NCBI GenBank assembly: GCA_044892505.1
Contig: CM097882.1
Location: 12,462,001 to 12,526,000 of the forward strand
DNA length: 64,000 nt
DNA from: Schmidtea nova
Taxonomy: Eukaryota
Direction of reading: 5' to 3'
Part shown: positions 1 through 64,000 of the stretch, in pieces
Numbering within the stretch: the first letter of the stretch is position 1
Layout of the letters: every line of letters begins with the position of its first letter
Notes under the pieces: model-generated
The model's input: the letters and a program-made list of their open reading frames with translations, nothing else
Databases searched by the model: none
What the model was told of the DNA's origin: nothing
Position numbers and translations under genes: made by a program

Positions 1-689
1 ATAAATAAGAATTACCCCAATTATCTTGAGCATGTTTATACATATTTACGATCGTTGAATTTATGTTGTTGTCCATATCAAGCTGAAAAAATCAAAAATA
101 ATTCGACATAAAATTTTATTTATTTCTTAATATCAATAAAATGGTTATAGTAAAGAATANNNNNNNNNNNNNNNNNNNNNNNNNNNNNNNNNNNNNNNNN
201 NNNNNNNNNNNNNNNNNNNNNNNNNNNNNNNNNNNNNNNNNNNNNNNNNNNNNNNNNNNNNNNNNNNNNNNNNNNNNNNNNNNNNNNNNNNNNNNNNNNN
301 NNNNNNNNNNNNNNNNNNNNNNNNNNNNNNAAAATATCTCAAAATATTCCAAAGACCAAATAAACTCCCGAAGTTTGATAAGAGTCAACATAAAACTTTT
401 TCATTATTTAGGAACATGTACTCATGAAGGCTGGATACATCCGCTGTCGAATATCATTGAACTGAACCTGTTGGCTATTAGGAAGTTTTAATTATTTTAA
501 TTAATATTTTTAATTAATTATTTTTTGCTACCCCCTTATTCTTTACTATAGTCAATAAAATAATAAAACGATAGTCACATGTCCATCGTTATTGGTGTGT
601 CGAGGAGGCTTGGAGGTTAAATAAAGCTATATACTAAAAACTCATAAAAAAGGAGTAACGTGTTGTTAGACAGTGAATTGAAATAACAT

Positions 690-840
690 TATCGTTTTTA
701 TGTAATGGCACAATGGTCACGCAAGATTTGTTATGGTCTATCAAGGAATATGGTTCCAAACAAGAAATACGAATTCCCATTACAACTGAGAATTATTGCA
801 AACCACTATAGTTTTTGATGATAGCTTCTTTAGGTAGCTA
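690..840 (+). pseudogene. Possible decayed protein-primed DNA polymerase B (Polinton) exonuclease-region fragment
   Basis: Broken frames give 'MA(H)NG'-like and 'IVFDDSFF..L' strings resembling the pPolB AHN and FxDS motifs. It lies just upstream of the clearer Polinton relics. Heavily degraded. Confidence 0.3.
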
Positions 841-852
841 GGTTGTTGGAAA

Positions 853-922
853 ATGTAAGATCTTGTAAGATCATGTAAGATCATGTAAGATCATGTAAGA
901 TCATGTAAGATCATGTAAGATC
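853..922. repeat. 10-bp tandem repeat (ATGTAAGATC)x7
   Basis: Directly visible; one unit has a substitution. Confidence 0.95.
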
Positions 923-1224
923 TACCTAACCCTTGTTTTGTAAAAGCAATTTCTGCCTATTTCTATTGAAACGTCAAACCAGTTCTCAAATAATTTTTAG
1001 TAAGATTAGGTGTTTATGACAAAACTTAAAGGTCAATGTAGTGGGCCGTTATACGATCTTATCGAAATCTTATAAGTCTCATATGACATGCGAAATCACT
1101 TCCAAGTCTACTGAAAACCACCCAAGAAGAAACTATAGCAAGCATTTTTGTAAGCTTAGTCGAACATCACTCTTGTGATGGTCGCATAATACTAATACAA
1201 TAATATCAACAGAAATCTAGTGAA

Positions 1225-2090
1225 AAATGTCGAGATGGGTATGCTGACGTAGAATTTTACATCAATGGTTCTCAAAATAAATATTTAGATTTGAATGATA
1301 TTTTATTACCTGTTAAGATTAAATCTGTTAATAAAATCAAAAATACTAGTCTATGCTGTAAATGTTGACCAAATAATTTCGTATTCCATACACTTTTTAA
1401 AGATGCAATTCTTGGTTTTTATAACATCATAGTTGAAGGTTGAAACAATACTTATGCACAAAAGTCAATAATCGAAACTGTTTTAAATTATAAGTGATAC
1501 AATAAATATTTGTGTTACACTCATGGGATATGCAAAATTATGGAAAATTCTCAGTCGCAAGTTCAATATTGCAACATCTTAATCGTACGACGTTATCTTT
1601 ATCAAAGAATGCTGATTATCGAGAAACATACTTGAATTTTGACTTATTGTTAGAAATGTGGAATAAATTTGGATATAAACATAAATTTAGTTATAAATCT
1701 GAATTTTACTATTTTTGGCTCTCGATTTTGATTTTAATCAGTCAATTTTCACAAAGTGGTAATTTGAAATTGGCATGATTTATTTGCTAAGTATTTTTTT
1801 CAAGAATTTATGTCATCTTGAAGAAGTCTTTATTTCCTTTACTTGGCAATTGTATATTCTACAATGATTTTAATTAATTTATTTCGGAGAAATATTTATT
1901 AATTAGAATTCAATTAACTACATTGCATTCGGTAATTCTTGAATAAAAATTCTTAGTATTTAAATAGTTACGATTTAGGATTAGATATCAAATTTGCTAA
2001 AACTTTTAGGGAACCGGCAGATATCAGAATATATGGAGTGTTTGAAAGTGAAATCAAAATAACAGCAAATTGAACAATTTTGGTATAAAA
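1225..2090 (+). pseudogene. Decayed Polinton/Maverick major capsid protein gene
   Basis: Blocks align by eye with the MCP at 62203-63423, e.g. gtagaattttacatcaatggttctcaa vs gtggaattttatattaacggatctcaa, the shared gattatcgagaaacata, and atatatggagtgtttgaaagtgaaatc vs atatatggagtatttgaaaatgaaatc. Many stops and deletions. Confidence 0.85.
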
Positions 2091-2149
2091 TATTCACGTA
2101 GCAATTTCTTTTCATTTTTAAAAAAACCATAATAATTGTAATAGTTTTA

Positions 2150-2445
2150 TTCAGATTAATCGAATTAGTACAAAATTATTTTGATCAAAGTTTCCTGGTT
2201 TTTTCACTAAATAAAATATCTCATATGAATGATAATAATGCCATAATTATCAATACTCAATCATCTTGGCTAGGAACATTGGATTGTCTTTTATTTGAAG
2301 CCTGAAAATATTTATATTTTTGACCCGAATAGTTATTATTATCCGTTATTGAATACAATAACGTTTTGAATACAACTAAATTAAATATCAGGAACTGTTT
2401 ACAACTACTTATGGACAATATTGTCTGTTTTGGTTAAAATAATGT
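2150..2445 (+). pseudogene. Decayed Polinton adenain-like cysteine protease gene
   Basis: Matches 63515-63844 (aatactcaatcatct, gaacattggattg, tttgacccg, ggacaatattgtct) and follows the MCP relic in the same gene order. Confidence 0.75.
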
Positions 2446-2700
2446 TATGAACGTTGTTTCGGGCAATGCTGTGTGCGCATGGCTGGATTTAAATTCTCCC
2501 GTCTGTGTGCGCAATTAATTGGCAATGTTTTTTTGGTTTTATGCGTCTGTGTGCGCCTTTATAATTTTTGTGAGCTCTCGCGTCTGTGTGCGCAGAGCTG
2601 TTGCTTTTTTGCGTCTGTCTGCGCATTTTCTTTTAGTAGAGAACGAGTGAATTTTGGTAATTGAATTTTGGACACTTAGAGTTTTAATTTGGAGATTTAA

Positions 2701-3138
2701 TTGGATTTCTGTGGATTTAAAAGAAGTATATTGTTCTCTATGATTCAAATGACTATAGAGATAATCACATCATATTTTAATCATGTCGGCAACGTTCTCA
2801 CACAAGAAGACTCAAATTCGATGGTTGTCATTCAAACTAAAGACGATTTTTGGAAACGAAAGTGTATTTCTATAGATTGTGAAAATATTATATCTCCAAT
2901 AGATATCAATCCTTCCTTTCAATTTAAGAAAGTTAATTGTGATTCAAGGTCAATTTTAATATCGAGAATTCAAATATCTGACGTACGTCAACAATCCAAA
3001 GCTTCTTTTGATGATTTCAAGTTAAACAGTGATATCTTTAACACTATGACAGACGAATTTTTTACTGATGAAAATAAAAATGCATTAAAAATGGTCTTGG
3101 CTCGATTCAAATATTTGACTTGTTTTTTATTGACGTAA
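2701..3138 (+). CDS. Unassigned 145-aa ORF next to the Polinton relic
   Basis: Open frame in very AT-rich DNA, preceded by GC-richer gcgtctgtgtgcgc repeats (2470-2625). No motif recognised; TTG start. Confidence 0.25.
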   Translation: MDFCGFKRSILFSMIQMTIEIITSYFNHVGNVLTQEDSNSMVVIQTKDDFWKRKCISIDCENIISPIDINPSFQFKKVNCDSRSILISRIQISDVRQQSKASFDDFKLNSDIFNTMTDEFFTDENKNALKMVLARFKYLTCFLLT

Positions 3139-3706
3139 ATGATTTTGAAGTAGAGAATTAATTTATTAAAAGGTTAGGCATTATTAATGATGAGAATTTA
3201 AAATCATTAAGTTGGATCTTTAATAAGTTAAATAAATCAAATAACGATGAAATTTATTTGAAATGGTGGAAAGAAGTACCTTTTGTGCAGAATGCAACTG
3301 ATAAGTATAGAAGTTAAAAAATCAATTTTAATGTTATTTATCAAAGGAAAATCGAGATTTTGAAAAATTATTTTTTTGTAATGATATTAATAGAATATTC
3401 TTTAAAATATTCTCCAAATTTTCCATTAAACATTATGTGTCCCTTTTGCGAACATTACATTTGTGAGTATAAAGCTTATTTAATTGGAGCATCATATTAT
3501 ATAAAAATTCATCAAGTCTTTGTTATATTAGTATGTGTGTCATCGTTTCATTGGTTGACATTTCTTATCAACATGAATAACACAATTGGTAAGTTTTGTT
3601 GTTCTTTTAATAATAATGATCATGTTTAGAAATATGGTCACATTCTGAAAAGGATCAAGGGAAATGGATGAATGATAATTTATAATATTATTGTAGTGCC
3701 TCCGTC

Positions 3707-3707
<1 letters not shown>

Positions 3708-3733
<26 letters not shown>
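3708..3733. repeat. (TA)n microsatellite
   Basis: Directly visible. Confidence 0.95.
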
Positions 3734-3737
<4 letters not shown>

Positions 3738-3829
3738 AACTAATTTAATATATTATATTTACATAACTATATTAAATAAAAAGTAGAGAAATTTATAAAA
3801 AAGTTTGTTTAAAGTTGAAGAAGAGATAT

Positions 3830-3965
3830 CCGATTTGAAATTCAAACGCAAGCACTTTACAATAAATTTGAAATCCAAACGCAAGCAATTTACAATAAAT
3901 TTGAAATCCAAACGCAAGCAATTTACAATAAATTTGAAATCCAAACGCAAGCAATTTATAAACGC
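3830..3965. repeat. 33-bp tandem repeat (~4 copies, AAATTTGAAATCCAAACGCAAGCAATTTACAAT)
   Basis: Directly visible; it explains the repetitive ORFs 3759-3950 and 3805-4005. Confidence 0.9.
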
Positions 3966-4522
3966 AAAAAAATTGGAAAACTCACAAAAGAAGATATTTT
4001 TTTAAATAAATGTTTATTGAATATTTCTTCTTGTTTACTTTTGTTTTAGAGGTATCTGCAATGAAAGTTGCAACCCCAACAATTATTTTAACATGACAAA
4101 TAAATCGATACATTTTTCCCTTTCAATTAATTTGCAATAATGTAATACATGACTCTTTTCTTATAAATTTGTTCTTTTTTATCGGTTAATAAAAAATCTT
4201 TTGAGTTTTATTAGTATTATAAATAATAATCAATAAATAAGAAACTGAAAAAATAAAATTGTAACCTCAAAAAATATAATCCGATAATCAATAAATTTTG
4301 GATAAGCAAAGTAAATACTTGTAAATATATTCAGATGAATGACAAATAAAATTTTTTAAACAATTTTAGGGAGGGGTAAAAATATTAGGAGGGGGTTGGT
4401 GGTATTCTTTATTACTTAGGTCATATTAATTATGTATCCGTATTTTGAACAGAGTAAAATCTAAGTAAGCAATAATGAAAAGGAATGAATATTTTATAAT
4501 TTTAAAGGAAAACTATTCTTAC

Positions 4523-4741
4523 CATTACTCTATTGTATATATAACTATCTTGTATGAATACCCATTTGATATTTTTCTGGTACCATAATTGGTCAATTGT
4601 GACAAATTTGATAACTTGAGCTTTCTCAAAAGCAATACTTACACTGAGATTCGCCACATAAGCACATATCAACAGCAATGTAACCAACCATATTAATATA
4701 TAGAAGATCTGCGTTGAAATCATATTTGGCTTAACTAGCAT
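4523..4741 (-). CDS. Host ionotropic glutamate receptor/IR-like gene, exon encoding pore-M3 and start of S2
   Basis: IFYILIWLVTLLLICAYVANL resembles the iGluR M3 'SYTANL' helix, followed by FVTIDQLWYQKNIKW. Acceptor ttttcttcag at 4742-4743 and donor GTAAGA at 4522-4521; 219 nt, phase 0/0, no stop. Confidence 0.75.
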
Positions 4742-4790
4742 CTGAAGAAAATTATATTTGATTAAGTGTTCTATTTACGAATTTTTTACT

Positions 4791-4987
4791 ATTAATATCA
4801 GTAATTCCCATAATAGTAAGACTATAGTTCAAAATTATTTTTTTTAACAACTACACAATATTTCGGTACAGCCTTTATCAAGTGTGTATTTCGAACCTTA
4901 ATAAAGGATGTGCCGAAATATTGTGTACTTGTTTAAAAAAATAAATTTCATATTTAGTCTTACGTTATAGGAATTATTGATATTAAT
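4791..4987. mobile_element. Palindromic (foldback) MITE-like element, copy 1
   Basis: ~200-bp imperfect palindrome (acacaatatttcggtacag...tgtgccgaaatattgtgt). A related copy is at 49281-49480. Confidence 0.75.
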
Positions 4988-5120
4988 ATTTTAAAAAATC
5001 AAAGGTGAAACAAAAAGATAATTACGATAGAACTTTATACTGTATTGAAACATTAGCGCAATATATTAATAAAATTATTGTATCAATCCACTGAAGGTGT
5101 GTAAATAGGGTAATCCCAAA

Positions 5121-5456
5121 TTGAGAAAAGCATGTGTGTCATACTGTACAGAACAGCAAATTATAAAATCATTTAAGAAATATGAGATGATAAATGTAAT
5201 GGATGGTACCGAAGATGACACATTTTTTGAAGGGAGTTACAACTATAGTTCAGAGGAAAGTAATACAAATGGTGATATTAACGAGACGAGTAATAGTAAC
5301 AAGAGTGAAGATGAACTGAATATTCATAGTAAGAATTGTTTTAACAGTTAATAAAAATTGGGCTGAAAATATATTAATAGACTTAACAATATATTATATT
5401 CTAAAAATCGTCCAATAAATTAGAGGTGCGTCTTATGGTCCGAAAAATGTGGTATT
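5121..5456 (+). mobile_element. 3' remnant of a pogo/Tigger-like DNA transposon
   Basis: IIKSFKKYEMINVMDGTEDD matches the C-terminal KSFKKxxIxNxxDGxEDD signature of pogo DDE transposases. ggtgcgtcttatggtccgaaaaatgtggta resembles pogo-type TIRs ending in TA. Confidence 0.7.
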
Positions 5457-6585
5457 TCGTTGGCATTATTTGTAAAATTTTATCTCTCTTACTCATCACA
5501 CTTTAATACGAAAATTATTTTGCCCTTCTCCTGTCGCAACAAATAAATATAGATAGAAGTGTCAATTGATGGCTCAATTGATAGACTCATGAGAGAACAT
5601 ATGAAATCTTGATGACTTATGCATTCGATATGGCATTATCACTCTACATTTTAATGTTTCGTATTCGTTGTTATAACTCATAGATCTTTGTCTACAGGGT
5701 TCTAAACATATTTTCTTCAAAAGAATATGTGAAAGCATTGGCATATGGGGTTCCCAACTTCTCCTTAGAGTGACGTCTGTTCAAGGCTTTCAAGGCGTTC
5801 ATGCAACATAATGTTATAAATTTTGGCATCGGTATATTTATTTAAGTAAAATAAAATAAAGTTTTAATTAAATATGATCCAAAGTAATCAGTCAAAAGAA
5901 ATCTAGGAAAAGATTTGTAATAATGTTGGGTTAGTAAAAATGACAATAAGGCTGAAAAAATTAGACAATAATACAAACAATTAAATAATTAACTAGGAAG
6001 AGAAATTATAAAATAAAATAAAAACTGAAATAGCATAGAATTGAGAAAATAATGCTAATTAAAACAAAATGATGAAAACAATATAGTTCTTGCAATGGAG
6101 CTCACCTGTCGATTTGCAGTCGGCTGTCATTCACAATATCAACGTAAATAAATAGGGTATTTACAGGTGCATGAATAGTAAGATTTTTATGTGCGTGTTG
6201 TGACCCTAGAGCGAAAGGGAACTCAGAGGAAAGATAAGCATCTGTATATTTTGACAACACGACCAACAATAATTTATTTTTTCTGCAAAAATTTGATACA
6301 TTAAATTGTGTCGATATATCTTATGCAAGTTTTATTGGCAGACTGATTTCGAGTTTATTTGGTTTTCGTCAGTACCATTGGTCAATTTCGAGTATAAAAA
6401 GTAAGCATATATTAGATGATAATTTATATGTTGGATTTTAGCATCAATGCAAAAATAATATTTCTTAATTAAAATGCTGGTGTGTTGGTTCGATGGACAA
6501 CTGAGATCATTTAGATGTTAAACGTTAGGGTGATCTCGCCAACATAAAAAACATTCCCCCGCTGACACCCATGATGTATCCCTAA

Positions 6586-6813
6586 CTACTCATCATGTTG
6601 GTGCAGTGTCAACGTTGTGAAATGACAAGGCAGGTGAGCAACCTTGCGGCTACTATTCCCTTGTTTATTCACGGGTCCACCACTACCGATAGAAGGTGTT
6701 TGTGGATTTCTTTCGGTCCCAATTATACGCTCTCTTATTGTCCTAGGGTGAATCAATTTTAGAGTGCCTACAATCTCAAATGAATCAGGTTTTACCTTAC
6801 ATTTAATTTCCAA
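6586..6813 (-). CDS. LTR-encoded 75-aa ORF of unknown function
   Basis: Identical translation in both LTRs (copy at 33310-33537); short, no motif. Confidence 0.3.
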   Translation of the reverse strand: MEIKCKVKPDSFEIVGTLKLIHPRTIRERIIGTERNPQTPSIGSGGPVNKQGNSSRKVAHLPCHFTTLTLHQHDE

Positions 6814-6857
6814 TCATACTTCAAGAAAACAAATCAAGTCATTTCATGAGAATACAT

Positions 6858-7421
6858 TTATTTACAATTTAACAAAACCGATGGTCGGATTACGTTCAAT
6901 AGTTCATGCTCGGAGAGTCCACTGAGCAGATCGACCTCAATGCCCAGGCGTTCGGCATAGGCTCGACGCTCTTGACGTTTCTTTGCTCCGAGGCGGTTCC
7001 GACGCTTTGTCCTCTGGGATCCCTTCGGAGTTATCGTTATCGACTCAGTAGTCGTTGTTGCGGTTGTCTCCGTTTCAGTTTGAGTACTGGTGGTGACTGC
7101 TATTGTTTTTACCCACTTATCGAATGTACTCGCCCTGATCCTTGTGCGTAACTGTTCCGTGATGAATTCTTGCGTCGAGGCCTTTAGGTAATTTGCCAAT
7201 TCCAATTTCAACGCTGCGACTTCTCTTGCCTGCTCTTCGGCTGCTTGATCTGCGCGATATCTCGCCTGTAGGATGGTCTTGACCCTCTCGGGGTTGAACC
7301 ATGTCGTTTTCACCCGTTGGTGTTCTTCGCTTAACTGACGTAAGCGACTCTCGAGGACTCTGGAACGGGCCTTGTGCTCGCGAGCCTCCTGTTTATAATT
7401 CCGTGTATCCTCAGCTTTCAT
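6858..7421 (-). CDS. LTR-encoded coiled-coil protein (187 aa)
   Basis: ATG-initiated, heptad-rich N-half and basic C-terminus. The 5' LTR copy (33582-34145) has TGG>TGA at 33837-33839. Confidence 0.55.
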   Translation of the reverse strand: MKAEDTRNYKQEAREHKARSRVLESRLRQLSEEHQRVKTTWFNPERVKTILQARYRADQAAEEQAREVAALKLELANYLKASTQEFITEQLRTRIRASTFDKWVKTIAVTTSTQTETETTATTTTESITITPKGSQRTKRRNRLGAKKRQERRAYAERLGIEVDLLSGLSEHELLNVIRPSVLLNCK

Positions 7422-7630
7422 GTCTAGAAAATCGGGTATTAATTTATGTCACGACAACCGTTTGTTTATCTATCCTTGTCTCTGTGTTAACACAATTATT
7501 CCTGATTCATACACTCATCCGCATGCATTCGTATATCAGAACAATAAATGTGCACTAAAACAAACAGATTTTATTTTTACAACAGGGTGTCATTAGTTTG
7601 ATCTTCGAGTTGATGGCCCTGGCCTATCCT

Positions 7631-8305
7631 TTACTGCAGGAACGATCGTAATTCTTGATCTGCGGGATTATCATCTCGTCGGATCCCGTTTGCGTGATAT
7701 AGCTCCGGGGATGGGTGCCAGCTCAGCTTGCCTTGGTGTATTAACACCTCCCACAAGCGGAGATCCTTGGGTTCCGGATGGCGATCCAACGTGACACTTC
7801 CGGGAGCGTTCGAATAGGATTGGACTTCCCCAGTGTCGCTACACCGAGGCCTGTCCAGCAGCAGGTATCCAAGATGATATAGCGATTGACCAGTCATCGC
7901 TTCCGAGCTTAACAACCATCGTGGCTGTCCGGATTCATCCAGGAATTGATAGAACCACTGTGTGGGTTTCTGTTCCGAAGGGCTCGAAGATGACGTCCAA
8001 TTTGCGTCTCCCTCCCATCGGAATTGTATTCGGAACGCGCAGGCTGGGACGTTAGCGGCCACGTTCATGTGCCGTCGCATCCATCGACGCAGATGTCGGT
8101 GCGCTAGCTCGGCGATTGGCCGTGGGGCGTCCTTCTCCCCTTGAATTTCGGTCATATATCTGTGATTGGCGACAGATCGGACCTGCCGTTTCCTTCGAGC
8201 GAGACGACTCTCCTTTGTCGCGGGCGGCGAGACCAATGGCGGATTCGAGAGTTTTTCGTGTTTCATACCTTCTTTCTGAATGAGATGATGCTTGATTTTA
8301 TTCAT
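7631..8305 (-). CDS. LTR-encoded 224-aa protein of unknown function
   Basis: ATG-initiated, GC-richer than its flanks, open in both LTRs (copy at 34354-35028). Basic NLS-like RLARRKRQ and a Trp-rich C-half. Confidence 0.65.
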   Translation of the reverse strand: MNKIKHHLIQKEGMKHEKLSNPPLVSPPATKESRLARRKRQVRSVANHRYMTEIQGEKDAPRPIAELAHRHLRRWMRRHMNVAANVPACAFRIQFRWEGDANWTSSSSPSEQKPTQWFYQFLDESGQPRWLLSSEAMTGQSLYHLGYLLLDRPRCSDTGEVQSYSNAPGSVTLDRHPEPKDLRLWEVLIHQGKLSWHPSPELYHANGIRRDDNPADQELRSFLQ

Positions 8306-9763
8306 CCATCATTAATTTTTATCGGTTATATATACTTAGTCAACTTCGTGAGTAGCAATTGGTTTTAAGTAGGCCTCACCCGTCCGGTGAGTTGGTTGCA
8401 TTCAGAATGACGAGCGATGTATGTAGGACGGTAGGTTGGTAGATCATACTCAGTTGAGTTGGTTTTAACTCCGCTTGTAAACTCAATTTATTAAATCGCG
8501 CATCAGCACATCACGGCTTACGATATTATTCTTATGTTTATTTTAACAGACATTCTCCGTTATTCACCATTCATCTCATCAATAACTACCAATGACCATC
8601 ATTCTCTGGGTGATTTGGGTGATTCCCTAAAATTGGGTTCATTATTTAGCATATTTCCATTTCATGTTCGAATGTGTGTTTATTCATAATGCTTAGCGTT
8701 GGTTAAATGCGCTTTATACCATACGCTGTTGATTTATCGTTTCACCGCCTATTATACGCACTACAATTATCCCTGTTGGAATCATGGTTTATATAAGGTT
8801 ATAGACACCCCATGTGCACACACCCCCTTCCCGATTACCAAATAGTTAGAAAACTTATAGTCCCGCCGCATCGGTACCTCATATAAGAATATGTTGTACC
8901 GAGAGGCCAAGAATCCGCCAGGCTGTTAGGCCTCCGGAAAAGTCCTTATTGATTTTAATATGAATAATAATTATGAGGGTTTAAGCTAATAATATAGAAC
9001 ACAACTCGAATTTACCTTTTATTTCCACTTCCAAGTTGTTTACAAGGTTCAATTGTCAAATTCACACTCAGTAATTTGGTAAAATTTTAACGACTTACAC
9101 TTGGTAAAACAATAATGACATTCCCAATACTGATTTGACTTCAGTATATATACTCATTTGGTGTTGTTGGTCAGCCAATCAGCATCGAGTATGTGTGTCT
9201 GTCTGGTCATTCTTTTGTGTTTGTCGGCTTTTTGCTGTCTAATTTAACTCAATGATTTGTTTGTTTAATCATGCGGTAAGTTTATTTTGGTATGATTTAA
9301 TTTTAATTTTATTTTTGTTTCAGGTCTTCGGTGATGTCCGCCTACCTGTTGTCATTTTCAGATTTTATCTGATTCGCATGGGTGAGTTTTTAAGATTTAT
9401 GTTATTCTGATTAATGCTTTATTTCTTTTAGATGTTACCGCTTATTTGCTACCTTTTGGTGTTTGTAATTTATTTTGTTGTTATTTTTGTATATTTATTT
9501 TATTGATTGTGTATTATTTTTCAGATGCTGCTCGATTCGGCTGGCCCAACATCACTCGGGGTCCCCTAAAATTGCGTCCCGCAATTACATGCATATACCT
9601 ACATCAACATACTTAAAAAGTTCGTGACAGAATTTACATTCCGAACCACATAAGGTGGTAGCTTTTATACACATTCATACAAAGTCACGCATTGTCATTG
9701 TCATGTTTATATTGTTTATGGTTTATACACAGTTCAATGTTTCTGGCTCATAAGGGTCGATTT

Positions 9764-10288
9764 TCAGGTCCTTTCACTGATTGACTGCATTTCGTATCGG
9801 GCTTGAATTTGTCGCAGATGGCTTCTCGTTCTTTGTTGGGTTTTTGCTTCTCTTCTGGCGCATCTACACATTATCGTTTGTTGTTGTTTGAGGCTTCTGA
9901 TTCGATATAGGGTATAGGTAATCACTAGGATCAAGATGATTGTCAATATTGTCATTGTGACTATTCCGACGATGATCCATCTGTTTGGGATTTCGGATTC
10001 GATTTGGGTTTGACCTTTGATTGGCTTTAGCTGATCTTGAAATGTTCTATGGATTTCTCGGATCTTCTCGATTTGATTGAATAAGGTTTGTAAGGGTTTG
10101 CGATGATCATGGCTGATTCGCGTTTGCCGGATTAATTGTTTCAAGTCTTCTCTGACTTCGTTTAGTTGGTTCTCGATCTTTTGGGATATCTCGTTGGACA
10201 GGGTTCTTTGGATTTCGGTTGTCGAAAGGTTCATGATTATATTAGTTAACATAATAGCTAGGATTGGTAGGGTTTTGAGCCAGTTCAT
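9764..10288 (-). CDS. Accessory type-I-like membrane protein (signal peptide, coiled coil, TM helix), 174 aa
   Basis: N-terminal MNWLKTLPILAIMLTNIIMNLS, heptad repeats, TM WIIVGIVTMTILTIILILVITYTLY, basic tail. Confidence 0.75.
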   Translation of the reverse strand: MNWLKTLPILAIMLTNIIMNLSTTEIQRTLSNEISQKIENQLNEVREDLKQLIRQTRISHDHRKPLQTLFNQIEKIREIHRTFQDQLKPIKGQTQIESEIPNRWIIVGIVTMTILTIILILVITYTLYRIRSLKQQQTIMCRCARREAKTQQRTRSHLRQIQARYEMQSISERT

Positions 10289-10361
10289 TTCTGATTATTC
10301 TACTGATTAATACATGTTACGTCGATTTGTACATTTTTACACTCGGATTTTTCGCCTCTTT

Positions 10362-11093
10362 TTACACATCCGTTTCCTCTGGTTCATGGAACCCTTCATC
10401 TTGGAGCTCTATTGGTGGTAGTGGTATAAACGGTAACCACACCACTCTGCTTCTCCACATTGCAATTTCATCTTGATACGTTCGAGAGATTTGTATCTCT
10501 TCATCTAACAGATACTCCATATAATCTGATTGTTCGCTCAGAGTTTCGATTTGTCTTTCCATTTCTTCCACTTTTCTCTTCAGGGCTTCTACTTCTGTTG
10601 GTTCGGTTTCTACTTCTATGGTTTCTTTCTCTGCTTTCAGGGTTATTATTTGTTCTTTCAGCTCCTCGTTTTCTTTCGTCAAATTCGTTATGTTTTCCTC
10701 ATAAGCTCGGTTTGATTCCCCATGTCTTTCCTTCACTGCTTTCAACTCTATTTTCTTTTGGGTCAACACCCCTTGATAACCATTTACATCTCTTTCCAGA
10801 CTTTCTTTTTCCCTGATCAACTTTTGTCTTTCCGCTTCCTCTTTCTGTCTGATACCTCGCATTTCTCCATTTATCATCTGTATTTGCCATTGCGTTTTCT
10901 TTAATTCCTTTGCCTGTTCTCGAATAAATCGCTGCCGTTTTCGACTCCATTCTTTGTTTGTCTGTTCTTGTCGTTTTCTCTGTTCCAATTCCTCTTTCAA
11001 TTCGTCTATCTCTTGATACAGTTTCCAATCTTCGCTGTATGCTGTCTTTCTGATTAACTCTTTGGCTTCTTTATATACTCGTTTCGACTCCAT
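10362..11093 (-). CDS. Accessory coiled-coil protein, 243 aa, ending ...EPEETDV
   Basis: Long E/K/Q-rich heptad ORF with the same purine-rich coding bias as pol. Confidence 0.7.
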   Translation of the reverse strand: MESKRVYKEAKELIRKTAYSEDWKLYQEIDELKEELEQRKRQEQTNKEWSRKRQRFIREQAKELKKTQWQIQMINGEMRGIRQKEEAERQKLIREKESLERDVNGYQGVLTQKKIELKAVKERHGESNRAYEENITNLTKENEELKEQIITLKAEKETIEVETEPTEVEALKRKVEEMERQIETLSEQSDYMEYLLDEEIQISRTYQDEIAMWRSRVVWLPFIPLPPIELQDEGFHEPEETDV

Positions 11094-11122
11094 CTTCCAA
11101 TGTCTCGCTTGAGCTTTGATCG

Positions 11123-11521
11123 CTAGTATTTTATCTCCATCTTTTCCTCTTGTTTCTCCCTCTCTTCCCTTCGCGTTTTCATCAAGTTTTTGTAATGTTC
11201 CGCTTGTTTTCTCATCAACTGATAGGTCTCTTCTATCTTCTGTCGACTTCGTGAATTCGTTCCTTTTAGCTTCTCTATTTGTGTTGTCAGTTGTACTATC
11301 TCCTTATTTGCTTCCTCGAGTTCTAATTGATATAACTCCATTCGTCTCTCGCATTTTAGTTTCTCGTAGAAATTGTTTGTCATCACTTCGTGTAGTTCTC
11401 TGTTTTTTTGTTCCACTTCCACTTTACATCTCCTTTCGATTTCTCTTTCTATTGCTTCTCGTTCGTTCGACATCTCGCTTCTAGTTTCCTCTTCGATTAC
11501 ATGTTCGTTTACGTTTTCCAT
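11123..11521 (-). CDS. Accessory coiled-coil protein, 132 aa
   Basis: ATG-initiated E/K/R-rich heptad ORF in the accessory cluster. Confidence 0.6.
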   Translation of the reverse strand: MENVNEHVIEEETRSEMSNEREAIEREIERRCKVEVEQKNRELHEVMTNNFYEKLKCERRMELYQLELEEANKEIVQLTTQIEKLKGTNSRSRQKIEETYQLMRKQAEHYKNLMKTRREEREKQEEKMEIKY

Positions 11522-11645
11522 TCTGTAATTTACAAATTTACACTTGTTATACTATATGTTTATTGTTGTGGTCGATCTTTACACTTTATTTACAGGGTCG
11601 TTCATTCTGACTACTCTAACCATCCTTTTGTTGACTTCGTGTTCA

Positions 11646-13022
11646 TCACTGCTGTACTTGCTTTCTTTTCGATTTCCAACTCCACGTATAGGTTGTCGTC
11701 GTACAACATTTCCCACTTTTTTGGTGTGGTATGAATTTTGGTTCTCCTGTCACTATTGAACATTCGGTGGTTGGTCTTTTGTAAGCTTCGTGCTTACCAT
11801 CGATTTTGAATATTCTCACAATCGTTTCTTTAGAGTTTTTGACCCTCATTATCGCCTTTGTCTCTAGCGGCCATTCTAATATGTCGTCGTAACCACCTTT
11901 ACACAACGCAAAGAATAATGACACATGCGTTTCCTTTCCTGGTCCATCTCCATTTGGATAAATTCTCATCCGAACTTTGTATCCGTTTTTCCACAGATAG
12001 AATGGTGGACTTGTTACCGACACTTGTCCTCCTGTTTTTGCTGTTGTGAACTTGTCGTTGAAGTTCTTGATTTTCCATACATATGGTGCAACCGGTAAAT
12101 TCTCGATATCCTCTGTATCTCGCATCCATATTTGATGTCGTACATTTACTTCTTTTACTAACGTCTCAATGACTTTGATTTTCTCCATCATTTTCTCTCT
12201 GGTGAGCTCAAATTGCTCTCTCGTTTCTAGTAACAGCTCCGTCATTATTCTCTGAGATTCGATTTCTTTTCCCAGCTTCTGTATGGTTTGCTCCATTTCG
12301 TTCAAATTTTCTGTTAGCATCACTGCGTGTTGTACCGTTTCAGTTTCCAAATGCTGTTTCATCTCTTTACTCGTTTTCTTTACTACGCATCCTTGTTTGT
12401 TCCATACGCACTTTCTTGGTCTTGACTCGCATTGTTCCCAATGTTCTCTCAACCTCACCTCTTCTCCGGCTCCACAATTACTTGGACAAATTCCTCTAAA
12501 TTTTCCGCACACTTTCTCTTCTGCTACATTGAGACGTTCTGTTTCGATTACTTCTCTCACTTCTTTTTGTTCACAGTATTGACATTCTATTATCTCTGCT
12601 TTGCACTCGTCCTTGTGATTTTTCAACTGCTTGATGGTTATCGTCTGTTGACACTTTTCACATATCGCTTTCTTATTTTCGCATTTCTCCAGATGTTGTC
12701 TTAGCTCGATTATTTGTTCTTTCCATTCGCATGGTTGGTTTATACACTCGGTTTTTATCTTCCAGATCTCCTTTTGTATTGCTTTGTCTGGTTTCGTCTC
12801 GTTGATTAGTAGTTTATCGTCACACTCTGGACACTTTCTTGTCTCACTTTCGCTCATTATTTGCAATATACATTTGGTGCACATCCTGCATCCACATTCC
12901 GTTTGTCTCGGTTTTAACAGTAAATTTTTACACTTTACACACGTCACATTTACTCCCCATTGTCGATTTTCTCCTCTTAGAATTTCGATTGTTTGGTAAT
13001 CTGCTTCGTTTTCTGCTCTCAT
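11646..13022 (-). CDS. TRAF-family protein (RING, TRAF zinc fingers, coiled coil, MATH/TRAF-C); frameshift in the last ~25 codons
   Basis: RING CVKC...ECGCRMCTKC...CPEC; Zn fingers CINQPCEW...HLEKC; MATH YVWKIKNF...SPPFY...GYKVRMRIYPNGDGPGKETHVSLFF...YDDILEWP. The alternative frame near 11720 gives KWEMLYDDNLYVELEI, the expected MATH end. Confidence 0.92.
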   Translation of the reverse strand: MRAENEADYQTIEILRGENRQWGVNVTCVKCKNLLLKPRQTECGCRMCTKCILQIMSESETRKCPECDDKLLINETKPDKAIQKEIWKIKTECINQPCEWKEQIIELRQHLEKCENKKAICEKCQQTITIKQLKNHKDECKAEIIECQYCEQKEVREVIETERLNVAEEKVCGKFRGICPSNCGAGEEVRLREHWEQCESRPRKCVWNKQGCVVKKTSKEMKQHLETETVQHAVMLTENLNEMEQTIQKLGKEIESQRIMTELLLETREQFELTREKMMEKIKVIETLVKEVNVRHQIWMRDTEDIENLPVAPYVWKIKNFNDKFTTAKTGGQVSVTSPPFYLWKNGYKVRMRIYPNGDGPGKETHVSLFFALCKGGYDDILEWPLETKAIMRVKNSKETIVRIFKIDGKHEAYKRPTTECSIVTGEPKFIPHQKSGKCCTTTTYTWSWKSKRKQVQQ

Positions 13023-13110
13023 TCTACAACAATATTTACATCAATCTCCCCATATTTTGATTTTTCTGGTTCTTTATTTACACGTATTTACACAATTTTC
13101 CGCTTATTCA

Positions 13111-13461
13111 CTATACATCCTCAGTTGAATCCGGCTCTGGATACACGTCTATCTCATTTACAATCCAGCTCGTCCAACTATCTGGTATCTCTTCCTCTTC
13201 ATGTCTCGTTAATCGGTCAATTTCCTCTGCTTGCCAGTTGATCATTTCATTTAATGTTCGGTTCTCGTTCTGTAATTCGTTTATCTGTATTTGTTGGATC
13301 TCGATTTTGTTCATTGCTTCAAAATTACAGTTATAACTTTCGGTTAGTAATTGCGTTTTGGCCGTCAACTGGCTCTGTAATTCGTTTATTGTTCTGGCTA
13401 GCAGGTCACATTGCACTTTCCATCTGGTCGTCATTGACATCTCTGTGGTTTCTTGGTTCAT
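13111..13461 (-). CDS. Accessory coiled-coil protein, 116 aa, ending ...PEPDSTEDV
   Basis: ATG-initiated heptad-rich ORF. Confidence 0.6.
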   Translation of the reverse strand: MNQETTEMSMTTRWKVQCDLLARTINELQSQLTAKTQLLTESYNCNFEAMNKIEIQQIQINELQNENRTLNEMINWQAEEIDRLTRHEEEEIPDSWTSWIVNEIDVYPEPDSTEDV

Positions 13462-13584
13462 CGTTTTTCTAGATTATATACATCATTCTCTTTTTCCGGT
13501 TTTTATGTTTTATAATATTTATACCCATACGTATACGGTTATGCATTGGTTTTTACAATATTATTTACACTCATATTCCACCCT

Positions 13585-15521
13585 CTATACAACTATCACT
13601 GGTTTTCCTTCGTACAGTTCCTCGTCCTCGATCTGTACCCACATCTCTTCGTGTTTTGACCGTCTTTTCAGCTCTTCTCGCACTGCTTTTGGTAGTTTTA
13701 TGTTGTAATTCGTGACCTTTACGTCCGGCCATTTTACTGCTATGGTCTTGTTTCTCATGCCATATCTCCAACAGACTATCATGATCGTTATCAGTGGTAT
13801 ACACGCTATGAATACCCCCATACTGATTAAACCCATTATCGTTTTTCCAATGCTCATTCTTGGAGTCTCGCTTTGGTTTATCATTACGCCATATTGACCT
13901 TTCCATTCTGCTTCCCATTGTTCGTATTGTTGTTGTCTCCGTCTGACTTCTTCGATCACTTTCTCTGGTTCCCATTTTTCTTGTCGACTCGATGTTGCTT
14001 CTTCCGTCTCTGTTTGTTCTCTCTTCTGACTCAATTCCCGAAATTCTAACTTTCTGATTCTCCTCGTTATCGTTATGTTCCTTGGCGTGTAATAGGTTTC
14101 GCACTTTTCTTGTTGATTTCCTTGTGTATCCACTTCTTCAATTGCACACACTTCGTATTCTGCATTCGTTTTTAACTTCTTCATCTCCACCTCAATTATT
14201 TCTCCTTTGTCATTTGATGTCTTTTGACAGTTTCGTGGTGACTTTCCCACATTGTTTGGCATCAATTTCCAACAGATTTCTAGGACCTTTTTATGGATCT
14301 TCCATATTATCAGAGTTGTTAACTCTGGTTCGTTTTCTATCGTCGTCTTTTCTGTTGTTGCCTGTTGAGTCCTCTGAGTAATGGTTGTCGTGGTCCTTTT
14401 TGATTTTCTTTTCCTCTGTTGACTTCTTCCCATTTCGATCGTTCTTGTTCCGTTAATTTGCTCTGGCGTCTTGTACAGTTTGCACTCCAGGCTTCTTTGT
14501 ATTATTTATCTTATTCTTCGAATTACGCAAATTTCATATGCTTGTCCGACTTCGAATCCATTTAATTTAAACGGGATTCCTCGTTCTCTCGTTCTGCATT
14601 GCGGTATTATGTGACTGGTCGATACTCCGATGTATTTTCTCCAACACATTCCGATTGTTCTCCGACCGATGTTCTTTATTTCCACTGTTATTACTTCATT
14701 CGCAATTGTTTCTTGGTTTGTTTCTTTCTTTTTGGGAACTCGATTATCTCCTTTGCTTGGAACACTTTACACTCGCTTGTTCTTGGTCTGTTTCCGTTTG
14801 CTGCTTTTTCCATGAGACATAGTTCACTCATTTTATCTGTCTCTATTTCTGTTATTTCGATTTCTTCATTTGTCTCTGCTTCTCGACTTTCTCTTGTTTC
14901 GCTGATTCCAATTACCTCATTGTTTCGTCCCCAACATCTTCCATTCGTTGTTCGTTGGTCTTGGATGTTTACTAACGTCATCACGCTGATATCTATGTCC
15001 TCCATGATTCTCTTAATGAGGATTAATATTAATGCTACACATATTAATTCTGGTTGGAATGTTAATTTGCCCGCTGGGTTTTTGGTTGTTCTTTCTTTCT
15101 CTGTTCGGTTTCTGATTCCCTCTTCTGCTTCGGTTTGATTCTTCCCTTTCTCCAATTCCACTTCTTTTCTTCTCGTTGTCTCTTCGCTTCTTTTCCCAAT
15201 CCATTTCTGTATCTTCAGCGCTTCTGTTGCTTTGTATAATTGACATGCAGTTACTTGAGGTGCTTTTGGTTCTCCTCTCTGCTTTATTGCGCATATTATG
15301 TATGATTTTTCTTTCTCCAATCCTTTGATTTGGATGACGTCTCGCTTCAAATCTGACAATATACACTTCAGCGTATCGTTTTTCTTCATATTCTCTTTCC
15401 AGCATATTCTTTCGTATACTTCATTTCCTCTGATTATCTCTAGCGTGACGTATTGTTTCTTGGCTTCACCTTGTCCGATGATTGTTATCAATATCGCAAT
15501 ACACAACATTTCTGGTCTCAA
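13585..15521 (-). pseudogene. Frameshifted accessory membrane protein(s) with ~4 FN3-like repeats, signal peptide and C-terminal TM helix
   Basis: Signal MLCIAILITIIGQGEA (ATG 15509). Repeats of pattern C-W-x(20-30)-[IL]xGL/KKL-x(4)-YxxC: RICWK..IQIKGLEKEKSYIIC; GMCWRK..FKLNGFEVGQAYEIC (in a frame not listed in the track, ~14510-14700); EICWK..EMKKLKTNAEYEVC. TM IMGLISMGVFIACIPLITIMIVCW. Confidence 0.6.
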
Positions 15522-15596
15522 AAGTAGACTTCCTGTTCGTTTTCCATAGTTCGCATGTTCGTCTTTTGTTCCACTGTTTTCTCGTTCTTCGGCTTC

Positions 15597-16610
15597 TCAT
15601 TCCTTGTCGTTTCTCGTTAGCTTCGGTTCTTCTTGTCTTTCTTTTTCATTATCCTTTGTTCTTTTGTTGTCGTTGTCTTTGTTGTTTTTTTCATTGTTAC
15701 TTTTGTCGTCGAAATCTCTGTAACCACCCCCTGGTCCTTTCGAAATGTCGTCCTCGACATTAATTTCTTCAATCAGTCTTTCATACGCCTGAACAGCGAG
15801 TGTGCTAGACTCGAATTCTCGTATCTCCATATCCTTGGATGGTTCTATGTCTTCTAGTCTACTTTGCTTGATCGTTTCTTTGGCCTTTGCCCACTCATTC
15901 ACATATTTTCGGAATAAGTCTTTCCATCTTCCCATTTGTTCCTGTTCCTTTGGGTTGTTCGTGAATTTCAAATCTCTTCTCTTTAGGAATTCTTCTACTA
16001 TCTCTGGCTTTCTGTGTCTTAGTAACGCGCTTTTGATACACCAATTCTGATTCTGTTCCATATGGTCATTAATCTTGAACACTGGTTCCTTGGTGATCGG
16101 AATCACCCATGTTAGTAATGCTCTCGTTTTCTCTATGTCGTGTATCATTACAGTTAGACTGAAGTTCTTTACGTTATTCGCCAGATATTCGATATCCTCT
16201 TGTTTATTGATGGACTTTATGAACTTGATCATCTCAAAGTTGTTCCACTGTATTGCGATATCTATGATGGAATTATTCTTTCCATTTTTCCCTTCGATTT
16301 TCGCTCCTGCTTCGTATAATTCATTTAGCACTTTGCAGTTCGTCTTCTTCCTTGCTGCGATTATCATGATTGTATCTCCATTATCGTCAACCGTATTCAT
16401 GTCTGCTTCGCACTTGACCATCGCTTTCGTTATTTCTAGCACTTTGTTTTCTTTCTTTCGACGTAATACCCAGTGTATCGGTATTCTCTCATCCTTTGAT
16501 AGTAGGAATGCTACTGGCATTTGATTTTTGATCGTTTCTATGTCGTTCTCGTTATAATCTCCTTGTGCGCATTTGTGCACTTTCTCTGTAATTGCTCCTA
16601 ATATCTCCAA
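15597..16610 (-). CDS. Ankyrin-repeat protein/domain 2
   Basis: DERIPIHWVL, ADMNTVDDNGDTIMIIAARK, GAKIEGKNGKNNSIIDIAIQWNNFEMIKFI. In frame with the upstream ANK ORF across one TGA (16638-16640). Confidence 0.85.
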   Translation of the reverse strand: MEILGAITEKVHKCAQGDYNENDIETIKNQMPVAFLLSKDERIPIHWVLRRKKENKVLEITKAMVKCEADMNTVDDNGDTIMIIAARKKTNCKVLNELYEAGAKIEGKNGKNNSIIDIAIQWNNFEMIKFIKSINKQEDIEYLANNVKNFSLTVMIHDIEKTRALLTWVIPITKEPVFKINDHMEQNQNWCIKSALLRHRKPEIVEEFLKRRDLKFTNNPKEQEQMGRWKDLFRKYVNEWAKAKETIKQSRLEDIEPSKDMEIREFESSTLAVQAYERLIEEINVEDDISKGPGGGYRDFDDKSNNEKNNKDNDNKRTKDNEKERQEEPKLTRNDKE

Positions 16611-16637
16611 CGAATTTTTGTTCTCCTTGAATTCCGA

Positions 16638-17870
16638 TCATTTTTCCTGTGCTTTTGCTACGATTGCGTCTAATCTCTCTTGATAATCAGCTTTTGCATT
16701 GGACAACACTGCTTTGCTTCTTATTCGTGTTTGCATCTGTTTCATCCGTTGGTCTTGATACACTGCTTGTCTGAAGAATTGTCCATATTTCAGTGCTTCT
16801 ATCAGATCTTTATATCGCTTGCTTATTTCTTTTTGCTGCTTTTGGATGTCATAGAAATGTTCGAAGCTCATGTCCGGATTCCATTGCTTATCACACCATT
16901 TCTTGATTAATTCGAATAATTCTTTCTTTCTGTCTTCCAACTTGTATTCTCTTGGGTTTTCGCTAACCCGTAACGTATCTCTCGCTATTAACACTGCAAG
17001 TGTTTTTGGATCGTATGTTACTTCTAATAGATGTTTCAGTAACGCATTTTCTCCTCTTGTGAACACTTCATTACAATCTACGACCCACGAATCTCCTTCT
17101 GGTCGTTTCCACTTTAGCAATATTTTCCAGGTTTTACTGTTCTTTACCTCGATTGCTTGTTTCATGATCGATCCTCTAGTTAGTTCATCGATTTCCCACG
17201 TGGCATTCTCCGTAATATACTTTAGTATTCGGTGATTTGCTCTATCAATTGCATGATTCAAGAATGTTCGTCCTTCTTTTTCTTTTGTCATCCAATTCGA
17301 TCTGGTGTTTCCGAATAGCTTGATTATTTCATCATCTCTTCCATGAATTGTCATCATCATGAGTGGAGTAATTCCTTCCCAATTCACTTTGTCAATTTCT
17401 CCTCCACCTTCGAGTATCATCTCCACAATCTCTTTTACTTTTTCGTTTCCACTGTGCTTGATTGCATTGTGCAACGCTGTGTTACCGTCTTTATCCTGTA
17501 GATTCAATGTTTGAGGGATTTCTTCCAGTAACGTTCTTATAATTGGATGTGCTGTTCTATCCTTCGCATACTCCATTACATTCTTTCGAACTTCTGTTAG
17601 TATATTGAAATCGTGCCACCATTTCCATTCTGGTATAATTTCTCTGGTCCTCTTTGCCAGTTCTTTGATATCCGTTGCTTTTCTCCGGTTGTCTTCTAGA
17701 CTTATTTGCGGCTTTTGTTGTACTCGTAACATACTGATTCTCGCCGTCTGTGATCTTGTCATTACCCGTTTCTCTGGTGATAGAGTTGCTGTCTTTGGTA
17801 CTTTTCTGCATCGACATGCATTCACGTATATTGGTCTTACCAATGGATTGTTCACCAATCGTACTCGCAC
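16638..17870 (-). CDS. Integrase GPY/F tail continuing into ankyrin-repeat domain 1
   Basis: NLQDKDGNTALHNAI, GGEIDKVNWEGITPLMM, KEGRTFLNHAI. In frame with integrase across one TAG (17928-17930), with KGPYEI between. Confidence 0.85.
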   Translation of the reverse strand: MRVRLVNNPLVRPIYVNACRCRKVPKTATLSPEKRVMTRSQTARISMLRVQQKPQISLEDNRRKATDIKELAKRTREIIPEWKWWHDFNILTEVRKNVMEYAKDRTAHPIIRTLLEEIPQTLNLQDKDGNTALHNAIKHSGNEKVKEIVEMILEGGGEIDKVNWEGITPLMMMTIHGRDDEIIKLFGNTRSNWMTKEKEGRTFLNHAIDRANHRILKYITENATWEIDELTRGSIMKQAIEVKNSKTWKILLKWKRPEGDSWVVDCNEVFTRGENALLKHLLEVTYDPKTLAVLIARDTLRVSENPREYKLEDRKKELFELIKKWCDKQWNPDMSFEHFYDIQKQQKEISKRYKDLIEALKYGQFFRQAVYQDQRMKQMQTRIRSKAVLSNAKADYQERLDAIVAKAQEK

Positions 17871-17927
17871 ATTATTTTCATTTACTGTTGTTATTTCGTA
17901 TGGCCCTTTGCCTGGTCGTTGGAGTTT

Positions 17928-19067
17928 CTAGACCGTACCGGGTATTATCTCTGGTGTCTCGATTATCACCCAATTTCCAACTTTTAAATCATGTGCTTTC
18001 ACGTTCTTTTTCTGATCATGTAGATCCTTGTAACTCTCTTGATAGAACTTGATGTTTAGTTCCGCCGTTTTCCAGATTTCCTGCATTCTTTCTTTGAACT
18101 TTGTAACGTAATCGTCAACCTCCATGTACTGTGATATTGGTGGTTGGTATTCTAAATCTATCGGTAGGTTGCAATCTCTTCCGTACATCAGTTGGAATGG
18201 ACTTAGCTTTGTTGCCGCATGTATTGACATTCTATAGGCCATTAAACACAAGTTTATATATTCATCCCAATCAGTCTGATGTTTACTGACGTAATTTGAC
18301 AACATGCGTATCAATGTCCCATTGAACCTTTCTGTTTGACCGTTCGTTTGTGGATGGTATGGGGATGTTCGTAATTTCGCAATTCGGAAGTAATTCGTAA
18401 CTTCGTCTAATATTTCACTCATGAAATTTGTTCCTTGATCCGTTAGGATTTTCTTGGGTGTTCCGTATCTGCAGCATATCTCTTCCACCAATATTCTCGC
18501 GACTGTTTTCGCCTTTTGATCCGGTATTGCGAATGCTTCTGGGAACTTTGTTAGATAGTCCGTGACTACTAATATATACTGATTCCCTTTTAAACTTTCC
18601 GGCAATGGCCCAACTACGTCCATTGCTATCGTCGCCATCGGTTCTGCAGGTATTGGCATAGGTTTTAGTGGTGTTTTCCACTTCGTTCCGACGTTCTTTC
18701 TTGTTGCGCAGGTTAAGCAGGTTTTTATCCATTCCTTCACATCATCTTCCATGGTTGGCCAAAAATACTTTTGTCTCAGTCTTCCGATTGTCTTTTTCGC
18801 TGACATATGTCCGCCTAATTTTCCGTCGTGATATTGTGTCATAATTTCCTTTCGTCTGTTCGCAGGTAAGCACATCAATCTTCGTTCCCCATCTTGTATC
18901 AATAACCATCCTTTTTCCATCACGTATCGGTGTTGATATTTTTGCATATGATCGCGTAACGCTTGGTTCTTACCGAATATTTCCATTTCCCTTTCTTTCA
19001 AATACTTGCTGATCAATCCCAACTCCTCGTCTTCGAGTTGATCTTTCCTTAGTTCGCTGAAATCCAA
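17928..19067 (-). CDS. pol: Retroviral-type integrase of the giant element
   Basis: HDGKLGGH...CLTC zinc finger; IAMDVVGP, ILTDQGTNF and TNGQTERFN form the DDE triad. Confidence 0.97.
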   Translation of the reverse strand: MDFSELRKDQLEDEELGLISKYLKEREMEIFGKNQALRDHMQKYQHRYVMEKGWLLIQDGERRLMCLPANRRKEIMTQYHDGKLGGHMSAKKTIGRLRQKYFWPTMEDDVKEWIKTCLTCATRKNVGTKWKTPLKPMPIPAEPMATIAMDVVGPLPESLKGNQYILVVTDYLTKFPEAFAIPDQKAKTVARILVEEICCRYGTPKKILTDQGTNFMSEILDEVTNYFRIAKLRTSPYHPQTNGQTERFNGTLIRMLSNYVSKHQTDWDEYINLCLMAYRMSIHAATKLSPFQLMYGRDCNLPIDLEYQPPISQYMEVDDYVTKFKERMQEIWKTAELNIKFYQESYKDLHDQKKNVKAHDLKVGNWVIIETPEIIPGTV

Positions 19068-19134
19068 GTCCTCCGCTATTAATACACATATTTTTTGGAG
19101 CGTTCAGGTTCATCAATTCTGGAAATGTAAATCT

Positions 19135-19692
19135 TGACATGCAATCTGCGTTTGCATTTGCTTTTCCTGCTTTAACCTTTATGAATGGCGAGTATTCCTG
19201 TAACTGCATTGCCCAACGCATCAATCTACTTGATGATTCTTTATGTTGGCCTAACCATACCAATGGTTGATGATCCGTCGTGATATATATTTCATGACCC
19301 CACAATAGGTATTTGAAATGTTTGAGTGCCAATATTATCGCATAGGCTTCTCTTTCGGTGACTGAGTAATTCTTTTCATGCTTCCTGAATGTTCGACTGT
19401 AATATCCAATTACCCTCTCTTTACCTTCTTCATCGAATTGGCCTAGCACTGCTCCTGCTGCATATCCATTTGCATCTGTTGCCAACAAAAATGGCTTCTT
19501 AAAATCTGGATGGACTAATATTGGTGCTGTAATCAGTTTATCTCGTAATGTCTCGAATGCTGCTTGTTATTCTTCTCCCCATACAAACGACACATCTTGT
19601 CTTACTAGTTCTTGCATTGGCTTCGATATTCCTGCATAGTCCTTGATAAACTTTCGATAATATCCACACAATCCCAAAAATTCTTGTATTCC
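19135..19692 (-). pseudogene. pol: RT thumb/connection and Ty3/gypsy RNase H
   Basis: QEFLGLCGYYRKFI...WGEE*QAAFETL...LATDANGYAAGAVL...NYSVTEREAYAI...TDHQPL...NADCMSR. TAA at 19567-19569; frameshift to IN near 19110. Confidence 0.92.
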
Positions 19693-20519
19693 ATACGTTC
19701 GAGAGATTTGTATCTCTTCATCTAACAGATACTCCATATAATCTGATTGTTCGCTCAGAGTTTCGATTTGTCTTTCCATTTCTTCCACTTTTCTCTTCAG
19801 GGCTTCTACTTCTGTTGGTTCGGTTTCTACTTCTATGGTTTCTTTCTCTGCTTTCAGGGTTATTATTTGTTCTTTCAGCTCCTCGTTTTCTTTCGTCAAA
19901 TTCGTTATGTTTTCCTCATAAGCTCGGTTTGATTCCCCATGTCTTTCCTTCACTGCTTTCAACTCTATTTTCTTTTGGGTCAACACCCCTTGATAACCAT
20001 TTACATCTCTTTCCAGACTTTCTTTTTCCCTGATCAACTTTTGTCTTTCCGCTTCCTCTTTCTGTCTGATACCTCGCATTTCTCCATTTATCATCTGTAT
20101 TTGCCATTGCGTTTTCTTTAGTTCCTTTGCCTGTTCTCGAATAAATCGCTGCCGTTTTCGACTCCATTCTTTGTTTGTCTGTTCTTGTCGTTTTCTCTGT
20201 TCCAATTCCTCTTTCAATTCGTCTATCTCTTGATACAGTTTCCAATCTTCGCTGTATGCTGTCTTTCTGATTAACTCTTTGGCTTCTTTATATACTCGTT
20301 TCGACTCCATCTTCCAATGTCTCGCTTGATCTTTGATCGCTAGTATTTTATCTCCATCTTTTCCTCTTGTTTCTCCCTCTCTTCCCTTCGCGTTTTCATC
20401 AAGTTTTTGTAATGTTCCGCTTGTTTTCTCATCAACTGATAGGTCTCTTCTATCTTCTGTCGACTTCGTGAATTCGTTCCTTTTAGCTTCTCTATTTGTG
20501 TTGTCAGTTGTACTATCTC
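19693..20519 (-). repeat. 827-bp near-identical copy of 10476-11302 replacing part of RT
   Basis: Same length and sequence as 10476-11302 with only two differences noticed. It sits between YIDD and GIQEFLGL, where ~65 RT codons are missing. Confidence 0.93.
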
Positions 20520-20529
20520 AATGTACTAG

Positions 20530-21815
20530 ATCAATAAATCGTCGATATACACCATTCATTGCTTTATGCCATGTGTTACGAAATTCATGCATCTCTGGAA
20601 TGATGCTGGCGCGTTTGTTAACCCAAACGGCATTTTCTTGAATTGGTACAGATCTCTTCCGATTGTGAATGCTGTCTTTTCTTTATCCTCGTCTTTCATT
20701 TTGATCTGCCAATATCCGCTTTTTAAATCTAGTGACGTGAAATAGGCTGCTCCTTGTAGCGTCAACAACATTTCGTTTATATCTGGCAGTGGGTACGTAT
20801 CTCTTTTCGTAACTGCATTCAATCGTCTGTAATCGATACAGAATCTCTGAGATCCATCCTTCTTTTTCACCATCACCACTGGGAATTGCCAGGGTGAGCA
20901 ACTAGGTTCGATGACCTTTGCGTCTAACATCTTTTGTACCTCTTCTTCTGCCAATGCTTTTTGAGCTTCTGCCAGTTTGTATGGTCGTAATGCGATTGGC
21001 GTTTCGTCCGTCAACGGTATCGTGTGTAATGTTACATCGCATGTTCCTAAATCCAAATCTGATGCTGCGAATATGTCTTTATATTCCATCAATAGTTTCT
21101 GTAGCTGTTCTTTTTGTCGTTCGTCTAACAACACACTGTTGATTTTCCATGGAAATTCGTCACTGCTTTTCTCATTCTTGTCTGGTATCTCGATTTCGGA
21201 CATGGGTGTCAATTTACCCAATCTTTCATTTTTATATATTATTTTGTCCTCTTCGTCGACATTTACCAGATTAATTGGTATCTCACCTTCTTGGTTTATT
21301 GTGACTAATTCTCTTGCCATTGGAAATTCTTTTTTTGCTTCGAACTTCTTACTGGGTTCGAATATCATATCTCCCTTTATTGTCGAATCGATCTTGACAT
21401 AGCACATCATTTCATGTCTCGCTGGTACTACTATTTGTTCCGCACTTGCCACTTTAACTTTCATTCTGCAGATTTTCCCTGTTCTGTCTTTTAGTTTCAT
21501 TGCTCCTAGATCGATTACGATTTCCTTGAACAGGTCTGGCATCAGGTCAGTTCCAATAATACATGGTACACTCATCGATGGTATTACAGCGATGTACGTG
21601 TTAATTTCTGCCTTTCGTTGTTTAATTTTTACAAACCATCTTCCGGCTATTTCTACTGTCTCTTGACTGCACGCGATTACATGAACATTCGTCTTCTCGA
21701 TTTCTCCTTGGTTTTTCTCTGGTATATAGTTGATATCGATTGCCGAAATATTCGCGCCTGTATCGATCGTAGCTTCGATTTCTCTTCCGTTTATTTCTAT
21801 GGTTGTTGTTAAAAT
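20530..21815 (-). CDS. pol: Aspartic protease and reverse transcriptase (N-terminal two-thirds) of the giant element
   Basis: IEATIDTGANISAI; RPYK, SPWQFPVVMVKKKDGSQRFCIDYRRLN, DLKSGYWQI, KMPFGLTNAPASFQR. YIDD at 20538-20549 just after an in-frame TGA. Confidence 0.97.
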
Positions 21816-22329
21816 CGGTCCCATATTTGTGGACATAACTGCTATCGTGTGCGTGTCTTCCAACGAGTCTGCGCTTCTAACTCGTTTTACTTTGCATCCT
21901 TCGGGAATTATCGGGTATATACTTGTCATCGGCATCATCTGCATCATATTCGGCTTTGTTTTGTATATCGGTTCGTTGTACATTGACTGAGGTGGAGCGC
22001 TGTATCTCCAATTCTCAACTGCACTCTTTTCTGTATACTGTGGAATCTGGTTTACATTTGCTTGTCCTCCTTGATCGTCATCGTCATCGTCATCATTGCT
22101 TGAATCATCTTGTGTTCGATATCCCCTCACTCTTTCCCATAATCCTTTCCTTTCTTTCTTTAGTTGTCGTCTTGCTTGCTCATCTTGCATTATCTTTTTG
22201 AATTTCCTTCCGACATCTTCATTTGTTCCTTTCATTTTTGCAAGTATTTTCAACAATCTCTTTATTCGATGTATGTCTTTTGAGTTTCCGTGCAACACCA
22301 TTGTTTTCGCAAGAAATGGTAAAAACTCT

Positions 22330-24195
22330 ACCACCATCTTCCAATTCACTTTCTTTTCTCTCTTGTAGATATCAAAACACGCTAACATTTGCGTTATTAT
22401 CACTCTGACGATTTTTATTATCAATATAACACCCAGTATTCCAGCCATCATTTGTCCGAATATCAGGAATCTTCCCCACATTGCTTTCATCATATTTTCC
22501 GTGGCTTTCTTGAAATGTGCCGGTGATAACAGTAGTTCATAATTCGTTCCTCCCGTTATCGTTACGATATTTGACAGTAATGCTTCTCTTCTTGTCGGGA
22601 ATAATATATTCTGTCTTGCTGCTTCCAGATCTTTTGGACTATAGATTCCGTTGTTTGAGACATCTACGTCGCTGAATTGTCTATCCTTCGATAACTGCAT
22701 TAGCTCGAATTCTCTTGGTGCTATTACTTCGGCTCTTGCTAGGAACATTACCCATTTGCCATCTGGCTTCTGATAAAGCGGTCCGGACGCATTACTACAG
22801 TTGAATGGATTTGGTTCAAACCCTGGTGGATTGATGATTCTCGTCACCGGTTGAACGTATCGTACTTTTCCTTTATAATCGATTTCTAATTCGTTTGTGC
22901 ATGTTCCAGGTTTCAACTGCGTTGTTGCTGCTAGCGGCGCGTGTGTCTTTTCACAAATGTATACATACATTGCCTCTCCAACCTCTCTTCCGAAATGTCC
23001 TTCCCTCAGTGGTAATAACGGCATCGCGCTATCTGGATTCGTAATCGCTACGGCCTACTTTGTCTTTAATATCTCTCGGTTCAGTATACAATCGTTATTT
23101 ATCAGATCATAGTACACTTTTTGCAATGAGGCTTGTCCTCTATGGAATAAGAAATCCATTTTATTATTCACATACAAGTGTAGCTTGATATCCATTGTGT
23201 CGATCTTGGGTTTCGCATTCGGCACTTCTTGCTTTGACACGTATATTCCTGGGTAGTTCGTTTCGTATACCGTTGTACTACACTTAAGGGTTGCTTTCCC
23301 TTTTATGAATCTCAATCCCACATCTTGATTTGTGGTTATCAACACTGTTGGTGTGGTTCTCATTTCTATCCGTTTTTCTCTATGATCTCGCTTCAATTGT
23401 CTTTTATTCTCTAAAGCCTCCTTGAGATGCTTTGCTCTAGCTTTGTCATCATCATCTTCTTCCTGGAACGTTTTTCCTTGAATTTCGTCGAACTTTGCTT
23501 CTTGTAGCAGTTGTAATTGACATTCGTTCACTTTCGGTTTATACACCAATGTTGACATTCCCGTTTGACACATGCTCCTGTCAATTTTACACATGGATAA
23601 CGTTTTCATTTCTCCTGTTGTCGGTTCGAAGAATGCTTCGTAGCTTTTCAGTTCGACTATATACGTATCCATCACCACTAAGTTGGTTGCAGGTACTCCG
23701 AATATTGGGTAGGTTTCTCCTTGACAATATCCTTCTCCTCCCGTAATCCGTCCTGCTACATAATACGTCTGCTGTAGCATCATTCCTGGCTTTCCTTTTA
23801 TCTTGATTTTATCTCTTGTTGTTACTTCTCCGTGTTTAAATAATGCTTCGCAGTCTTCTCCTTGCAACACGATTGGTTCTCTTTCCGTTCCTGGCATGAC
23901 AATTGCTGAATAATGTCCTCTCCCACAATAGAATGCAAATCTCGTCTTCTGCACCTTGCATTCATTCACCATTGTCTTTATTAGTTCTGCTTCTTGATAC
24001 ACGTGGTACCATTGTTCCTTTTTAATCTCTTTTAACTCTACTGGAGTTGCATCTTTGCATTGCTCCGTACCTCTCAATGAATACTTTTCTCCTAACTTCA
24101 TTTGATCACAATCAAATACTTCAAATGTTGTTACACCTTCTGTGCTTAACAACCATACTAACATCATCATGATTATCGAGTTAAGATTCAACGTC
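22330..24195 (-). CDS. env: Envelope glycoprotein, chuvirus-like/gB-type, embedded in the pol frame upstream of protease (one in-frame TAG at 23055-23057)
   Basis: Hydrophobic signal SIIMMMLVWLLSTEG; FEVFDC..YSL..EQC, ECKVQKTRFAFYCG, GEAMYVYIC, VQPVTRII, GIYSPKDL..ILFP and WGRFLIFGQMMAGILGV follow the pattern I recall for chuvirus/Pao-associated glycoproteins. Furin-type REKR; C-terminal TM. Confidence 0.82.
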
Positions 24196-25901
24196 GATCT
24201 TCCGTTTCCTTGCATCGTTTGTCTATTCTCCATTTCTCTCAATACTCCTTCCAGTTTCTTTCTCATCACGTTTGAACCTTCTTTTGTCTGGTTCTCTTTT
24301 ATGAACTTTTCCCATCCTCCTTTTCTGAGGATATAGGGTTCAATTTCTTTCTCGATAATCATCGCCGTATTTTTAATATGTCTTCCCATCGGACTTGACT
24401 TCGGACTCCCTCGGCTTAGCGTTAGCAAATTGTATATTGTATACGAGATTGCCACTAGATATTTGCTGTCTGTTTCTGCTCCATTAAGTAGCTTTTTTAT
24501 TAACATCGTGGTTCCTTGCCAATCTAGATGATTCGATTTTGTTTTTGCCTTTATCAATTCTGGCATGATCGGTGCTATTGCATTGTGTAGCATCTTTGCC
24601 TTTGTACTAGGTTCGTTTATCCGCCACAAATTCTTTAATTCCGGGTCGATTATCGCTAACACATCCATTATCGTTTTGGTGAGCCATTCTTCTCCTTGGC
24701 AGGCTTGATTCTCCTCTTTTCCTCTGATTTCTGCGATTTTGTCAAGTTTCTTCAAGCAAATCTCCCATTGCTCTTGTCTCCTTTCTTCCCTTGTCTTTGA
24801 GATTGCTGTTGTTGGGTCTATCTTTGGTCTTCCTCTTGGTCGTTTTTCCATTCCAGTTCCGGTTTCTACGAATCTCGCTGCTCTTCCGGTTTCTTCTGTA
24901 ACATCTCTTCCTTCGTTTGCTCGTTGTTCTAACCATCTTTCCATTTCTTGGGTAAACTGTGGTTGTTCTTGCTCGTCTTCCGAATCGTTTACCATTTCTA
25001 TGACTACCTCCTGTTCCACTCCTTGATCGTCGATTTCTGCTGGTGACGTTATTGGCATCTCTATTATTCTGTCAAAAATATTCGCAGTTGGTTTTTGAGT
25101 CAACTTTGTTAATTCTTCTATTGCTTCGTCACTGTCTGTTAGTATCTCGTCGACGTCATATGCTTCTGGCGGTGTTCTCTCTCTCGTTTTTATTGGTGTT
25201 GTCCTTGCTTGTCCCGAACTTGTTCCTGGGGTCATTGTTGACTTTATCGGACTTGGTGTACTCATGCTTCCTTTCGGTTTCTTTTCCTCTTTCAGCTTCA
25301 GTGGTTGACCCACTATTTGTGCCACTGTTAGCGTATTCACTAAATCCAATTGTACTGGTGTCAGCCAGATTTCCAAATTATTATCCAACGATCGTCCTTG
25401 ATGTTGCAGGTGGAATGGTAGTTCGTACATCAGTTTCTCTTTAACGCTTTTCACTTTTTCTGTAAGCATCACCCAAAACTCTTCTTTTCTCTGATTCGGA
25501 TACATTATCCTCAAATGTATTTTCTGTGGCGTTTCTTCCGCAAACTCTTTGTTTCTCCACTTTTTTATTACATGGTCTAGTTGCTCTGGACACCACTCAT
25601 TAATTCTCTTGTATTCTGCTATCACTTTAGCTGCTTTTCTCAAGTTCGTTATGTCTTCTCCATTTGCGATTATAAATTCTGCTAAGCCTTTTATTGTTTG
25701 TCTTTTTCCCCGAGTATTCCTTCTCAACAACTCGGTTAATTCGTTCGTTTTCTGTTTTTCTAATTCTGCCCATATTACTGCAGTTTCTGGTCCGTCTAAG
25801 TCCGTTGGTAATAACCTCTTTGTTACTATACATATCCGTTTCGTATTCGGTTCATATCTGTCTTCTTCTTCTGGATCTTCTTCATACACGCCTCTTTTCA
25901 C
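23055..25901 (-). CDS. Polyprotein segment: UBL3 (~25325-25525), acidic linker, AT-hook (KRPRGRPK, ~24822-24846), Bcl-2-like domain, env N-half
   Basis: 948-aa open frame, in frame with flanking ORFs across single TAG codons. Confidence 0.85.
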   Translation of the reverse strand: MKRGVYEEDPEEEDRYEPNTKRICIVTKRLLPTDLDGPETAVIWAELEKQKTNELTELLRRNTRGKRQTIKGLAEFIIANGEDITNLRKAAKVIAEYKRINEWCPEQLDHVIKKWRNKEFAEETPQKIHLRIMYPNQRKEEFWVMLTEKVKSVKEKLMYELPFHLQHQGRSLDNNLEIWLTPVQLDLVNTLTVAQIVGQPLKLKEEKKPKGSMSTPSPIKSTMTPGTSSGQARTTPIKTRERTPPEAYDVDEILTDSDEAIEELTKLTQKPTANIFDRIIEMPITSPAEIDDQGVEQEVVIEMVNDSEDEQEQPQFTQEMERWLEQRANEGRDVTEETGRAARFVETGTGMEKRPRGRPKIDPTTAISKTREERRQEQWEICLKKLDKIAEIRGKEENQACQGEEWLTKTIMDVLAIIDPELKNLWRINEPSTKAKMLHNAIAPIMPELIKAKTKSNHLDWQGTTMLIKKLLNGAETDSKYLVAISYTIYNLLTLSRGSPKSSPMGRHIKNTAMIIEKEIEPYILRKGGWEKFIKENQTKEGSNVMRKKLEGVLREMENRQTMQGNGRSTLNLNSIIMMMLVWLLSTEGVTTFEVFDCDQMKLGEKYSLRGTEQCKDATPVELKEIKKEQWYHVYQEAELIKTMVNECKVQKTRFAFYCGRGHYSAIVMPGTEREPIVLQGEDCEALFKHGEVTTRDKIKIKGKPGMMLQQTYYVAGRITGGEGYCQGETYPIFGVPATNLVVMDTYIVELKSYEAFFEPTTGEMKTLSMCKIDRSMCQTGMSTLVYKPKVNECQLQLLQEAKFDEIQGKTFQEEDDDDKARAKHLKEALENKRQLKRDHREKRIEMRTTPTVLITTNQDVGLRFIKGKATLKCSTTVYETNYPGIYVSKQEVPNAKPKIDTMDIKLHLYVNNKMDFLFHRGQASLQKVYYDLINNDCILNREILKTK
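24295..24695 (-). CDS. Bcl-2-like domain within the polyprotein
   Basis: BH2-like EPYILRKGGWEKFIK (cf. WIxxNGGWxxF), preceded by a degenerate BH1-like WQGTTMLIKKLLNGAETDSKYLVAI; all-helical pattern; canonical NWGR absent. Confidence 0.68.
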
Positions 25902-25904
25902 TTT

Positions 25905-27866
25905 CTAACATCTCTCTTTATCGTCCCATCGTTTCTCCACTGGCGTCAATCGTCGTTTATTAAGATCCAATTCTCCAAATATTGTCTCCCATTCAGACTT
26001 TATCCGCCAGTTCCGATAGATTTCTACTATCTGTCTCAACTTGCGCATAACGTCTTCTTGTCGTGCCTTTTTCCTTTCCTCATCTCTTGGTGTTGCTCTT
26101 GGCACGTCATCCATTCTGATGACATGTATTGTCTGGTAATTATCCCATATGCCGATTTTATACGCTCGTCTCTCATCTCGTTCATTCAGTAGATGTTCTT
26201 TGTATTTTATAGCGATGTCGTCCTCGAATTCATCTTCCCGTTCTCGTTGCAATATCGTCTCATTGATGACATCTACTATTTCTCCCACTTTACTATCTGG
26301 TATTACTTCAATTTGTCTTGTCTCTTCGTTCGGCAATCTCACGGTAATCTTCAGGTCTGATACCTCTCCTCGTTTGAACATTTCTTTTCCCATCTTTGCA
26401 ATTAGCTTGTCCGTTTTGAAATTTGAATGTCTCGTTTGACTTGTATTTCGTATGTTCTCGATACACTGTTTCAAATTCTCATACTCGCTTTTTGACAATT
26501 CCTTTCGATATTTCTTGATTTGTTGGATGATCTGTTCTATCATCGTATTCAAATTCTCTGCCAAGATTCTTTCTTTTGCCTCTACCAACTGAGGTTTTAT
26601 TCTCATCTCATAACACGTATTCGCTTCTTTGACGATTCCTTGTAAGTTCTCTTCCTTCTTGGTGTTGCATATTGATGACGTTGTTATTTCTCCTGGCCAG
26701 ATGCCTGTGTCTATCATATGCGTTCCTTTTCTCACCAATCCGTTTTCCGAATATATGAATTTGTCTTTGTACGAGCTTCCCAATCTGTCCTCAACCCATC
26801 GGTAAATTCCATCCGTCATTGGGTTCTTTATCCAGATTCTTGGTGAACACTCGTTTATCCATATCTGTATTATGTATTCGTTGAGTGGTTCTTTTAACAA
26901 CTTCTCAATGTACTCTTGTATTACTCTCACTTCTCTTTCTTGTAACCACTCTTTATACTTCGTTTGCCATACTGCTCGTATAAACTTTCGGTATCGTTTC
27001 TTGTCGATAAACTCCTCGTTATGGATTACTTCTAAAGCGTTATTCATCAGCTTCTGAATTTCGTCTTCCTTTACTGATACTGTTTCTATTGTCTCGACTA
27101 CTTCCATCTTTTTATCCTCGTTTTCCGGTTCCTTTAGTATGTCTCCTGCCAGACTGCTAACTTTGCTGTCGTCTTCTTCATCTGACAATTCTTGTCTTGG
27201 GTGTCTCAGCATCCCAATATGCGCGGTTGGTCTTACTTTGTTTTTGCTAACCTCCTGCGTTAGTTCATTCTCGTTTCCCGTTATTTCAGCTTTTCCCATT
27301 CTCTTCTCTAACTCATCTATTTCTTCCAACCGTCTTCGTCTTATTTTTCCTTTAAATATCCGACTGATCCGAGTTTGATGTTTCACTGGTGGTGGGATTT
27401 TCTCCGGTTCCACCTCTCTGATGATCATCACGTTTATTTTCGTCTCCGTTACTCCCATATCTTCCCAAGTATCAGTCATCTTCAACTTTACTTCTGGCAA
27501 ATCCTCTGTTTGTAGGAATGCTTCTCTGGGCAGTTTCGTCACTCCCGGAATCATCTCATTTACTTTATTGAACAATCTTCCCACTTCTTCTTTTACATCG
27601 AATTTGAATCGAAACACGTGATCATTCGGCATGATCACCAACATTCCTCTTTGCTTGATTCTCATTTCTTCTTCTTGATTCGCTTCTTTTTCTGTTTCTT
27701 TTTCTGTTTCTGTTTCTTTTCTCTCTTCTTCCTCTTTTTGATTCTGTTCTGCGGTTTCTACTTCCTGATTCACTTCTTCTTGTTTCCGCTCTTCGTTTCC
27801 TTTTTCTTTAACTTCGAATTCGTCTGACTCATCTTGCTGCTTCTCTTCCATCATTGCTCGCATCAT
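25905..27866 (-). CDS. Polyprotein N-terminal segment with two ubiquitin-like domains (~27415-27645 and ~26113-26358)
   Basis: LKITVRLPNEETRQIEVIPDSKVGEIVDVI...IKYKEHLL...IGIWDNYQTIHVI follows the ubiquitin beta-grasp pattern; MLVIMPNDHVFRFKFDVKEEVGRLFNKV...INVMII is a weaker match. The ATG overlaps the gag TGA (ATGA). Confidence 0.75.
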   Translation of the reverse strand: MMRAMMEEKQQDESDEFEVKEKGNEERKQEEVNQEVETAEQNQKEEEERKETETEKETEKEANQEEEMRIKQRGMLVIMPNDHVFRFKFDVKEEVGRLFNKVNEMIPGVTKLPREAFLQTEDLPEVKLKMTDTWEDMGVTETKINVMIIREVEPEKIPPPVKHQTRISRIFKGKIRRRRLEEIDELEKRMGKAEITGNENELTQEVSKNKVRPTAHIGMLRHPRQELSDEEDDSKVSSLAGDILKEPENEDKKMEVVETIETVSVKEDEIQKLMNNALEVIHNEEFIDKKRYRKFIRAVWQTKYKEWLQEREVRVIQEYIEKLLKEPLNEYIIQIWINECSPRIWIKNPMTDGIYRWVEDRLGSSYKDKFIYSENGLVRKGTHMIDTGIWPGEITTSSICNTKKEENLQGIVKEANTCYEMRIKPQLVEAKERILAENLNTMIEQIIQQIKKYRKELSKSEYENLKQCIENIRNTSQTRHSNFKTDKLIAKMGKEMFKRGEVSDLKITVRLPNEETRQIEVIPDSKVGEIVDVINETILQREREDEFEDDIAIKYKEHLLNERDERRAYKIGIWDNYQTIHVIRMDDVPRATPRDEERKKARQEDVMRKLRQIVEIYRNWRIKSEWETIFGELDLNKRRLTPVEKRWDDKERC

Positions 27867-29548
27867 GTTGATCCTTGGATTTCCTTTTTTAACTGTTGTA
27901 ATCGTTGTTGTCTGACTTGTTCTTCCTCTCGTCGTATTCTAGCCCATTCCTGGTTATGTTTCTGTTGACTCTCTCTATTTTCTCTTTCGGCCTCAGCTTC
28001 TATTAACTGGATCATGTTTAGCTTTGGTTGAGCAGCTTGCTGGCTTCCCTTTGCCATGCTTTCGATTTTCTCATGTAATCTGGATACCTCCTGTCTCAAC
28101 TTGGCTTCTTTCATACTGGCTTCATTTGCACTGCTATTTGGGTTGTTCCGTTGTTGACCCTGATTCCCATAGCTTGGTCGATTTCCGTAATTCTGTCTAT
28201 TTCCACTGTTTGACCAACTTCTCTGTTGATTACACTCTCTGGACATATGTCCGGTTTTTCCACATGTGTAACACGTTTTCCCGTAACATCGATTTTCTGA
28301 GTGACCTTTTTGTCCACACAGTTTACAGGTTACGTTCTGAAAACAATCTTGTTGCCAATGTCCGTTTTTTCCACACGTCTGAGATTGCCTATTCTGCCTG
28401 TCATTGTAACTATTTCCTCCATTCGTGTTTACTGTGATATATCCGTTGTTTTTCCTCGCTGGCGGTTCTTTGAACAATCTCTGCGAATGGGGAATACTTT
28501 GATTCATGTTTCTTTTTCCTTTTTCTTCATCTTCTGTCGTTTTTCCCATTACCGCCGTAATTCTCATGTCATTCATTGCCATATGCAATTCGAATAGGTT
28601 GGCTGCTTCCAACGCTTCATCTACTGTTTTACATCCTTTGCATCCCACTTGTGCTCTGATGTCAGGTCTCCTGAGACCTCGTACGAATAACGCTGTCATC
28701 AATTCCTCATCCACTGGGCTTCCTCTGTTGAACGCCAGTTTCACCAACTTCCTTAATTCACTTGCGTACACCGCATTTGACTCGTTTCTCCTCTGTTTTC
28801 TTGCTGAAAACTCATCGAATACTTCATTCAGCACTTTGTTTATCCCAAACGTCTGTTGGAAGAATTCCTTGATTGCTTCCCACGTTCTGGGTGGACTACT
28901 TCCCGATCTCTTTTCAATATACAGATCCAATGCGCTATCTTTCAAATATAGCGGGATTCGATTTGCCAACGTTTCCGGACTCCATCCGCATATATCCACA
29001 AATATGCCAAATTCCTTTAGAAACGTGTCCAATCTACTGGCGTCTCCATTGAATGGTTCGCCCTTGAATTTTTCTCTCAGATCCTCTCTGTGGTCACTCA
29101 TCCCGATTCCGCTGTCTTGGAATACTGTACTAGTTTTCTTTGCTTCTATTTCACCACTTGTTTCTGGATTCAACTCTTCTTCTTCACTACTCTCTGTTTC
29201 GTTATCTCTTGATTTGCTTCTTGTTCTGTTTTCACTGACTAGTTCACTGTCTATCGTTTCTACTTCGTTTTGTACTTCTAGATCCTCTGGGGTTTCTTCT
29301 TGATTCTCTTTATTACTCGAATTATCGCTGATCTCTGCTGGTTTATTCTTTTGTTGCGCTGTTTTATTCCCTGGTCTTGTCTTTTTCGCTGTTTTTCTTT
29401 CCTCTTCTGTTAGGATCGATTCTGTACTGACCTTTTGTTGTGCTACTTTAGCTGCTGCTTTTGCCTTTTTTGCTGCTTTTCTTTCTGCTTCTGTTAGGAT
29501 TGGTATTATACCTGTCCTTGTTTCGCGTTCCGCAATTTTGTCTATTAC
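27863..29548 (-). CDS. gag: Gag of the giant element (capsid-like domain plus three zinc knuckles, the first degenerate)
   Basis: PFNGD..LDTFLKEF..W...YLKDSALDLY; CKLCGQKGHSENRC, CYTCGKTGHMSREC and a degenerate SQTCGKNGHWQQDC. The frame is open from 29548 (upstream TGA at 29549-29551 may be a lesion); the track's start at 29173 is a TTG. Confidence 0.92.
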   Translation of the reverse strand, partial: VIDKIAERETRTGIIPILTEAERKAAKKAKAAAKVAQQKVSTESILTEEERKTAKKTRPGNKTAQQKNKPAEISDNSSNKENQEETPEDLEVQNEVETIDSELVSENRTRSKSRDNETESSEEEELNPETSGEIEAKKTSTVFQDSGIGMSDHREDLREKFKGEPFNGDASRLDTFLKEFGIFVDICGWSPETLANRIPLYLKDSALDLYIEKRSGSSPPRTWEAIKEFFQQTFGINKVLNEVFDEFSARKQRRNESNAVYASELRKLVKLAFNRGSPVDEELMTALFVRGLRRPDIRAQVGCKGCKTVDEALEAANLFELHMAMNDMRITAVMGKTTEDEEKGKRNMNQSIPHSQRLFKEPPARKNNGYITVNTNGGNSYNDRQNRQSQTCGKNGHWQQDCFQNVTCKLCGQKGHSENRCYGKTCYTCGKTGHMSRECNQQRSWSNSGNRQNYGNRPSYGNQGQQRNNPNSSANEASMKEAKLRQEVSRLHEKIESMAKGSQQAAQPKLNMIQLIEAEAERENRESQQKHNQEWARIRREEEQVRQQRLQQLKKEIQGST

Positions 29549-30060
29549 TCAACTTCTTATATTCTCAACTGATTTTCTACTTCGCTTTTGCTTTGCTTCT
29601 TCTTTGATTTGTTTCCTTTGATTGTTCTGACTGCTAGATTGCCTTGAATCGCTTGATTGATTTGTTTCCTTAAAACAAATAATCACTTAGACGATACGTC
29701 CCCGTTATCGTGTTTCTCGTCCCTCTCACGGGTGTAGTCATAATTCATGAAGATCCCCATTTTTCCCATTTCCCTTGATTTTAAGTCTATTTAAACTATC
29801 TATGCAGTCGTATCAATTATCTATACTTCATCAAATACACCAATTACTTTTCCCCAGTTCCCCAATTACTTTGTCGCTCAGCGCTTTTATTATCCCCTTT
29901 ACTTTTCTCAGGCTTCTCTGGCTCTGAGTTCGAATTTCCCCTTATCTATTGACTACTCTGTTTCTCGACTACTCGCTTTATTTTCTATTCACACTACGTT
30001 TACTACTTCGTTTCAATTCTCATCTCTACTCACTTTTAATTCCACTGACATCTCTCGTTG

Positions 30061-30525
30061 GCCTGCTGGGCTTTCCAGTCAGCGCCTTTCATCTCATCTG
30101 TTATCTCGACTTTATTTCTCTCAACATCACTCATTATCTCATTAGCCTGCTGGGTTTTCCAGTCAGCGCTTTTAATCTCACCTTTTACTGTTATCTCGTT
30201 ATTCTCGACCACGATTATCGTTTCATTAGCCTGCTGGGTTTTCCAGTCAGCGCTCTTATTATCCTCCATTTATCTCTTTACTGTCGACTTTTAACTGCTC
30301 TTTACTCCGATGATCATCATTTTTTGGCCTGCTGGGTCTTCCAGTCAGCGTCCTCAATTTCACTACTTTATTATTACTCACTTTTATTCTCTCGATCTTT
30401 CTTGATCGTTATCATTGACCTGCTGTGTTTTCCAGCTAACGTCTTTACCACTTTACCTGTCTTAACAAACCGGTTTCCTTTTATTCCCATCGAATCTCAT
30501 GGTCTGCTGGGTTTTTCAGTCAGCA
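30061..30525 (-). repeat. Six spaced copies of a ~24-nt hairpin-forming core (GCCTGCTGGGTTTTCCAGTCAGCG on +) at 83-98 bp period, in the 5' leader
   Basis: Cores start at 30061, 30145, 30229, 30327, ~30417 (degenerate) and 30502; spacers are much more divergent than cores. Confidence 0.88.
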
Positions 30526-30869
30526 CCTTTCACTTACTCACTTTACTTTATTATTCTTCACTGTATGCATACTTTGACGTCGTTAGGCCACATAATCAGC
30601 TTACTCGCATTTATCGATACCCAGGTGCGCACCTTTAACTCTTTCGTTATTAATTCGGTTTCTTTCAATCATTATTCCTCATTATTCGTTATTCATTTTC
30701 ACTATTCATCATTTATCCTCATTATCACTTATTCGTCTCTACCCTCCTTTATTCCTCTCTATTATTGTCGTTTATTTCTACTATCCGGATAGTTTTATAC
30801 TTTGTTTAGTCCTCATCTGCCTCACTTCGTCGTCTTTCTCGTGGGCTTTTACTCAATATCTTATTTCGA

Positions 30870-31500
30870 ACGAGAACTATGCTCACAGTTGAGAACTATG
30901 CTCACTAACGAGAACTATGCTCACTGACGCGGACTGCGCTTACTACGAGAGCTAGGCTCACTGACGAGAACTATGCTCACTGGCGAGAACTATGCTCACT
31001 GGCGAGAACTATGCTCACTGGCAAAACATGGTTGTTACGAGGGTTTTGTTTACTGATGGAAACTCTGTTTGCTCCGGGAACTATGTTCCCTGATTAGAAC
31101 TATGCTCACTGATGAAGGATGTTTTTATTACAGGAATTATGTTTCCTGATGAGAACTAAGCTCACTACGATGATTATGTTTATTGATGAGAACTACGCTC
31201 ACTGATGAGGACTATGTTCGCTGTTAGGGCTTACGTTTATTGATGAGAACTCTGCTCACTACGATGTTATGTTTAATGCCGAGACCTATGCTCACTATGA
31301 TGTTAGGTTTCATGGCGAGACCTATGCTAACTATGATATTAGGTTTTATGACGAGACCTATGCTCACTATGATGTTAGGTTTTATGACGGGACCTATGCT
31401 CACTATGATGTTATGTCTAATGTCGAGACCTACGCTCACTATGATGTTATGTTTTATGACGAGACCTATGCTCACTATGAGACCTATGCTCACGAACGAG
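30870..31500. repeat. Tandem array built on GAGAACTATGCTCACT, evolving from ~18-21-bp to 33-bp units
   Basis: Directly visible; produces the repetitive ORFs 31224-31766. Confidence 0.9.
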
Positions 31501-32189
31501 AACTCGAAATATCATCTCTCAGTGGTTGCATGTATTTCTTCGGAGATGTTCATCTCTCAGTGGTCACTTATGCTTCTTCGGAGAATCTATTATCGCGTTT
31601 CGTTAAGTTCTATCTTTCAAGAACTATGGGCAAATCCTTTCTCTTTAGGACCCTTTTATTATCTCCTTTCTTTCAAGGATTTCATTTAGCCTCGAGTTTT
31701 CCATTTACTCGGCTCATCTACTACACCCCTTTATTCTATTATCGATTCGTCAACCTCTCTACGTGATTTTACTTTATGCGAGCTGATTACGTGCCTTTCA
31801 TCATATACCCCATTTATCCACTTTTATTATTCATTTCCTCACTCTCTTTCTCTACTGATCAAATTATCATCCTATTTTTATAGTTTTTCTGCGCGCGCCT
31901 AAACCTCATTGAGTTGTCCCTACCTTTCGACTCAACCAAAATATATAAAAAGATCGCATTGGTCCACTGATGCACGATGTGGTGATCAGTCACATCAAAA
32001 GAGCTTTCCAATATCCGCGATTGGTTCCTTTCTACATATCTCGGGTAAGTTTATCAGTTGGTTCCCCCCAATCGGTGCTTACCGGACTACTAGTGAGTAG
32101 CTCATAATTACTTAGGTCATTTTTACCAAGTCGTTATTAAACCCTCATAATTTCAACAACAGCTGTACTTGTTCAAAACTTTATTTCTA

Positions 32190-32648
32190 TTACAAGTACA
32201 CTGTTATTCTTTCGGATACGGGAAGGTTGCACATAGGACATCGTTCATTTATTTTACATTCATTACAGAATCGAAAATGCCCACATGGCAACAACATTAT
32301 CTGTATCTTATTTATTTCACAGATGTAACACGTCAGATATTGTCTCGTATGTTCTGTTGTTATTCTTATCCACTCATCGTGTTTGGTTGCAATCTGTTGT
32401 TCTAGCCTGTGGCACTCGATATTCATTTCAGGGTTGTTTAATCGCTCTCTATACCACTGATATCGTGTTGCCGTATCCACTAGGTTCTTACTCTCGCTTG
32501 TGCTCATCATCATTTCGGCTCTTTCTGTGTTGTTTGTCGGTTCGTGATATCCTTCTACCTCGAGTCGTCTTAACTTCCTCATTATTGTCTCCACTGTTTC
32601 GTTGTTTGTTTTGAAAAACGTTTGCATTTCTTTTATTTTGTTCTCCAT
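32190..32648 (-). CDS. C-terminal RING-finger (IAP/MDM2-type C3HC4) protein in the 5' leader of the giant element
   Basis: CYICEINKIQIMLLPCGHFRFCNECKINERCPMCNLPVSERITVYL*: RING at the extreme C-terminus with a hydrophobic tail as in IAP/MDM2 RINGs. No BIR recognised. Confidence 0.88.
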   Translation of the reverse strand: MENKIKEMQTFFKTNNETVETIMRKLRRLEVEGYHEPTNNTERAEMMMSTSESKNLVDTATRYQWYRERLNNPEMNIECHRLEQQIATKHDEWIRITTEHTRQYLTCYICEINKIQIMLLPCGHFRFCNECKINERCPMCNLPVSERITVYL

Positions 32649-33174
32649 CCCCTGAATGAATTCTCATTAATTTTGTCGATTTTTATTTATTATTTATTAT
32701 TCCTATTCTATGGTAGCCCTACTGTTCGCTTTTTGTTGTTCTGTTTTGCGTTGTTATTTGCGTATCCCCCCGTGTTCTTGAATGTCGCCCCGACATGATC
32801 ATTGTTAGTTGTTCACACACATATCATTTTCATGCATACCTTTCAAAATACTTTTATATTGCTTCATTCCTACTTTTCATTTCTTTTCCTACTGTTATTC
32901 CACATACTATTCATCATGCTTCATTCATACTCATATTTTCACATTCATACTTTCATTCTCATGTATACTTTTATCACGTTCATCAATCTCATTATTTTAC
33001 ACTCATACCTTTATTTATTATTTTTCAACCCGATTCATTCTTGCTTCAGGACCCTCAAACCCTCTGTTATTCTTTACTTTACTTTTCCTCTCTAAATTCA
33101 ATTTCATCCCGGTTCAGGCGCTCTAAAACTGTCTGCAGATATCGAATTCACTTTTTCCCACAAAGATCGATTTA

Positions 33175-33192
33175 ATCCCGGCTGAGCCCCCA
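33175..33192 (-). promoter_or_regulatory. Primer-binding site, tRNA-Pro
   Basis: TGGGGGCTCAGCCGGGAT is 16/18 identical to the classical tRNA-Pro PBS TGGGGGCTCGTCCGGGAT, 6 nt from the LTR end. Confidence 0.88.
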
Positions 33193-33198
33193 AATTTA

Positions 33199-36100
33199 TG
33201 CTAGTGTTTTGGTTCGATGGACAACTGAGATCATTTAGATGTTAAACGTTAGGGTGATCTCGCCAACATAAAAAACATTCCCCCGCTGACACCCATGATG
33301 TATCCCTAACTACTCATCATGTTGGTGCAGTGTCAACGTTGTGAAATGACAAGGCAGGTGAGCAACCTTGCGGCTACTATTCCCTTGTTTATTCACGGGT
33401 CCACCACTACCGATAGAAGGTGTTTGTGGATTTCTTTCGGTCCCAATTATACGCTCTCTTATTGTCCTAGGGTGAATCAATTTTAGAGTGCCTACAATCT
33501 CAAATGAATCAGGTTTTACCTTACATTTAATTTCCAATCATACTTCAAGAAAACAAATCAAGTCATTTCATGAGAATACATTTATTTACAATTTAACAAA
33601 ACCGATGGTCGGATTACGTTCAATAGTTCATGCTCGGAGAGTCCACTGAGCAGATCGACCTCAATGCCCAGGCGTTCGGCATAGGGTCGACGCTCTCGAC
33701 GTTTCTTTGCTCCGAGGCGGTTCTGACGCTTTGTCCTCTGGGATCCCTTCGAAGTTATCGTTATCGACTCATTAGTCGTTGTTGCGGTTGTCTCCGTTTC
33801 AGTTTGAGTACTGGTGGTGACTGCTATTGTCTTTACTCACTTATCCAATGTACTCGCATTGATCCTTGGGCGTAACTGTTCCGTGATGAATTCTTGCGTC
33901 GAGGCCTTTAGGTAATTTGCCAATTCCAATTTCAACGCTGCGACTTCTCTTGCCTGCTCTTCGGCTGCTTGATCTGCGCGATATCTCACCTGTAGGATGG
34001 TCTTGACCCTCTCGGGGTTGAACCATGTCGTTTTCACCCGTTGGTGTTCTGCGCTTAACTGACGTAAGTGACTCTCAAGGACTCTGGAACGGGCCTTGTG
34101 CTCGCGAGCCTCCTGTTTATAATTCCGTGTATCCTCAGCTTTCATGTCTAGAAAATCGGGTATTAATTTATGTCACGACAACCGTTTGTTTATCTATCCT
34201 TGTCTCTGTGTTAACACAATTATTCCTGATTCATACACTCATCCGCATGCATTCGTATATCAGAACAATAAATGTGCACTAAAAAAACAGATTTTATTTT
34301 TACAACAGGGTGTCATTAGTTTGATCTTCGAGTTGATGGCGCTGGCCTATCCTTTACTGCAGGAACGATCGTAATTGTTGATCTGCGGGATTATCATCTC
34401 GTCGGATCCCGTTTGCGTGATATAGCTCCGGGGATGGGTGCCAGCTCAGCTTGCCTTGGTGTATGAACACCTCCCACAAGCGGAGATCCTTGGGTTCCGG
34501 ATGGCGATCCAACGTGACACTTCCGGGAGCGTTCGAATAGGATTGGACTTCCCCAGTAGCGCTACACCGAGGCCTGTCCAGCAGCAGGTATCCAAGATGA
34601 TATAGCGATTGACCAGTCATCGCTTCCGAGCTTAACAACCATCGTGGCTGTCCGGATTCATCCAGGAATTGATAGAACCACTGTGTGGGTTTCTGTTCCG
34701 GAGGGCTCGAAGATGACGTCCAATTTGCGTCTCCCTCCCATCGGAATTGTATTCGGAACGCGCAGGCTGGGATGTTAGCGGCCACGTTCATGTGCCGTCG
34801 CATCCATCGACGCAGATGTCGGCGCGCTAGCTCGGCGATTGGCCGTGGGGCGTCCTTCTCCCCTTGAATTTCGGTCATATATCTGTGATTGGCGACAGAT
34901 CGGACCTGCCGTTTCCTTCGAGCGAGACGACTCTCCTTTGTCGCGGGCGGCGAGACCAATGGCGGATTCGAGAGTTTTTCGTGTTTCATACCTTCTTTCT
35001 GAATGATATGATGCTTGATTTTATTCATCCGTCATTAATTTTTATCGGTTATATATACTTAGTCAACTACGTGAGTAGCAATTGGTTTTAAGTAGGCCTC
35101 ACCCGTCCGGTGAGTTGGTTGCATTCAGAATGACGAGCGATGTATGTAGGACGGTAGGTTGGTAGATCATACTCAGTTGAGTTGGTTTTAACTCCGCTTG
35201 TAAACTCAATTTATTAAATCGCGCATCAGCACATCACGGCTTACGATATTATTCTTATGTTTATTTTAACAGACATTCTCCATTATTCACCATTCATCTC
35301 ATCAATAACTACCAATGACCATCATTCTCTGGGTGATTTGGGTGATTCCCTAAAATTGGGTTCATTATTTAGCATATTTCCATTTCATGTTCGAATGTGT
35401 GTTTATTCATAATGCTTAGCGTTGGTTAAATGCGCTTTATACCATACGCTGTTGATTTATCGTTTCACCGCCTATTATACGCACTACAATTATCCCTGTT
35501 GGAATCATGGTTTATATAAGGTTATAGACACCCCATGTGCACACACCCCTTTCCCGATTACCAAATAGTTAGAACACTTATAGTCCCGCCGCATCGGTAC
35601 CTCATATAAGAATATGTTGTACCGAGAGGCCAAGAATCCGTCAGGCTGTTAGGCCTCCGGAAAAGTCCTTATTGATTTTAATATGAATAATAATTATAAG
35701 GGTTTAAGCTAATAATATAGAACACAACTCGAATTTACCTTTTATTTCCACTTCCAAGTTGTTTACAAGGTTCAATTGTCAAATTCACACTCAGTAATTT
35801 GGTAAAATTTTAACGACTTACACTTGGTAAAACAATAATGACATTCCCAATACTGATTTGACTTCAGTATATATACTCATTTGGTGTTGTTGGTCAGCCA
35901 ATCAGCATCGAGTATGTGTGTCTGTCTGGTCATTCTTTTGTGTTTGTCGGCTTTTTGCTGTCTAATTTAACTCAATGATTTGTTTGTTTAATCATGCGGT
36001 AAGTTTATTTTGTTATGATTTAATTTTAATTTTATTTTTGTTTCAGGTCTTCAGTGATGTCCGCCCACCTGTTGTCATTTTCAGATTTTATCTGATTCGC

Positions 36101-36274
36101 ATGGGTGAGTTTTTAAGATTTATGTTATTCTGATTAATGCTTTATTTCTTTTAGATGTTACCGCTTATTTGCTACCTTTTGGTGTTGGTAATTTATTTTG
36201 TTGTTATTTTTGTATATTTATTTTATTGATTGTGCATTATTTTTCAGATGCTGCTCGATTTGGCTGGCCCAACA
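33199..36274 (-). repeat. 5' LTR (3076 bp) of the giant element
   Basis: Direct repeat of 6475-9551; adjacent to the PBS. Confidence 0.95.
35837..35902 (-). promoter_or_regulatory. Candidate LTR promoter (reverse CCAAT 35898-35902, TATATATA 35868-35875, Inr-like TCATT ~35837-35841)
   Basis: Motif order fits a minus-strand Pol II promoter ~430 bp into the LTR; spacing is slightly long. Inference only. Confidence 0.3.
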
Positions 36275-36612
36275 AAAATAACATTTGTAAAATAATGATG
36301 ATAATGATTATGATAATTTGTAAATGTTAAAAATAACAAATTTATGAATTTTTGTTTATTTCAGTTGTATTTATTTCGTAAAAAATAAAAAAATCTGTAG
36401 TTAATTTTGAAAGCTTGCTTATGATATTTATTTTGGGTTTAAAAATAAACATTTATTTTCATGGAAACACAGCTCCCCGATGATATAAATAGCTTTAGTG
36501 GGGATTCCTAGGCCAAATAGGAAAACTTAAGTATTGCAATTTGGGAAGTGTAATAAAACATAGTGAAGTTGTAATAATCTAACTTTAATAACATGAAAAT
36601 AATAACACTTAC

Positions 36613-36924
36613 CTTTGCCATAAGAAAGGATCCAATAACCATGAAAATGCTGTTACTGATTGTTAGTTTCTGTGTGGAATCCGCTAAATTCGGACTGATC
36701 AAATTGATTAGCCATAAAATGACACTGAGGAAAACAATAATGACTATTATAACAAGCCAGACTATCGGGGAATATGGTTCGGAGAGTCTGGGAAGATTTA
36801 GTACTTTTACACTTTGCTTCATCAATATCGAAAAAGGAACAACAAAAATTTTTTGAGAGTATATAAATCTATTTAAATAAGCTGGCTCAAAAGGAACCGG
36901 GATCCCAATCATATCGGATGCATT
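36613..36924 (-). CDS. Host iGluR/IR-like gene, exon encoding end of S1, M1 and M2
   Basis: NASDMIGIP...YSQKIFVVPFSILMK...EPYSPIVWLVIIVIIV..LWLINLISP...ISNSIFMVIGSFL. Acceptor ttttcag at 36925-36926 and donor GTAAGT at 36612-36611; 312 nt, phase 0/0; joins 4523-4741 in frame. Confidence 0.8.
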
Positions 36925-37843
36925 CTGAAAATTTATAAAATTCAGGAAAAGATTTTATTTATTTTAGGAAATTATTTAATGAAAAATTAAATTACACTAT
37001 CTAATTGGCCCAACAGTCCAGTAAAGCCAGTCTTTGTGAGTCTGCCAATGTTCGTAACGCTTGGAAATGATGTAAGAGAATATGCCAATTTTATGGGAGT
37101 TAAAAGTGAGTTAAGATTTTCTAAAATGAATCCATTTGGTGAAATTGAGCCATCAGAATTATTAATGCCAGTNNNNNNNNNNNNNNNNNNNNNNNNNNNN
37201 NNNNNNNNNNNNNNNNNNNNNNNNNNNNNNNNNNNNNNNNNNNNNNNNNNNNNNNNNNNNNNNNNNNNNNNNNNNNNNNNNNNNNNNNNNNNNNNNNNNN
37301 NNNNNNNNNNNNNNNNNNNNNNNNNNNNNNNNNNNNNNNNNNNNNNNNNNNNNNNNNNNNNNNNNNNNNNNNNNNNNNNNNNNNNNNNNNNNNNNNNNNN
37401 NNNNNNNNNNNNNNNNNNNNNNNNNNNNNNNNNNNNNNNNNNNNNNNNNNNNNNNNNNNNNNNNNNNNNNNNNNNNNNNNNNNNNNNNNNNNNNNNNNNN
37501 NNNNNNNNNNNNNNNNNNNNNNNNNNNNNNNNNNNNNNNNNNNNNNNNNNNNNNNNNNNNNNNNNNNNNNNNNNNNNNNNNNNNNNNNNNNNNNNNNNNN
37601 TATAAAAATTGTTGAGATCGAATCCATCACTGCGAGATTAGTTTGATCCGGAATATCTTTTTGAAAATTAAAAGTTGTTACATATTGTACTACTGTTACC
37701 TAAATAAGCATCATAATTACTATTCTGAAATAAACATGCGTGAAAAAATAAAGGTTTTACGGAATTATGTATGGATTTTAAGTTATCAAACTTATTTTGT
37801 TTATTATAAAATTTGACATAAAATTTATCATAAAATTTGATTA

Positions 37844-37885
37844 CTATAATTTATGAATACTAATTAAAACTTTATAAGGGTACAA

Positions 37886-37925
<40 letters not shown>

Positions 37926-38494
37926 TCTGATAATTTAAAATTTGTGGCAAGTGTTGCCGTTAAGATAATTCGTGCACTCCTCCAGAATTTCGAATCAGAA
38001 AGGCTTGATTTTCTGTCATCGTTGCTTGTCAAGTAATATCTAGAAGCGAAGTATTCCATAGTCCAATTTTCGATATTCTTTTGCATGATTTGGATTTGAC
38101 TGATATTCAAAGCTCTCGATTGAACCCATTTTTGCATCGATTTCTCATTGACTTCATCAATTCCACCTCTAATCAACTCTTTCGGCATGGCTTTCATAAT
38201 AATCAATTCAATCTGATCGATTGGCACTCGAGTAACGAAATTGTAGATCTTTCTTCTCAACAGCGCATTGATACACAACTTTACAGCCCACATTTCTTTT
38301 TCTTCTTCGGAGAACGGTTTGATATGATTAAACCATCTTAAAGCATGGAAATAGCAGTCTTTAATTGACGAACATGCTTGAAACACTTCAACATCAGCAG
38401 TAGATTGATAATATTCATTGATATAGTTTTCATTAAACAAATAATCGTTCAATTTTAATTGACAGATATCGATTTTCAGATTACCAAATTCCAT
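37844..38494 (-). CDS. Unassigned ~200-aa ORF ending in a (TA)n tract
   Basis: ATG-initiated, long open frame in AT-rich DNA; no motif recognised. Confidence 0.4.
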
Positions 38495-39091
38495 TTTTTC
38501 AAATTTAAAATCAAATTAAGAATCACTTTTATAATTTTCAAATTCACCAAAAGTTTACAAAAATTTTATTAATCCAATTGATTTGGATAAACAAAACAAA
38601 TCGTCCAAAAAATAGTTTTAATCCAAAAATCCAAATCAAAAATCAATCCAAATTAAAATGAATTGATCCGATTAAACAAAAGAATTAAGTCAGAAAATTC
38701 CAATTTTAGCAGCAAGAATCCCAAATTCCACCACTATCGAAAACAACTCGCACACAGACGCGAGAACAAATTCTTATCACAGAATCTCATCGTCTACACC
38801 ATTACGAGTTGGTGGTGTATTGCAAACGAGCAACAATGCACAATGACTCCATCTCAATTGTGATTGGACAGCCTCCATCAATCAAAAATTTCAATTATTC
38901 CTCAACATCCCCCTCTCCTTGACAACTTGTCAATTTTCAGTTAACATACCTAAACCAAATTAGCATTAACAATTACAATTTGCTATGACCACGACTAATA
39001 AAATTTAATTTAATTTTGTATCCCTCTTAACTACTATCAGGCGCAACTCATATTTTTTGGACTTTCTTAGCCAATTCCAATGGAAAAATTT

Positions 39092-40054
39092 TTACAAAAA
39101 TCTGGTTTTCTCTTTACCTTGACATTCAACCTTAACAACTCTGACCTTTCCATCACTACCTGGAATCAGTTCCTTAATTCTTACTAACGGCCATCGACCT
39201 TCTAAAATATTAGGTTCTAAAACCCAAACAACGTCACCTACTTTGACTTCTCTGTTTTCTTTCCACCATTTTTTCTTGTACCCCACATTGGTACGAGTTC
39301 TTTCTTCCACCTTTCCCAAAAATGGTTCACTATCTCCAAAATTCTTTTCCATCTTCTTTGGTAATCTACTCCTTCATTAGGGGTGATATCTTCTGTTCGA
39401 TCCAGTCCAGGCCATTTTGATAAAATAAAGTCATTTTGAGTTAGTGCAATATCTTCTTTGCCGTCACTGCATTGCACTGTCAAAGGGCGATAATTCAATA
39501 AGCCTTCTACTTTTATTAACACTGTATTCAGTTCTTCATCCGAAATGTCAGCCTCTCCAATAATTATTTTCATAGCTCTCTTTGCTGATTTTATTAAAGA
39601 CTCGAATATTCCTCCAAAATGCGATGCCGAAGGTGGATTAAATATCCATCTAATTTGATTAGCCAACAGTACTTTACTCATTTTATAAGAATCTATAACA
39701 AACTCTTGAACTTCTCCAGTTTCCCCAACAAAATTTGTTCCGTTGTCCGATAAGATCATTGACGGCTTTCCTCTTCTTCCTATGAATCTCATTAATGCTC
39801 GTACGAAAGCATCTGTATCTAATGAATATGCCATCTCACAATGAACCGCTCGCGTTTGTAAACAAGTGAATAAACAAAGATATCTTTTCTGCCTCACTTT
39901 ACCCCTTCCCTGAATTGTTTCAAATGGTCCTGCAAAATCTACAGCAACCTTTCCAAAGATTTGCATTGGTTCATCAAATCTGAATGAAGGTAGTGGAGCC
40001 ATTATTTGTTCCATCCCTTTAGCTCTTCTTTTTTTACATTCGTGACAATTATTT
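39092..40054 (-). pseudogene. pol: BEL/Pao integrase and C-terminal DUF5641-like tail
   Basis: VAVDFAGP, ILSDNGTNF, HFGGIFESLIKSAK; WPLVRIKELIPGSDGKVRVVKV in a shifted frame. Confidence 0.92.
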
Positions 40055-42286
40055 TCACACTCTTTGATACTGTCTGGCCCTTAATATCCAATATTCCTTA
40101 TTCATGTCACTCAATATATGGTTCACCCCAGCATAATGATTTCCTCTCCTATGATACTCTTTAATGATTAGTCTGGTGACCCAACTTTTATCACTCAGAA
40201 TAACTGGGTACCTTGCTTTAATTGTTAAAAATTCTGCATTAACTAGACGGCTCTTAGATCGAATAATTCTATCTTTATCTAAAATCGGATTCAGTTTTCT
40301 CAACTTACTTTTTTCCTGAACGGATTTGCTTTCATTCAACCTTTTGACTTCTTCTTTAAAATGCTTCTCTTGATCTGCCTTGATTATTCTTATTTCAATA
40401 TCTTCGATTTCTTCGGATTTCAGTTGACCCTTTCTTCTACCTTCAATTTGACACCTACAATTGTTAATATATCTGACTACCAAAGCATATACACACTTTA
40501 ACCTCACCCAGTCCGAATAAGATTCTGGTTCGAAACAATTCACACACGATTTAAAGTTCCGATTTTTTACTTCTGCTTTATTTGTGTACATGACCACTTT
40601 CTTAATTTCTTTACATATTGTCGGCATGTCGATGAATTCAGTCTTAGGCCATTCGTCTTTTTTTAACTGGAGAAATGTCGGTCCTTTTAACCACTCCTTT
40701 TTAACTTGCAGGTCCCTAGCAGACATTCCTCGTGAAATAAGATCTGCAGGATTTTCCTTTGTAGGCACATGCTTCCACTGGTTTGCTGATGTTTCAGACT
40801 GTATGCTTCCAACTCTATTACTCACAAATTGTTTGAATTTTCGCGCATGCTGTCGTATCAAATATAGCACATCCATGCTATCAGTCCAGAATGTAACTTC
40901 CCTAACATCGTAATTTATCGCTCTCGATATCTTTTTTGCCAATTTTAATCCGACACAAGCTCCTAGCAATTCCATCCTCGGAATACTAACCATTTTAACT
41001 GGAGCGACTTTTGACTTAGCCGCTATAAATCTAGTTTCTATGTTCTCTTTAGTTTGCTCTCTTAAATACGCTACCGCTCCGTAAGCTTTTTCAGAGGCAT
41101 CGGTAAATACATGAATAATCCATACGCTATTCACAGAACAAATTAAACATATAGGTATTTTAAACTCATTTAAATTCACTGCTTCTTCAAACCAACATTT
41201 TGCACTCATCTCTATTTCAATTGGTAATGGATCATCCCAATTGATTCCGGACATCCAAGTTGATTGCATTATCATCTTTCCTCTTACTACAAAGGTACTC
41301 AAAAACCCTAACGGATCGAATATTCTGGCTATCCAACTTAATAAAGTTCTTTTTGTTAATTTATTTGATTGAAATGGTTTCACCGAAAACTCAAAATAGT
41401 CTGGTCCTGATAACCATTTTAATCCTAACGTTTTCACTGTCATCCTTCCTTCCTCTTCAATACTCAATTTTGAAGCTCGATCTTTCAATGGAATGCTTTC
41501 CAACAATTTTTCAGAATTAGTTATCCACTTTTTTGCTTTCATTCCGGCCGTTTTCCAAATTATTTCTAAATCATTTTTTAACTCAAATGCCTCTACCTCT
41601 GATTCCACGGAATCTAAACTATCGTCCATGTAAGTGGATTTAATAACTGTTTCAGCAGCTCTTGGAAATTTATTCTCTAAATTTCTTGCATTCTCTTGAG
41701 TCACATACTGTGCTAAGTACGGAGAGGCATTTATTCCAAACACTAATCTATTAAATTCAAAAACTTTAATTTTCGCTTCATCTTTCCATAAAAATCTCAA
41801 ATATTTCCTATCTTCCTTAGCCACTGCTATTTGCAAAAACATTTCGGCAATATCGCATACGATTGCAATTCTATGTTTCCTAAACCGTAGCAAAACATCA
41901 AACAAGTCGTTTTGTAATTTTGGCCCTGTTTCTATTATATCATTCAAACAAGTTCCCCAATTTTTGGCAGCTGCGTCAAACACAATTTTTATTTTTGTCG
42001 ATTCTCTATCTCTTTTTATAACTGAGAAGTGTGGTAACAACCATTTATTTTCGGATTCCTCTGCCTTAGTAATTTCCCTTATATAATCTTTTCTTTCATG
42101 TTCTGCTATTACTTTTGAATACTCCTTTTTTAATATTGCATCTTTACTAAATCGTTCTTGTAAACTTTTCAATCTTTTTTCTGCCATGTTTCTATTTAAA
42201 ATCAATTCTGGTATTTCTTTTTTCCAAGGCAAACTAACTTCATATCTATTATCTTTATAATTTAATTGATTTTTCGTCTTATCCAT
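40055..42286 (-). pseudogene. pol: BEL/Pao reverse transcriptase and Pao RNase H
   Basis: KIVFDAAAK, DIAEMFLQI, RLVFGINASPY, YMDD, FTDASEKAYGAVAY, SIPRMELLGA, FWTDS, ENPADLISRG. Confidence 0.96.
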
Positions 42287-42509
42287 AATTAATTTATCTT
42301 TTGTTGAAAGTGCGATTGGGGTTTCTTAAACTTCCTCAAGCTCCCAGAATTTCAGAATCTGATAATTTATATTTCCTTCCTTAATAAAGTAAGCACGCAC
42401 AAAATTTGTCTGGTGATTTAATGGCATCCCAATTCCTGGTCCACCTACACAAGTCTACCCTAATGGCGTGCGTCTTGCAATAGGTTCATTTTCATTTCCA
42501 GTAATTTCT

Positions 42510-42962
42510 TCAATAGTTTTGGAGGTCTAAATAATCTACTCCAATCAAGACGTCAACTGTCTGCTTTCCATATAAGGACGGGAACGGAATTCCCTTTAAA
42601 TGAGGCCACGAGTGAGCTACTTTTGTCCAATCAATTACTTTCATATTCCCTGTAATTGATCTAAGAGCCAATGCTTTAAATATTTTAACTATTTTCCCTC
42701 CAGTATCCTTCAGGATCATTTCAACACTTCGATCTGGTATTCCCTCAGTTCTTCCACCAATAACCTTTATCGTTGTATTTATATCGCCTCCATCGAGTTT
42801 CAGTTCTGATGCAACTCTTTCGCTTACAAAGCTTGCCGTGCTAGCATCGTCTAACAGTGCGTTCAAAAATAATTGTTTGCCATTACTCTCTAAGATAATA
42901 GGAACAGTTCTCAAACTGAACAACTTTGTTGAATTTTTGACTTGTTTTTTCCCGATTTCCAT
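42510..42962 (-). pseudogene. BEL/Pao aspartic protease region
   Basis: LRTVPIIL...NALLDDASTASFV...DVLIGVD. Confidence 0.85.
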
Positions 42963-43010
42963 TAATGTTACTTGATTTTCTGGAGCCTTTAGAGTTGAAA
43001 AGTTATGTAA

Positions 43011-43919
43011 TCAATAATAATGCTTTTTTGTGCATCCGTCTACTTTACACATCATTTCCTTTTTACAATCCTTGACAATATGGTTGTTCTTGAGACAATT
43101 AAAACATAACTTTAATTCTTTGGCCTTGTTCAATCTTTGTTCCTGAGTCATTTCTTTGAACTTCTTGCACTGATTAATATAATGCTCTTCTGTACATATC
43201 AAACAAATCAATTTATCTTTCTTCAACTTCTTAAAAGCTGGGCATTGACTTTTAAAATGATTGCCTCCACAATTGAAACATCCAGTTTTATTAAATGACC
43301 CTTCATTGTCTTCACTAATCTGCACGTGAGACCTGAACTTTTGGTTTTGAGATCCAGTGTTAAAATTCCTTCGGTCTTCAAAAGTTCTCCTTAATGATTC
43401 AGTACCTCTTTTTATCTCAAAGATCTGTTTAGTTCTTTGCAATTTCTTTTGCAACCATTCCTGAAGACCTTTCACTCCTATTTTCTCTGGGTCTTCTATG
43501 TTCGAAGATACGATCATCCACTCGTCCAACATGGCTTCAGTTAATTGCTGGATTAACTTCTCATATATGAAACTTCTTCCAAGTTCGCTTTGTCTGCCCA
43601 TATCTTCCAAACTCACAATCAGTGTTTCCGTCAATTGTACCAACAATTCCATGTCTTTTACCTGACCTTCTCTTAATGGTCTAAATCTTTCTAATTCCTG
43701 TAAAAGACTAATATAAGCACGGTCGTTCCCTCCATAATTAATCTCCAGTTGTTCAAGCGCTGAATCATAAGCTTTAGCTGTGTGACCTAAATTTTCAATT
43801 AGTTTTAATGCTTCCCCTGCTAAATATTGACGTAGATGTTGAAGCTTTTCTTCCTTGGATCCAATTGCTTTATTGATACTTACTTCAAAGGCAGCTCTCC
43901 AAGTTCTATATTCTTTCAA
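43011..43919 (-). pseudogene. gag: BEL/Pao Gag (DUF1759-like region plus Cys/His knuckles)
   Basis: EYRTWRAAF...EKLQHLRQYLAGEALKLI...LEINYG; CFNCGGNHFKSQC, CLICTEEHYINQC, CFNCLKNNH, CKVDGCTKKH. Confidence 0.9.
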
Positions 43920-44290
43920 CTTACCATTAATTTTTTCATCTTACTTAGAGTAGGACCATGTTCCTCCGTTTTATAAGCTGGGGTCTGTGGTTCAACTTTT
44001 ACTTCTGTAAAACGATCGATTCGTTCATCTAAATCCTCACCTTTCTTTTCCAACTATAAAATATCTTTGGTAAGCTTTTTCACCTCACTTTCCTTTCCCA
44101 ATCTTTCACCTAATATTCTTAACTTTGCAAAATCTTCTAATGCCTTTTCATACTCCTCTTAGAATTGTAAATATATTTCAATGCAATTATCCTTACCTAA
44201 TGCCATCTTCACCTGATTCCTACTTCTTGTCAACCTATTCTTTCTCTTTGATACCTCCAGTAATCCTCCGAAAAATTCATTTTCATTACT

Positions 44291-44517
44291 TCCTCCCTTT
44301 AAACCCATTAACACTTGGACTGTGGAACCATGCTTAATTCCATGATCCTTCAATTTTGTCCCCTAACAGATGTTTTCCCCCATGAATTAAATTTTGATTT
44401 CTAATGGGAACCCCTTCTTTTCTAAAGATTATCCTTTTAAGGTCGTATATTGAGGAATTTATTTTTTATTTGGACTGTAACAACTTTGCCACTTAATGTC
44501 TTTACAAAAATTTGTAT
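44291..44517 (-). pseudogene. Ubiquitin-like domain ending LKGG, upstream of BEL gag (two small frameshifts)
   Basis: Joined frames read IQIFVKTLSGKVVTVQIKN-SSIYDLKRIIFRKEGVPIRNQNLIHGGKHLLGDK-LKDHGIKHGSTVQVLMGLKGG, colinear with ubiquitin MQIFVKTLTGK...KEGIPPDQQRLIFAGKQL...LRGG; 227 nt, about 76 codons. Confidence 0.85.
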
Positions 44518-46434
44518 ATCATTTGGGGATAAGGTATCCCATGACAACCTCCGAGGCCCATTACGGGGGGTGCCGTTATATGGCAAAAATAATACCCTAT
44601 CACAATATATTTTATTAAAATAAATTCCAAAAATCGCATCATGGCAAATTGTATTCATACCTGCTATTATCTGGTTTCCCAACATCGGTAACTCGGCGGT
44701 ATCTCCGGCATTTGGGAATCTCTTTGCATAGAGGACATCAGTCCTTGTCGCGCCTCTTGATCGCTCAAACTCATTAATATTATTCATAATAAAATTAAAG
44801 AGACCTTTTTCCTGGTGAGGATCGAAATTTCTTAAAGGCCCCCTCACCTGAGCCATCATTTTCTGAATTCTAGCGTCAATATATTCTTCAGTCACTTAAA
44901 TAGATCACACCAAATATAAAATAATGGTGGATCCATGTTTTGATGTAGAGGTTGTTAAAATTCTATGGTTTCTAGGGACACTAAAACTATGTATCCTTCA
45001 TGAAATTTCAACTTACCTCACTCTTGTACCTTTATCTACTCTTAAGTAATTATGTTGGTAATGTATACATTGACACGAGAACCAATGAGCAGGTGTGCTT
45101 CGTTTCCAAAATATACTCCTTATTGCATTTTCTTTTTGGATTCTTGTCTTGCGAAAGAAGATCTTACTCACAGAATTCTTTATATTTCTAAGGTTTATTC
45201 AATTATTGTTTTGTATCTTTTTAAAAAATCATTTACTACTAACTACCCATAGATTGAGTTATACCTTATCCTCTGATATACATCCATTGATCTCTAGAAA
45301 AGTTTTGACAGCGTACCGCTTGTATTTTCTCTACATGTATTTCTTTATCCTTTGATTTTAGGTTTTACTCTACTTCACCCGAATAGGTGCTAAATAAGTT
45401 CGCGAAAATTCGATTTGCGTACTAAATGCTTTATCTGGTGAGGGCATTGGCTCGAAAAACTCAAGCATGTACGTAAGTCTGATAGGAACGTTTAATGAAC
45501 CGAGAAGCAAATATCAAACTTAACTAAAGTTTTGCACAGTAACATTTCAATGCAAAATAAGAATAAATTTGCTGGGAAGGGAAAAGTTTCATTGATAATT
45601 TTTAGCGTCGTATTTATAGTGTTTTTCAATATTACATCCACGCACGCTGCTATCGAACTTCATGTTTTGTGATCAAACTTTTTCTCACCCACAACGTGAA
45701 TAAATTTCAGAAATTTTTGAAAATATTTTACATACCTACTCTATTAAAATGAATAATTTATTTTTTCTCGATAAAGTTATTTTTTAAAATTATTTTATTT
45801 ATTTTCTAATTATTTGTCATTAATTTTACTAAAATTACTTGTGTATTCATAATGGTGCCGTTCTACGCTAGTCAATCGATTAATTAAAACAATCCAATTT
45901 ATTCTAATTATCTGTTTGGTCATATCTACGCTTTTTAACGATATTTCAAAGGGATTTACAATATAAGTTTTAATAAAATTTTCTCTTTTTTTAGTACTAT
46001 TTTTATCATTGATCATCTTTTTCGTATTTTTTGTACTATCAATGATCTTTCCCTATTTAATTTTCATGCGGTTCTTTGTATGTAAATTTTATCAATCTTT
46101 TTCCTATCTTAATCAACTTTTACAACCGATTCGTTTGCTTATTGTGTTGTACCTCCCATCTCTAGAGTTTTATTATTTTAATTAATCATGTTTAATGACA
46201 CTTTTGTATTATATTTTATTTTATTTGATGTTTTTGGTGTCTTAGTGGATTTTGAATTTAGATATTGCAATGCTTGTGTATTTTCGACACATTAAAACAA
46301 TCAAAAATTCCACTTCAGTTAGCTTAACACTTGGTTGTAAAATATGTATCAAATTTTGTCCAATATTAGTAAGTAGATATTTACCGGTGTCAGTGTATTA
46401 GTAGGATAGTTTTGGACTTTCCAAAAGAAAAGAT

Positions 46435-46710
46435 TCATAAGTTTTTCTCCTGTAGTCTTGAATACAAAGTCTTGACTCTAATTTGACAAATAATTATTTT
46501 ACAAATAATTATGAAGTTATATACTTGTATGGCTTGGAGAATTATCGCGTTACTGACGGATGTGTTGAGTTTCTGGGCAACTATTGTATTGTTGACATGA
46601 TTTAACGCACTCAAAGCATTAGTCTGTAGAATTGTAGTGCTGTTTTCTAAATCATTGTCTGTTTGTTTGAATGTATATAAAACTCCTCCAGAATATTGAT
46701 AATTTGTCAA
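46435..46710 (-). CDS. Possible further host exon (same strand as the receptor gene)
   Basis: Stop-free, protein-like stretch (..VAQKLNTSVSNAIILQAI) next to a gap; boundaries and identity unresolved. Confidence 0.25.
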   Translation of the reverse strand: MTNYQYSGGVLYTFKQTDNDLENSTTILQTNALSALNHVNNTIVAQKLNTSVSNAIILQAIQVYNFIIICKIIICQIRVKTLYSRLQEKNL

Positions 46711-49280
46711 AAATGCATTTNNNNNNNNNNNNNNNNNNNNNNNNNNNNNNNNNNNNNNNNNNNNNNNNNNNNNNNNNNNNNNNNNNNNNNNNNNNNNNNN
46801 NNNNNNNNNNNNNNNNNNNNNNNNNNNNNNNNNNNNNNNNNNNNNNNNNNNNNNNNAAATATGAATGAATTATATTGCAGAGATCGATAAAGACTCTGAA
46901 ATCATAAAAATATCAAATTAGAAAAATTCAATTTATTAAATATTTAAATAATAATGGCCAAGATTTAATTAATGAAAAACGATACTCATATAACTTCCGT
47001 AAGAAAGAAGTTATGTCAGGTTTGGATCCGTATCAGTTATCGTGAAGTCATATTTCGGTATCATTTTTTATTGTGAATTGTTTAAATGTTTGGAATTTCG
47101 TAATTTTTTAAATTTAATTATGTATATCATTTTTTTGTNNNNNNNNNNNNNNNNNNNNNNNNNNNNNNNNNNNNNNNNNNNNNNNNNNNNNNNNNNNNNN
47201 NNNNNNNNNNNNNNNNNNNNNNNNNNNNNNNNNNNNNNNNNNNNNNNNNNNNNNNNNNNNNNNNNNNNNNNNNNNNNNNNNNNNNNNNNNNNNNNNNNNN
47301 NNNNNNNNNNNNATAATTCACTTATTTATTCGCTTAATATATTTATTTATTGTTTATTATTAATATTATTTTATTATTATTTTATAATTATTATTTTTAT
47401 GATGTAAACACCATTTGTAAAAATTTTAAATATTACCCAAATTTTCAAAAAATAGACTGAAAAAAATTTGTAAAATATAAAACAAATAATCAAAATAAAT
47501 AAAAAACGAATAAAAAAATAAATTTTTCAACATAGTTTTATTTAAATAAAACCATCATATTGGAAAACTTCAACTGGGTTTTGAAACATTTGAACTGATC
47601 TGGATTGATTTTGAATCTTGATCGGTGTATTCAAATGTCGTCAAGTCACCTCCTTTTATTTTTAGCTACTCATTTCCTTTAGTAGTCAGGGTTAGTTAGT
47701 ACAATTGATTTTATTTTTAATGGCGAACAGTTGATTGTTTTTACTTGTTATTCGGGCTTGGGGAATAGAAAATATTTGGTTATTATTAAAACAATACAGG
47801 TTTGACTGGTGTTTAATGTCAGTATCTAGCAATGTTAACCCCCATAGCATTTTAATCATTTTTATCATAGCCTAAAAGAAACCTCAAAGAAACACCCACT
47901 TCTGTATTTAAGTCTTTTATTTTAGTCTTTGATACTAAATAGTCCTTAATACTATTTATAATCTTTATCAAGATTACACAGAACTTAGTGAAGAATTTGA
48001 TAAATTACATAATCAAATTAATAATAATTATTTATTTTTAAAATATTTTTTATTCTAGTCTGCACACATGTTTTGTTATTTATTTGTATTTTCACCTATT
48101 TAAAGTAACTTAATTGATTTTTCATTGTAGTATATTGTATAGGTAAATTTTATTTTCTGTTAAACGGTTTAATTTAAAACTGTTTAAAGTTGTCGTAAAT
48201 CGTGTTGCACACGTGTTTCGTAAAAAAAATATTTGTTTTTCGGCAATTTAGCATAAATTTATTGAATATTTATTGATATCATTTATAGATAGAATTAAAT
48301 TTTATATCACATACACAAAATATGTATATAAGGTTTTGTGTGTTGCGTGTTTGTTATTGATAATTCTAATCAATTTATCAAAAGTAATTACAATAATTTG
48401 ATTCAGTTTGCAGAAATAAAATATAACTGTTGTGAAAAAACTGTAATGTAATATAGTTTAACAGGAATTCATTGAAATATGTGATCTAATTTATTGTAAT
48501 AATATGATTTGGATGCAATTCTTTGAAATATTAATATATTCATATTAATTGTAATTTGTTACAACTTTTTGAAACAATACAATGCAGACTACTAAATGAT
48601 ACATCATTTTATGTTTTCAAAATATATTTAGTTTTTAAATTCCGCAACGTGATATATTTATGCCTAGATCAATTTAAAATTTTCAAAATTTAAATTAGAC
48701 AGCAAAACAAGATTCAGTCAAATAAGAAAGAAGCAGACGCCAATCGAGTAACTAGACCAAGTCAACTCATTAATACACAAATAATGCTTTATTTACGCAA
48801 TTTCATGATAAGCAGTGTATAACAACTGGTGGTTATTTTAAATTTGTAGATCCTTTGTAATTTGTGTAACAATCTGTAATAATGAATAAAGATTTAAATT
48901 GTCTTAAAAGTGTTTTTTGTTGGTTAAGTAAAGCACGGTCGGATTCTAATAATTAATTAACAATTTAATACTTTACCAACAATCTAACAATAACTATTAC
49001 GAATGCATTAAATGTGAAGCGTTATTGATAAGAGCTTTGAATTCAAAGATTAATGTGCAGAATACGGTAAACACGTGTATCTTGAATGTTTTAAATAGTT
49101 TTGATGTTAGCATGGGTGTGTTATTGTATTAATTGAACTGAATGATAAACTTAATTTTTTTTTCAAATTAAATAAATAATTTTTGAATTTGTAAAAAATT
49201 CATTAATAATTAAAAATTTTTAAATCATTTAAAAAAATTTTCGATGATTTTTAATAAATTTAAAATATACTTTTATTAAA

Positions 49281-49480
49281 ATTAATATCAATAATTCCGA
49301 TAATAATTAAGACTATAGATAATAAAAAAATTTATACAAGTACACAATATTTCGGCACAGCTTTTATCAAGTGTGTATTTGGTATACACACTTGATAAAG
49401 ACTGTGCCGAAATATTGTGTACTTGTTTAAAAGAAATTTTGATCTATAGTCTTACCGTTATGGGAATTATTGATATTAAT
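49281..49480. mobile_element. Palindromic MITE-like element, copy 2
   Basis: Central atcaagtgtgtat-ttggt-atacacacttgat dyad; same family as 4791-4987 including the adjacent tail. Confidence 0.8.
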
Positions 49481-49657
49481 ATTAAAAAAGATCAAAGGTT
49501 AAACAAAAAGGTAATTATGATATTTTATCAAAATTAAATTAAAAATTTATTTCATTATTTTTTTATAATTTGTTTTAATAAATTGAATAACACAGCTTTT
49601 TTATGTTAAGAATGACATGGAGTCTGTCTAAATATGAGTTTTATGAGTGGCATTCAA

Positions 49658-49661
<4 letters not shown>

Positions 49662-49731
<70 letters not shown>
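49662..49731. repeat. (TA)n microsatellite
   Basis: Directly visible. Confidence 0.95.
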
Positions 49732-49735
<4 letters not shown>

Positions 49736-49974
49736 GATGTCTTGTTTTATGTTTATTTTATGTAATTATTCCTTTAACAGTTTGTAAGCGCCGTCATTAC
49801 TATGGACGGTGCCCTTGCGGTCACCAGGAACCCCCCCTTTTTATTTTTATTTATTGTAAACTAATTAAAGAATTTAAATTATAAAATTTAAATTCTGAAT
49901 TCAAATAGCTTACTATAGGAAACTATAGTAAGCTGAATTCAGAATTAATAAAAAATTGATTGAAAAATATAACT

Positions 49975-50894
49975 AATTGAAAACGGGAAACGAATTGGAA
50001 ACAAATTGAAAACGAATTGAAAACGAATTGAAAACGAATTGAAAACGAATTGAAAACGAATTGAAAACGAATTGAAAACGAATTGAAAACGAATTGAAAA
50101 CGAATTGAAAACGAATTGAAAACGAATTGAAAACGAATTGGAAACAAATTGAAAACGAATTGAAAACGAATTGAAAACGAATTGAAAACGAATTGAAAAC
50201 GAATTGAAAACGAATTGAAAACGAATTGAAAACGAATTGAAAACGAATTGAAAACGAATTGAAAACGAATTGAAAACGAATTGAAAACGAATTGAAAACG
50301 AATTGAAAACGAATTGAAAACGAATTGAAAACGAATTGAAAACGAATTGAAAACGAATTGAAAACGAATTGGAAACGAATTGAAAACAAATTGAAAACAA
50401 ATTGAAAACGAATTGAAAACGAATTGAAAACGAATTGAAAACGAATTGAAAACGAATTGAAAACGAATTGAAAACGAATTGAAAACGAATTGAAAACGAA
50501 TTGAAAACGAATTGAAAACGAATTGAAAACGAATTGAAAACGAATTGAAAACGAATTGAAAACGAATTGAAAACGAATTGAAAACGAATTGAAAACGAAT
50601 TGAAAACGAATTGGAAACGAATTGAAAACAAATTGAAAACAAATTGAAAACGAATTGAAAACGAATTGAAAACGAATTGAAAACGAATTGAAAACGAATT
50701 GAAAACGAATTGAAAACGAATTGAAAACGAATTGAAAACGAATTGAAAACGAATTGAAAACGAATTGAAAACGAATTGAAAACGAATTGAAGACGAATTG
50801 AAAACGAATTGAAAACGAATTGAAAACGAATTGAAAACGAATTGAAAACGAATTGAAAACGAATTGAAAACGAATTGAAAATGAATTGAAAACG
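49975..50894. repeat. 11-bp satellite (AATTGAAAACG), ~84 copies
   Basis: Directly visible; rare variants (GGAAAC, AAAACAAA) recur at two places. Confidence 0.97.
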
Positions 50895-51145
50895 AAACTC
50901 TATAAAGTAACTTCTGTAAAATTGTATATTTGACAATATCTGGTTATAGTTAATAATTAATTTATCACATTGTTTATTATTTTATTTTGTCACTTATAAT
51001 CTACCAATACACAGCATACACCCCGAGTGTCCCCACAACAATCGGGCTGACTCTCTCGGGTCCTACAACTCTTCTTCTCATTCGTAAACGTTCACATACA
51101 CAAACAACTAAACTCATTTTGAACAGCGCATAGACCATTAATAAC

Positions 51146-51157
51146 TGGTGTCAGAAG
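51146..51157 (+). promoter_or_regulatory. Primer-binding site, probably tRNA-Leu
   Basis: TGGTGTCAGAAG is complementary to the ...CUUCUGACACCA 3' end of tRNA-Leu(CAA) as I recall it; 12-nt match. Confidence 0.65.
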
Positions 51158-51345
51158 CAAACACACACACACACACACACACACTCGCCGTTTTTTACAA
51201 GCGTTAACGCCTTTAGCATACCTATTATAGAGGTATAAGGATTAACATTACTTTTAGCCGAACACAGTAGGCTATATCCTTTTGTCAAGCTCATTTTTTT
51301 TAACATAAAAAAAAACAACATAACAAACAACAACAACAAAACTAA

Positions 51346-52476
51346 ATGGCATCGAACCAAGCAAACCCAAACATTTCACAAACACCCATGGATAACGAAA
51401 ACACACAACCCCAACACGAAAACAACAACTACTATTACAACCCCGAAAACACACACACCATAAACTCTGTAATCAACCCGAAACCCAACTTACCAAACTA
51501 CTTCACCGATGAAAATGGCACTCCACAAAAATGGCTGGAATTTGCTAAATTAACATTAACATTGTCAGGAATAAAATCCACAAAAACCCTATGCTCCAAC
51601 ATTATAGCCGCACTCCCTAGCAACAAACTAAATGAAATAGCGGATCAGATCGAAGAAATTTCGAAGGATGACGACCCCTTCAACAAATTATGCAACATCC
51701 TGACAAACAAAAATAAAATAAACAGACGACAAATGCTAGAATCTTGCCTCAACAACACCCAACTAGGGGACAATAAACCCACTGATTTCCTCAGGCAATT
51801 AAAACAAAAACTAGAATATTTGCAACCAAATATAACAAATTCGGGTTCAAATGAACTAGTGAAAGAATTTTTCATGCGAGCAATGCCACCAGAAATCAGG
51901 AGGATTTTGGCAGCCAGCAACAACGCTGATGTGGAAACGCTTGCCGACATAGCGGATAAGATCAACGAGGAAATCTATCCGACTATATGCAGCACCCAAA
52001 ACAACAACAAAAACAAACCGCACTACAATAACCCCGCTTACAACAAAAACAACGAAACTAACGACAACATGAACAAATTATTAAACACCCTAATCGGTAA
52101 ATTCGACGAAATCATAGTCGAAAACAGACAAATTAAAACAGAATTAGCCGAAATAAAAGAACGTTGCAATAAACAGACCTTCAACTCAACACAATCATAC
52201 GGCAATTACAACAGATATAACTACAACAGAGACCTGCCATCAGACGGTCAAAACAGACAAAACTACAGCCGCAGCCAATCACCGAACAACAATTACAGAA
52301 ACCGGTCAAACTCCCCTAATCGAGGCAACAATTACCGAAACAGAAGCCCAGAAAGAGACCCAAGAAACAATTACCTAAACAAAAACCTTTGCTATTTCCA
52401 CAACAAATTTGGTGAAAAAGCATTTAAATGCACACAACCCTGCGAATTCAATAAAACAGAGCAGGGAAACCAATAA
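51346..52476 (+). CDS. gag: Gag with CHCC zinc finger
   Basis: LGDNKPTDFLRQL, FFMRAMPPEIRRILA, CYFHNKFGEKAFKCTQPC (C-x2-H-x9-C-x3-C, typical of the CsRn1 clade). Confidence 0.92.
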   Translation: MASNQANPNISQTPMDNENTQPQHENNNYYYNPENTHTINSVINPKPNLPNYFTDENGTPQKWLEFAKLTLTLSGIKSTKTLCSNIIAALPSNKLNEIADQIEEISKDDDPFNKLCNILTNKNKINRRQMLESCLNNTQLGDNKPTDFLRQLKQKLEYLQPNITNSGSNELVKEFFMRAMPPEIRRILAASNNADVETLADIADKINEEIYPTICSTQNNNKNKPHYNNPAYNKNNETNDNMNKLLNTLIGKFDEIIVENRQIKTELAEIKERCNKQTFNSTQSYGNYNRYNYNRDLPSDGQNRQNYSRSQSPNNNYRNRSNSPNRGNNYRNRSPERDPRNNYLNKNLCYFHNKFGEKAFKCTQPCEFNKTEQGNQ

Positions 52477-52530
52477 GGTCACCAATGATAGCACCCACAT
52501 CAGGTGACAAAAATAACACATTTTGGGTGC
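52464..52530 (+). promoter_or_regulatory. -1 ribosomal frameshift signal: GGGAAAC heptamer plus H-type pseudoknot
   Basis: G_GGA_AAC in the gag frame, with the -1 frame open into pol. Stem 1 GTCACC(52478-83)/GGTGAC(52503-08); stem 2 GCACCCA(52491-97)/TGGGTGC(52524-30). Confidence 0.8.
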
Positions 52531-55500
52531 ACAGCAATAACATAGATTTTTTAATAGACACCGGCTCGGTGATCTCACTACTGCCCCATTCTATGTATAA
52601 AAGTGCCAACAAAACAGAAAAACCACTAACAGCAGCTAACGGCACAAACATAAAAACCTTCGGGCAACAACAAATAAATTTTAACATAAACCAAAAGAAT
52701 TACAACTGGACATTCACAATAGCTGAGGTCCAACAAGCGATAATAGGAGCAGATTTCCTAACAAATTACAACCTCCTAGTGGATTGTAAAAACAAACAAA
52801 TAATAGAAAATAACACTAATACTACAACACCACAGCACAACACAAACAATGGAAGAAAGCCAAAAATAGACATCGGTGTGATCCAAACGGATACACCTAA
52901 CAATAGACAAAAACAAAAACTGAATCACGACCCAGAAATAAATAAACTACTGGGAAAATTCGAAAAACTCACCGAACCAGTAACTTTCGACAAAAACGCG
53001 GATCACTCTACCGAACATACAATCATAACAAACGGAAACCCGGTGCATGCAAAGGTGAGACAACTAGATCCACAAAAAACAAAAATTACGAACGAAATTT
53101 TCAAGGAGTTACTAGAAAACAAAATAGTAACTCACTCGAACTCTGATTGGTCCTCAGCACTCATGCTCAAACAAAAGGCAAACGGGGAATGGAGAGCTTG
53201 TGGAGACTACCGAATGCTCAACAAAATCACGGAACCAGACAACTACCCTCTGCCTATCATCAGAGACATAATAAACAGATTAAAAGGAGCCAAACTCTTC
53301 TCGAAAATTGATTTACAGAAGGCTTACCATCAAATACCCATCAGGAACGAGGATATAAAAAAAACAGCAATCGTAACACCAATCGGCATGTTCGAGTACA
53401 ACAGAATGCCATTTGGTTTGCGAAACGCAGCTGCAACATTCCAACGTTTTATGGACAAGACGCTGAAAAACAACCAGAACACAATAGCTTATTTGGACGA
53501 CATCCTCATAGCAAGCCCAAACAAAACTGCTCACTTAAAAGACATCGAAAAGGTGTTTGAAACGCTGAACTCCGCAAATCTCAAAATAAACATACAAAAA
53601 TGCGAATTTTTGAAAAAAGAAATAAATTTTCTGGGACATACACTGGACGAAAAAGGCACGAAGCCAATAGACAAGAAAATAAGCACGATACAAGAGTTCA
53701 AATTACCGAACACAAATAGAGAGCTAAGACGATTCTTAGGGATGGTAAACTTTTACCATGCGTACATCCCTAACTGTAGTGAATTGTTAGCTCCATTAAA
53801 CGACCTGATCAAGACAAGAAGAAACATTAAAATAAACTGGACCGAACAAACTACCAAACAGTTCGAAAAAGCAAAAACAAGCTTATCCCGAGCAACATTA
53901 CTCGGATATCCAAATCCAGAACTTGACTACAACTTAGCAACAGACTGCTCTGGATATGCAATGGGCGCAACGTTATACCAAGAGAATGAATACGGCAAAC
54001 AGCCAATCGGGTTTTTCTCAAAAAAACTAAAGATACATCAAACACGATACTCAACTTTTGATCGAGAACTACTCGCGATACATGAAGCCATCAAACACTT
54101 CCAACACTTACTGGAAGCAAGAAATTTCAAAATATATACGGACCACAAACCGTTAACAAACGCGATACAAATGAAAAACCCATCGCCACGACAAATAAGA
54201 CAATTAAATTACATATCACAATTTAATTGCACAATCAACTATGTCGCTGGCGCCGCAAACATAGCAGCAGACACTCTGTCAAGAATAGAAACAGACATAA
54301 ACGCACTAGAATTTGGCGAACTATTCGAAATCGAAAAAATTAAAAACAAACAACCAGAAACTTTAAAAGAACTTCCGCTAAAACACAGCCTGAAATTAGA
54401 AAAAATCAATGAAGTTTGGTACGACGTCAGCAACGAAAACGCACCAAGAATACTCTTACCAAAAGAGTTTAGGAAATCGTGTATTTCGAAAATTCATGAC
54501 ATCAGCCATCCAGGTAACAAAGCCACGTTCGAAATAATTCACAACAGATACATATGGCCAAATATGAGAAAGGAAATCAAAAGTTTTCCTAAAAACATGC
54601 AAAGATTGCCAAATCAACAAAATATCAAAGAAACCAACAACACAAAAAGTAAACTTTCCAAGCAGTCAACCTTTCGAGATGATTCACATCGACATAGTAG
54701 GACCGTTACCACCAAACAACGGGTACAACTACCTACTCACAATCATCGACAGGAAGACTAACTGGTTCGAAATCATCCCGCTAAAGGAAACATCAGCCCA
54801 GAACATATGCAACAAGCTCGAACTAAATTGGATAGCTCGCTACGGTCAACCAAAAGTATTGATAACAGACCAAGGGAGACAGTTCGAATCAGAATTGTTC
54901 AGTACTCTGTGCAACAAATACAACATCAAAAGAAACCGCACAACAGCTTACAACCCTCAAGCAAATGGAAAAATCGAGAGATTGCACAGAACACTAAAGG
55001 AAAGTATCCGAACCAAAGCAGACGACAGAAATTGGCTAAGTCAACTCCCGACAATCTTACTGGGACTAAGAAACACGCCAAACTCAACTGACAACGAAAG
55101 CCCAGCATACAAAGTATTCGGCAGAGAAGCAAATCTCCCAACAATCAAAAACAATACAACCAAAAACGCGGAAACCAACACAAACAACGAAAAAACTGGA
55201 AAAAAATTAAAAGGAATCCTTAAAAAAAGAGCTAACTCTGAAATGGATGGAAAAGTAGTGCTGACAACAGACTACGTATTAGTAAAAAAGCCCTTCACCA
55301 AAGGTTTCGAACCAAAATACGAAGGCCCTTTCAGATTGCTCGAAATTAATAAAAATGTCGCAACAATAATAAAAGATAACACCAAAATAAGAATCAATCT
55401 GAGAAGAATTAAGCCATACCACAACAACCAAAACACCCCAAACAACCCAACAAAAGAGAAAGCCCCGGCAGAAATAAAAACTCAAACAAAACACAAACAC

Positions 55501-55596
55501 ATCACATTCAACTCCAAAAACTCGATAAAACTGTTCGACAAGGACACCATAATCACACCCCTTTACAAAAAACGCTATAGCGATTGCCTCAAATAA
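52485..55596 (+). CDS. pol: Pol (PR-RT-RH-IN) with one +1 nt frameshift near 54585
   Basis: FLIDTGS, YLDD, LATDCSG, YSTFDRELLA, IHIDIVGP, ITDQGRQF, NGKIERLH, YEGPF. Removing one T from agttttccta restores FLKTCKDC. Confidence 0.95.
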
Positions 55597-55728
55597 AAAT
55601 ACACAAACATACACGAACAAAACACAAGCACAACACAGCGAAATGTACAGTTTTTATTTTTCGTGTAAGTAGTACCATATGGGCTATCTACACCACTAGT
55701 ACCCCCCCCTACCCCCCCCCCCCCCCGA

Positions 55729-55760
<32 letters not shown>

Positions 55761-55789
55761 GAAATTTTTTGAAATTTTTGAATTTTAAG

Positions 55790-56275
55790 GTCAATTTTTT
55801 ACGCCATTTTGAATGTTAAGGTCAAATTTTTACGCCATTTTGAATTTCAAGGTCAAATTTTTACGCCATTTTGAATTTTAAGGACAAAACTTTACGCCAT
55901 TTTGAATTTTAAAGTTAATTTTGTACGCCATTTTGAATTTTAAAGTTAATTTTGTACGCCATTTTGAATTTTAAAGTTAATTTTGTACGCCATTTTGAAT
56001 TTTAAGGTTAAATTTCTACGCCATTTTGAATTTCAAGGTCAAGTGGTGTTAAAAATCAAAATATTGTCGGCCATTTTGAATCGGCCATTTTGTTTTTCAA
56101 GTGGTGTTAAAAATCAAAATATTGTCGGCCATTTTGAATCAGCCATTTTGTTTTTCAAGTGGTGTTAAAAATCAAAATATTGTCGGCCATTTTGAATCGG
56201 CCATTTTGTTTTCAAGTGGTGTTAAAAATCAAAATATTTTCAATGTCAAAGTGGTGTTAAAAAACCAAAATATTT
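55790..56275. repeat. Polinton subterminal tandem repeats (~30-bp TTTTACGCCATTTTGAATTTTAAGGTCAAA units, then ~59-bp AAGTGGTGTTAAAAATC... units)
   Basis: Directly visible, after C-run and T-run tracts. Confidence 0.9.
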
Positions 56276-56586
56276 AGCGAATTTTTTCTATTACATTATT
56301 ATCTAGATACTCGCATGATTTGTGGTAAGTATTTCGAGAACTTCATTTTTCAATGTTAATAAAAATTTAGCACAATAAAAAATTATTTACCTTACAATTT
56401 TAATAGTAGATTTATTAATTCTTAAAACAATTACTTCACAGTACAATAAAATTATCACAGGTCGCTATATAAGAACCACAAGTCACTATATTTACCACTG
56501 TTAACTATAAAAGAAATACACAGCTCACTATTTAAAAGACAACAAATGAAATATACTAAACATTTATTAAAAATATATTAAAAATT

Positions 56587-57111
56587 TTAAGCAAGTCTAG
56601 CGCTATCGATTCTCCAAATGGGTGACATAACATCCTTAGCATCTATTTTATATCCTTGAATTGTAATAGAAATAAACCAATTTTCATGATCTTTATATTC
56701 TATTGGTTGAAAGTCATCATGATATCGGCTGTTACGATTGTTGAAGAATACATTTTCATTACATGTCAAATTTTTATTGATTTTCATCAGAACTTTATTA
56801 ACAGCAACAACATCTTGTTTATATATTTTCCCCATAAAATTTGAATATTGTGACTTGACTAAATTAACTGGATGAATGAATTTGAATTCAATTTCCTTTT
56901 CCAAGAAAAACATTTGATGTTCATGAAACATTTGAACGGGTTTGACATTTGGTTTAATTTTCTTTGAATTTTCATTCGACTCCTCAAATATTTTCTTGAT
57001 TGGGCTTGATTTCTGGAAACTGAAAACAGATTGCATTTTATGATGATATATAAATTTATCCTTGTATTTATACTCGTTATTTTTTGTGTGCATCCAATGA
57101 AATTCGTTCAT
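56587..57111 (-). CDS. Polinton ORF of unknown function (weakly suggestive of a ssDNA-binding OB-fold)
   Basis: 174-aa ATG ORF; C-terminal ISITIQGYKI..VMSPIWRI only loosely resembles viral SSB C-termini. Confidence 0.45.
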   Translation of the reverse strand: MNEFHWMHTKNNEYKYKDKFIYHHKMQSVFSFQKSSPIKKIFEESNENSKKIKPNVKPVQMFHEHQMFFLEKEIEFKFIHPVNLVKSQYSNFMGKIYKQDVVAVNKVLMKINKNLTCNENVFFNNRNSRYHDDFQPIEYKDHENWFISITIQGYKIDAKDVMSPIWRIDSARLA

Positions 57112-57488
57112 ATGAATTACACATTATGTTTGCAAGTTCATGACCTTTGTGTGCATTCATGACTAATGTCATGCACATGTTTTGCATATGTTTTGCATCT
57201 CTATTGCTAATGATTTTTTAAATATAGTTTCAATGAGTTTATTAATTATAAAACAAATATAAAAACTAATTCCTAAAATTACTTTTTTAATATTCCACCA
57301 ATAAAAATTACTAAAATGACTACATCAATAAATTCAATTTCTAGAAATAAATTTTATTTTCCACTAATAAAACAATGATATAAAACTCTTAAATAAAGTC
57401 ATACAAGACTTAAACAATAAAAATAGGTTGTAAACAAATATTAAACACTATAACACTTTCTAAACATTTATTACCATAAAATTAATAA

Positions 57489-57826
57489 TTATAATTTTCT
57501 AAGTTCTTTTCGTAGTAGCCACTTGTGATATTTCTGTGTCCTATAGAGACAACTATCACATCTATATGCACAGACAATGTTTGCGCTGCAGCTCGGTAGA
57601 TCATCATCTAAGTTGTGTAGATGTTCTGCCAGGACTTCATTGAGATCGATGCCGGTAATAGCTTGAATCTTATATGGCAGGAGCTCCGGAGCACAATATA
57701 CAAGTTCTCGCATCAGTTTAGGGTATAGATCCTCCATCTTTGAAATGAGAACACCCATCAGTTTATCTTAAACGAATGAGAATGTTAAAAATAACTATAA
57801 AATAATCGATTCTTACCATTAGACAT
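57489..57826 (-). CDS. Small Cys-containing Polinton gene with a 50-nt intron (57767-57816)
   Basis: ATG TCT AAT G|gtaaga...tttaag|AT AAA CTG ATG GGT splices in frame; C-x6-C-x3-C-x2-C cluster. Confidence 0.5.
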
Positions 57827-57932
57827 ATTTAAAGACATTTTGTTCATATAAATCTAATGAAATTAACTGCGTTATATACTAAATATTTCAACACACCGTC
57901 AACCAATCAAAATCAAGTGTTTTATTATGTAA

Positions 57933-58403
57933 TTATACAATGAGTAATAAAAAATTCAAAATTTCCACGTCATCAATCACTGATTTGATGTCGTTAATAA
58001 TTTCATCAATCAAATCCTGATAGCTTAATGTTTTTATACCAAGTATAACTACTTTACCACTGTTGAATATATTAACACATAAAGGGTTATACTTAGTATA
58101 TCTCAATGCCGGAAATATTTCTGGTTCAAATAGACAATCAATGTTTCTTGATAATTCGTGTAGATTGACACAATTTCCAATATCTGTAGTAACTGTAATT
58201 GATTGTATTTGCAAATCATTTATTTCGTAAAATAAATCTTCAGGTTTAAGAGACTGTTTACATCCCATTATTCTACATTTCCCTGACTTGAAAAATATAA
58301 TTGGATACTTTCCACTCCTATCCACAATTTGTTGTGGTTTACCATTTGGAAATTTCATATGGGAAACACAACATCTGCCTTTGTAATTTATGTTGCTTAA
58401 CAT
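57933..58403 (-). CDS. TATA-binding-protein-like protein encoded by the Polinton
   Basis: Two TBP-type repeats: YPIIFFKSGKCRIMGCK and FEPEIFPALRYTKYNPLCVNIFNSGKVVILGIK (cf. TBP YEPELFPGLIY...LIFVSGKVVLTGAK). Confidence 0.85.
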   Translation of the reverse strand: MLSNINYKGRCCVSHMKFPNGKPQQIVDRSGKYPIIFFKSGKCRIMGCKQSLKPEDLFYEINDLQIQSITVTTDIGNCVNLHELSRNIDCLFEPEIFPALRYTKYNPLCVNIFNSGKVVILGIKTLSYQDLIDEIINDIKSVIDDVEILNFLLLIV

Positions 58404-58492
58404 TATTTAACTGAGTATTTTTCAAATAATTTTGATAAAAGTAAAATAATGAATTTAAACAAATATAAACAATAACAATAAACAATTAATAT

Positions 58493-59122
58493 TTGAAAAT
58501 GGAATTAAGAAATGATGCAGTTTATCAAATTGTAGGTCCAAGTGGAAGTGGAAAAACATTATTTGTTTGTAAATTATTACAATCAAAATTATTCAAATCA
58601 AAGTTTAACAAAATTTATTGGCATAGGGGAGCTGATGATGAACATGGAATGACTCAAGATCAATTCTGCAAGATTAAAATGACAATAATAAAGGGATTTG
58701 ATAAAAACTGGTCGTCTAGATTACGAAGTGGTGATGTGATTATTATCGATGATTTGTATCAAGAAGCAAATAAAGAGAAGGATTTTAATAATTTATTTAC
58801 AAAAATCGCTAGACACAAGGGTGTTACAGTTATTTTTATTACTCAGAATTTATTTCATCAGGGTGGCAGTCATCGGACTCGAAATTTAAATGTTCAATAT
58901 CTAGTTATTTTTAAAAATCCTAGAGATGCCACAGTTATTGATTTTCTTGCAAGACAAGCTTACCCTAATAATCGGAATTTTTTGATCAATGCATTTCAAG
59001 ATGCAACTAAAGTCCCACATGGTTATATTTTTCTTGACTTTACTCAACAATGTAGTGATGAATTACGTGTTAGAACCGATATTTTTAACAAAGAAGGAGC
59101 CATGGTTTATAAACAAAGTTAA
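58493..59122 (+). CDS. A32/FtsK-like DNA-packaging ATPase
   Basis: Walker A GPSGSGKT, Walker B IIIDD, IARH, ITQN. Confidence 0.95.
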   Translation: MKMELRNDAVYQIVGPSGSGKTLFVCKLLQSKLFKSKFNKIYWHRGADDEHGMTQDQFCKIKMTIIKGFDKNWSSRLRSGDVIIIDDLYQEANKEKDFNNLFTKIARHKGVTVIFITQNLFHQGGSHRTRNLNVQYLVIFKNPRDATVIDFLARQAYPNNRNFLINAFQDATKVPHGYIFLDFTQQCSDELRVRTDIFNKEGAMVYKQS

Positions 59123-59131
59123 AAATCATGT

Positions 59132-59689
59132 TTGAAATTAATCATGATACTTAAAGCACGTGCCAAACAACCAAAGTTATCTAAACTTAGAAAAGTTATT
59201 AAAAAGAATCGTGAAACAATAATTCCGTCTAAAACTAGTTTCACACCCCCTAAAACATTAATCACCGAAAATTTTCCAAGAATGAATCTTATTTCACATA
59301 ATTCAAAACCAAAAACGTCAAAGGCTCCAAAGGAATCTATAAATAAAAAATCTAAAAATCATCGCAGTTTTTCGTTTTTTAATGCATTACTCAAGGCTCC
59401 AAGCATTAGAAGAATGAGTATTTTACAATCATTTCCCAATTACGTAATTGATGATTTACTTGATGTTATAGTTAAAGTGGTAAAAGGTAAAATCAATATT
59501 AGTAAATCAAATAAAACTGTTTTGAACAAACATAAGAAACCATTATTATCGCTCGTAAATACTAAAAATAAAAAACAAATGCGAAAAATAATATATAAAC
59601 AACATGGAGGTTTTATTGCGGCATTGTTACCATTAGCACTATCTTTATTAGGCGGTGTAGGATTACTAGGAAAACCCTCAACATCATAA
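59132..59689 (+). CDS. Basic Polinton protein with C-terminal QHGG|FIAALLPLAL segment
   Basis: Lys-rich ORF between ATPase and integrase; xGG site followed by an amphipathic/hydrophobic tail. Confidence 0.7.
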   Translation: MKLIMILKARAKQPKLSKLRKVIKKNRETIIPSKTSFTPPKTLITENFPRMNLISHNSKPKTSKAPKESINKKSKNHRSFSFFNALLKAPSIRRMSILQSFPNYVIDDLLDVIVKVVKGKINISKSNKTVLNKHKKPLLSLVNTKNKKQMRKIIYKQHGGFIAALLPLALSLLGGVGLLGKPSTS

Positions 59690-59756
59690 ACAATGGGTCA
59701 ATTACCGATTGGTCATATACCTAATCTTAAATTAAATTTTAATTCTTCTTGTTGCA

Positions 59757-60811
59757 ATGGAGAAGATATGGACAAACCCAAAAGATCCCGCCGGTTTCGG
59801 TGGAGTCGAAAAGTTAAAGAAAAAAGTCCCAAACTCGACAAAAGAGACTCAAAAATGGTTATCGGGTCAACTGGCATACAGTCTAAACAAACCAGCATTG
59901 AAAAGATTTCCAACAAGAGCATATAAAACATATGGTATTAACGACTTGTGGCAAATGGATTTGATGGAAATGATTCCCTATTCAAATATTAACAAGGGAT
60001 ATAAATATATTTTAACATGTATCGATGTCTTCAATAGATTTGCCCGTGCTATTCCTACCAAAACTAAATCAGCAAATGAAATGGCTATTGCAATGAAAAC
60101 TATGTTTAAATCCGGTCGTCCAAAAAACTTACAAACTGATTTGGGTAAGAATATATACTTATTCTATACATTTTTAATTATAATTTAGGTAAAGAATTTT
60201 ACAATAGTAAAGTTAAAGAAGTTTTGGCCGGGATTAATCATTACTCTGTGTTTTCTCAATTCAAAGCAGCCCATGTTGAACGATTTAATCGTACATTAAG
60301 AGATCGTTTGAAAAGGTATTTTGTACATCAAGGTAATAAAACATGGATTAATGTATTGCCAAAAATAATACATAGTTATAATCATTCGTCACATAAAGGT
60401 ATAAATGGATTGAGACCTGTTGATGTTTCAACGAAAAATACTGGATCTCACAAATTAACAACTAGTATAAATAAACCGAAATATAAAATTGGTGATCATG
60501 TTCGAATTAGCAAGATTAGCGCTTCGCCATTCATCAAAAATTTTGATAGTAATTGGAGTGATGAGGTATTTCAGATCACAAAAATTAATATTAGCCAAGA
60601 CCCTGTCATGTATGTTATTTCTGACTCTGACAATAATGTAGTTAGGGGGAAATTTTACGAGCAAGAATTACAAGTTATTCCTCCGCCTACTGTATTTAGA
60701 ATTCAAAAAATATTAAAAACTAAAATGGTGGGTAAGGATAAACAATACTACGTAAAGTGGCATGGATATCAAAACCCTTCATGGATATCATCAAAAGACC
60801 TAGTAAAGTGA
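59757..60811 (+). CDS. Polinton retroviral-like integrase with C-terminal chromodomain; 44-nt intron (60145-60188)
   Basis: WQMDL, LQTDLG|KEF across TTGG|gtaaga...tttag|GT, VERFNRTL; chromodomain QYYVKWHGYQNPSWI. Confidence 0.92.
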
Positions 60812-61827
60812 ATTTTTATACTATATTACCGAGTAATAGCTGTCCATTAATACATCCAGATAATGAAGCCAGTAAATTCATGGTCAATCTTCAAAATCCG
60901 ATTTATTTAGATGGTAATTGGGAAGTTGCATTGCAAGATTTCACGTTTGTGTACAATACATTTCCATTTTATAGTCAATGTAAGATTGATTACAAGAGAA
61001 TTGAAACTATAACATGTAGTGGTCTTTTCATTATCAACAACTTTGATAGATTCTATAAAATTCCTAATCAGAATCTGGCTGCTCATTGTAGTATGTTTTA
61101 CAATAATGGATGTTTAAATATTAATTGCGACTTTACTCCATATACAATTACATTTGAAAATATTGAAGAAGCAAAACGAATGGGAAGTAATCAACTCAAA
61201 ATTGTAAGTAAACTGAAAGAATATCAATTAAAGTTCATATTATTTGAACCGAATAGTTATATGAAAGAAGATATTAAGATAACAATATCTTATGATGCAG
61301 AAATTGAAGAAACATTTACATTTGCAAATGATTTGTATATAGTGCAATTGGAAGATTTATCTAAATATTTATCATTCAACTGCTCCCATATCTTTAAAAC
61401 TCTAGAGATTAACAAATGGTTTCAATTCAGTCTCAACGATAATATTAGCGAAGTTACATTCGATAAAAACTTGGTCAATAATTTAGGATTAAATAAACAA
61501 ACTTATAGAGATCGAAACCTTATTGATGGGACTGTGAAACCAAAAATACTTGTTCATCATCAACAAATGTTCATTTACAGTAACATTATTGAACCAATAA
61601 TTGTCGGTGATTCTCTGGTTCCTCTACTGAAATCTGTATGGATCGACAAATATGAACAGGATGAAGTTGTACAAATAGTAATGGATAATCCAATGTATTT
61701 ACCTATTTCTACTTCATGTATAAACAATATAGAAATAAATATCCGTGACGATAGTGGTAAATTAATAAATTTTCCAAAAGATTCAAAAACACATTTGACA
61801 TTACATTTTCGTAAATTAAATGATTAA
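60757..61827 (+). CDS. Polinton minor capsid (penton-like) protein
   Basis: FYTILPSNS..N....F.VNL..PIYLDGNWEVAL...FIYSNIIEP.IVGD..VPLL...Y.P.....I..IEINIRD..G..I.F...LHFR. True start uncertain. Confidence 0.85.
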   Translation: MAWISKPFMDIIKRPSKVNFYTILPSNSCPLIHPDNEASKFMVNLQNPIYLDGNWEVALQDFTFVYNTFPFYSQCKIDYKRIETITCSGLFIINNFDRFYKIPNQNLAAHCSMFYNNGCLNINCDFTPYTITFENIEEAKRMGSNQLKIVSKLKEYQLKFILFEPNSYMKEDIKITISYDAEIEETFTFANDLYIVQLEDLSKYLSFNCSHIFKTLEINKWFQFSLNDNISEVTFDKNLVNNLGLNKQTYRDRNLIDGTVKPKILVHHQQMFIYSNIIEPIIVGDSLVPLLKSVWIDKYEQDEVVQIVMDNPMYLPISTSCINNIEINIRDDSGKLINFPKDSKTHLTLHFRKLND

Positions 61828-62206
61828 TCCAGATATAATTTCATTGTATAGTAATAGCCAAACTGGTGGTGAATTACCTTATTTTGCTGGTAAACAGTAT
61901 GGATCAGGTTGGTTAAAAACTATAGGGCGATTTGCACTCCCAATTCTTAAGAGAATCGGTAGTTTTGGTTTAAAAACTGCCAAAGATGTCATCATGAATG
62001 ATCAGAAAATATTACCATCATTGAAAACAAATGCTTTGTCTGCCATTGGTAAAGTCTTGCCTACTGTGACTAGTATGATTCCTAATGTTGCAAGTATGTT
62101 TAATAAAGATGAACCTGAATCTGAACAAGTGGAGCCTAGACGTAAAAAGCATCGAAAGTATATAAACAATCGAATGAAAGGACATGGAACTATATTTGCA
62201 AAATGA
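61820..62206 (+). CDS. Small conserved Polinton protein (core/cement-like)
   Basis: QTGGELPYFAGKQYGSGW...RFALPILK pattern; overlaps neighbours by ATGA-type junctions. Confidence 0.7.
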   Translation: MINPDIISLYSNSQTGGELPYFAGKQYGSGWLKTIGRFALPILKRIGSFGLKTAKDVIMNDQKILPSLKTNALSAIGKVLPTVTSMIPNVASMFNKDEPESEQVEPRRKKHRKYINNRMKGHGTIFAK

Positions 62207-63423
62207 TTTGTGGTAAATCTGAATTATGTCTTTTTGATCGACCATCACCTCAAGCAGTTATTGAATATGGAGCATTTGAAGAAGTATTTCCCATGAATTC
62301 TATTACAGACGGTAGAAATGATGTGGAATTTTATATTAACGGATCTCAATCTGAATATTTGGATTTGAATGATACTTTACTAACAGTTCAAATAAAAGTT
62401 GTAAATGCCGATAAAAAAGATTTGTCTGCAACTGATGATGTTATACCAAACAATTTCATGTTTCATACTCTATTCAAAGATGCAATTCTTGGGTTTAATA
62501 ATATCAAGATTGAAGGTGGAAACAATACTTATGCACACAAGGCAATAATCGAAACTATTTTAAATTATAATGGTGATACTAAAGAAACTTGTCTAACTCC
62601 AATGGGATATGGAGATTCTGACGAGAGAAAAGCGTGGATCAAAGGCTCAAAATTATTCACAATGTGTTCTTCTCTACAACTGGATTTCATGGATTAGCCG
62701 AAATATTTACTTCCTTGTGTCAATGTTCATATCAGACTGAAGCGATCCGATTCTGCATTATCATTATATTCTAAAAGTGGAGCTCCGAAATGTCAATTAG
62801 TTGATGCAAAATTAATGATTCGCCGTGTTCGTGTTGAACCATCTGTATTAGCTGGACATCAAGTTGGACTTAATTCAAAACATGCAATTTATCCAATGAA
62901 AACCAAAGAAATCGTGCAGTTTGCCATTGGTAAAGGTGCATCATCTTTCTATAAAGAACAAATATTCGGCGATCGAAGAATGCCTAATTTTATTCTGGTC
63001 GCATTTCAAAGTGAAACTCAATACAATGGATCATATACTGCATCAAGTTCGAAATTTAAACATTTCAATGTAACTTCTCTATCTCTATCGAAAAACACTG
63101 ATTATCGAGAAACATATACTCAAGATTTCGAAAATGATAATTATTGTACTACATATATGCAGTCGATGGTCAGAAATATGGGATATTTAGATAAGAATTT
63201 GAAATGTGGTATAACACTAGCCGATTTTAAAAACAAATACCCTTTCTTTACATTTGTTTTGGCTCCGGATTTCGATTTAAATCAAAGTCAATTACCTCAA
63301 AATGGAAATTTGAGATTGGATATAAAGTTTTCTAAAGCTATTGAAGAACCAGTACATGTAATAATATATGGAGTATTTGAAAATGAAATCCAAATTACTG
63401 CCAATCGAACAGTTTTGGTTTAA
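62203..63423 (+). pseudogene. Polinton major capsid protein with one in-frame TAG (62695-62697)
   Basis: KSELCLF, YLDLNDT, LDFMD*PKYLLP.V...RLKRS, FFTFVLAPD, LRLDIKF. The two ORFs are in the same frame. Confidence 0.9.
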
Positions 63424-63432
63424 ATTATTAAA

Positions 63433-63844
63433 ATGTATAAGTTTAAGTTAACAATTTGTTATGGAGTAAGTTTTATTATTTATCAAATAAATCTATTTAT
63501 CTAGTTCTATTCAGGTTAATCGAATTGGAAAACAATTATTGGGAAATGAATTTATTGGCGTCTATCCACTAGATAAAATCCCTTATTTAGATATCAATCA
63601 AGCCATGGTCGTCAATACTCAATCATCTACTTTAGGTGGTGAACATTGGATTGCTGTATATGTGAAACCAATCAAAGTATATGCATTTGATCCATTCGGA
63701 TGTTACTATCCAAGTTTATTAGTTAGTAAACTTCAAACTTTAGGTAAACCTATTGTATATAATCGAATTCGGTATCAACATCCATTAACAATTACTTGTG
63801 GTCAACATTGCCTTGCATGGCTTAATTCTATGTTCAAAGTATAA
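63433..63844 (+). CDS. Adenain-like cysteine protease, probable 49-nt intron (63466-63514)
   Basis: FIGVYP.D, VVNT...GEHWIAV, FDPFG, YQ.....TCGQHC (H-D-Q-C). GGA|gtaagt...ttcag|GTT is in phase 0. Confidence 0.88.
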
Positions 63845-64000
63845 ACAATGTAGTTTAATAAATGTTTTTAGAAAAAAGATGACTTGTTATTTTATTGATA
63901 TTTATGGTTATAATGATAATGCAGGTGGGTTAATTATTAAGGAACTATGTATTATGAATGTAAATAATATTTTTCGACCAAAGTATTGGATATATAATGA

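Follow-up and report, generated by a model that had tools for sequence, protein, structure and literature searches.

The closest described systems are the Burro / GYPSM1 elements, in which MATH_TRAF_C, BIR, BCL2-like and ankyrin motifs have already been listed, among them those of a Dugesia tigrina element whose MATH lies in an accessory ORF upstream (PMC6431247). The B-IAP protein of Burro1 is reported to protect stem cells from apoptosis (via PMC13465017). Among viruses, iridoviruses encode TRAFs with a RING-coiled coil-MATH organization (PMC3352826). In planarians, RNAi of traf2-1, which is described as an inhibitor akin to TRAF3, worsens infection-driven tissue loss (PMC4993586), and PIWI proteins degrade host traf-6 mRNAs through piRNAs (PMC11663942). 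The original prediction for the locus described here, a full-length TRAF gene captured by a retroelement, presumed that such cargo had gone unreported. This premise is only partly right: MATH_TRAF_C in Burro has been published (PMC6431247) and iridovirus TRAFs are known (PMC3352826), but the literature searched yielded no description of a full-length TRAF in a retrotransposon; the primary Burro papers (Grohme 2018, Lee 2026), which lie outside the reach of that search, may contain a description of such ORFs.

The window, i.e., the whole stretch of DNA analyzed, comprises 64,000 nucleotides of the Schmidtea nova genome (contig CM097882.1). The TRAF ORF sits inside a 29.8-kb Burro-type Gypsy element located at positions 6475-36274. 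The main parts of this element are given below in the order of its transcription; accA to accF are labels coined in this analysis.

33198-36274, minus strand: 5' LTR, about 3.08 kb
32190-32663, minus strand: 5' accessory ORF with an IAP-type RING (Pfam)
13585-29548, minus strand: polyprotein region, in pieces owing to stops and frameshifts (Pfam)
19693-20519, minus strand: 827-bp copy of accE inside RT, 99.8% identical to 10476-11302
13111-13461, minus strand: accC, a short ORF that is conserved and immediately precedes TRAF in five of five families, dN/dS 0.05
11646-13022, minus strand: TRAF accessory ORF, window copy, 458 aa (the family form has 470 aa)
9764-11521, minus strand: accD/accE (coiled coil) and accF (hydrophobic stretch), accessory ORFs downstream of TRAF
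6475-9551, minus strand: 3' LTR, about 3.08 kb, K2P distance to the 5' LTR 0.013

The two LTRs are 98.7% identical, start with TG and end with CA, and the AAAA on the outer side of both is a weak candidate for a 4-bp TSD. At one LTR end (9300-9540 and 36000-36260, plus strand), GT...AG intron-like blocks were read by eye on the strand opposite to the element. The polyprotein contains gag with a zinc knuckle, a mononegavirus-like fusion protein, protease, RT, RNase H and integrase, followed by two ankyrin clusters and a membrane-anchored tail; its ank2-accA-accB part is a single frame in another locus (L084). The element thus has the features of the Burro type: a size of about 30 kb with multi-kb LTRs, the Gypsy order PR-RT-RH-IN (with RT interrupted in the window copy), an env-like fusion protein between gag and pol (PF24664, E 1e-30 and 1e-27) and a cargo of ankyrins, MATH and RING. 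It is not Burro1 of the S. mediterranea type, since its polyprotein pieces gave no MATH match and no BIR was found in it; nor was a BIR-bearing IAP found in its family. Candidate polyprotein segments compared with Pfam gave no match to BCL2-like or Ubi/SUMO-like motifs. About 70 RT codons are absent where the 827-bp accE copy sits, and because this copy interrupts RT, the pol of the window element is broken. The inserted piece is 93-96% identical to other element copies and is likely a template-switch product.

Elsewhere, the window contains a BEL/Pao element (39238-44895, minus strand), an ordinary Gypsy element (51346-55596, plus strand) and two related fold-back elements (4816-4963 and 49308-49454) with arms of about 70 bp. 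A Polinton-like cluster (57933-63423) encodes an A32-type ATPase, an integrase with a chromodomain and several further ORFs, among them a TBP-like one on the opposite strand (Pfam TBP, E 1e-14); those without a Pfam match may, in our own reading, be capsid genes. Positions 62319-63669 resemble 1245-2302.

The TRAF ORF runs on the minus strand from an ATG at 13022 to a stop codon at 11646-11648, and contains the following domains.

12822-12941, minus strand: RING, residues 28-67, with eight Cys ligands
12327-12746, minus strand: TRAF-type zinc fingers, residues 93-232
12105-12338, minus strand: coiled-coil helix, residues 229-306 as modelled for a full-length copy
11718-12083, minus strand: MATH/TRAF-C domain of the TRAF1/2/3/5 type, in frame to residue 435

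The presence of RING, zinc fingers, coiled coil and MATH in one ORF, as predicted, was confirmed by Pfam, alignment and modelling. Pfam recognized TRAF-mep_MATH with an E value of 5e-24; TRAF3_RING (E 2e-4) and zf-TRAF (E 3e-5) remained under their curated cut-offs, although the RING and zinc-finger ligands align. The MATH domain matches the solved domains of TRAF5, TRAF3, TRAF1 and TRAF2 with E values of about 1e-25 to 5e-27 (phmmer), and matches of this strength show that the TRAF identity is not due to chance. One full-length copy was modelled with AlphaFold from a 13-sequence alignment (mean pLDDT 81, pTM 0.35). The model has a helix at residues 229-306, another at 433-439, and residues 444-452 as the last strand of a MATH sandwich; Foldseek and phmmer group the modelled protein with TRAF1/2/3/5. 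The element protein therefore has the N-terminal RING, TRAF zinc fingers and coiled coil of the TRAF class, and the C-terminal TRAF-type MATH is complete in the 470-aa copies and truncated in the window copy. The window frame departs from that of the family protein after residue 435, through a frameshift near 11717. The earlier view that the gene has only a terminal frameshift is correct as to its position, but the lesion is predicted not to be harmless: because it precedes the modelled strand 444-452, the window copy would lack the last MATH strand and its MATH fold is predicted to be damaged. The TRAF of the window copy is probably non-functional.

A DNA search with the TRAF region gave 715 first-look candidates, of which the best 40 were all 93-100% identical over 1.7 kb. 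TRAF is colinear with element sequence on both sides in 39 of the 39 other scored copies, of which 32 are open for 470 aa, two are near full length and five are truncated; as the scored copies are the best-scoring ones, the intact share is biased upward. In a search with the RING, 93 of 150 among the matches listed share a 476-codon frame (one of them is a host gene). In the reverse test, a TRAF RING was found at most 20 kb downstream in each of the 39 best other integrase matches, and at the usual spacing in 36. The base composition of TRAF is close to that of gag and integrase (A 0.42; third-position A 0.46), whereas host TRAFs have A 0.33-0.38. It had been proposed at the outset that a TRAF present in a single copy, or flanked by its own TSD or poly(A), would speak against capture by the element. 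Many copies were found instead; the flanks are common to 39 of 39, and no run of ten or more A lies within 300 nt downstream of TRAF in any of the 40 copies, so that an independent processed retrocopy is rejected. The TRAF gene is borne by the retroelement, as predicted: it is fixed cargo of the family, in shared context and under purifying selection.

Five element families (A, B, C, E and F) carry a full-length TRAF at the same position. Family A is that of the window; identity to A is 53% for B, 47% for E, 46% for F and 35% for C. In the copies aligned or printed, the order accC-TRAF-accD/E and all eight RING ligands are kept in the five families, and the zinc-finger ligands are all kept as well. 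Family C has a BIR+RING IAP directly behind TRAF. Its copies (L130-L134, L142, L145-L147) are pol-less, with the protease running into the ankyrins, and their LTR-like sequence is about 84% like that of family D. One family C copy (L148:8333-9784 and L087:1-367) is without TRAF and most of the IAP, and has instead a 484-aa ORF of signal-peptide/membrane type with no Pfam match. In family D, MATH is the sole TRAF domain and lies within the polyprotein, in a frame of 4,706 codons. This is the published Burro1 layout; the polyprotein-MATH type is thus present in the same genome (L080-L081). As nothing but MATH was retained in family D, at least one successful family can do without the RING.

The 32 open TRAF copies have a mean dS of 0.20 and a mean dN of 0.019 (ratio 0.096; all dN/dS values given here are pairwise means over related copies and not independent estimates). 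By part, dN/dS is 0.053 for the RING, 0.096 for the zinc fingers, 0.091 for the coiled coil and 0.114 for MATH; for shared variants it is 0.09 and for private ones 0.29. In the same loci, values of 0.025, 0.053, 0.091 and 0.094 were obtained for the integrase C-terminus, accC, ank1 and TRAF, respectively, compared with 0.14-0.25 for the other six element regions and 1.1 and 1.5 for off-frame controls. The element TRAF is kept under purifying selection, from which we infer that it is translated. Such selection means benefit to the element and does not tell which way signalling is affected. A neutral passenger, or an independent retrocopy in the window copy, would fit the frameshift and the broken pol of that copy; this reading is refuted by the context shared by 39 of 39 copies, a dN/dS of 0.09, retention in five families, the element-like base composition and the lack of poly(A) after TRAF, and we give it next to no weight.

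Two features had been taken as marks of an unusual TRAF. The RING of the window copy reads CVKC...CGCRMCTKC...CPEC, and its fourth ligand is indeed Cys45 (codon 12888-12890), within CGCRMC. Cys is able to bind zinc at a RING ligand position, and active C4C4 RINGs exist, such as that of CNOT4. Cys at ligand 4 was found in 11 of the 11 host RINGs read by pattern, one of which has the identical CGCRMC (five other host frames had no match to the RING pattern). Among 155 database relatives, 19 have Cys and 83 have His at this position, and 53 gave no match; the named Cys carriers include Dendrocoelum TRAFs and echinoderm TRAF3-like proteins. Likewise, the host TRAFs that span RING to MATH are single open frames. 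Being common to host TRAFs, neither the Cys nor the single exon points to what had been read from it, a crippled, dominant-negative RING in the first case and retro-capture in the second.

A dominant negative or decoy, in which the element TRAF would join host trimers or occupy receptors without signalling, draws on other observations as well. Family D retains MATH only, a high copy number would favour titration, and the peptide groove has diverged in family A, where the serine run that we take to be part of the ligand-contacting groove of vertebrate TRAFs is replaced (SSSF in P0002 versus HEAY). Because of this replacement, vertebrate-type ligand binding by the family A TRAF is uncertain as judged from its sequence. 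The RING, however, is the most constrained part of the protein (dN/dS 0.053), its Cys is the host state (11/11) and the zinc-finger ligands are all kept across families, so we consider a decoy unlikely. The strong conservation of the RING would equally suit a ubiquitin-ligase adaptor that serves the life cycle of the element, by removal of restriction factors or in particle handling, with little role in death signalling; the element has a second RING ORF, and the neighbours accC and accE are co-conserved with TRAF. This explanation accounts less well for a MATH domain of the receptor-binding TRAF1/2/3/5 class and for the retention of TRAF beside an IAP in the pol-less family C, and we regard it as distinctly unlikely.

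The phylogeny bears on the origin of the gene. A full-length tree was built under LG+G4 from 55 rows, which exclude host L053 and a near-duplicate from each family. It unites families A, B and C in one clade (99/95), with two unnamed database proteins as sister (100/98), and places the element clade on the triclad side of a branch with moderate support (90/95). In a MATH tree of 49 rows, which include 14 full-length-type and nine short host genes among many in the genome, families A, B, C, E and F group with the MATH of family D and with the two unnamed proteins in a single clade (91/97), which was also obtained under a mixture model (97/96). The trees do not fix the position of the root of the element clade within the triclad TRAFs, and the grouping of the element rows could be helped by their shared composition. 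As the TRAFs of five families and the Burro1-type polyprotein MATH form one clade, the trees suggest one old capture from triclad TRAFs, with later N-terminal loss in family D; this would be the simplest reading. The two unnamed proteins, P0035 and P0001, may be Burro cargo of other triclads. Among 1.84 billion representatives, the best matches with a single set of domains are triclad TRAFs. A search with P0035 returned element copies (about 65 of the 93 scored rows are family B, by hand count) and host L055, with no closer host donor among the 93; a word-index search with TRAF gave six matches only.

It had further been suggested that such elements seeded the host TRAF expansions. None of the 14 full-length-type and none of the nine short host genes falls inside the element clade; since a clade of elements and short host MATH genes was not rejected by the AU test (p 0.07), seeding is unsupported rather than excluded. 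Three host TRAFs have element sequence nearby. L055 is some 3.5-5 kb away from the 3' LTR of a copy of family C, on its outer side, L056 lies beside an LTR-like piece in opposite sense, and L139, with a fragment of Burro 3 kb upstream of it, nevertheless groups with host genes; accC/accE neighbours are absent at all three. MATH loci gave 2,419 candidates in the genome, of which 150 were scored. A dense host array at about 405-455 Mb of G000 C2 (L060-L079) consists of MATH genes with short frames, part of them arranged in tandem repeats of 4-5 kb.

Directly upstream of the TRAF ATG lies a putative expression signal.

13023-13045, minus strand: predicted splice-acceptor-like site (A/T tract, TAG, one to three A, then the ATG of TRAF)

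A TAG acceptor-like site 1-3 nt before the TRAF ATG is present in all five families, and 39 of the 40 copies of family A share the same 12 nt ahead of the ATG. Among 583 ATGs in the element, 3% are preceded as YAG-N-ATG, and 22% have a YAG within 0-7 nt. Similar sites precede accC, accD and the 5' RING ORF. At about 90 nt, the spacers are below the 300-bp threshold applied to operons in parasitic flatworms; spliced leaders exist in planarians (PMC12582326). Both cis-splicing from the LTR and trans-splicing would fit the acceptor-like site. Four runs of unknown kind, available as contigs of one study, cover the region throughout; of their 20 joints, the 15 that were listed all lack splice-type ends, which has no bearing on expression.

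On balance, and with slightly better than even confidence, we propose that the full-length TRAF is a fixed, selected cargo of Burro elements, likely captured once from flatworm TRAFs, and likely an intact adaptor that damps stress or death signalling. This is the best explanation of the domain content, position, conservation and shared ancestry observed, from which we infer the remainder. The protein would be made from a separate spliced RNA, with either cis-splicing or trans-splicing to a spliced leader at the acceptor-like site before its ATG. It would trimerise through the coiled coil and MATH, bind receptor or adaptor peptides, and affect TAK1/MKK/p38/JNK signalling in the manner of traf2-1, the planarian inhibitor. 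Damping would work beside the other anti-death cargo of the element, in cells where the element is active. In vertebrates, TRAF2 and TRAF3 cooperate with cIAPs, and family C has its TRAF and IAP genes adjacent to each other; a search for IAP homologues gave no match at E 1e-8. Several observations count against the proposal: the lack of a BIR-bearing IAP in family A, its altered peptide groove, the pro-apoptotic action of the one viral TRAF tested, the moderate support for the branch with triclad TRAFs, the absence of a host donor among the matches scored, and the loss of the RING in family D. A signalling activator that promotes signalling or death in aid of expression or spread, as for ISKNV ORF111L, has in its favour the one viral TRAF for which a test was found, a protein that binds TRADD and triggers apoptosis through caspase-8 (PMC3352826), and the env-like fusion protein encoded by the element. 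It is made very improbable by the IAP-like and reportedly BCL2-like cargo that accompanies the TRAF, and by the little that a germline-resident element would presumably gain from killing the host cell.

The damping adaptor can be extended to a more specific scheme, in which the capture of one whole TRAF, at an early point of triclad history, gave rise to an operon-like accC-TRAF-IAP/accE cassette expressed via spliced-leader trans-splicing. A TRAF-IAP ubiquitin module would then block stress-induced death of stem cells, the Burro1 MATH would be a truncated relic, and regeneration or infection tolerance would partly depend on the cassette. As a whole, this scheme is speculative and rather doubtful.

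A domain match listed for Burro hereby becomes a testable, complete TRAF gene, which is constrained as strongly as the ankyrin cargo and is represented by roughly 90 open copies of one family and by four more families. Because the Burro1 IAP reportedly protects planarian stem cells, a second captured death-signalling gene offers a direct RNAi target on host-transposon mutualism. Moreover, the TRAF/MATH counts in planarian transcriptomes (PMC6109357) may include element-borne copies.

The triclad single-exon TRAF2/3-like genes (TRAF-2, -4 and -5 of Dendrocoelum lacteum, TRAF2-like A of Dugesia japonica, and host loci L050, L054-L056, L058, L069, L085, L138, L139 and L141) have the same architecture, length, single frame and Cys ligand 4 as the element TRAF, at 25-34% identity. 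The element TRAFs differ from them in forming a separate, long-branched clade with A-rich, element-like composition, and the host loci are without the accC/accE neighbours. Vertebrate TRAF2/3/5 (PDB 4gjh, 1kzz, 1ca4, 3knv and 7l3l) share with the element TRAF the sequence and fold of MATH, the layout of RING and zinc fingers, and the conserved RIYxNGDG strand, but have a C3HC4 RING where that of the element is of C4C4 type, and a groove serine run that the element has replaced. The megalocytivirus protein ISKNV ORF111L is likewise a TRAF of host origin, borne by a virus and composed of RING, coiled coil and MATH (PMC3352826); in contrast to the element TRAF, it has 296 aa, belongs to a DNA virus of fish, is closest to fish TRAFs and was pro-apoptotic when tested. 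The two are independent captures. Burro / GYPSM1 (PMC6431247) and the window element are both about 30 kb with long LTRs, and both have gag, an env-like fusion protein between gag and pol, PR-RT-RH-IN, ankyrins and RING cargo. The published MATH_TRAF_C belongs to the polyprotein in Burro1 and to an upstream accessory ORF in the element of Dugesia tigrina, and the accessible part of that account names the MATH domain only, whereas here a whole TRAF occupies a downstream accessory ORF in five families. The published polyprotein-MATH type nevertheless belongs to the same clade as the element TRAFs. New here are the synteny across five families, the common origin of the element TRAFs and the published polyprotein MATH, and the adjacency of TRAF and IAP.

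What the first reader, a model, noticed from the sequence alone, without database searches (positions are those of the whole stretch)
20556..27866. Envelope glycoprotein sits inside the pol reading frame, upstream of protease
Seen: ORFs 25905-27866, 23055-25901 and 20556-23024 share one frame, separated only by single TAG codons (TAG-AAA-GTG; TAG plus 10 sense codons before the next ATG). The second TAG falls mid-ectodomain, so it must be a lesion or be read through. The order is UBLs-Bcl2-signal-Env-TM-PR-RT. Known: env normally lies 3' of IN as a separate spliced ORF in retroviruses and errantiviruses. Inferred: env is made as part of the Pol polyprotein, tying envelope to enzyme stoichiometry.
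Basis: partly seen in the sequence, partly recalled or inferred. Interest (0 to 1): 0.88.

Follow-up and report, generated by a model that had tools for sequence, protein, structure and literature searches.

The report
Burro-like giant retroelement, env inside pol
The region is the middle of a decayed 29.8-kb Burro-like giant LTR retroelement whose viral-type envelope glycoprotein gene lies in the same reading frame as protease and reverse transcriptase; this layout is real but was published for planarian Burro elements in 2019.

Summary
On the minus strand, three long ORFs share one frame and are separated only by single stop codons. They carry a Monjiviricetes-type fusion glycoprotein (Pfam PF24664, 1.4e-30 and 3e-27), then a membrane anchor, a tail, protease and the start of RT.

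The setting is a 29.8-kb Ty3/gypsy-type element (window 6474-36274) with 3.08-kb LTRs that are 98.7% identical. It also carries RING, ankyrin and TRAF-like cargo.

Eight predicted proteins, seven divergent lineages, carry glycoprotein then protease in one product; seven of them are from metagenome contigs. So env-in-pol is a family trait, and the stop inside the ectodomain is a lesion.

This copy is dead: five internal stops in the long frame, two frame changes in RT-RNase H-IN, one internal duplication, and part of RT missing. LTR divergence predicts about 2.8 new stops per 7.3 kb.

[quoted passage not shown] It is therefore not new.

My tools could not confirm the UBL and Bcl-2 domains. Translation as a membrane-threaded polyprotein is inferred, not shown.

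The parts
6474..36274 (-). Whole giant LTR retroelement (29.8 kb). It has about 0.39 G+C and an A-rich coding strand, in a host background of 0.22-0.27 G+C.
   Evidence: Self-BLAST; LTR ends TG..CA; composition.
33198..36274 (-). 5' LTR (3,078 bp; 98.7% identical to the 3' LTR), followed by a TGG-starting primer-binding-like stretch.
32190..32648 (-). Accessory ORF with a C3HC4 RING finger.
   Evidence: Pfam PF13920, 3.9e-09.
29348..31584 (.). Leader region full of tandem repeats (periods 19, 36, 84 and 93 nt). It has no long minus-strand ORF.
27863..29173 (-). gag, with CCHC zinc knuckles. It lies in the frame one base off from the polyprotein frame and overlaps it by about 24 codons. The overlap contains an in-phase A_AAA_AAG heptamer.
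   Evidence: Pfam zf-CCHC 9.7e-11; sequence; frames.
17928..27866 (-). Polyprotein gene, broken: N-terminal accessory region, env, protease, RT, RNase H, integrase. Breaks: two in-frame stops upstream of protease, two frame changes, one inserted internal duplication, and about 35-70 residues of RT missing.
24180..27866 (-). N-terminal accessory region of the polyprotein (about 1,230 codons). It contains K/E-rich stretches, three mutually similar stretches of about 90 residues with a beta-beta-alpha-beta-beta pattern, and a block of about nine helices just before the signal. The UBL and Bcl-2 identities are unconfirmed.
24123..24179 (-). Internal signal-like hydrophobic segment at the start of the glycoprotein domain.
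   Evidence: Kyte-Doolittle scan; same position in five relatives.
22452..24122 (-). Env ectodomain (about 557 codons), Monjiviricetes-type fusion glycoprotein, broken by one in-frame stop.
   Evidence: PF24664, 1.4e-30 and 3e-27; colinear with relatives at equal spacing; relatives' ectodomains are 537-570 residues.
22395..22451 (-). Transmembrane anchor of Env.
   Evidence: Hydrophobicity 2.53.
21807..22394 (-). Cytoplasmic tail/linker (about 196 codons), open in frame into protease.
21534..21806 (-). Retropepsin protease domain.
   Evidence: PF00077, 7.5e-09.
14691..17927 (-). Region after integrase in the same frame as env-PR-RT and IN. It has two ankyrin-repeat blocks and an unassigned stretch, and is interrupted by three in-frame stops.
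   Evidence: Pfam Ank_2, 6e-12 and 8.8e-12; frame arithmetic; stop count.
11646..13022 (-). TRAF-like accessory ORF (RING, TRAF zinc finger, MATH).
   Evidence: Pfam PF21355, 4.5e-24; 25-27% identity to vertebrate TRAF2.
9764..11093 (-). Two 3' accessory ORFs: one coiled-coil-like, one with hydrophobic stretches. A 0.83-kb stretch here has a 99.8% identical second copy inside pol.
6474..9551 (-). 3' LTR, preceded by a purine-rich tract. It contains ORFs of 224 and 187 codons with no family match.

Best explanation
The finding is the central part of one decayed copy of a Burro-like giant Ty3/gypsy LTR retroelement, that is, an endogenous retrovirus-like element.

In this family the envelope gene is not a separate 3' ORF. 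A mononegavirus/chuvirus-type fusion glycoprotein is embedded in the long polyprotein frame, after an N-terminal accessory region and directly before protease-RT-RNase H-integrase.

Likely mechanism (inferred):
- Ribosomes translate gag and continue into the long frame. In this copy that would need a -1 shift in the gag/pol overlap. In published Burro-1, Gag is in frame.
- The internal hydrophobic signal inserts the chain into the ER membrane, so the roughly 557-residue ectodomain is made in the lumen.
- The transmembrane anchor returns the chain to the cytosol, where the tail, protease and replication enzymes are made.
- Signal peptidase on the lumenal side and the element's own protease on the cytosolic side would then free the glycoprotein.
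- Env would therefore be made in a fixed ratio to Pol.

For: Shown:
- Element bounds, LTRs and age.
- Domain order RING, gag(CCHC), long accessory region, PF24664 glycoprotein, TM, PR, RT, RNase H, IN, ankyrin, TRAF.
- One frame from the accessory region to RT.
- Eight predicted proteins (P0012, P0014, P0022, P0052, P0088, P0089/P0162, P0168), representing seven lineages, carry glycoprotein then protease in one product. Seven come from ENA metagenome contigs of 6-31 kb. P0014 is on record only from NCBI, as the GenBank MAG protein HBK71150.1, on a 9-kb contig. The glycoprotein match is full length in the longest ones (model about 6-650 of 653), and five of them run on through RT, RNase H and IN.
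- Their glycoprotein regions are only 23-62% identical to each other, apart from P0089 and P0162, which fall in the same 90%-identity cluster (99.8% identical here). An open linker of 92-417 codons in every lineage is therefore not chance.
- The internal signal plus TM pattern and the ectodomain length are conserved.
- Relatives read on through the position of the ectodomain stop with the same spacing.
- LTR divergence predicts about 2.8 new stops in this 7.3 kb against two seen.
- The rest of pol is also broken.

From the literature:
- Burro/GYPSM1 of Schmidtea mediterranea exceeds 30 kb. Its polyprotein holds Gag, MATH_TRAF, SUMO-like, BCL2-like, env, PR, RT and IN, plus RING and ankyrin. 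[quoted passage not shown]
- The planarian genome is more than 70% A/T (PMC11410931), which matches the window background.
Against: - No Burro sequence was available, so family membership rests on architecture and base composition only.
- BIR and dUTPase-like motifs reported for Burro were not found.
- TRAF lies 3' of integrase here, not upstream of env.
- gag is out of frame here.
- The UBL and Bcl-2 domains are unconfirmed: AlphaFold2 single-sequence models had pLDDT 38-39 and Foldseek E-values were 0.15 or worse.
- The metagenome proteins are gene calls. I did not inspect their DNA. Only P0014 is also a GenBank protein record.
- Co-translational membrane threading, the cleavage sites and the frameshift are inferred. 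No stable RNA structure follows the heptamer (z = 0.5), and in-phase heptamers are fairly common in this A-rich gene (4 in 437 gag codons).
- The first of the two stops could not be compared with relatives, because the accessory region has no detectable homologues.
Confidence: 0.78

Rival explanations
1. The in-frame stops are programmed read-through signals, as at the gag-pol boundary of gammaretroviruses. They would dose the downstream parts of the polyprotein.
For: Both stops upstream of protease are the same codon type. Read-through is a known retroviral device (general knowledge).
Against: - One stop lies inside a folded ectodomain, where dosing makes no sense.
- All seven related lineages read on through that position with the same spacing.
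- Decay alone predicts about 2.8 stops.
- The same frame has three more stops of mixed types after integrase, and pol is otherwise broken.
- Published Burro-1 has one continuous polyprotein ORF of 4,873 residues.
Confidence: 0.04
2. Env is expressed on its own, from a spliced or internally initiated message. The shared frame with pol would then be tolerated but not used, so Env is not tied to Pol stoichiometry.
For: - Retroviruses and errantiviruses normally use a spliced env message (general knowledge).
- In relatives P0012 and P0168 the long ORF begins only about 125-140 residues before the glycoprotein, so translation could start near env.
- No expression data were available.
Against: An independently expressed env would be expected to end in a stop. 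Instead, all seven divergent lineages and this copy keep the tail open into protease over 92-417 codons.
Confidence: 0.15
3. The arrangement is an accident of this locus: a glycoprotein-bearing viral fragment nested in a gypsy element, or an assembly chimera.
For: The copy does contain a 99.8% identical internal duplication inside pol. That is more similar than its LTRs are to each other, so local rearrangement or mis-assembly does occur here.
Against: The same order in one ORF recurs in seven independent lineages and in the published Burro map. Composition and strand skew are uniform across the element. No repeats flank the env segment.
Confidence: 0.03

Closest known systems
Burro-1 to -4 / GYPSM1 giant Ty3/gypsy LTR retrotransposons of the planarian Schmidtea mediterranea and relatives (Jurka 2007; Grohme et al. 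2018; Arkhipova & Yushenova 2019, PMC6431247)
   Same: - About 30 kb with long LTRs, and tandem repeats.
- Gag with CCHC knuckles.
- RING, MATH/TRAF and ankyrin cargo.
- env similar to mononegavirus fusion glycoproteins, lying in frame between gag and protease.
- PR-RT-RNase H-IN order.
- A very A/T-rich host genome.
   Different: - In this copy gag is one frame off.
- The TRAF-like gene lies 3' of integrase.
- No BIR or dUTPase-like motif was detected.
- The SUMO-like and BCL2-like motifs were not confirmed.
- Nucleotide identity could not be measured, because no reference sequence was at hand.
gag-env-pol 'non-canonical' errantivirus-like elements of Nematoda, Bryozoa and Platyhelminthes (Sacco et al. 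2022, J Gen Virol 103:1739; Chary & Hayashi 2026, PMC13524379)
   Same: Ty3/gypsy pol with a class III-type envelope gene placed upstream of pol instead of after integrase.
   Different: - Those elements are of ordinary size; the survey kept LTR pairs 5-14 kb apart.
- They were handled as separate ENV and POL ORFs with gaps allowed, and have no large host-like cargo.
- The Sacco paper is not held in the library. My recollection that it describes one continuous gag-env-pro-pol ORF is unverified.
Chuvirus-type glycoprotein captured by mosquito BEL/Pao elements and by some gypsy elements (Dezordi et al. 2020, PMC7642597; cited in PMC13524379)
   Same: The same broad glycoprotein kind (Jingchuvirales/Mononegavirales type, said to be structurally gB-like), recruited by an LTR retroelement.
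   Different: There the glycoprotein is a separate ORF next to pol, in a different retroelement superfamily. Here it sits inside the polyprotein frame.
Membrane-threaded polyproteins of enveloped positive-strand RNA viruses such as flaviviruses (general knowledge; works-like comparison only)
   Same: One translation product with internal signal and anchor segments. Glycoprotein ectodomains sit in the ER lumen and enzymes in the cytosol, and the product is cut by host signal peptidase and a viral protease.
   Different: There is no homology. Here the enzymes are retroviral, and the topology is predicted only from two hydrophobic segments.

Membership tests
Burro/GYPSM1 giant planarian gypsy elements | Total length about 30 kb with LTRs; internal region up to 25 kb. 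| tested here: met
   29.8 kb in total, 23.6 kb internal, LTRs of 3,078 bp.
Burro/GYPSM1 giant planarian gypsy elements | env homologue in frame between gag and protease. | tested here: met
   PF24664 and RVP lie in one frame, and the envelope tail and protease share one ORF.
Burro/GYPSM1 giant planarian gypsy elements | Gag with CCHC knuckles as the N-terminus of the same ORF. | tested here: inconclusive
   The CCHC gag is present but lies one frame off with a short overlap. This could be a programmed shift, a lesion or an assembly error.
Burro/GYPSM1 giant planarian gypsy elements | RING, MATH_TRAF_C and ankyrin cargo domains. | tested here: met
   PF13920, PF21355/PF22486 and PF12796. The position of TRAF differs from the published Burro-1 map.
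Burro/GYPSM1 giant planarian gypsy elements | BIR domain. | tested here: not met
   No BIR hit in any minus-strand open stretch of 70 codons or more.
Burro/GYPSM1 giant planarian gypsy elements | Ubi2/SUMO-like and BCL2-like motifs just upstream of env. | tested here: inconclusive
   - Pfam at E<=10 gave none.
- PDB sequence and profile searches gave none.
- AlphaFold2 models had pLDDT 38-39, with beta-grasp-like and helical patterns only.
- Foldseek gave nothing below E = 0.15; SUMO-2 and Bcl-xL appear only among insignificant hits.
Burro/GYPSM1 giant planarian gypsy elements | dUTPase-like motif between protease and RT. | tested here: not met
   No Pfam hit at E<=10 in the spacer. The published call came from HHpred, which is more sensitive.
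Burro/GYPSM1 giant planarian gypsy elements | Sequence identity to the deposited references; host is a dugesiid planarian. | not testable with these tools
   - No reference sequence or host record was reachable.
- The window's own proteins are not in the protein collections.
- Only the base composition fits.
Ty3/gypsy (Metaviridae) LTR retroelement | LTRs ending TG..CA; PR-RT-RNase H-IN order; H2C2 plus rve integrase. | tested here: met
   The best RT relatives are Ty3/gypsy pols.
Monjiviricetes-type viral fusion glycoprotein (Pfam PF24664) | Profile score above the curated cut-off, with an N-terminal signal and a C-terminal anchor. | tested here: met
   106 and 95 bits for the two pieces against a cut-off of 27. 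The hydrophobic segments are in place.
Monjiviricetes-type viral fusion glycoprotein (Pfam PF24664) | Class III fusogen fold. | not tested
- PDB sequence searches with the two pieces found nothing.
- The literature calls the chuvirus-type protein structurally gB-like.
Programmed stop-codon read-through | The stop is conserved at the same site in relatives. | tested here: not met
   All related lineages read on through the site of the ectodomain stop. The other stop could not be compared.
Programmed -1 ribosomal frameshift at gag/pol | In-phase slippery heptamer followed by a stable RNA structure, conserved in relatives. | tested here: inconclusive
   The heptamer is present in the overlap, but the base rate is 4 per 437 codons. 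Downstream folding is no better than shuffles. Relatives' DNA was not examined.

The most novel reading that the evidence does not exclude
The single-ORF layout, with internal signal, glycoprotein ectodomain, anchor, protease, RT, RNase H and IN, is not a planarian oddity. It would be the hallmark of a wide and old clade of retrovirus-like elements, seen here in seven divergent metagenome lineages. These elements would thread their polyprotein through the ER membrane, flavivirus-style, and so fix the Env:Pol ratio by translation rather than by splicing. This mode of retroviral envelope expression has never been shown experimentally.
Probability: 0.35. Interest if true: 0.55.

Novelty: already known. 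Interest (0 to 1): 0.25.

Why it matters
For the scan, this locus is one decayed copy of a published kind of element, so it should not be flagged as a discovery.

More widely, Burro-like elements are a natural example of an envelope gene expressed from inside a retroviral polyprotein, next to cargo that looks like host apoptosis and ubiquitin-pathway genes. The metagenome relatives found here suggest the layout extends well beyond planarians. That bears on how retroelements acquired and kept envelope genes.

Tried and rejected
- Word-based protein search with the env-tail-PR-RT piece found only distant gypsy pols, because intact relatives are too long for its length filter. The full HMMER scan was needed.
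- Exact look-up of a window protein to identify the host genome found nothing on record.
- The TRAF-like ORF search gave only 25-27% identity to vertebrate TRAF2 and no clue to the host.
- For the UBL and Bcl-2 claim, Pfam at E<=10, PDB sequence searches, a three-repeat profile against PDB, two single-sequence AlphaFold2 models and two Foldseek searches were all negative or insignificant.
- PDB sequence searches with the two glycoprotein pieces found nothing.
- A tRNA scan for a primer match found no tRNA gene in the window.
- RNA folding downstream of the gag/pol heptamer was no better than shuffles.
- BIR and dUTPase searches were negative.
- The Grohme 2018 and Sacco 2022 papers are not held in the library.
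- I rejected a variant genetic code as the reason for the stops, because ORFs of up to 948 codons are free of all three stop codons.
Full report
**Observation.** Translating that frame as it stands shows two internal stops between its start and the end of the RT match. I do not repeat their places.

The frame is coding on both sides of the second stop. The Pfam model PF24664 ('Monjiviricetes_fusion', viral fusion glycoprotein) matches model positions 4-209 in the piece before it (1.4e-30). It matches positions 368-579 in the piece after it (3e-27). The unmatched model positions in between fit the residues in between.

In the last piece the glycoprotein is followed, with no stop, by a strongly hydrophobic anchor and a tail of about 196 residues. 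A retropepsin domain (PF00077, 7.5e-09) and the first two-thirds of an RT domain (PF00078, 8.3e-21) then follow. Only two hydrophobic 19-residue stretches occur in the roughly 2,400 codons. One is at the very start of the glycoprotein domain and one about 557 residues later.

**Context.** The finding lies inside a 29.8-kb LTR retroelement on the minus strand, at window 6474-36274.
- Its LTRs are 3,078 bp, 98.7% identical, and end TG..CA.
- The element has about 0.39 G+C and a strongly A-rich coding strand, in a background of 0.22-0.27 G+C.
- From 5' to 3' it carries: LTR; a RING-finger ORF; about 2 kb of tandem repeats; gag with CCHC knuckles; the long frame with accessory region, env, PR and RT; RNase H; integrase; two ankyrin-repeat blocks; unassigned ORFs; a TRAF-like ORF (RING, TRAF zinc finger, MATH); two small ORFs; LTR.
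- gag is one frame off from the long frame and overlaps it by about 24 codons. The overlap contains an in-phase A_AAA_AAG heptamer.

**Relatives.** A word-based search with the last piece found only distant gypsy pols, because of that tool's length limits. A full HMMER scan of 1.84 billion representatives, checked locally with the window's pieces kept apart and with Pfam, gave different results.
- P0012, P0014, P0022, P0052, P0088 and P0089 (plus its cluster mate P0162) each carry the glycoprotein and then protease in one predicted protein. The glycoprotein match is full length in the longest ones (model about 6-650 of 653).
- P0012, P0014, P0052, P0088 and P0162 run on through RT, RNase H and integrase. 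P0022 stops in RNase H and P0089 in protease.
- A last search with the N-terminal half of the glycoprotein added P0168, which carries glycoprotein plus protease.
- Seven of the eight come from ENA metagenome contigs of 6-31 kb. P0014 is on record only from NCBI, on a 9-kb contig, as the GenBank protein HBK71150.1 filed under a Flavobacteriaceae MAG.
- Their glycoprotein regions are 23-62% identical to one another, apart from P0089 and P0162, which fall in the same 90%-identity cluster. They therefore represent seven separate lineages.
- All five that have the full glycoprotein start show the same internal signal-like segment, an ectodomain of 537-570 residues and an anchor.
- In the seven relatives where both the anchor and protease were located, the linker into protease stays open for 92-417 codons. 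In non-coding sequence an open run of that length has a chance of roughly 0.01 or less per lineage.

Env inside the pol frame is a family trait.

**The stops.**
- The relatives read on through the position of the ectodomain stop with the same spacing as the window. That stop is a point lesion.
- The accessory region has no detectable homologue in the relatives, so the first stop could not be compared.
- From the LTR divergence I expect about 47 substitutions and 2.8 new stops in this 7.3 kb. Two are seen.
- The copy is broken elsewhere too. RT-RNase H-integrase lies in three pieces with two frame changes. A 0.83-kb internal duplication sits inside pol, and about 35-70 residues of RT have no trace anywhere in the element.
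- The integrase, ankyrin and following stretches share the env-pol frame but are separated by three more stops, of mixed types.
- Read-through signalling is therefore very unlikely.

**What is known.** Arkhipova and Yushenova (2019, PMC6431247) describe the Burro/GYPSM1 elements of the planarian Schmidtea mediterranea.
- They exceed 30 kb with LTRs and contain tandem repeats.
- Their 4,873-residue polyprotein starts with Gag (three CCHC knuckles).
[quoted passage not shown] PR, a dUTPase-like motif, RT, RNase H and IN follow.

The planarian genome is more than 70% A/T and rich in Burro elements longer than 30 kb (PMC11410931). Burro1 is transcribed and under PIWI control (PMC8532177). Chary and Hayashi (2026, PMC13524379) report the gag-env-pol order in nematodes, bryozoans and flatworms. 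They cite Sacco et al. 2022 for nematodes. That paper is not held, and my memory that it describes one continuous ORF is unverified.

The window element matches the Burro description in size, LTRs, repeats, gag, RING, ankyrin, TRAF and the in-frame env. It differs in four ways:
- gag is one frame off.
- TRAF lies after integrase.
- No BIR or dUTPase-like motif was found.
- The SUMO-like and BCL2-like motifs remain unconfirmed.

These differences could reflect a different subfamily or species, decay, or the lower sensitivity of my searches. No Burro reference sequence was reachable, so membership rests on architecture and composition.

**UBL and Bcl-2 claim.**
- Pfam down to E = 10 and PDB sequence searches found nothing.
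- Three stretches of about 90 residues align with each other at 18-24% identity. Their profile finds nothing in the PDB.
- Single-sequence AlphaFold2 models have mean pLDDT of 38-39. They show three beta-beta-alpha-beta-beta patterns and a block of about nine helices before the signal.
- Foldseek finds nothing below E = 0.15. SUMO-2 and Bcl-xL appear only among insignificant hits.
- The claim is consistent with the published Burro map but not shown here.

**Mechanism.** Shown: the colinear single frame, the two hydrophobic segments, and their conservation. Inferred: ribosomes pass from gag into the long frame, the internal signal puts the ectodomain into the ER lumen, and the anchor returns the chain to the cytosol for protease and the enzymes. 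Signal peptidase and the element's protease would then release Env, so Env would be made in a fixed ratio to Pol.

Whether the gag/pol frame change is a programmed shift is open. The heptamer is in phase, but such heptamers occur 4 times in 437 gag codons. No stable structure follows it, and Burro-1 has Gag in frame.

**Limits and rules.**
- Pieces separated by stops or frame changes were always searched apart.
- N runs (four, all outside the element) were left alone.
- I did not fetch the DNA of the metagenome relatives. See the referred steps.

- I have not repeated it and have deleted nothing.
- The output of my script lists the codon number of the heptamer in the gag/pol overlap. That would be near a break if the frame change is a lesion.
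- None of those letters went into a tool call, and no conclusion rests on them.

**Verdict.** This is a real feature, correctly read in outline, but already published for this kind of element. This copy is dead. Interest is low for the scan. There is modest added value in the seven divergent related lineages, six of them from ENA metagenomes, that share the layout.

Noticed in passing
window 9764-11302 and, for the second copy, inside the pol gene 17928-27866: A 0.83-kb stretch of the 3' accessory region has a 99.8% identical second copy inside pol. It is more alike than the two LTRs are to each other (98.7%). This points to a rearrangement after insertion, gene conversion or an assembly mis-join.
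   Followed up: partly
window 37844-46000, minus strand: A BEL/Pao retroelement: DUF1759 plus CCHC gag, Peptidase_A17, RT and integrase. At its 3' side is a 216-codon ORF with a weak match to the proteasome subunit PSD13 N-terminal repeats. This could be captured cargo or a host exon.
   Followed up: no
window 49971-55596, plus strand: An ordinary Ty3/gypsy element (RT, RNase H and integrase ORFs at 51346-55596), preceded by a 0.9-kb tandem array with an 11-bp period at 49971-50896.
   Followed up: no
window 57933-63423: A plus-strand run of ORFs with a Pox_A32-like packaging ATPase (58493-59122), an rve integrase (59757-60188) and a chromodomain (60224-60811). This looks Maverick/Polinton-like. 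A minus-strand ORF with a TATA-binding-protein domain lies at 57933-58403.
   Followed up: partly
protein P0014 (GenBank HBK71150.1): A 2,627-residue glycoprotein-PR-RT-RNase H-IN polyprotein is filed in GenBank as a hypothetical protein of a Flavobacteriaceae metagenome-assembled genome. It is almost certainly a mis-binned eukaryotic retroelement contig.
   Followed up: no
proteins P0012, P0089, P0162: Some relatives carry two retropepsin-like domains in tandem between the envelope anchor and RT. Several have further hydrophobic segments in the long extension after integrase.
   Followed up: no
window 6858-8305 and 34354-35028 (inside the LTRs): The 3-kb LTRs contain minus-strand ORFs of 224 and 187 codons with no family match.
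   Followed up: no
window 4781-5029 and 49270-49522: Two related palindromic repeats of about 220-250 bp (inverted arms 81-85% complementary) look like copies of a small foldback or MITE-like element.
   Followed up: no

What the first reader, a model, noticed from the sequence alone, without database searches (positions are those of the whole stretch)
24130..24695. Bcl-2-like domain whose tail anchor may double as the Env signal peptide
Seen: the BH2-like YILRKGGWEKF is followed ~35 residues later by the only hydrophobic stretch (SIIMMMLVWLLSTEG) before the mature Env start (..TFEVFDC). Known: Bcl-2 proteins are C-tail-anchored; flavi- and alphavirus polyproteins use internal signals cut by signal peptidase. 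Inferred: signal-peptidase cleavage would leave a membrane-anchored cytosolic Bcl-2-like protein, send Env into the ER lumen, and return PR-RT-RH-IN to the cytosol after the Env TM. BH1 NWGR is not conserved, so it could be anti-apoptotic, a decoy or inactive.
Basis: partly seen in the sequence, partly recalled or inferred. Interest (0 to 1): 0.85.

Follow-up and report, generated by a model that had tools for sequence, protein, structure and literature searches.

The report
Retrotransposon Bcl-2 tethered by envelope signal
A giant, envelope-carrying retrotransposon encodes a divergent relative of the cell-death regulator Bcl-2 just before its envelope protein, as already published; the short hydrophobic stretch between them likely acts as an internal signal peptide that would send the envelope into the ER and would leave the Bcl-2-like part tethered on the cytosolic side.

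Summary
The stretch lies in a ~29.8-kb Burro-type Ty3/gypsy LTR element (minus strand) whose sister copies encode one ~5,090-aa Gag…Bcl-2–Env–PR–RT–RH–IN–ANK polyprotein. A BCL2-like motif followed by in-frame Env between gag and pol is already in print (PMC6431247). The window's domain misses Pfam Bcl-2, but sister subfamilies hit it, profile comparisons link them, and an AlphaFold model (pLDDT 86; alignment partly seeded with host Bcl-2 halves) matches Bcl-2 folds (TM 0.54–0.75). An unseeded model failed. The hydrophobic segment is the only one before Env. In 13 of 13 subfamilies it has signal-peptide anatomy: ~11-residue core, 5–8 polar residues, small residue at −1 before the conserved Env start. 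It looks like a cleavable signal, not a classic tail anchor. Anchoring of the Bcl-2 domain would be the default result of cleavage but is untested; release by the element's protease or signal-peptide peptidase (as for HCV core) is a real rival. BH1 NWGR is replaced by TDSK, so canonical BH3 binding is doubtful. Verdict: known element and domain; the shared signal/anchor topology is a plausible new detail not found in my literature searches.

The parts
24297..24698 (-). Bcl-2-like helical domain (8 predicted helices; BH1 columns TDSK, BH2-like YILRKGGW)
   Evidence: HHalign to sister subfamilies 95%, those to host Bcl-2 exons 97%; AF2 pLDDT 86; Foldseek 44 of 44 listed rows Bcl-2 family
24180..24296 (-). 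Variable linker (about 40 aa, charged) between BH2 and the signal
   Evidence: 26-72% identity between subfamilies, the least conserved block in most pairs
24126..24179 (-). Predicted internal signal peptide: core SIIMMMLVWLL (24179-24147), c-region STEGVTT (24146-24126); predicted cut before F at 24125
   Evidence: Only hydrophobic stretch before Env; same anatomy in 13 subfamilies; PF24664 position 4 aligns at its second residue
22452..24125 (-). Env ectodomain, Monjiviricetes/chuvirus-like fusion glycoprotein (one stop in this copy)
   Evidence: PF24664 E 1.4e-30 and 9.9e-28; 14 Cys in 558 aa
22395..22451 (-). Env transmembrane helix, followed by a basic KREKK patch and a weaker hydrophobic stretch
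   Evidence: KD19 2.5; second stretch KD19 0.9 in A/B, up to 1.6 in E/F
20556..21806 (-). Aspartic protease and start of RT
   Evidence: PF00077, PF00078
17928..19566 (-). RNase H and integrase (broken frames)
   Evidence: PF17917, PF17921, PF00665
15597..17927 (-). Ankyrin-repeat region of the polyprotein
   Evidence: PF12796
27863..29548 (-). Gag with CCHC knuckles (in frame with the rest in a sister copy, frameshifted here)
   Evidence: PF00098; sister stretch L033 open for 3,300 aa from gag to integrase
11646..13040 (-). Accessory ORF, TRAF-like (RING, zf-TRAF, MATH)
   Evidence: PF21355 E 5e-24
6474..9551 (-). 3' LTR (about 3.1 kb)
   Evidence: 98.7% identical to 33198-36274
33198..36274 (-). 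5' LTR

Best explanation
This is the Bcl-2-like domain of a Burro-type retrotransposon polyprotein, and the hydrophobic stretch behind it is likely an internal, cleavable signal peptide that would thread Env into the ER lumen and would leave the Bcl-2-like domain, at least at first, tethered to the cytosolic face of the ER, where it likely dampens host cell-death or stress signalling. Shown: domain order, single hydrophobic segment, conservation of its anatomy, purifying selection, Bcl-2 homology by profile chain. Predicted: the Bcl-2 fold. Inferred: recognition of the internal signal during translation, signal-peptidase cut between VTT and FEVFDC, stop-transfer at the Env TM returning PR-RT-RH-IN to the cytosol, release of the Bcl-2 domain from upstream Gag/ubiquitin-like parts by the element's protease, and function. 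Because BH1 lacks W, G and R, I expect a non-canonical mode (poxvirus A52/B14-like or ER-Bok-like) more than classic BH3 sequestration.
For: Order and single hydrophobic segment. 107 of 107 Env-motif stretches with 260 open residues upstream carry the domain (131 examined, 24 broken and dropped; some loci are the same place; the profile was built from such sequences). Signal anatomy: KD11 2.45-3.38 core, 5-8 residues to the cut, -1 residue A/G/S/T in 13 of 13 subfamilies, -3 small or aliphatic in 12 of 13 (12, subfamily D read); background 21% and 42%; about five independent lineages. Same architecture in a subfamily 18% identical. Bcl-2 homology: PF00452 hits 34 of 46 members at E<=0.1 and is over cut-off in subfamily C; a profile without Pfam-picked sequences finds Bax at E 0.003; HHalign 95%, 97%, direct 66%. 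AF2 five models 82-86 pLDDT, pTM 0.82; Foldseek prob 1.00, TM 0.70 to Bfl-1, 0.75 to Bcl-xL over the whole domain, including the half given no host sequences. dN/dS of the core 0.05-0.24 in the 4 of 8 pairs where dS is not saturated. In one recombinant subfamily the signal travelled with the Bcl-2 side, not with Env. A second signal-like segment with a G-E-A c-region follows the ankyrins. Precedent: HCV core anchored by the E1 signal (PMC5402940 abstract).
Against: No cleavage, localisation or activity data; no SignalP/DeepTMHMM available. The window protein alone and its clade alone find no Bcl-2 in Pfam or PDB. The Burro-only AF2 run was poor (pLDDT 65, others 43-50) and did not give the Bcl-2 topology: TM 0.16-0.27, rmsd 12-17 A, VIA best Z 5.3 to unrelated chains. 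The successful run had 9 host half-domains in its alignment, so it is partly steered, and no Foldseek E reached 0.001. Sequence matches cover only helices 4-8. The hydrophobic core is short for a stable anchor (KD19 only 1.52). T at -1 is a weaker site in the window family (recalled rule). E/F subfamilies have a second post-Env hydrophobic stretch up to KD19 1.6 that complicates the topology. The signal sits about 1,800 residues into the chain.
Confidence: 0.5

Rival explanations
1. The segment is an ordinary internal Env signal and the Bcl-2 domain is then freed into the cytosol, by the element's protease cutting the linker or by signal-peptide peptidase cutting the leftover signal, as for flavivirus capsid and HCV core. 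The signal would not serve as a lasting anchor.
For: Long, poorly conserved, charged linker (31-50 aa); short core; HCV core is released this way (abstract); anchorless viral Bcl-2-fold proteins that inhibit NF-kB exist (PMC2494871, listing; their lack of an anchor is recalled).
Against: No conserved cleavage motif seen in the linker across subfamilies (by eye); Bcl-2 stays directly before the signal in every open copy examined, at a spacing like a tail anchor's.
Confidence: 0.27
2. Env is made mainly from a spliced or internally initiated message that puts the signal near the N-terminus; its position behind Bcl-2 in the polyprotein is incidental.
For: Env of Drosophila errantiviruses and retroviruses comes from spliced RNA (recalled); the window family has three Met in the linker.
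Against: Subfamilies C, E and I have no Met in the linker; the frame is kept open from gag through Env to pol in sister copies, so full-length translation must pass this segment anyway.
Confidence: 0.1
3. The segment is an uncleaved signal-anchor, so Env has two membrane spans and the Bcl-2-fold domain remains its cytosolic N-terminal part, serving as a matrix-like link between Gag and the envelope.
For: Some gB-type errantivirus ectodomains are predicted to be flanked by two TMs (PMC13524379 passage); degenerate BH1 and BH3 fit a structural role; Gag lies upstream in the same chain.
Against: Small residues at -1 and -3 and a 5-8 residue c-region are kept in all lineages, which an uncleaved anchor does not need.
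Confidence: 0.1
4. The domain is not a Bcl-2 relative or is a dead relic.
For: No direct hit for the window clade; first model failed.
Against: Profile chain, second model, purifying selection.
Confidence: 0.03

Closest known systems
Burro / GYPSM1 giant Ty3/gypsy elements of planarians (Grohme et al. 2018, not held; described in PMC6431247, passages read)
   Same: ~30 kb, single ~5,000-aa polyprotein, BCL2-like motif followed by mononegavirus-like Env in frame between gag and pol, ankyrin and MATH/TRAF domains.
   Different: The passages read name the motif only: no fold test, no signal peptide or topology. Here TRAF/MATH is a separate ORF 3' of the polyprotein; no BIR or dUTPase hit in the 26 ORFs scanned. 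Sequence identity to named Burro elements not tested.
GAG-ENV-POL errantiviruses with HSV gB-type Env in Platyhelminthes, Nematoda, Bryozoa (PMC13524379, passages read)
   Same: Env between gag and pol; ectodomain flanked by a signal peptide and TM or by two TMs; chuvirus-like glycoprotein.
   Different: Main text has 0 occurrences of 'Burro' or 'Bcl'; elements with LTRs over 14 kb apart were excluded from its LTR calls. Class III fold not tested here.
HCV core-E1 junction and flavivirus C-prM junction (PMC5402940 and PMC7601889, abstracts read)
   Same: An upstream cytosolic protein ends in the signal peptide of the next envelope protein and is anchored by it after signal-peptidase cleavage.
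   Different: There the upstream protein is the capsid and is later released; here it is a captured host-type regulator in a retroelement. Works-like analogy only, no homology.
Cellular and viral Bcl-2 proteins (Bfl-1/A1, Bcl-xL, NRZ; vaccinia A52/B14)
   Same: Predicted eight-helix fold, BH2 GGW, hydrophobic segment C-terminal to BH2.
   Different: No NWGR, no G-D in the BH3 position, Tyr for the first BH2 Trp, embedded in a polyprotein, anchor built like a cleavable signal. The review on viral Bcl-2 (PMC11209288, passages) covers dsDNA viruses and has 0 occurrences of 'retrotranspos'.
Atlas virus (nematode belpaovirus, PMC9094657, passages read)
   Same: LTR element whose Env is part of one polyprotein with predicted TMs and cleavage sites.
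   Different: Gag-Pol-Env order, class II phlebovirus-like Env, BEL/Pao group; no Bcl-2 mentioned in the passages seen.

Membership tests
Burro giant Ty3/gypsy elements | LTR element of 25-30+ kb | tested here: met
   LTRs 6474-9551 and 33198-36274, 98.7% identical
Burro giant Ty3/gypsy elements | One ~5,000-aa polyprotein with PR-RT-RH-IN order | tested here: met
   Domain order; more than 20 of 150 listed copies have open frames of 5,075-5,114 aa; this copy is broken
Burro giant Ty3/gypsy elements | BCL2-like motif then Env in frame between gag and pol | tested here: met
Burro giant Ty3/gypsy elements | Ankyrin and MATH/TRAF accessory domains | tested here: met
Burro giant Ty3/gypsy elements | BIR and dUTPase-like motifs | tested here: inconclusive
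   No Pfam hit in 26 ORFs; the paper used HHpred
Burro giant Ty3/gypsy elements | RT groups with named Burro elements | not tested
   No Burro reference sequence was on hand
Bcl-2 family | Eight-helix Bcl-2 fold | tested here: met
   Predicted only: (alignment seeded with host helices 4-8); unseeded run failed
Bcl-2 family | Sequence homology (PF00452) | tested here: met
   Indirect for the window clade; direct for sister subfamilies; window protein itself no hit
Canonical pro-survival Bcl-2 | BH1 NWGR | tested here: not met
   TDSK in the window; no Burro row of 26 has NWGR; one broken subfamily-D copy reads NWDR
Canonical pro-survival Bcl-2 | Binds BH3 peptides and protects from apoptosis | not testable with these tools
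   Needs assay
Tail-anchored protein | ~20-residue TM at the true C-terminus, inserted after translation | tested here: not met
   Internal segment, 11-residue core plus polar c-region; could become C-terminal only after cleavage
Cleavable (internal) signal peptide | n/h/c anatomy with small residues at -3 and -1 | tested here: met
   13 of 13 at -1, 12 of 13 at -3; rule recalled, no predictor run
Cleavable (internal) signal peptide | Cleavage and translocation of the downstream chain | not testable with these tools
   Needs microsome assay or N-terminal sequencing

The most novel reading that the evidence does not exclude
A retroelement has spliced a captured Bcl-2 in front of a captured RNA-virus glycoprotein so that one helix does both jobs: it is the Env signal and the permanent ER anchor of an active Bcl-2-fold inhibitor, making one death- or immunity-suppressing molecule per Env, and until the protease acts it also holds Gag at the membrane where Env sits.
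Probability: 0.3. Interest if true: 0.75.

Novelty: new variant of a known kind. Interest (0 to 1): 0.45.

Why it matters
Viral Bcl-2 proteins are known from large DNA viruses; Burro elements carry one in a retroelement with over a thousand Env-motif copies in this genome (1,246 pattern matches, 0 in the control). How a gag-env-pol polyprotein sorts itself across the ER membrane has not been worked out in the papers I could search. The conserved signal gives an exact, cheap test, and a co-translationally anchored Bcl-2 would be a new way to place this fold on a membrane and a handle on how these giant elements meddle with host cell death.

Tried and rejected
Single-sequence searches of the domain found nothing useful: Pfam, PDB, ESM Atlas best 0.80 hypothetical, 5.8-billion-protein searches 0 hits in three tries, representatives 2 repeat-driven chance hits. 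So no relative from another species was obtained; all comparison rests on G000. First AF2 model and its three fold searches were uninformative. A VIA search of the second model could not be run, so its fold match rests on Foldseek alone. Sequencing runs: no RNA holder listed; the four runs laid were contigs of unknown kind and say nothing on splicing or expression. Rejected: 'DWQG' as BH1 (alignments put BH1 twelve residues later). Grohme et al. 2018 was not held, so its figures and supplements may say more on the domain; supplements of PMC13524379 were not read. Literature searches with no paper on this topology: 'LTR retrotransposon + Bcl-2 + env + polyprotein + signal peptidase' 0 papers; Burro searches. 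Complex prediction was not run (no host BH3 partner could be chosen on evidence); no tree was built (about 70 alignable residues).
Full report
Setting. The finding lies on the minus strand of a ~29.8-kb LTR element: LTRs at 6474-9551 and 33198-36274 are 98.7% identical. Pfam gives gag zinc knuckles, a Monjiviricetes fusion glycoprotein (PF24664), protease, RT, RNase H, integrase, ankyrin repeats and a separate TRAF/MATH ORF, in that order. This copy is broken by stops, a gag frameshift and an 827-nt insertion in RT. A search of the own genome scored 150 of 1,187 candidates; 139 are 79-100% identical and more than 20 rows have open frames of about 5,090 aa. A sister stretch is open for 3,300 aa from gag to integrase. 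An Env-motif pattern matches 1,246 places, 0 in the control.

What is in print. PMC6431247 (passages read) describes planarian Burro elements: over 30 kb, a 4,873-5,140-aa polyprotein, a BCL2-like motif noted by Grohme et al. 2018, and Env between BCL2 and protease, called the first in-frame env between gag and pol. PMC13524379 (passages) reports GAG-ENV-POL elements with gB-type Env in flatworms, with ectodomains flanked by signal plus TM or by two TMs, and does not mention Burro or Bcl. PMC8532177 (passages) shows BURRO1 is transcribed when PIWI is lost. So the domain and its neighbour are known. My searches found no paper on the shared signal; Grohme et al. was not held. I file the element as Burro-type on architecture; the host and identity to named Burro elements were not tested.

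The observation. PF24664 begins to match at its second residue, so the profile of this glycoprotein family includes the segment at its N-terminus.

Is it Bcl-2? The window protein alone finds nothing, nor does its clade. But the same slot in sister subfamilies hits PF00452: 34 of 46 members at E<=0.1, subfamily C over the cut-off. A four-sequence profile containing no Pfam-picked sequence finds Bax at E 0.003 and Bcl-xL next; larger profiles reach 2.6e-6 and 2.2e-7. HHalign links the window clade to the others over 115 columns (95%), the others to host Bcl-2 exons (97%), and the window clade to the host directly (66%); the matches cover helices 4-8 only. AlphaFold on a 179-aa Burro-only alignment gave pLDDT 65 and no Bcl-2 topology: Foldseek ranked Bcl-2 proteins in 42 of 43 listed rows but at TM 0.16-0.27, the viral library and VIA gave nothing clear. 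A second run on the 134-aa core, with 26 Burro rows and 9 host half-domains, gave eight helices at pLDDT 86, pTM 0.82, all five models 82-86; 44 of 44 listed Foldseek rows are Bcl-2 family, prob 1.00, TM 0.54-0.75, E 0.0014-0.0097. That run is partly steered, but the N-terminal half had no host rows and still aligns. The core is under purifying selection (dN/dS 0.05-0.24 in 4 of 8 pairs; dS saturated in the rest). I put Bcl-2 ancestry and fold at about 0.95.

Is it canonical? BH1 reads TDSK; none of 26 Burro rows has NWGR. PMC5691656 (passages) notes that the Arg-Asp salt bridge is a hallmark of BH3 binding and that mouse Boo with SWSQ binds none; PMC11209288 (passages) notes that DPV022 lacks BH motifs yet binds some. 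Vaccinia A52 and B14 use the fold against NF-kB (PMC2494871, listing). With TRAF and ankyrin domains in the same element, a non-canonical inhibitor is my lean; this is inference.

Signal or anchor? In 13 subfamily representatives (12, D) an 11-residue core of KD 2.45-3.38 ends 5-8 residues before the conserved [FLM]xx[FY]DC Env start; the -1 residue is A, G, S or T in all, the -3 residue small or aliphatic in 12. Background is 21% and 42%; with about five independent lineages the -1 result has odds near 0.0004 by my arithmetic. Signal identity between subfamilies (50-78%) is at least that of the linker (26-72%) in all 8 pairs. This is signal-peptide anatomy by the recalled -3,-1 rule, unlike the host tail anchors seen in L061 and L064. 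Three subfamilies have no Met in the linker, which argues against separate initiation. Env has one strong TM followed in the window clade by KREKK; a weaker stretch follows (KD19 0.9, up to 1.6 in other subfamilies), which I read as membrane-associated rather than spanning, since Pol must be cytosolic (inference). All 107 open Env-motif stretches of 131 carry the Bcl-2 domain upstream (not independent of the profile). In a recombinant subfamily the signal moved with the Bcl-2 side. A second signal-like segment later in the polyprotein suggests the trick is reused.

Mechanism. Inferred: the signal is recognised during translation, Env enters the lumen and is cut off before FEVFDC, the Env TM returns Pol to the cytosol, and the Bcl-2 domain is left with the signal as a C-terminal ER anchor, the same orientation as a tail anchor. 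HCV core shows both that this happens and that it can be undone by signal-peptide peptidase (PMC5402940 abstract; PMC7601889 abstract). I estimate internal cleaved signal about 0.8, lasting anchoring given that about 0.6. No expression evidence was obtained.

Verdict. Real, conserved and well supported as a Bcl-2-like domain plus internal Env signal in a known kind of element. The dual-use topology is a sound, testable addition, not a new system. Interest 0.45.

Noticed in passing
window 15533-15477, 15071-15015 and 13830-13774 (minus); sister stretch L034:2403-4715: After the ankyrins the polyprotein has two similar hydrophobic segments (the first with a G-E-A c-region), fibronectin-III-like repeats (Atlas 0.85, a lead only) and a TM followed by basic residues: likely a second internally signalled cell-surface protein.
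   Followed up: partly
L031, L032, L117, L131, L152 versus window; L126: Recombinant subfamily: Bcl-2 and signal ~70% nucleotide-identical to the window family but Env 91-100% identical, the switch falling within ~30 nt of the predicted mature Env start; L126 pairs the same Bcl-2 type with another Env start.
   Followed up: partly
window 19693-20519 and 10476-11302: An 827-nt duplicate (825 identical) of 3' accessory sequence sits inside the RT of this copy.
   Followed up: no
window 24845-24825: AT-hook/NLS-like KRPRGRP motif just upstream of the Bcl-2 domain, also in subfamily C.
   Followed up: no
window about 26350-26100 and 25520-25350 (minus): Two stretches that look ubiquitin-like by eye; PMC6431247 notes a SUMO-like motif before BCL-2. 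No Pfam hit.
   Followed up: no
window 11646-13040 (minus): Near-complete TRAF-like ORF (RING, zf-TRAF, MATH) inside the element.
   Followed up: no
L036-L044, L047, L055, L057, L061, L064: Host-like Bcl-2 exons in G000; L061 and L064 end in a hydrophobic tail plus RK and stop, a conventional tail anchor for contrast.
   Followed up: partly
window 39238-43940 (minus) and 51346-55596 (plus): A BEL/Pao element and an ordinary gypsy element lie beside the giant element; 11-nt tandem array at about 49830-51050.
   Followed up: no
L153:850-1254: Very divergent subfamily with NFW for GGW and the BH1 glycine retained (SKGK).
   Followed up: no

What the first reader, a model, noticed from the sequence alone, without database searches (positions are those of the whole stretch)
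43919..44895. BEL/Pao Gag preceded by a ubiquitin-like domain with an intact di-glycine
Seen: a ~128-aa unknown region, then a 76-codon UBL ending LKGG, then a frame that reaches gag (GPTLSKMK..NGKLKEYRTW) with two stops and one frameshift. Known: ubiquitin fusions are cleaved after GG by host DUBs; pestiviruses use captured ubiquitin as a processing signal, and ubiquitin on Gag can recruit ESCRT. Inferred: host-DUB-processed Gag N-terminus and/or release of a conjugatable UBL. It is independent of the non-GG UBLs in the giant element.
Basis: partly seen in the sequence, partly recalled or inferred. Interest (0 to 1): 0.76.

Follow-up and report, generated by a model that had tools for sequence, protein, structure and literature searches.

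The report
Ubiquitin-like module fused before retrotransposon Gag
A young, high-copy BEL/Pao jumping gene of this (planarian-like) animal genome encodes a 76-residue ubiquitin-like domain ending in Gly-Gly directly in front of its capsid protein Gag. The same layout is shared by a whole clade of related elements, so host ubiquitin-cutting enzymes probably trim Gag free of the host-gene scraps translated upstream.

Summary
On the minus strand a ubiquitin-like domain (UBL, window 44291-44517, ending LKGG) sits directly before the N-terminus of a BEL/Pao Gag.

The window copy is dead: it lacks the 5' LTR and primer-binding site, has two frameshifts inside the UBL, and has two stops plus a 16-nt deletion before gag.

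At least 39 other copies in the genome (92-95% identical over the region) all carry the UBL. Many have one uninterrupted frame of up to 2098 codons: leader, UBL-GG, Gag, PR, RT, IN.

That frame starts inside the 5' LTR, at the start codon of a captured eEF1B-beta cDNA piece. It runs through PSMD13/Rpn9 fragments and through the tRNA-Met primer-binding site.

A second, much larger family in the genome (HSP70 fragment, near-canonical Ub-LRGG, Gag) shares the junction. So do six metagenomic relatives. In a Gag tree all Ub-bearing elements fall on one side of a branch.

Best reading: an anciently acquired, selectively kept ubiquitin module lets host deubiquitinases cut Gag free of whatever is translated upstream. 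Cleavage is inferred, not shown. Release of a conjugatable UBL is unlikely for this family (R42N, R72G).

I found no description in the searched literature. The scan had already noted the same design on other DNA of this genome.

The parts
44877..44895 (-). Flank, not part of the element. The apparent GTG start of the 152-aa ORF lies here.
   Evidence: Homology to all other family copies starts at 44876.
44518..44876 (-). Leader module of 119 codons (begins ARIQKMM) with no detectable homolog. The window copy is truncated here, about 35 nt downstream of where the 5' LTR would end, so the 5' LTR and PBS are missing.
   Evidence: No hit in Pfam, the ESM Atlas or the word-based protein searches.
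44291..44517 (-). Ubiquitin-like domain corresponding to Ub residues 1-76, ending LKGG. It is broken in this copy by two frameshifts, near 44467-44472 and near 44360.
   Evidence: The intact family version gives Pfam PF00240 E=2.5e-16, a gapless match to Ub 1-76, and an AF2 model superposing on ubiquitin at TM 0.92-0.96.
43920..44290 (-). Gag N-terminal region: an acidic patch, then a basic K/R..LTRxRN motif, then predicted long helices. In this copy it carries stops at 44159-44161 and 44054-44056 and a 16-nt deletion near 43931.
43011..43919 (-). Gag core (DUF1759) with CCHC zinc knuckles. A stop at 43008-43010 separates it from PR in this copy.
   Evidence: DUF1759 2.2e-12, zf-CCHC.
42510..42962 (-). 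Aspartic protease region.
   Evidence: weak hits to Asp_protease_2 and DUF1758.
40055..42286 (-). Reverse transcriptase and the Pao-type Peptidase_A17 region.
   Evidence: Peptidase_A17 2.2e-47; RVT_1 1.8e-10.
39092..40014 (-). Integrase (rve core) and the C-terminal region, in two overlapping ORFs, which implies a frameshift.
   Evidence: rve 7.9e-08.
38908..38920 (-). Polypurine tract directly upstream of the 3' LTR.
37922..38907 (-). 3' LTR, 986 nt, with TG..CA ends. It is a third LTR variant, 81-87% identical to those of other copies, and abuts a (TA)n run.
38270..38494 (-). LTR-borne start of the long frame: an intron-less copy of the eEF1B-beta N-terminal domain beginning at that gene's own Met codon (38494).
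   Evidence: PDB 5dqs_D (elongation factor 1-beta) E=1.3e-12. It is about 84% identical in protein to the host eEF1B gene, which has an intron there.
38054..38242 (-). Fragment of the C-terminal PCI domain of proteasome lid subunit PSMD13/Rpn9 (human residues ~300-359), in frame within the LTR.
   Evidence: E=2.7e-09.

Best explanation
The window holds a dead, 5'-truncated copy of a recently active BEL/Pao LTR retrotransposon family.

Shown: intact members encode a single polyprotein. The frame opens inside the 5' LTR and reads through host-cDNA-derived pieces (eEF1B-beta N-terminus, PSMD13 fragments). It then crosses the tRNA-Met primer-binding site, passes a 119-aa orphan module, and reaches a 76-residue ubiquitin-fold domain ending L-K-G-G. 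The next residue is the start of Gag, which has no Met of its own. PR-RT-RH-IN follow.

Shown: the ubiquitin-Gag junction is an old trait of a BEL/Pao subclade.

Inferred: host deubiquitinases cut after Gly76, co-translationally, as they do for polyubiquitin, Ub-ribosomal-protein fusions and the ubiquitin insertions of cytopathogenic pestiviruses. This gives Gag-Pol a defined N-terminus (Ser in this family) whatever was translated upstream. The cut would make the leader free to vary, which would explain why LTRs and leaders of this clade are a changing patchwork of host gene fragments.

Inferred: the leader-UBL piece is released as a by-product. In this family it is probably not conjugated.
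For: Integral and in frame. 39 other genomic copies (92-95% identical) all span the UBL. Ten of 19 sampled copies are open from the LTR to the end of the 4-kb locus. Full copies have single frames of 2098 codons and LTRs 99.7-100% identical. The Pfam order is ubiquitin, DUF1759, RVT_1, Peptidase_A17, rve, DUF5641.

Frame start in the LTR. The LTRs have TG..CA ends, a PPT, and an 18-nt PBS exactly complementary to the 3' end of the host tRNA-Met(CAT). The Met lies 320-413 nt inside the LTR and is the native start codon of a captured, intron-less eEF1B-beta piece. The leaders (257-472 codons) have no stop in frame, against 19-61 stops in the other two frames and 0 of 20000 shuffles without a stop.

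Ubiquitin fold. Pfam E=2.5e-16; gapless alignment to Ub 1-76; AF2 pLDDT 85-91 with TM 0.92-0.96 to ubiquitin; the K-G-G tail has low confidence and sits between the beta-grasp and the Gag helices.

Clade trait. A second family in this genome reads HSP70 fragment, Ub-LRGG, then an acidic/basic Gag N-terminus homologous to this one, and crosses the same PBS in frame. Six of the 150 best Gag relatives among 1.84 billion representative proteins have Ub/UBL directly before the Gag N-terminus; one of them carries an HSP90 fragment upstream. All 8 Ub-bearing rows lie on one side of a branch of the Gag tree (SH-aLRT 88-93; 1 change; 5/500 shuffles as low). Ub-less relatives start with Met at the point where the others have GG.

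Constraint. L73 and G76 are invariant and G75 nearly so across UBLs that are otherwise only 31-43% identical to this family's UBL-plus-Gag-N-terminus stretch. The residue after GG is S, N, G or M, never P. The sister family's Ub is saturated at synonymous sites against host Ub genes (pS ~0.8) but has pN 0.05; between its subfamilies omega is 0.10-0.26. Four lineages have Ile instead of Met1 of Ub, so translation must begin upstream.
Against: No cleavage, protein or RNA evidence. The only public runs holding the element look like DNA and are held as contigs. The transcription start is therefore unmapped, and I cannot show that the LTR Met is used, or that the leader is not spliced out.

The tail is MGLKGG rather than LRLRGG, and R42, R72 and H68 are changed. 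Some DUBs depend on R72/R74, so efficiency of cleavage is uncertain.

Within this family the copies are too alike to show selection on the UBL. Intact copies differ by 0 synonymous and 1-4 non-synonymous changes. Window versus an intact copy gives omega 0.28, but from only 3 and 3 changes.

One public relative ends in E-G rather than G-G; it may be a decayed copy.

The AF2 model used an alignment that contains true ubiquitin, which biases it toward that fold. The Gag tree is a quick search with long branches.
Confidence: 0.6

Rival explanations
1. The UBL is not cut off. It stays as an N-terminal domain of Gag and works as a ubiquitin-like docking module, for example binding proteasome or shuttle receptors, ESCRT components or other ubiquitin-binding domains, or simply aiding folding and solubility of Gag.
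For: The hydrophobic patch positions L8, I44 and V70 stay hydrophobic and K48 is nearly invariant. Many cellular proteins carry uncleaved N-terminal UBL domains (established knowledge). The tail deviates from LRLRGG in this family.
Against: Uncleaved integral UBL domains generally lack a C-terminal Gly-Gly (established knowledge). Here G75/G76 and L73 are the best-kept tail positions across very divergent members. An uncleaved product would also drag 250-470 residues of variable host-derived leader on every Gag, yet the leader differs completely between and within families while Gag is conserved. The Gag N-terminal motif aligns with the extreme N-terminus of Ub-less relatives.
Confidence: 0.15
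2. The released leader-UBL protein is the selected product. It would be a ubiquitin-tailed effector that is conjugated to targets or acts as a decoy, delivering host-derived fragments (PSMD13, eEF1B-beta, chaperone pieces) to interfere with host proteostasis or defence. Cleavage from Gag would be secondary.
For: The cargo is enriched in proteostasis and translation genes: PSMD13, eEF1B-beta, HSP70 and HSP90. The eEF1B-like piece shows omega 0.37 between LTR variants. The sister family keeps a near-canonical Ub with R42 and R72 intact.
Against: In this family R42N and R72G argue against E1 activation (plus established knowledge). The cargo is fragmentary: 60-80-residue pieces of larger domains, eroded differently in the three LTR variants. 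It turns over between close relatives. The remainder of the LTR frame has omega 0.67. This looks like passengers kept open rather than functional proteins.
Confidence: 0.12
3. The UBL is a neutral hitch-hiker: a host ubiquitin cDNA piece picked up by template switching that has no role and persists only because the family is young.
For: Within the family the UBL shows 0 synonymous and 1-4 non-synonymous differences. The leader plainly accumulates host fragments.
Against: The UBL is only about 46% identical to host Ub and saturated at synonymous sites, so the capture is old. The junction is shared with relatives whose Gag is only about 30-35% identical. Across that depth it has kept its length (76 residues, no indels in 8 of 9 members), its core and its GG. 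A neutral insert would not have survived that.
Confidence: 0.06
4. An unrelated ubiquitin pseudogene happens to lie next to a 5'-truncated BEL/Pao element.
For: The window copy really is 5'-truncated and the UBL is frameshifted.
Against: All 39 other copies carry the same UBL at the same place in frame with Gag.
Confidence: 0.01

Closest known systems
Ubiquitin-coding insertions of cytopathogenic pestiviruses (BVDV), placed directly upstream of NS3 (my knowledge of the literature, not re-read here)
   Same: A host-derived ubiquitin sequence sits immediately N-terminal to the viral protein that has to be released, so that cellular ubiquitin C-terminal hydrolases create its N-terminus. Partial extra ubiquitin pieces often accompany the complete monomer, as in the sister family here.
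   Different: In pestiviruses these are sporadic recombinants of an RNA virus, arising within infected animals. Here it is a heritable, clade-wide feature of LTR retrotransposons. It is old enough for the ubiquitin to have diverged to about 46% identity, it is placed at the Gag N-terminus, and cleavage is untested.
Cellular ubiquitin fusion genes (polyubiquitin, Ub-eL40/UBA52, Ub-eS31/RPS27A)
   Same: A 76-residue ubiquitin ending in Gly-Gly is fused in frame to a downstream protein and removed by DUBs. The host's own genes of these kinds are present in this genome.
   Different: In the cellular genes ubiquitin is at the extreme N-terminus with its own Met. Here Met1 is Ile and 250-330 residues of leader precede it. 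The E1-contact residues R42 and R72 are lost.
Canonical BEL/Pao LTR retrotransposons (Pao, BEL, Sinbad and others)
   Same: LTRs with TG..CA ends, a PBS and a PPT; DUF1759 Gag with CCHC knuckles; DUF1758/A17 protease region; RT; rve integrase; DUF5641. All lie in one frame.
   Different: The frame begins inside the LTR and crosses the PBS. The leader consists of host-cDNA fragments. A ubiquitin-fold domain replaces the initiator Met of Gag. The closest Ub-less relatives start M, acidic patch, basic motif.
Host-gene transduction by retroelements (retroviral oncogene capture, maize Bs1 and other plant LTR elements carrying gene fragments; my knowledge)
   Same: Intron-less pieces of host mRNAs are embedded in the element and expressed as fusions with Gag-region sequence.
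   Different: The captured pieces lie in the LTR (R/U5 side) and the 5' leader of autonomous, amplifying elements, not in defective derivatives. They are followed by a module that would separate them from Gag.

Membership tests
BEL/Pao LTR retrotransposon | Gag with DUF1759 and a CCHC knuckle | tested here: met
   Window ORF 43011-43919: DUF1759 E=2.2e-12, zf-CCHC E=2.6e-4.
BEL/Pao LTR retrotransposon | Pol with RT, the Pao-type Peptidase_A17 region, rve integrase and DUF5641 | tested here: met
   Window: A17 2.2e-47, RVT_1 1.8e-10, rve 7.9e-08. Intact copy: A17, RVT_1, rve, DUF5641.
BEL/Pao LTR retrotransposon | Two LTRs with TG..CA ends, a PBS after the 5' LTR and a PPT before the 3' LTR | tested here: met
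   Met in full copies: LTR pairs of 873/704/700 nt at 99.7-100% identity, an 18-nt PBS matching tRNA-Met, and a PPT. The window copy has only the 3' LTR and PPT.
Ubiquitin family (Pfam PF00240) | Profile score above the curated cut-off | tested here: met
   59.6 bits against a cut-off of 25.4, E=2.5e-16, on an intact family copy. The window pieces are detected piecewise.
Ubiquitin family (Pfam PF00240) | Beta-grasp fold of ~76 residues | tested here: met
   Gapless alignment to Ub 1-76. AF2 on a 10-row alignment gives pLDDT 85-91 over residues 1-72; Foldseek to ubiquitin gives TM 0.92-0.96 and rmsd 0.8-1.9 A. Caveat: the alignment contained true ubiquitin.
Processable or conjugatable ubiquitin-type modifier | C-terminal Leu73-x-Gly75-Gly76 tail followed by a non-Pro residue | tested here: met
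   The tail is M-G-L-K-G-G followed by Ser. L73 and G76 are invariant and G75 nearly so in the clade.
Processable or conjugatable ubiquitin-type modifier | E1-recognition residues Arg42 and Arg72 (established knowledge for Uba1) | tested here: not met
   Asn42 and Gly72 in this family. Both are kept in the sister HSP70-Ub-Gag family.
Processable or conjugatable ubiquitin-type modifier | Actual cleavage by deubiquitinases | not testable with these tools
   Needs a biochemical assay or N-terminal proteomics.
Cellular Ub-fusion gene (UBA52/RPS27A type) | Ubiquitin at the extreme N-terminus with its own initiator Met, and a ribosomal protein downstream | tested here: not met
   Position 1 is Ile, 257-296 leader codons precede it, and the downstream partner is Gag.
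Ub-Gag subclade of BEL/Pao (as defined here) | Ub/UBL directly N-terminal to the acidic-then-basic Gag N-terminal motif, and grouping in the Gag tree | tested here: met
   Junction alignment. Gag tree: 8 Ub-bearing rows on one side of a branch, SH-aLRT 88-93.

The most novel reading that the evidence does not exclude
The Gly-Gly ubiquitin module acts as a universal 'cut here' adaptor that turns the LTR and 5' leader of a whole BEL/Pao clade into a cargo bay. Any host mRNA piece that lands there in frame, including its start codon, is translated and then shed from Gag. Some of these shed, ubiquitin-tailed fragments (proteasome lid PSMD13, eEF1B-beta, HSP70/HSP90, calmodulin-like and HECT-like pieces) may have been retained because they tamper with host proteostasis or translation to the element's benefit.
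Probability: 0.25. Interest if true: 0.85.

Novelty: new variant of a known kind. Interest (0 to 1): 0.72.

Why it matters
If host deubiquitinases define the N-terminus of Gag, this is a processing strategy not described for retrotransposons in the literature I could search. The element outsources one maturation cut to a ubiquitous host enzyme class.

It would also explain three things: how a translated leader that starts in the LTR and crosses the primer-binding site can be tolerated, why these elements collect host gene fragments, and how ubiquitin can drift to 46% identity while keeping its fold and tail.

It gives a natural series of ubiquitin variants, from near-canonical to highly diverged, all presumably under selection only for folding and for cleavage at Gly76. 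That series is useful for asking what DUBs minimally need.

Practically, thousands of ubiquitin-coding TE copies (2602 candidate hits) will contaminate gene annotation of ubiquitin, HSP70, eEF1B and PSMD13 in this genome and its relatives.

Tried and rejected
1. LTR search inside the window found no LTR pair. The copy lacks its 5' LTR. LTRs were defined on other copies instead.

2. Origin of the 119-aa module between the PBS and the UBL is still unknown. There was no hit in Pfam or PDB sequences, only sub-threshold hits in the ESM Atlas, and nothing in two word-based protein searches covering partners of about 205-651 and 1150-3650 aa. It is not alignable to the leader of the sister family. 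Single-sequence AF2 failed (pLDDT 31).

3. Word-based searches for UBL-Gag relatives returned only polyubiquitins and Ub-less Gags. The exhaustive HMMER search was needed.

4. Expression and transcription start. No RNA run holds the element. The four runs found are contigs with DNA-like behaviour: flank junctions at LTR ends and an even depth of about 200-500. They say nothing about transcripts.

5. Within-family dN/dS has too few differences to be useful. One copy (L003) has an indel that shifts my fixed-frame comparison, so its downstream values were ignored.

6. Literature. Six searches of the held library and two papers checked gave no report of ubiquitin fused to a retrotransposon Gag. 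The library lacks most subscription journals, so this is not proof of absence.

7. No complex prediction was run, because no host DUB sequence was at hand in an admissible form.

Only pairwise comparisons of natural copies were made. The broken window frames were read piece by piece, and N runs were left alone.
Full report
WHAT IS IN THE WINDOW. The feature lies on the minus strand. Reading three frames from 45200 down to 43000 gives, in order:
- an open stretch at 44437-44895;
- a ubiquitin-like sequence (IQIFVKTL ... LMGLKGG) at 44517-44291;
- about 125 codons that are the N-terminal region of Gag;
- the DUF1759/zinc-knuckle Gag ORF at 43011-43919.

These are followed by protease (42510-42962), RT plus Peptidase_A17 (40055-42286) and integrase (39092-40014). 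The Pfam hits make it a BEL/Pao element.

The window copy is dead. Compared pairwise with an intact copy, it has:
- two frameshifts inside the UBL, near 44467-44472 and near 44360;
- stops at 44159-44161 and 44054-44056;
- a 16-nt deletion near 43931;
- a stop at 43008-43010, and further lesions downstream.

It also lacks its 5' end. Homology to all other copies begins at 44876, about 35 nt downstream of where the 5' LTR would end. The 5' LTR and PBS are therefore missing, and the GTG at 44895 is flank. The 3' LTR is present at 37922-38907, preceded by a polypurine tract.

THE FAMILY. A DNA search of the window's own 1.25-Gb genome with 43900-44900 found 39 other places at 92-95% identity, out of 101 candidates of which 40 were scored. 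Every one spans the UBL.
- In 12 of 19 sampled copies the frame is open for all 830 codons from the leader module to the end of the fetched locus, without any indel.
- In 10 of the 19 it is open from inside the LTR.
- Full-length copies show LTR pairs of 873, 704 and 700 nt at 99.66-100% identity. One tandem array has a 7441-nt period at 100% identity. Single frames reach 2098 codons.
- The Pfam order is ubiquitin, DUF1759, RVT_1, Peptidase_A17, rve, DUF5641.

The family was therefore active very recently, and the UBL is part of its polyprotein.

THE FRAME STARTS IN THE LTR AND CROSSES THE PBS. LTRs begin TGTTGAGG and end AAACA. A polypurine tract precedes the 3' LTR. Two nucleotides after the 5' LTR comes an 18-nt PBS. 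This PBS is the exact complement of the 3' end (with CCA) of a tRNA-Met(CAT) gene that occurs about 1000 times in a tandem array in this genome.

The long frame opens 320-413 nt inside the LTR and reads straight through the LTR end and the PBS, which encodes GSRAWFP. The leaders of 257-296 codons have no in-frame stop. The other two frames have 19-27 stops, and none of 20000 shuffles was stop-free.

THE LEADER IS A MOSAIC OF HOST cDNA PIECES.
- The first ~75 residues of the LTR frame in the window's LTR, and in one other variant, are the N-terminal domain of elongation factor 1-beta (PDB 5dqs_D; E=1.3e-12 and 3.9e-11). They start at that gene's own Met.
- The host eEF1B gene, located through its EF1_GNE domain, is about 84% identical in protein. 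It has a short intron that the LTR copy lacks. This was a capture from mRNA.
- Next in the window's LTR comes a piece of the PCI domain of proteasome lid subunit PSMD13/Rpn9 (human residues ~300-359, E=2.7e-09).
- A second LTR variant has only a decayed trace of that piece.
- A third variant instead carries PSMD13 residues ~96-164 (E=0.003).
- Between two LTR variants omega is 0.37 for the eEF1B piece and 0.67 for the rest. This is mild constraint at best, and reads more like passengers that must stay open than like working domains.
- The 119 codons between the PBS and the UBL have no detectable relative.

THE UBL.
- It aligns to ubiquitin 1-76 without a gap, at about 46% identity, and scores 59.6 bits on PF00240.
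- An AF2 model built on a 10-row alignment gives the beta-grasp at pLDDT 85-91. The K-G-G tail has pLDDT below 50. Three long helices form the Gag N-terminal region.
- The UBL part superposes on solved ubiquitin at TM 0.92-0.96. The alignment included true ubiquitin, so this is supportive rather than independent.
- Kept: L8, I44, K48, L73, G75, G76.
- Changed: M1I, R42N, K63H, H68Q, R72G, R74K.
- Because position 1 is Ile, and the first Met after GG lies beyond the conserved basic Gag motif, Gag can only be made as part of a longer precursor that starts upstream.

A CLADE-WIDE DESIGN. A PF00240 search of the genome gave 2602 candidates. The 150 that were scored comprise the host polyubiquitin and Ub-ribosomal-fusion genes plus more than 100 near-canonical ubiquitins buried in open frames of up to 2343 codons.

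Those frames belong to a second BEL/Pao family. It reads:
- LTR-borne start, with other host-like cargo;
- the same PBS in frame (GSRAWFP);
- a glutathione-reductase-like and an HSP70 fragment;
- the tail of one ubiquitin repeat, then a complete Ub ending LRGG;
- a Gag N-terminus (N-D-E-E-E-F, then a basic motif) that is homologous to this family's S-N-E-N-E-F-F plus basic motif.

Only the LTR end/PBS and the Ub-Gag region are alignable between the two families.

An exhaustive HMMER search of 1.84 billion representative proteins with Gag alone gave 10763 hits. Among the best 150, six carry Ub/UBL immediately before the Gag N-terminus. These are exactly the hits whose alignment reaches the Gag N-terminus.
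- All six come from metagenome contigs.
- One has an HSP90 fragment upstream of the Ub.
- The closest relative has a full UBL beginning IQIF and ending LKLRGG.
- Ub-less relatives, for example one from the clam Mya arenaria, begin with Met, an acidic patch and the basic motif at the point where the others have GG.

In a Gag tree of 66 rows the 8 Ub-bearing rows lie on one side of a branch (SH-aLRT 88-93; one change; 5 of 500 label shuffles as low). One acquisition, from a polyubiquitin transcript, is therefore the simplest history.

CONSTRAINT.
- Across these UBLs (31-43% identical to this family's over UBL plus Gag N-terminus), the invariant columns include L73 and G76. G75, L8 and K48 are nearly invariant.
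- Length is kept in 8 of 9 members.
- The residue after GG is never Pro.
- The sister family's Ub is as diverged from host Ub genes at synonymous sites as those genes are from each other (pS ~0.8), yet it has pN 0.05. Between its subfamilies omega is 0.10-0.26.
- For this family alone the data are thin. Window versus an intact copy gives omega 0.28 for the UBL (3 synonymous and 3 non-synonymous changes), against 0.13-0.18 for Gag. Intact copies differ too little to test.

MECHANISM.
- Shown: the architecture, its age, its conservation, and the absence of a start codon for Gag.
- Inferred: host DUBs cut after Gly76, as they do for every natural ubiquitin fusion unless Pro follows (established knowledge from the ubiquitin-fusion/N-end-rule work and from pestivirus Ub insertions). 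The cut would free Gag-Pol from the leader.
- The flexible tail between two folded parts is compatible with access by a DUB.
- The loss of R42 and R72 makes E1 activation of this family's UBL unlikely, so I favour a 'processing signal' over a 'conjugatable modifier' here.
- The rivals (uncleaved docking domain, functional leader-UBL effector, neutral passenger) are weighed in their own sections.

KNOWN OR NEW. The closest analogies are the ubiquitin insertions of cytopathogenic pestiviruses and the cellular Ub-fusion genes. Searches of the held literature found no report of ubiquitin fused to a retrotransposon Gag. The scan itself had already noted the same design on other DNA of this genome (s1-375956, s1-405664, s1-361798, s1-428165 and others). 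I re-derived the clade claim independently here.

I file it as a new variant of a known kind: a BEL/Pao element with an outsourced, ubiquitin-based N-terminal processing module and a host-cargo leader.

CAVEATS.
- There is no RNA or protein evidence, so the transcription start and the use of the LTR Met are inferred.
A dugesiid planarian is my guess, based on the Burro-like giant element noted in the same window and the review read.
- The relatives from metagenomes have no host assignment.
- The tree is a quick search with long branches.

Noticed in passing
G000 genome-wide; examples L042-L059 (e.g. L058:2228-9256, L059:1175-8044): A second, far more abundant BEL/Pao family has a near-canonical ubiquitin (about 92% identical to host Ub) directly before Gag. 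It is preceded by HSP70 and glutathione-reductase-like fragments and the tail of a preceding Ub repeat. Its LTR-borne frame starts differ between copies. One begins with what reads by eye like a calmodulin N-terminus followed by a HECT-like piece; these two were not tool-tested.
   Followed up: partly
G000:C1:510090955-510136352 and beyond (L062-L064): A tandem array (period ~458 nt) of a tRNA-Met(CAT) gene, with about 1006 pattern matches genome-wide. Its 3' end is the exact complement of the PBS of both Ub-Gag families.
   Followed up: partly
L067 (G000:C1:271180224-271183388): An intron-less, stop-containing copy of eEF1B-beta. It is 82-84% identical in DNA to the LTR cargo and looks like a processed pseudogene, possibly related to the capture event.
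   Followed up: no
L025 (G000:C3:49660001-49670000): Head-to-tail array of at least three elements sharing LTRs (period 7441 nt, 100% identical). This suggests very recent tandem formation or an assembly collapse/expansion.
   Followed up: no
L024:1062-1153 and 8924-9292; L026 flanks; window 37836-37921: Copies sit inside or next to AT-rich microsatellites: (ATT)n-like runs on both sides in L024, and (TA)n after the window's 3' LTR. Loose ends of read contigs at the LTR edge also read TATTATTATT. This may reflect a target-site preference.
   Followed up: no
window 38526-38533 (minus strand): A TATAAAAG lies ~35 nt upstream of the LTR-borne ATG (38494). It is a candidate core promoter that would make that ATG the first in the transcript. 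The genome is AT-rich, so it may be chance.
   Followed up: no
window 11646-32648 and ~57900-58500: Per the scan's notes, the same window holds a Burro-like giant retroelement (Env, Bcl-2-like, TRAF, ankyrin, three divergent UBLs at 25325-27645) and a Polinton. My ad hoc Ub profile did not detect those UBLs at E<=1. I did not examine them further.
   Followed up: no
window 49923-50936 (minus strand): A long tandem repeat gives a 337-aa ORF of reiterated FSIRFQFVFNS units. It is probably a satellite rather than a gene.
   Followed up: no

Follow-up and report, generated by a model that had tools for sequence, protein, structure and literature searches.

Our analysis of a 64,000-nucleotide stretch of the Schmidtea nova genome (assembly GCA_044892505.1, contig CM097882.1, positions 12,462,001 to 12,526,000 of the forward strand; hereafter the window) indicates that a Maverick (Polinton) element carries a conserved gene for a minimal TATA-binding protein (mini-TBP) whose DNA-contact face differs from that of cellular TBPs. 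Moreover, a candidate promoter box, (T)ATAAACA, stands at a narrow distance before most of the capsid and packaging genes of the element. We propose that the mini-TBP, with its rewired DNA face, probably reads this box and recruits host TFIIB and RNA polymerase II, switching on a late programme.

Results

The element and its genes

Polintons, or Mavericks, are recognized by terminal inverted repeats, AG...CT ends and a 6-bp target duplication, and all three were found in the element, a second copy of which has a 6-bp target duplication of its own. The element is about 15.7 kb long and continues for about 7.35 kb beyond the window, its right end lying past the PolB gene. The Polinton hallmark genes that it contains are PolB, the integrase (rve), the packaging ATPase and the adenovirus-type protease. 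On the minus strand the order is orf174 (ssDNA-binding-like), orf90 and TBP; on the plus strand it is ATPase, orf181, Met-Gly ORF, integrase, putative minor capsid, orf128, major capsid, protease, orf139 and PolB. The features in the window are as follows.

55662-55667: 6-bp target duplication, directly before the left repeat
55668..56556, plus strand: left terminal inverted repeat, beginning AGTAGT
56587..57111, minus strand: orf174, predicted T7 gp2.5-like OB-fold ssDNA-binding protein (middling Z of 7.5-7.8; 98-103 residues at 2.6-3.0 Å)
57489..57758, minus strand: orf90, small Cys-containing ORF adjoining TBP in this genome's subfamilies
57933..58403, minus strand: mini-TBP gene, 156 aa, two-lobed TBP saddle (Pfam, AlphaFold2, Foldseek, VIA-align)
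58404..58498, no strand: divergent spacer between TBP and ATPase, 95 bp, 12.6% GC
58499..59122, plus strand: A32-like packaging ATPase, 207 aa (Pfam Pox_A32, 1.4e-6)
59144..59689, plus strand: orf181, basic putative core protein (a relative weakly matches Adeno_PX, E=0.011, below the cut-off)
59693-59926: small Met-Gly ORF, overlapping the integrase start from upstream
59757..60811, plus strand: retroviral-type integrase with chromodomain, here in two frames (rve 1.2e-8; Chromo 1.9e-4)
60781..61827, plus strand: 348-aa ORF, putative minor capsid protein (by position and size)
61820..62206, plus strand: orf128, putative core protein, holding the box of the major capsid gene
62203..63423, plus strand: major capsid gene, double jelly-roll-like; a stop at 62695-62697 interrupts the frame here
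63491..63844, plus strand: adenovirus-type cysteine protease, main reading frame (Peptidase_C5, 1.3e-5)
63879 onward, plus strand: orf139, continuing beyond the window end

In other copies the major capsid frame is 406 aa long. A relative gives a 0.98 atlas match to DJR-like/F54H12.2-like clusters; the match to Pfam PF21738 is weak (one of eight members, E=0.041), and the PDB sequence search returned no match. The 348-aa ORF has no family match; some elements carry this putative minor capsid gene as a tandem duplicate (L049:5616-7684; G000:C1:74219441-74221476). Past the window lies a PolB ORF of 1350 aa, whose relatives at about 60% identity match PF03175 (protein-primed PolB); a Pfam scan of the near-identical PolB of the second copy gave no PF03175 match. 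In every subfamily of this genome that was examined the integrase is split over two frames, whereas metagenomic relatives have it as a single open frame; at the frame junction (window 60145-60188) lies a short GT-AG segment that, from its sequence, is likely to be a short intron. The protease and orf90 each have an apparent short first exon. An ATGGG start recurs at the Met-Gly ORF in all 14 loci examined, often behind a box, and the product is possibly a myristoylated virion protein.

Around TBP in metagenomic loci, relatives of orf174 were found by tblastn in 14 of 53; none of orf90 was detectable in the same 53. Two further ORF families beside TBP, of about 190 and 250 aa, resemble OB-fold ssDNA-binding proteins by eye and have no Pfam match (loci L074, L066, L067, L070, L071, L081, L085 and L088).

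Elsewhere in the window, a Gypsy-type gag-pol retrotransposon with pol in two frames lies directly left of the Maverick (51346-55596), and fragmented retroelement ORFs, BEL/Pao-like by eye, occupy 39238-43652 on the minus strand. There is a tandem array with an 11-bp unit (about 83 copies, 97% identity; 49988-50896), and a 25-kb stretch from about 9000 to 34000 has strong negative AT and GC skew, which suggests a very long minus-strand coding sequence.

The protein and its fold

It had been predicted from the DNA that the element encodes a TBP-fold protein of 156 aa without N-terminal extension and with a shortened first repeat, separated from the ATPase gene by about 90 bp of AT-rich DNA, and each of these statements agrees with what we find. 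Only a single codon of open frame lies 5' of the ATG, so the N-terminal extension is absent, and the spacer measures 95 bp at 12.6% GC. The protein matches the Pfam TBP family PF00352 in one stretch, residues 64-126, with E=1e-14 and 54.6 bits against a cut-off of 22.9; the best PDB chain by sequence is the TBP of M. jannaschii (5.7e-15). An AlphaFold2 model built from an 81-sequence alignment has pLDDT 97.0 and pTM 0.86, and in a Foldseek search of the PDB with this model all 40 rows listed with E<=1e-3 (44 matches counted) are TBP-containing entries. VIA-align superposes it on archaeal, yeast and human TBP cores with Z of 12.4-12.6 over 142-145 residues at 2.5-2.7 Å (144 residues at 2.7 Å for human TBP). 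Because so many residues superpose, both lobes of the saddle must be present, and the predicted TBP fold, with Z about 12.5, is there.

The first repeat keeps its strands, and the model has no helix of four or more residues before residue 81; the gaps in the alignment with host TBP cover repeat-1 helix H1 and most of H2. Longer relatives of the mini-TBP retain the repeat-1 helical segments in the alignment. One of these longer relatives, P0185, has an additional C-terminal repeat copy and thus three TBP-like repeats.

Family, selection and gene position

The best 150 of 19,347 candidate copies in the genome divide into 53 at 93-100% identity and 97 at 85-86%, and internal stops occur in 6 of these 150 best-scored copies. 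The mini-TBP is under purifying selection: dN/dS is 0.11-0.31 over 28 pairs from eight genome copies, where dS is near saturation for the distant pairs. The two subfamilies nearest to each other give 0.15; the range for the ATPase is 0.04-0.19. In this genome TBP was found in every capsid-bearing Maverick subfamily examined. A PolB search gave seven regions (three with capsid genes and TBP, one with a TBP fragment, three with PolB alone), and an ATPase search found TBP at five of six loci, the sixth being incomplete; among these PolB and ATPase matches, which are TBP-bearing Mavericks or PolB-only stretches, there is no close TBP-less Maverick. The PolB-only derivatives are inverted pairs a few kb apart, with neither capsid genes nor TBP in the stretches fetched (G000:C2:401692001-401712000 and G000:C1:127076001-127106000). 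Queries with TBP, ATPase and major capsid against IMG/VR returned no match, and the PolB scan returned two near-identical, very distant contigs that have neither TBP nor a box before the ATPase and are too remote to serve as a control.

Beyond this genome, a single query finds 94 homologues and a profile 622, the latter possibly including cellular TBPs; homologue representatives number 856 at E<=1e-3 and 101 at 1e-10. Among 53 metagenomic TBP loci a core Polinton gene is present in 21 and any gene of the element in 34, the remaining 19 being contigs of at most 3.1 kb. Cluster look-ups of 20 homologues returned neither host nor genomic context. In a quick tree of 71 hand-picked rows, none of which was identified as a giant-virus TBP, 25 short forms cluster (SH-aLRT 99) within a set of 20 longer relatives that share their C-terminal signature; the 45 together are set apart from host and other cellular-type TBPs with SH-aLRT 100. 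The comparison with host TBP that had been called for thus places the mini-TBP group at a distance from it.

The host has a canonical TBP with introns, and the mini-TBP gene is intronless. There are in addition at least three divergent host TBP paralogue loci (L094-L100), two of them nearly intronless over the core; the host TFIIB gene consists of short exons.

The head-to-head arrangement of TBP with the morphogenesis cassette, a central part of the original prediction, survives only within this genome, where subfamilies at 58-65% identity likewise have TBP head-to-head with ATPase. It does not stand as a general trait: the direct arrangement occurs in none of the 11 metagenomic loci with both TBP and ATPase, of which eight have TBP upstream on the same strand, one has it after protease-orf139 and two are divergent with intervening genes. 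In 14 metagenomic loci TBP follows orf139, mostly together with the protease. Head-to-head adjacency is thus lineage-specific.

The DNA-contact face

For the DNA-contact set we took 16 yeast TBP residues given in Table 1 of PMC12529657 and scored them across 81 mini-TBP family sequences. Yeast numbering was carried over by ungapped matches between the host TBP exons and full-length yeast TBP, and the repeat-1 mapping is one of sequence alignment, not of a DNA-bound model. Six of the 16 residues are kept (N69, F116, F190, P191, F207 and V213) and two vary mildly (L114 and T215). The other eight carry near-fixed, family-specific replacements. Five lie in the N-terminal lobe: V71N (mini-TBP N6; 80/81), F99P (P23; 80/81), A101Q (Q25; 63/81), V122R (R44; 80/81) and T124M (M46; 81/81). 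The remaining three are N159S (S68; 80/81), V161T (T70; 75/81) and L205N (N111; 81/81). F99 is one of the four intercalating phenylalanines; F116, F190 and F207 are kept. Moreover, the yeast altered-specificity mutant TBPm3 (PMC1636458) is defined by positions I194, V203 and L205; in the family these are R101, C109 and N111, invariant in 81 of 81.

The acidic EPE loop that contacts TFIIB is retained, with E93 in 77 and E95 in 80 of the 81 sequences; their yeast equivalents are E186/E188 in our numbering, and PMC12529657 writes E184 and E188. Inspection of the DNA- and TFIIB-contact residues, which had been suggested together with the original prediction, thus gives a divided picture of eight of 16 DNA positions replaced and a conserved acidic loop. 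The longer relatives mostly have F99P, V122R, T124M and L205N too, yet keep their repeat-1 helices. Since they share the replacements, the DNA face was likely remodelled before the helices were lost, to judge from the alignment.

A candidate promoter box

Boxes of the form (T)ATAAACA, and one motif before the TBP gene, lie in the element as follows.

58464..58471, plus strand: TATAAACA box, its ATAAAC core starting 34 bp before the ATPase ATG
59108..59115, plus strand: TATAAACA box within the 3' end of the ATPase gene, 35 bp upstream of orf181
59686..59692, plus strand: ATAAACA box, 7 bp before the Met-Gly ORF and 71 bp before the integrase ATG
60738..60744, plus strand: ATAAACA box, 43 bp before the 348-aa ORF
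62161..62168, plus strand: TATAAACA box inside orf128 (codons ATA AAC), 41 bp before the major capsid ATG
63840..63847, plus strand: TATAAACA box, 38 bp before orf139
58409..58414, minus strand: Initiator-like TCAGTT just upstream of the TBP ATG

Among close copies (30 loci in all) the ATPase start string could be located in 28, and the TATAAACA box precedes the ATPase in each of these. We then surveyed the 70 bp upstream of every mapped gene start, with identical windows removed and the expectation obtained by dinucleotide shuffling; the surveyed loci are related, so the counts measure conservation rather than independent events. ATAAAC is found upstream of the ATPase in 17 of 17 cases (2.2 expected), of the major capsid gene in 8/9, orf181 in 8/9, minor capsid in 6/9 and orf139 in 11/14, mostly at -31 to -44 from the gene start. 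It is seldom found upstream of TBP (2/47), and it is upstream of orf128 in 1/7, integrase in 1/10, PolB in 1/3, orf174 in 1/8 and orf90 in 1/7. For the protease it is upstream in three of four cases, but at -70 or -7, and in this element neither orf128 nor the protease has a box at the usual distance. Seven integrase loci (14 examined in all) are not of the window type and have a more distant Met-Gly ORF; in five of these seven a box lies 31-34 bp before that ORF.

The base 5' of ATAAAC is T in 42 of 53 cases and the base 3' of it is A in 48. In 58 windows ATAAACA occurs 45 times forward and never in reverse (1.2 expected), and on the forward strand of the same windows TATAAAC occurs 41 times, TATAAAT three times and TATAAAA not at all; the variant GTAAACA likewise has no forward occurrence. 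Where the box falls inside orf128 it is spelled ATA AAC in all 12 distinct copies, six of them from this genome, and since codon use predicts this spelling with a frequency of only 0.08 each, the sequence points to selection acting on the DNA. In total the element has 28 ATAAAC sites, most of which are not before genes.

The region upstream of TBP has a host-like look, with TATA[AT]A[AT] in 19 of 47 cases. TCAGTT before the TBP ATG is what we take to be an initiator-type motif, and 32 of 47 TBP genes have an Inr-like hexamer no more than 22 nt from the ATG, as against 2 of 17 ATPase genes. A TGTTT[AT]A element is also seen 53-64 bp before TBP (21/47 at any offset); in head-to-head copies it is partly the reverse of the ATPase box.

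Discussion

How would so small a protein switch on the late genes? In the model that we favor, the mini-TBP would be made early, from a host-type promoter with TATA-like and Inr-like sequences. It would then bind the (T)ATAAACA box before most capsid and packaging genes and, once bound, bring in host TFIIB and RNA polymerase II, turning the late genes on. The C at box position 7 would be read by the remodelled N-terminal lobe (V71N, F99P, A101Q, V122R, T124M), because the N-terminal lobe of TBP touches the 3' half of the TATA box (PMC1636458); C7, the diagnostic base, falls together there with five of the eight fixed changes. The C-terminal changes I194R, V203C and L205N may relax or retune recognition of the 5' half, where T predominates at position 1. 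We would expect from this reading that the mini-TBP prefers TATAAACA over TATAAAAG.

In cellular TBP the surfaces of H1 and H2, H2 included, serve host regulators and complexes. Loss of these helices from repeat 1 would remove such surfaces and leave a free factor. The idea of an element-specific promoter factor for late or capsid genes, with which the original prediction ended, thus gains a candidate target box. A bolder version, which we regard as quite possible but slightly on the doubtful side, is that of a one-protein late switch in a widespread Maverick lineage, in which a minimal, orthogonal pair of mini-TBP and TATAAACA would drive the capsid and packaging genes via host TFIIB and Pol II, would escape the regulators of host TBP, and would have arisen independently of the herpesvirus solution.

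Several observations weigh against the late switch. Orf128, the integrase ATG and this element's protease lack the box at the usual distance; most ATAAAC sites of the element are not before genes; one of the four intercalating phenylalanines is lost; and the sampled loci are related, half of the orf128 copies coming from this genome. Two further observations also favor the strongest of the alternatives, in which the host TBP or a paralogue reads TATAAACA, whereas the mini-TBP acts as a decoy or repressor that titrates TFIIB or occupies TATA-like sites, dampening host or early transcription. Wild-type TBP has been crystallized on a C(-25) TATA variant (title of entry 1qn3), so the box is one that host TBP could read, and several TBP paralogues exist in this host. 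A decoy could also explain why the TFIIB-contact acidic loop is retained while F99 and two helices are gone. However, it needs no DNA face fixed at new polar residues throughout the family, and we would not expect a host reader to demand C7, at which the box is held. On balance we consider a decoy unlikely.

Somewhat less probable still is that the mini-TBP is a DNA-bending or DNA-binding helper in replication, packaging or integration, the box being read by something else. A helper would suit the 14 of 53 metagenomic loci that have relatives of the ssDNA-binding gene near TBP, and the element yielded no partner transcription factor. However, the position of the TBP gene varies, as in the 14 loci where it follows orf139, the TFIIB-contact acids are near-invariant, and the first kilobase of the element's left end contains no ATAAAC. 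We think it improbable, more so than the helper, that a host forkhead-type factor reads ATAAACA and TBP has nothing to do with the box: the box fits the forkhead consensus RYAAAYA, but the strict orientation, the narrow spacing and the absence of GTAAACA from the 58 windows argue otherwise. Finally, a recent retrocopy of host TBP carried as a neutral passenger, for which the intronless gene might speak, is rejected as a very remote prospect, given about 25% identity to host TBP across the aligned part, a separate clade, dN/dS well below 1 and a gene that is common to sibling elements and conserved in distant Polintons from metagenomes.

We therefore return to the mini-TBP as a probable late-promoter factor. 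How Maverick capsid genes are activated bears on whether Mavericks still behave as viruses, and a defined protein with a defined 8-bp box makes this activation testable by simple assays. The mini-TBP is also a natural test of TBP minimalism, with two helices and one intercalating phenylalanine dropped and purifying selection persisting, and it alters the very positions that change TBP specificity in yeast. If it proves orthogonal to host TBP, the compact TBP-promoter pair would be of interest to basic and synthetic biology alike.

Comparison with known TBPs and viral mimics

Most of the giant and large DNA viruses that have TBP homologues also encode an RNA polymerase; no RNA polymerase gene was seen in this Maverick. 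Their TBP homologues in BFVD have the same fold (best E 3e-8), and in rows with E<=1e-3 they are 8-21% identical to the mini-TBP and longer. Cellular TBP (PF00352; yeast 1ytb, human 1cdw, M. jannaschii 2z8u), which binds TATA DNA and seeds the preinitiation complex, shares with the mini-TBP the two-lobed saddle, N69, F116, F190, P191, F207 and the EPE loop. Unlike it, the mini-TBP family is only about 145-156 aa long, lacks H1/H2 of repeat 1, has Pro for F99 and eight DNA-contact positions changed, and is encoded by a mobile element.

Yeast TBPm3 and the mini-TBP depart from wild type at the same positions, I194, V203 and L205, with different residues (F/T/V in TBPm3 according to PMC1636458, R/C/N here). 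TBPm3 tolerates G at base 2, whereas the Maverick box keeps A there; since base-2 behaviour differs, the analogy goes no further than showing that specificity is tuned at these positions.

A possible functional parallel is with the herpesvirus mimics, as described in PMC12529657. KSHV ORF24 employs a polar-rich TBP face at late promoters with a TATT late box. Like it, the mini-TBP is a virus-type TBP fold with polar replacements at the equivalents of V122, T124 and L205, and, as with ORF24, BcRF1 and UL87, a variant TATA box precedes structural genes, (T)ATAAACA here and TATT there. However, ORF24 is a 752-aa multidomain protein within a viral complex, and the mimics have a Pol II-binding N-terminal domain and an extra C-terminal domain, neither of which is found in the bare 156-aa core of the mini-TBP. 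In ORF24 all four phenylalanines are present and the acids for TFIIB contact are absent, and the prediction is that it does not bind TFIIB; the mini-TBP, by contrast, has lost F99 and keeps the acids. Late function has been shown for ORF24; for the mini-TBP it is proposed here.

A TBP-like gene is named in the Fig. 5 legend of Starrett et al. (PMC8502044), in MELD viruses with adintovirus-like PolB; in the part available of that paper and of the preprint 10.1101/697771 it is a legend label, without family, residue or promoter analysis, and the first about 4 million characters of one supplement contain no match to TBP or TATA. In its available portion PMC10675990 mentions TBP only in mirusvirus-like elements, and that of PMC13193136 concerns a different TATA variant; a TBP/TATA term search of preprint 10.1101/2024.03.18.585575 gave no matches. 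Within a search that did not extend to subscription papers and preprint supplements, we found no publication describing the mini-TBP family or the box. Thus viral TBP-like proteins in large DNA viruses, the late factors of beta- and gammaherpesviruses and the MELD TBP label are known. What appears to be new is TBP-based viral promoter selection by a Maverick, with a mini-TBP that is real, conserved and under selection, a box to go with it, and a function that we predict from their sequences.
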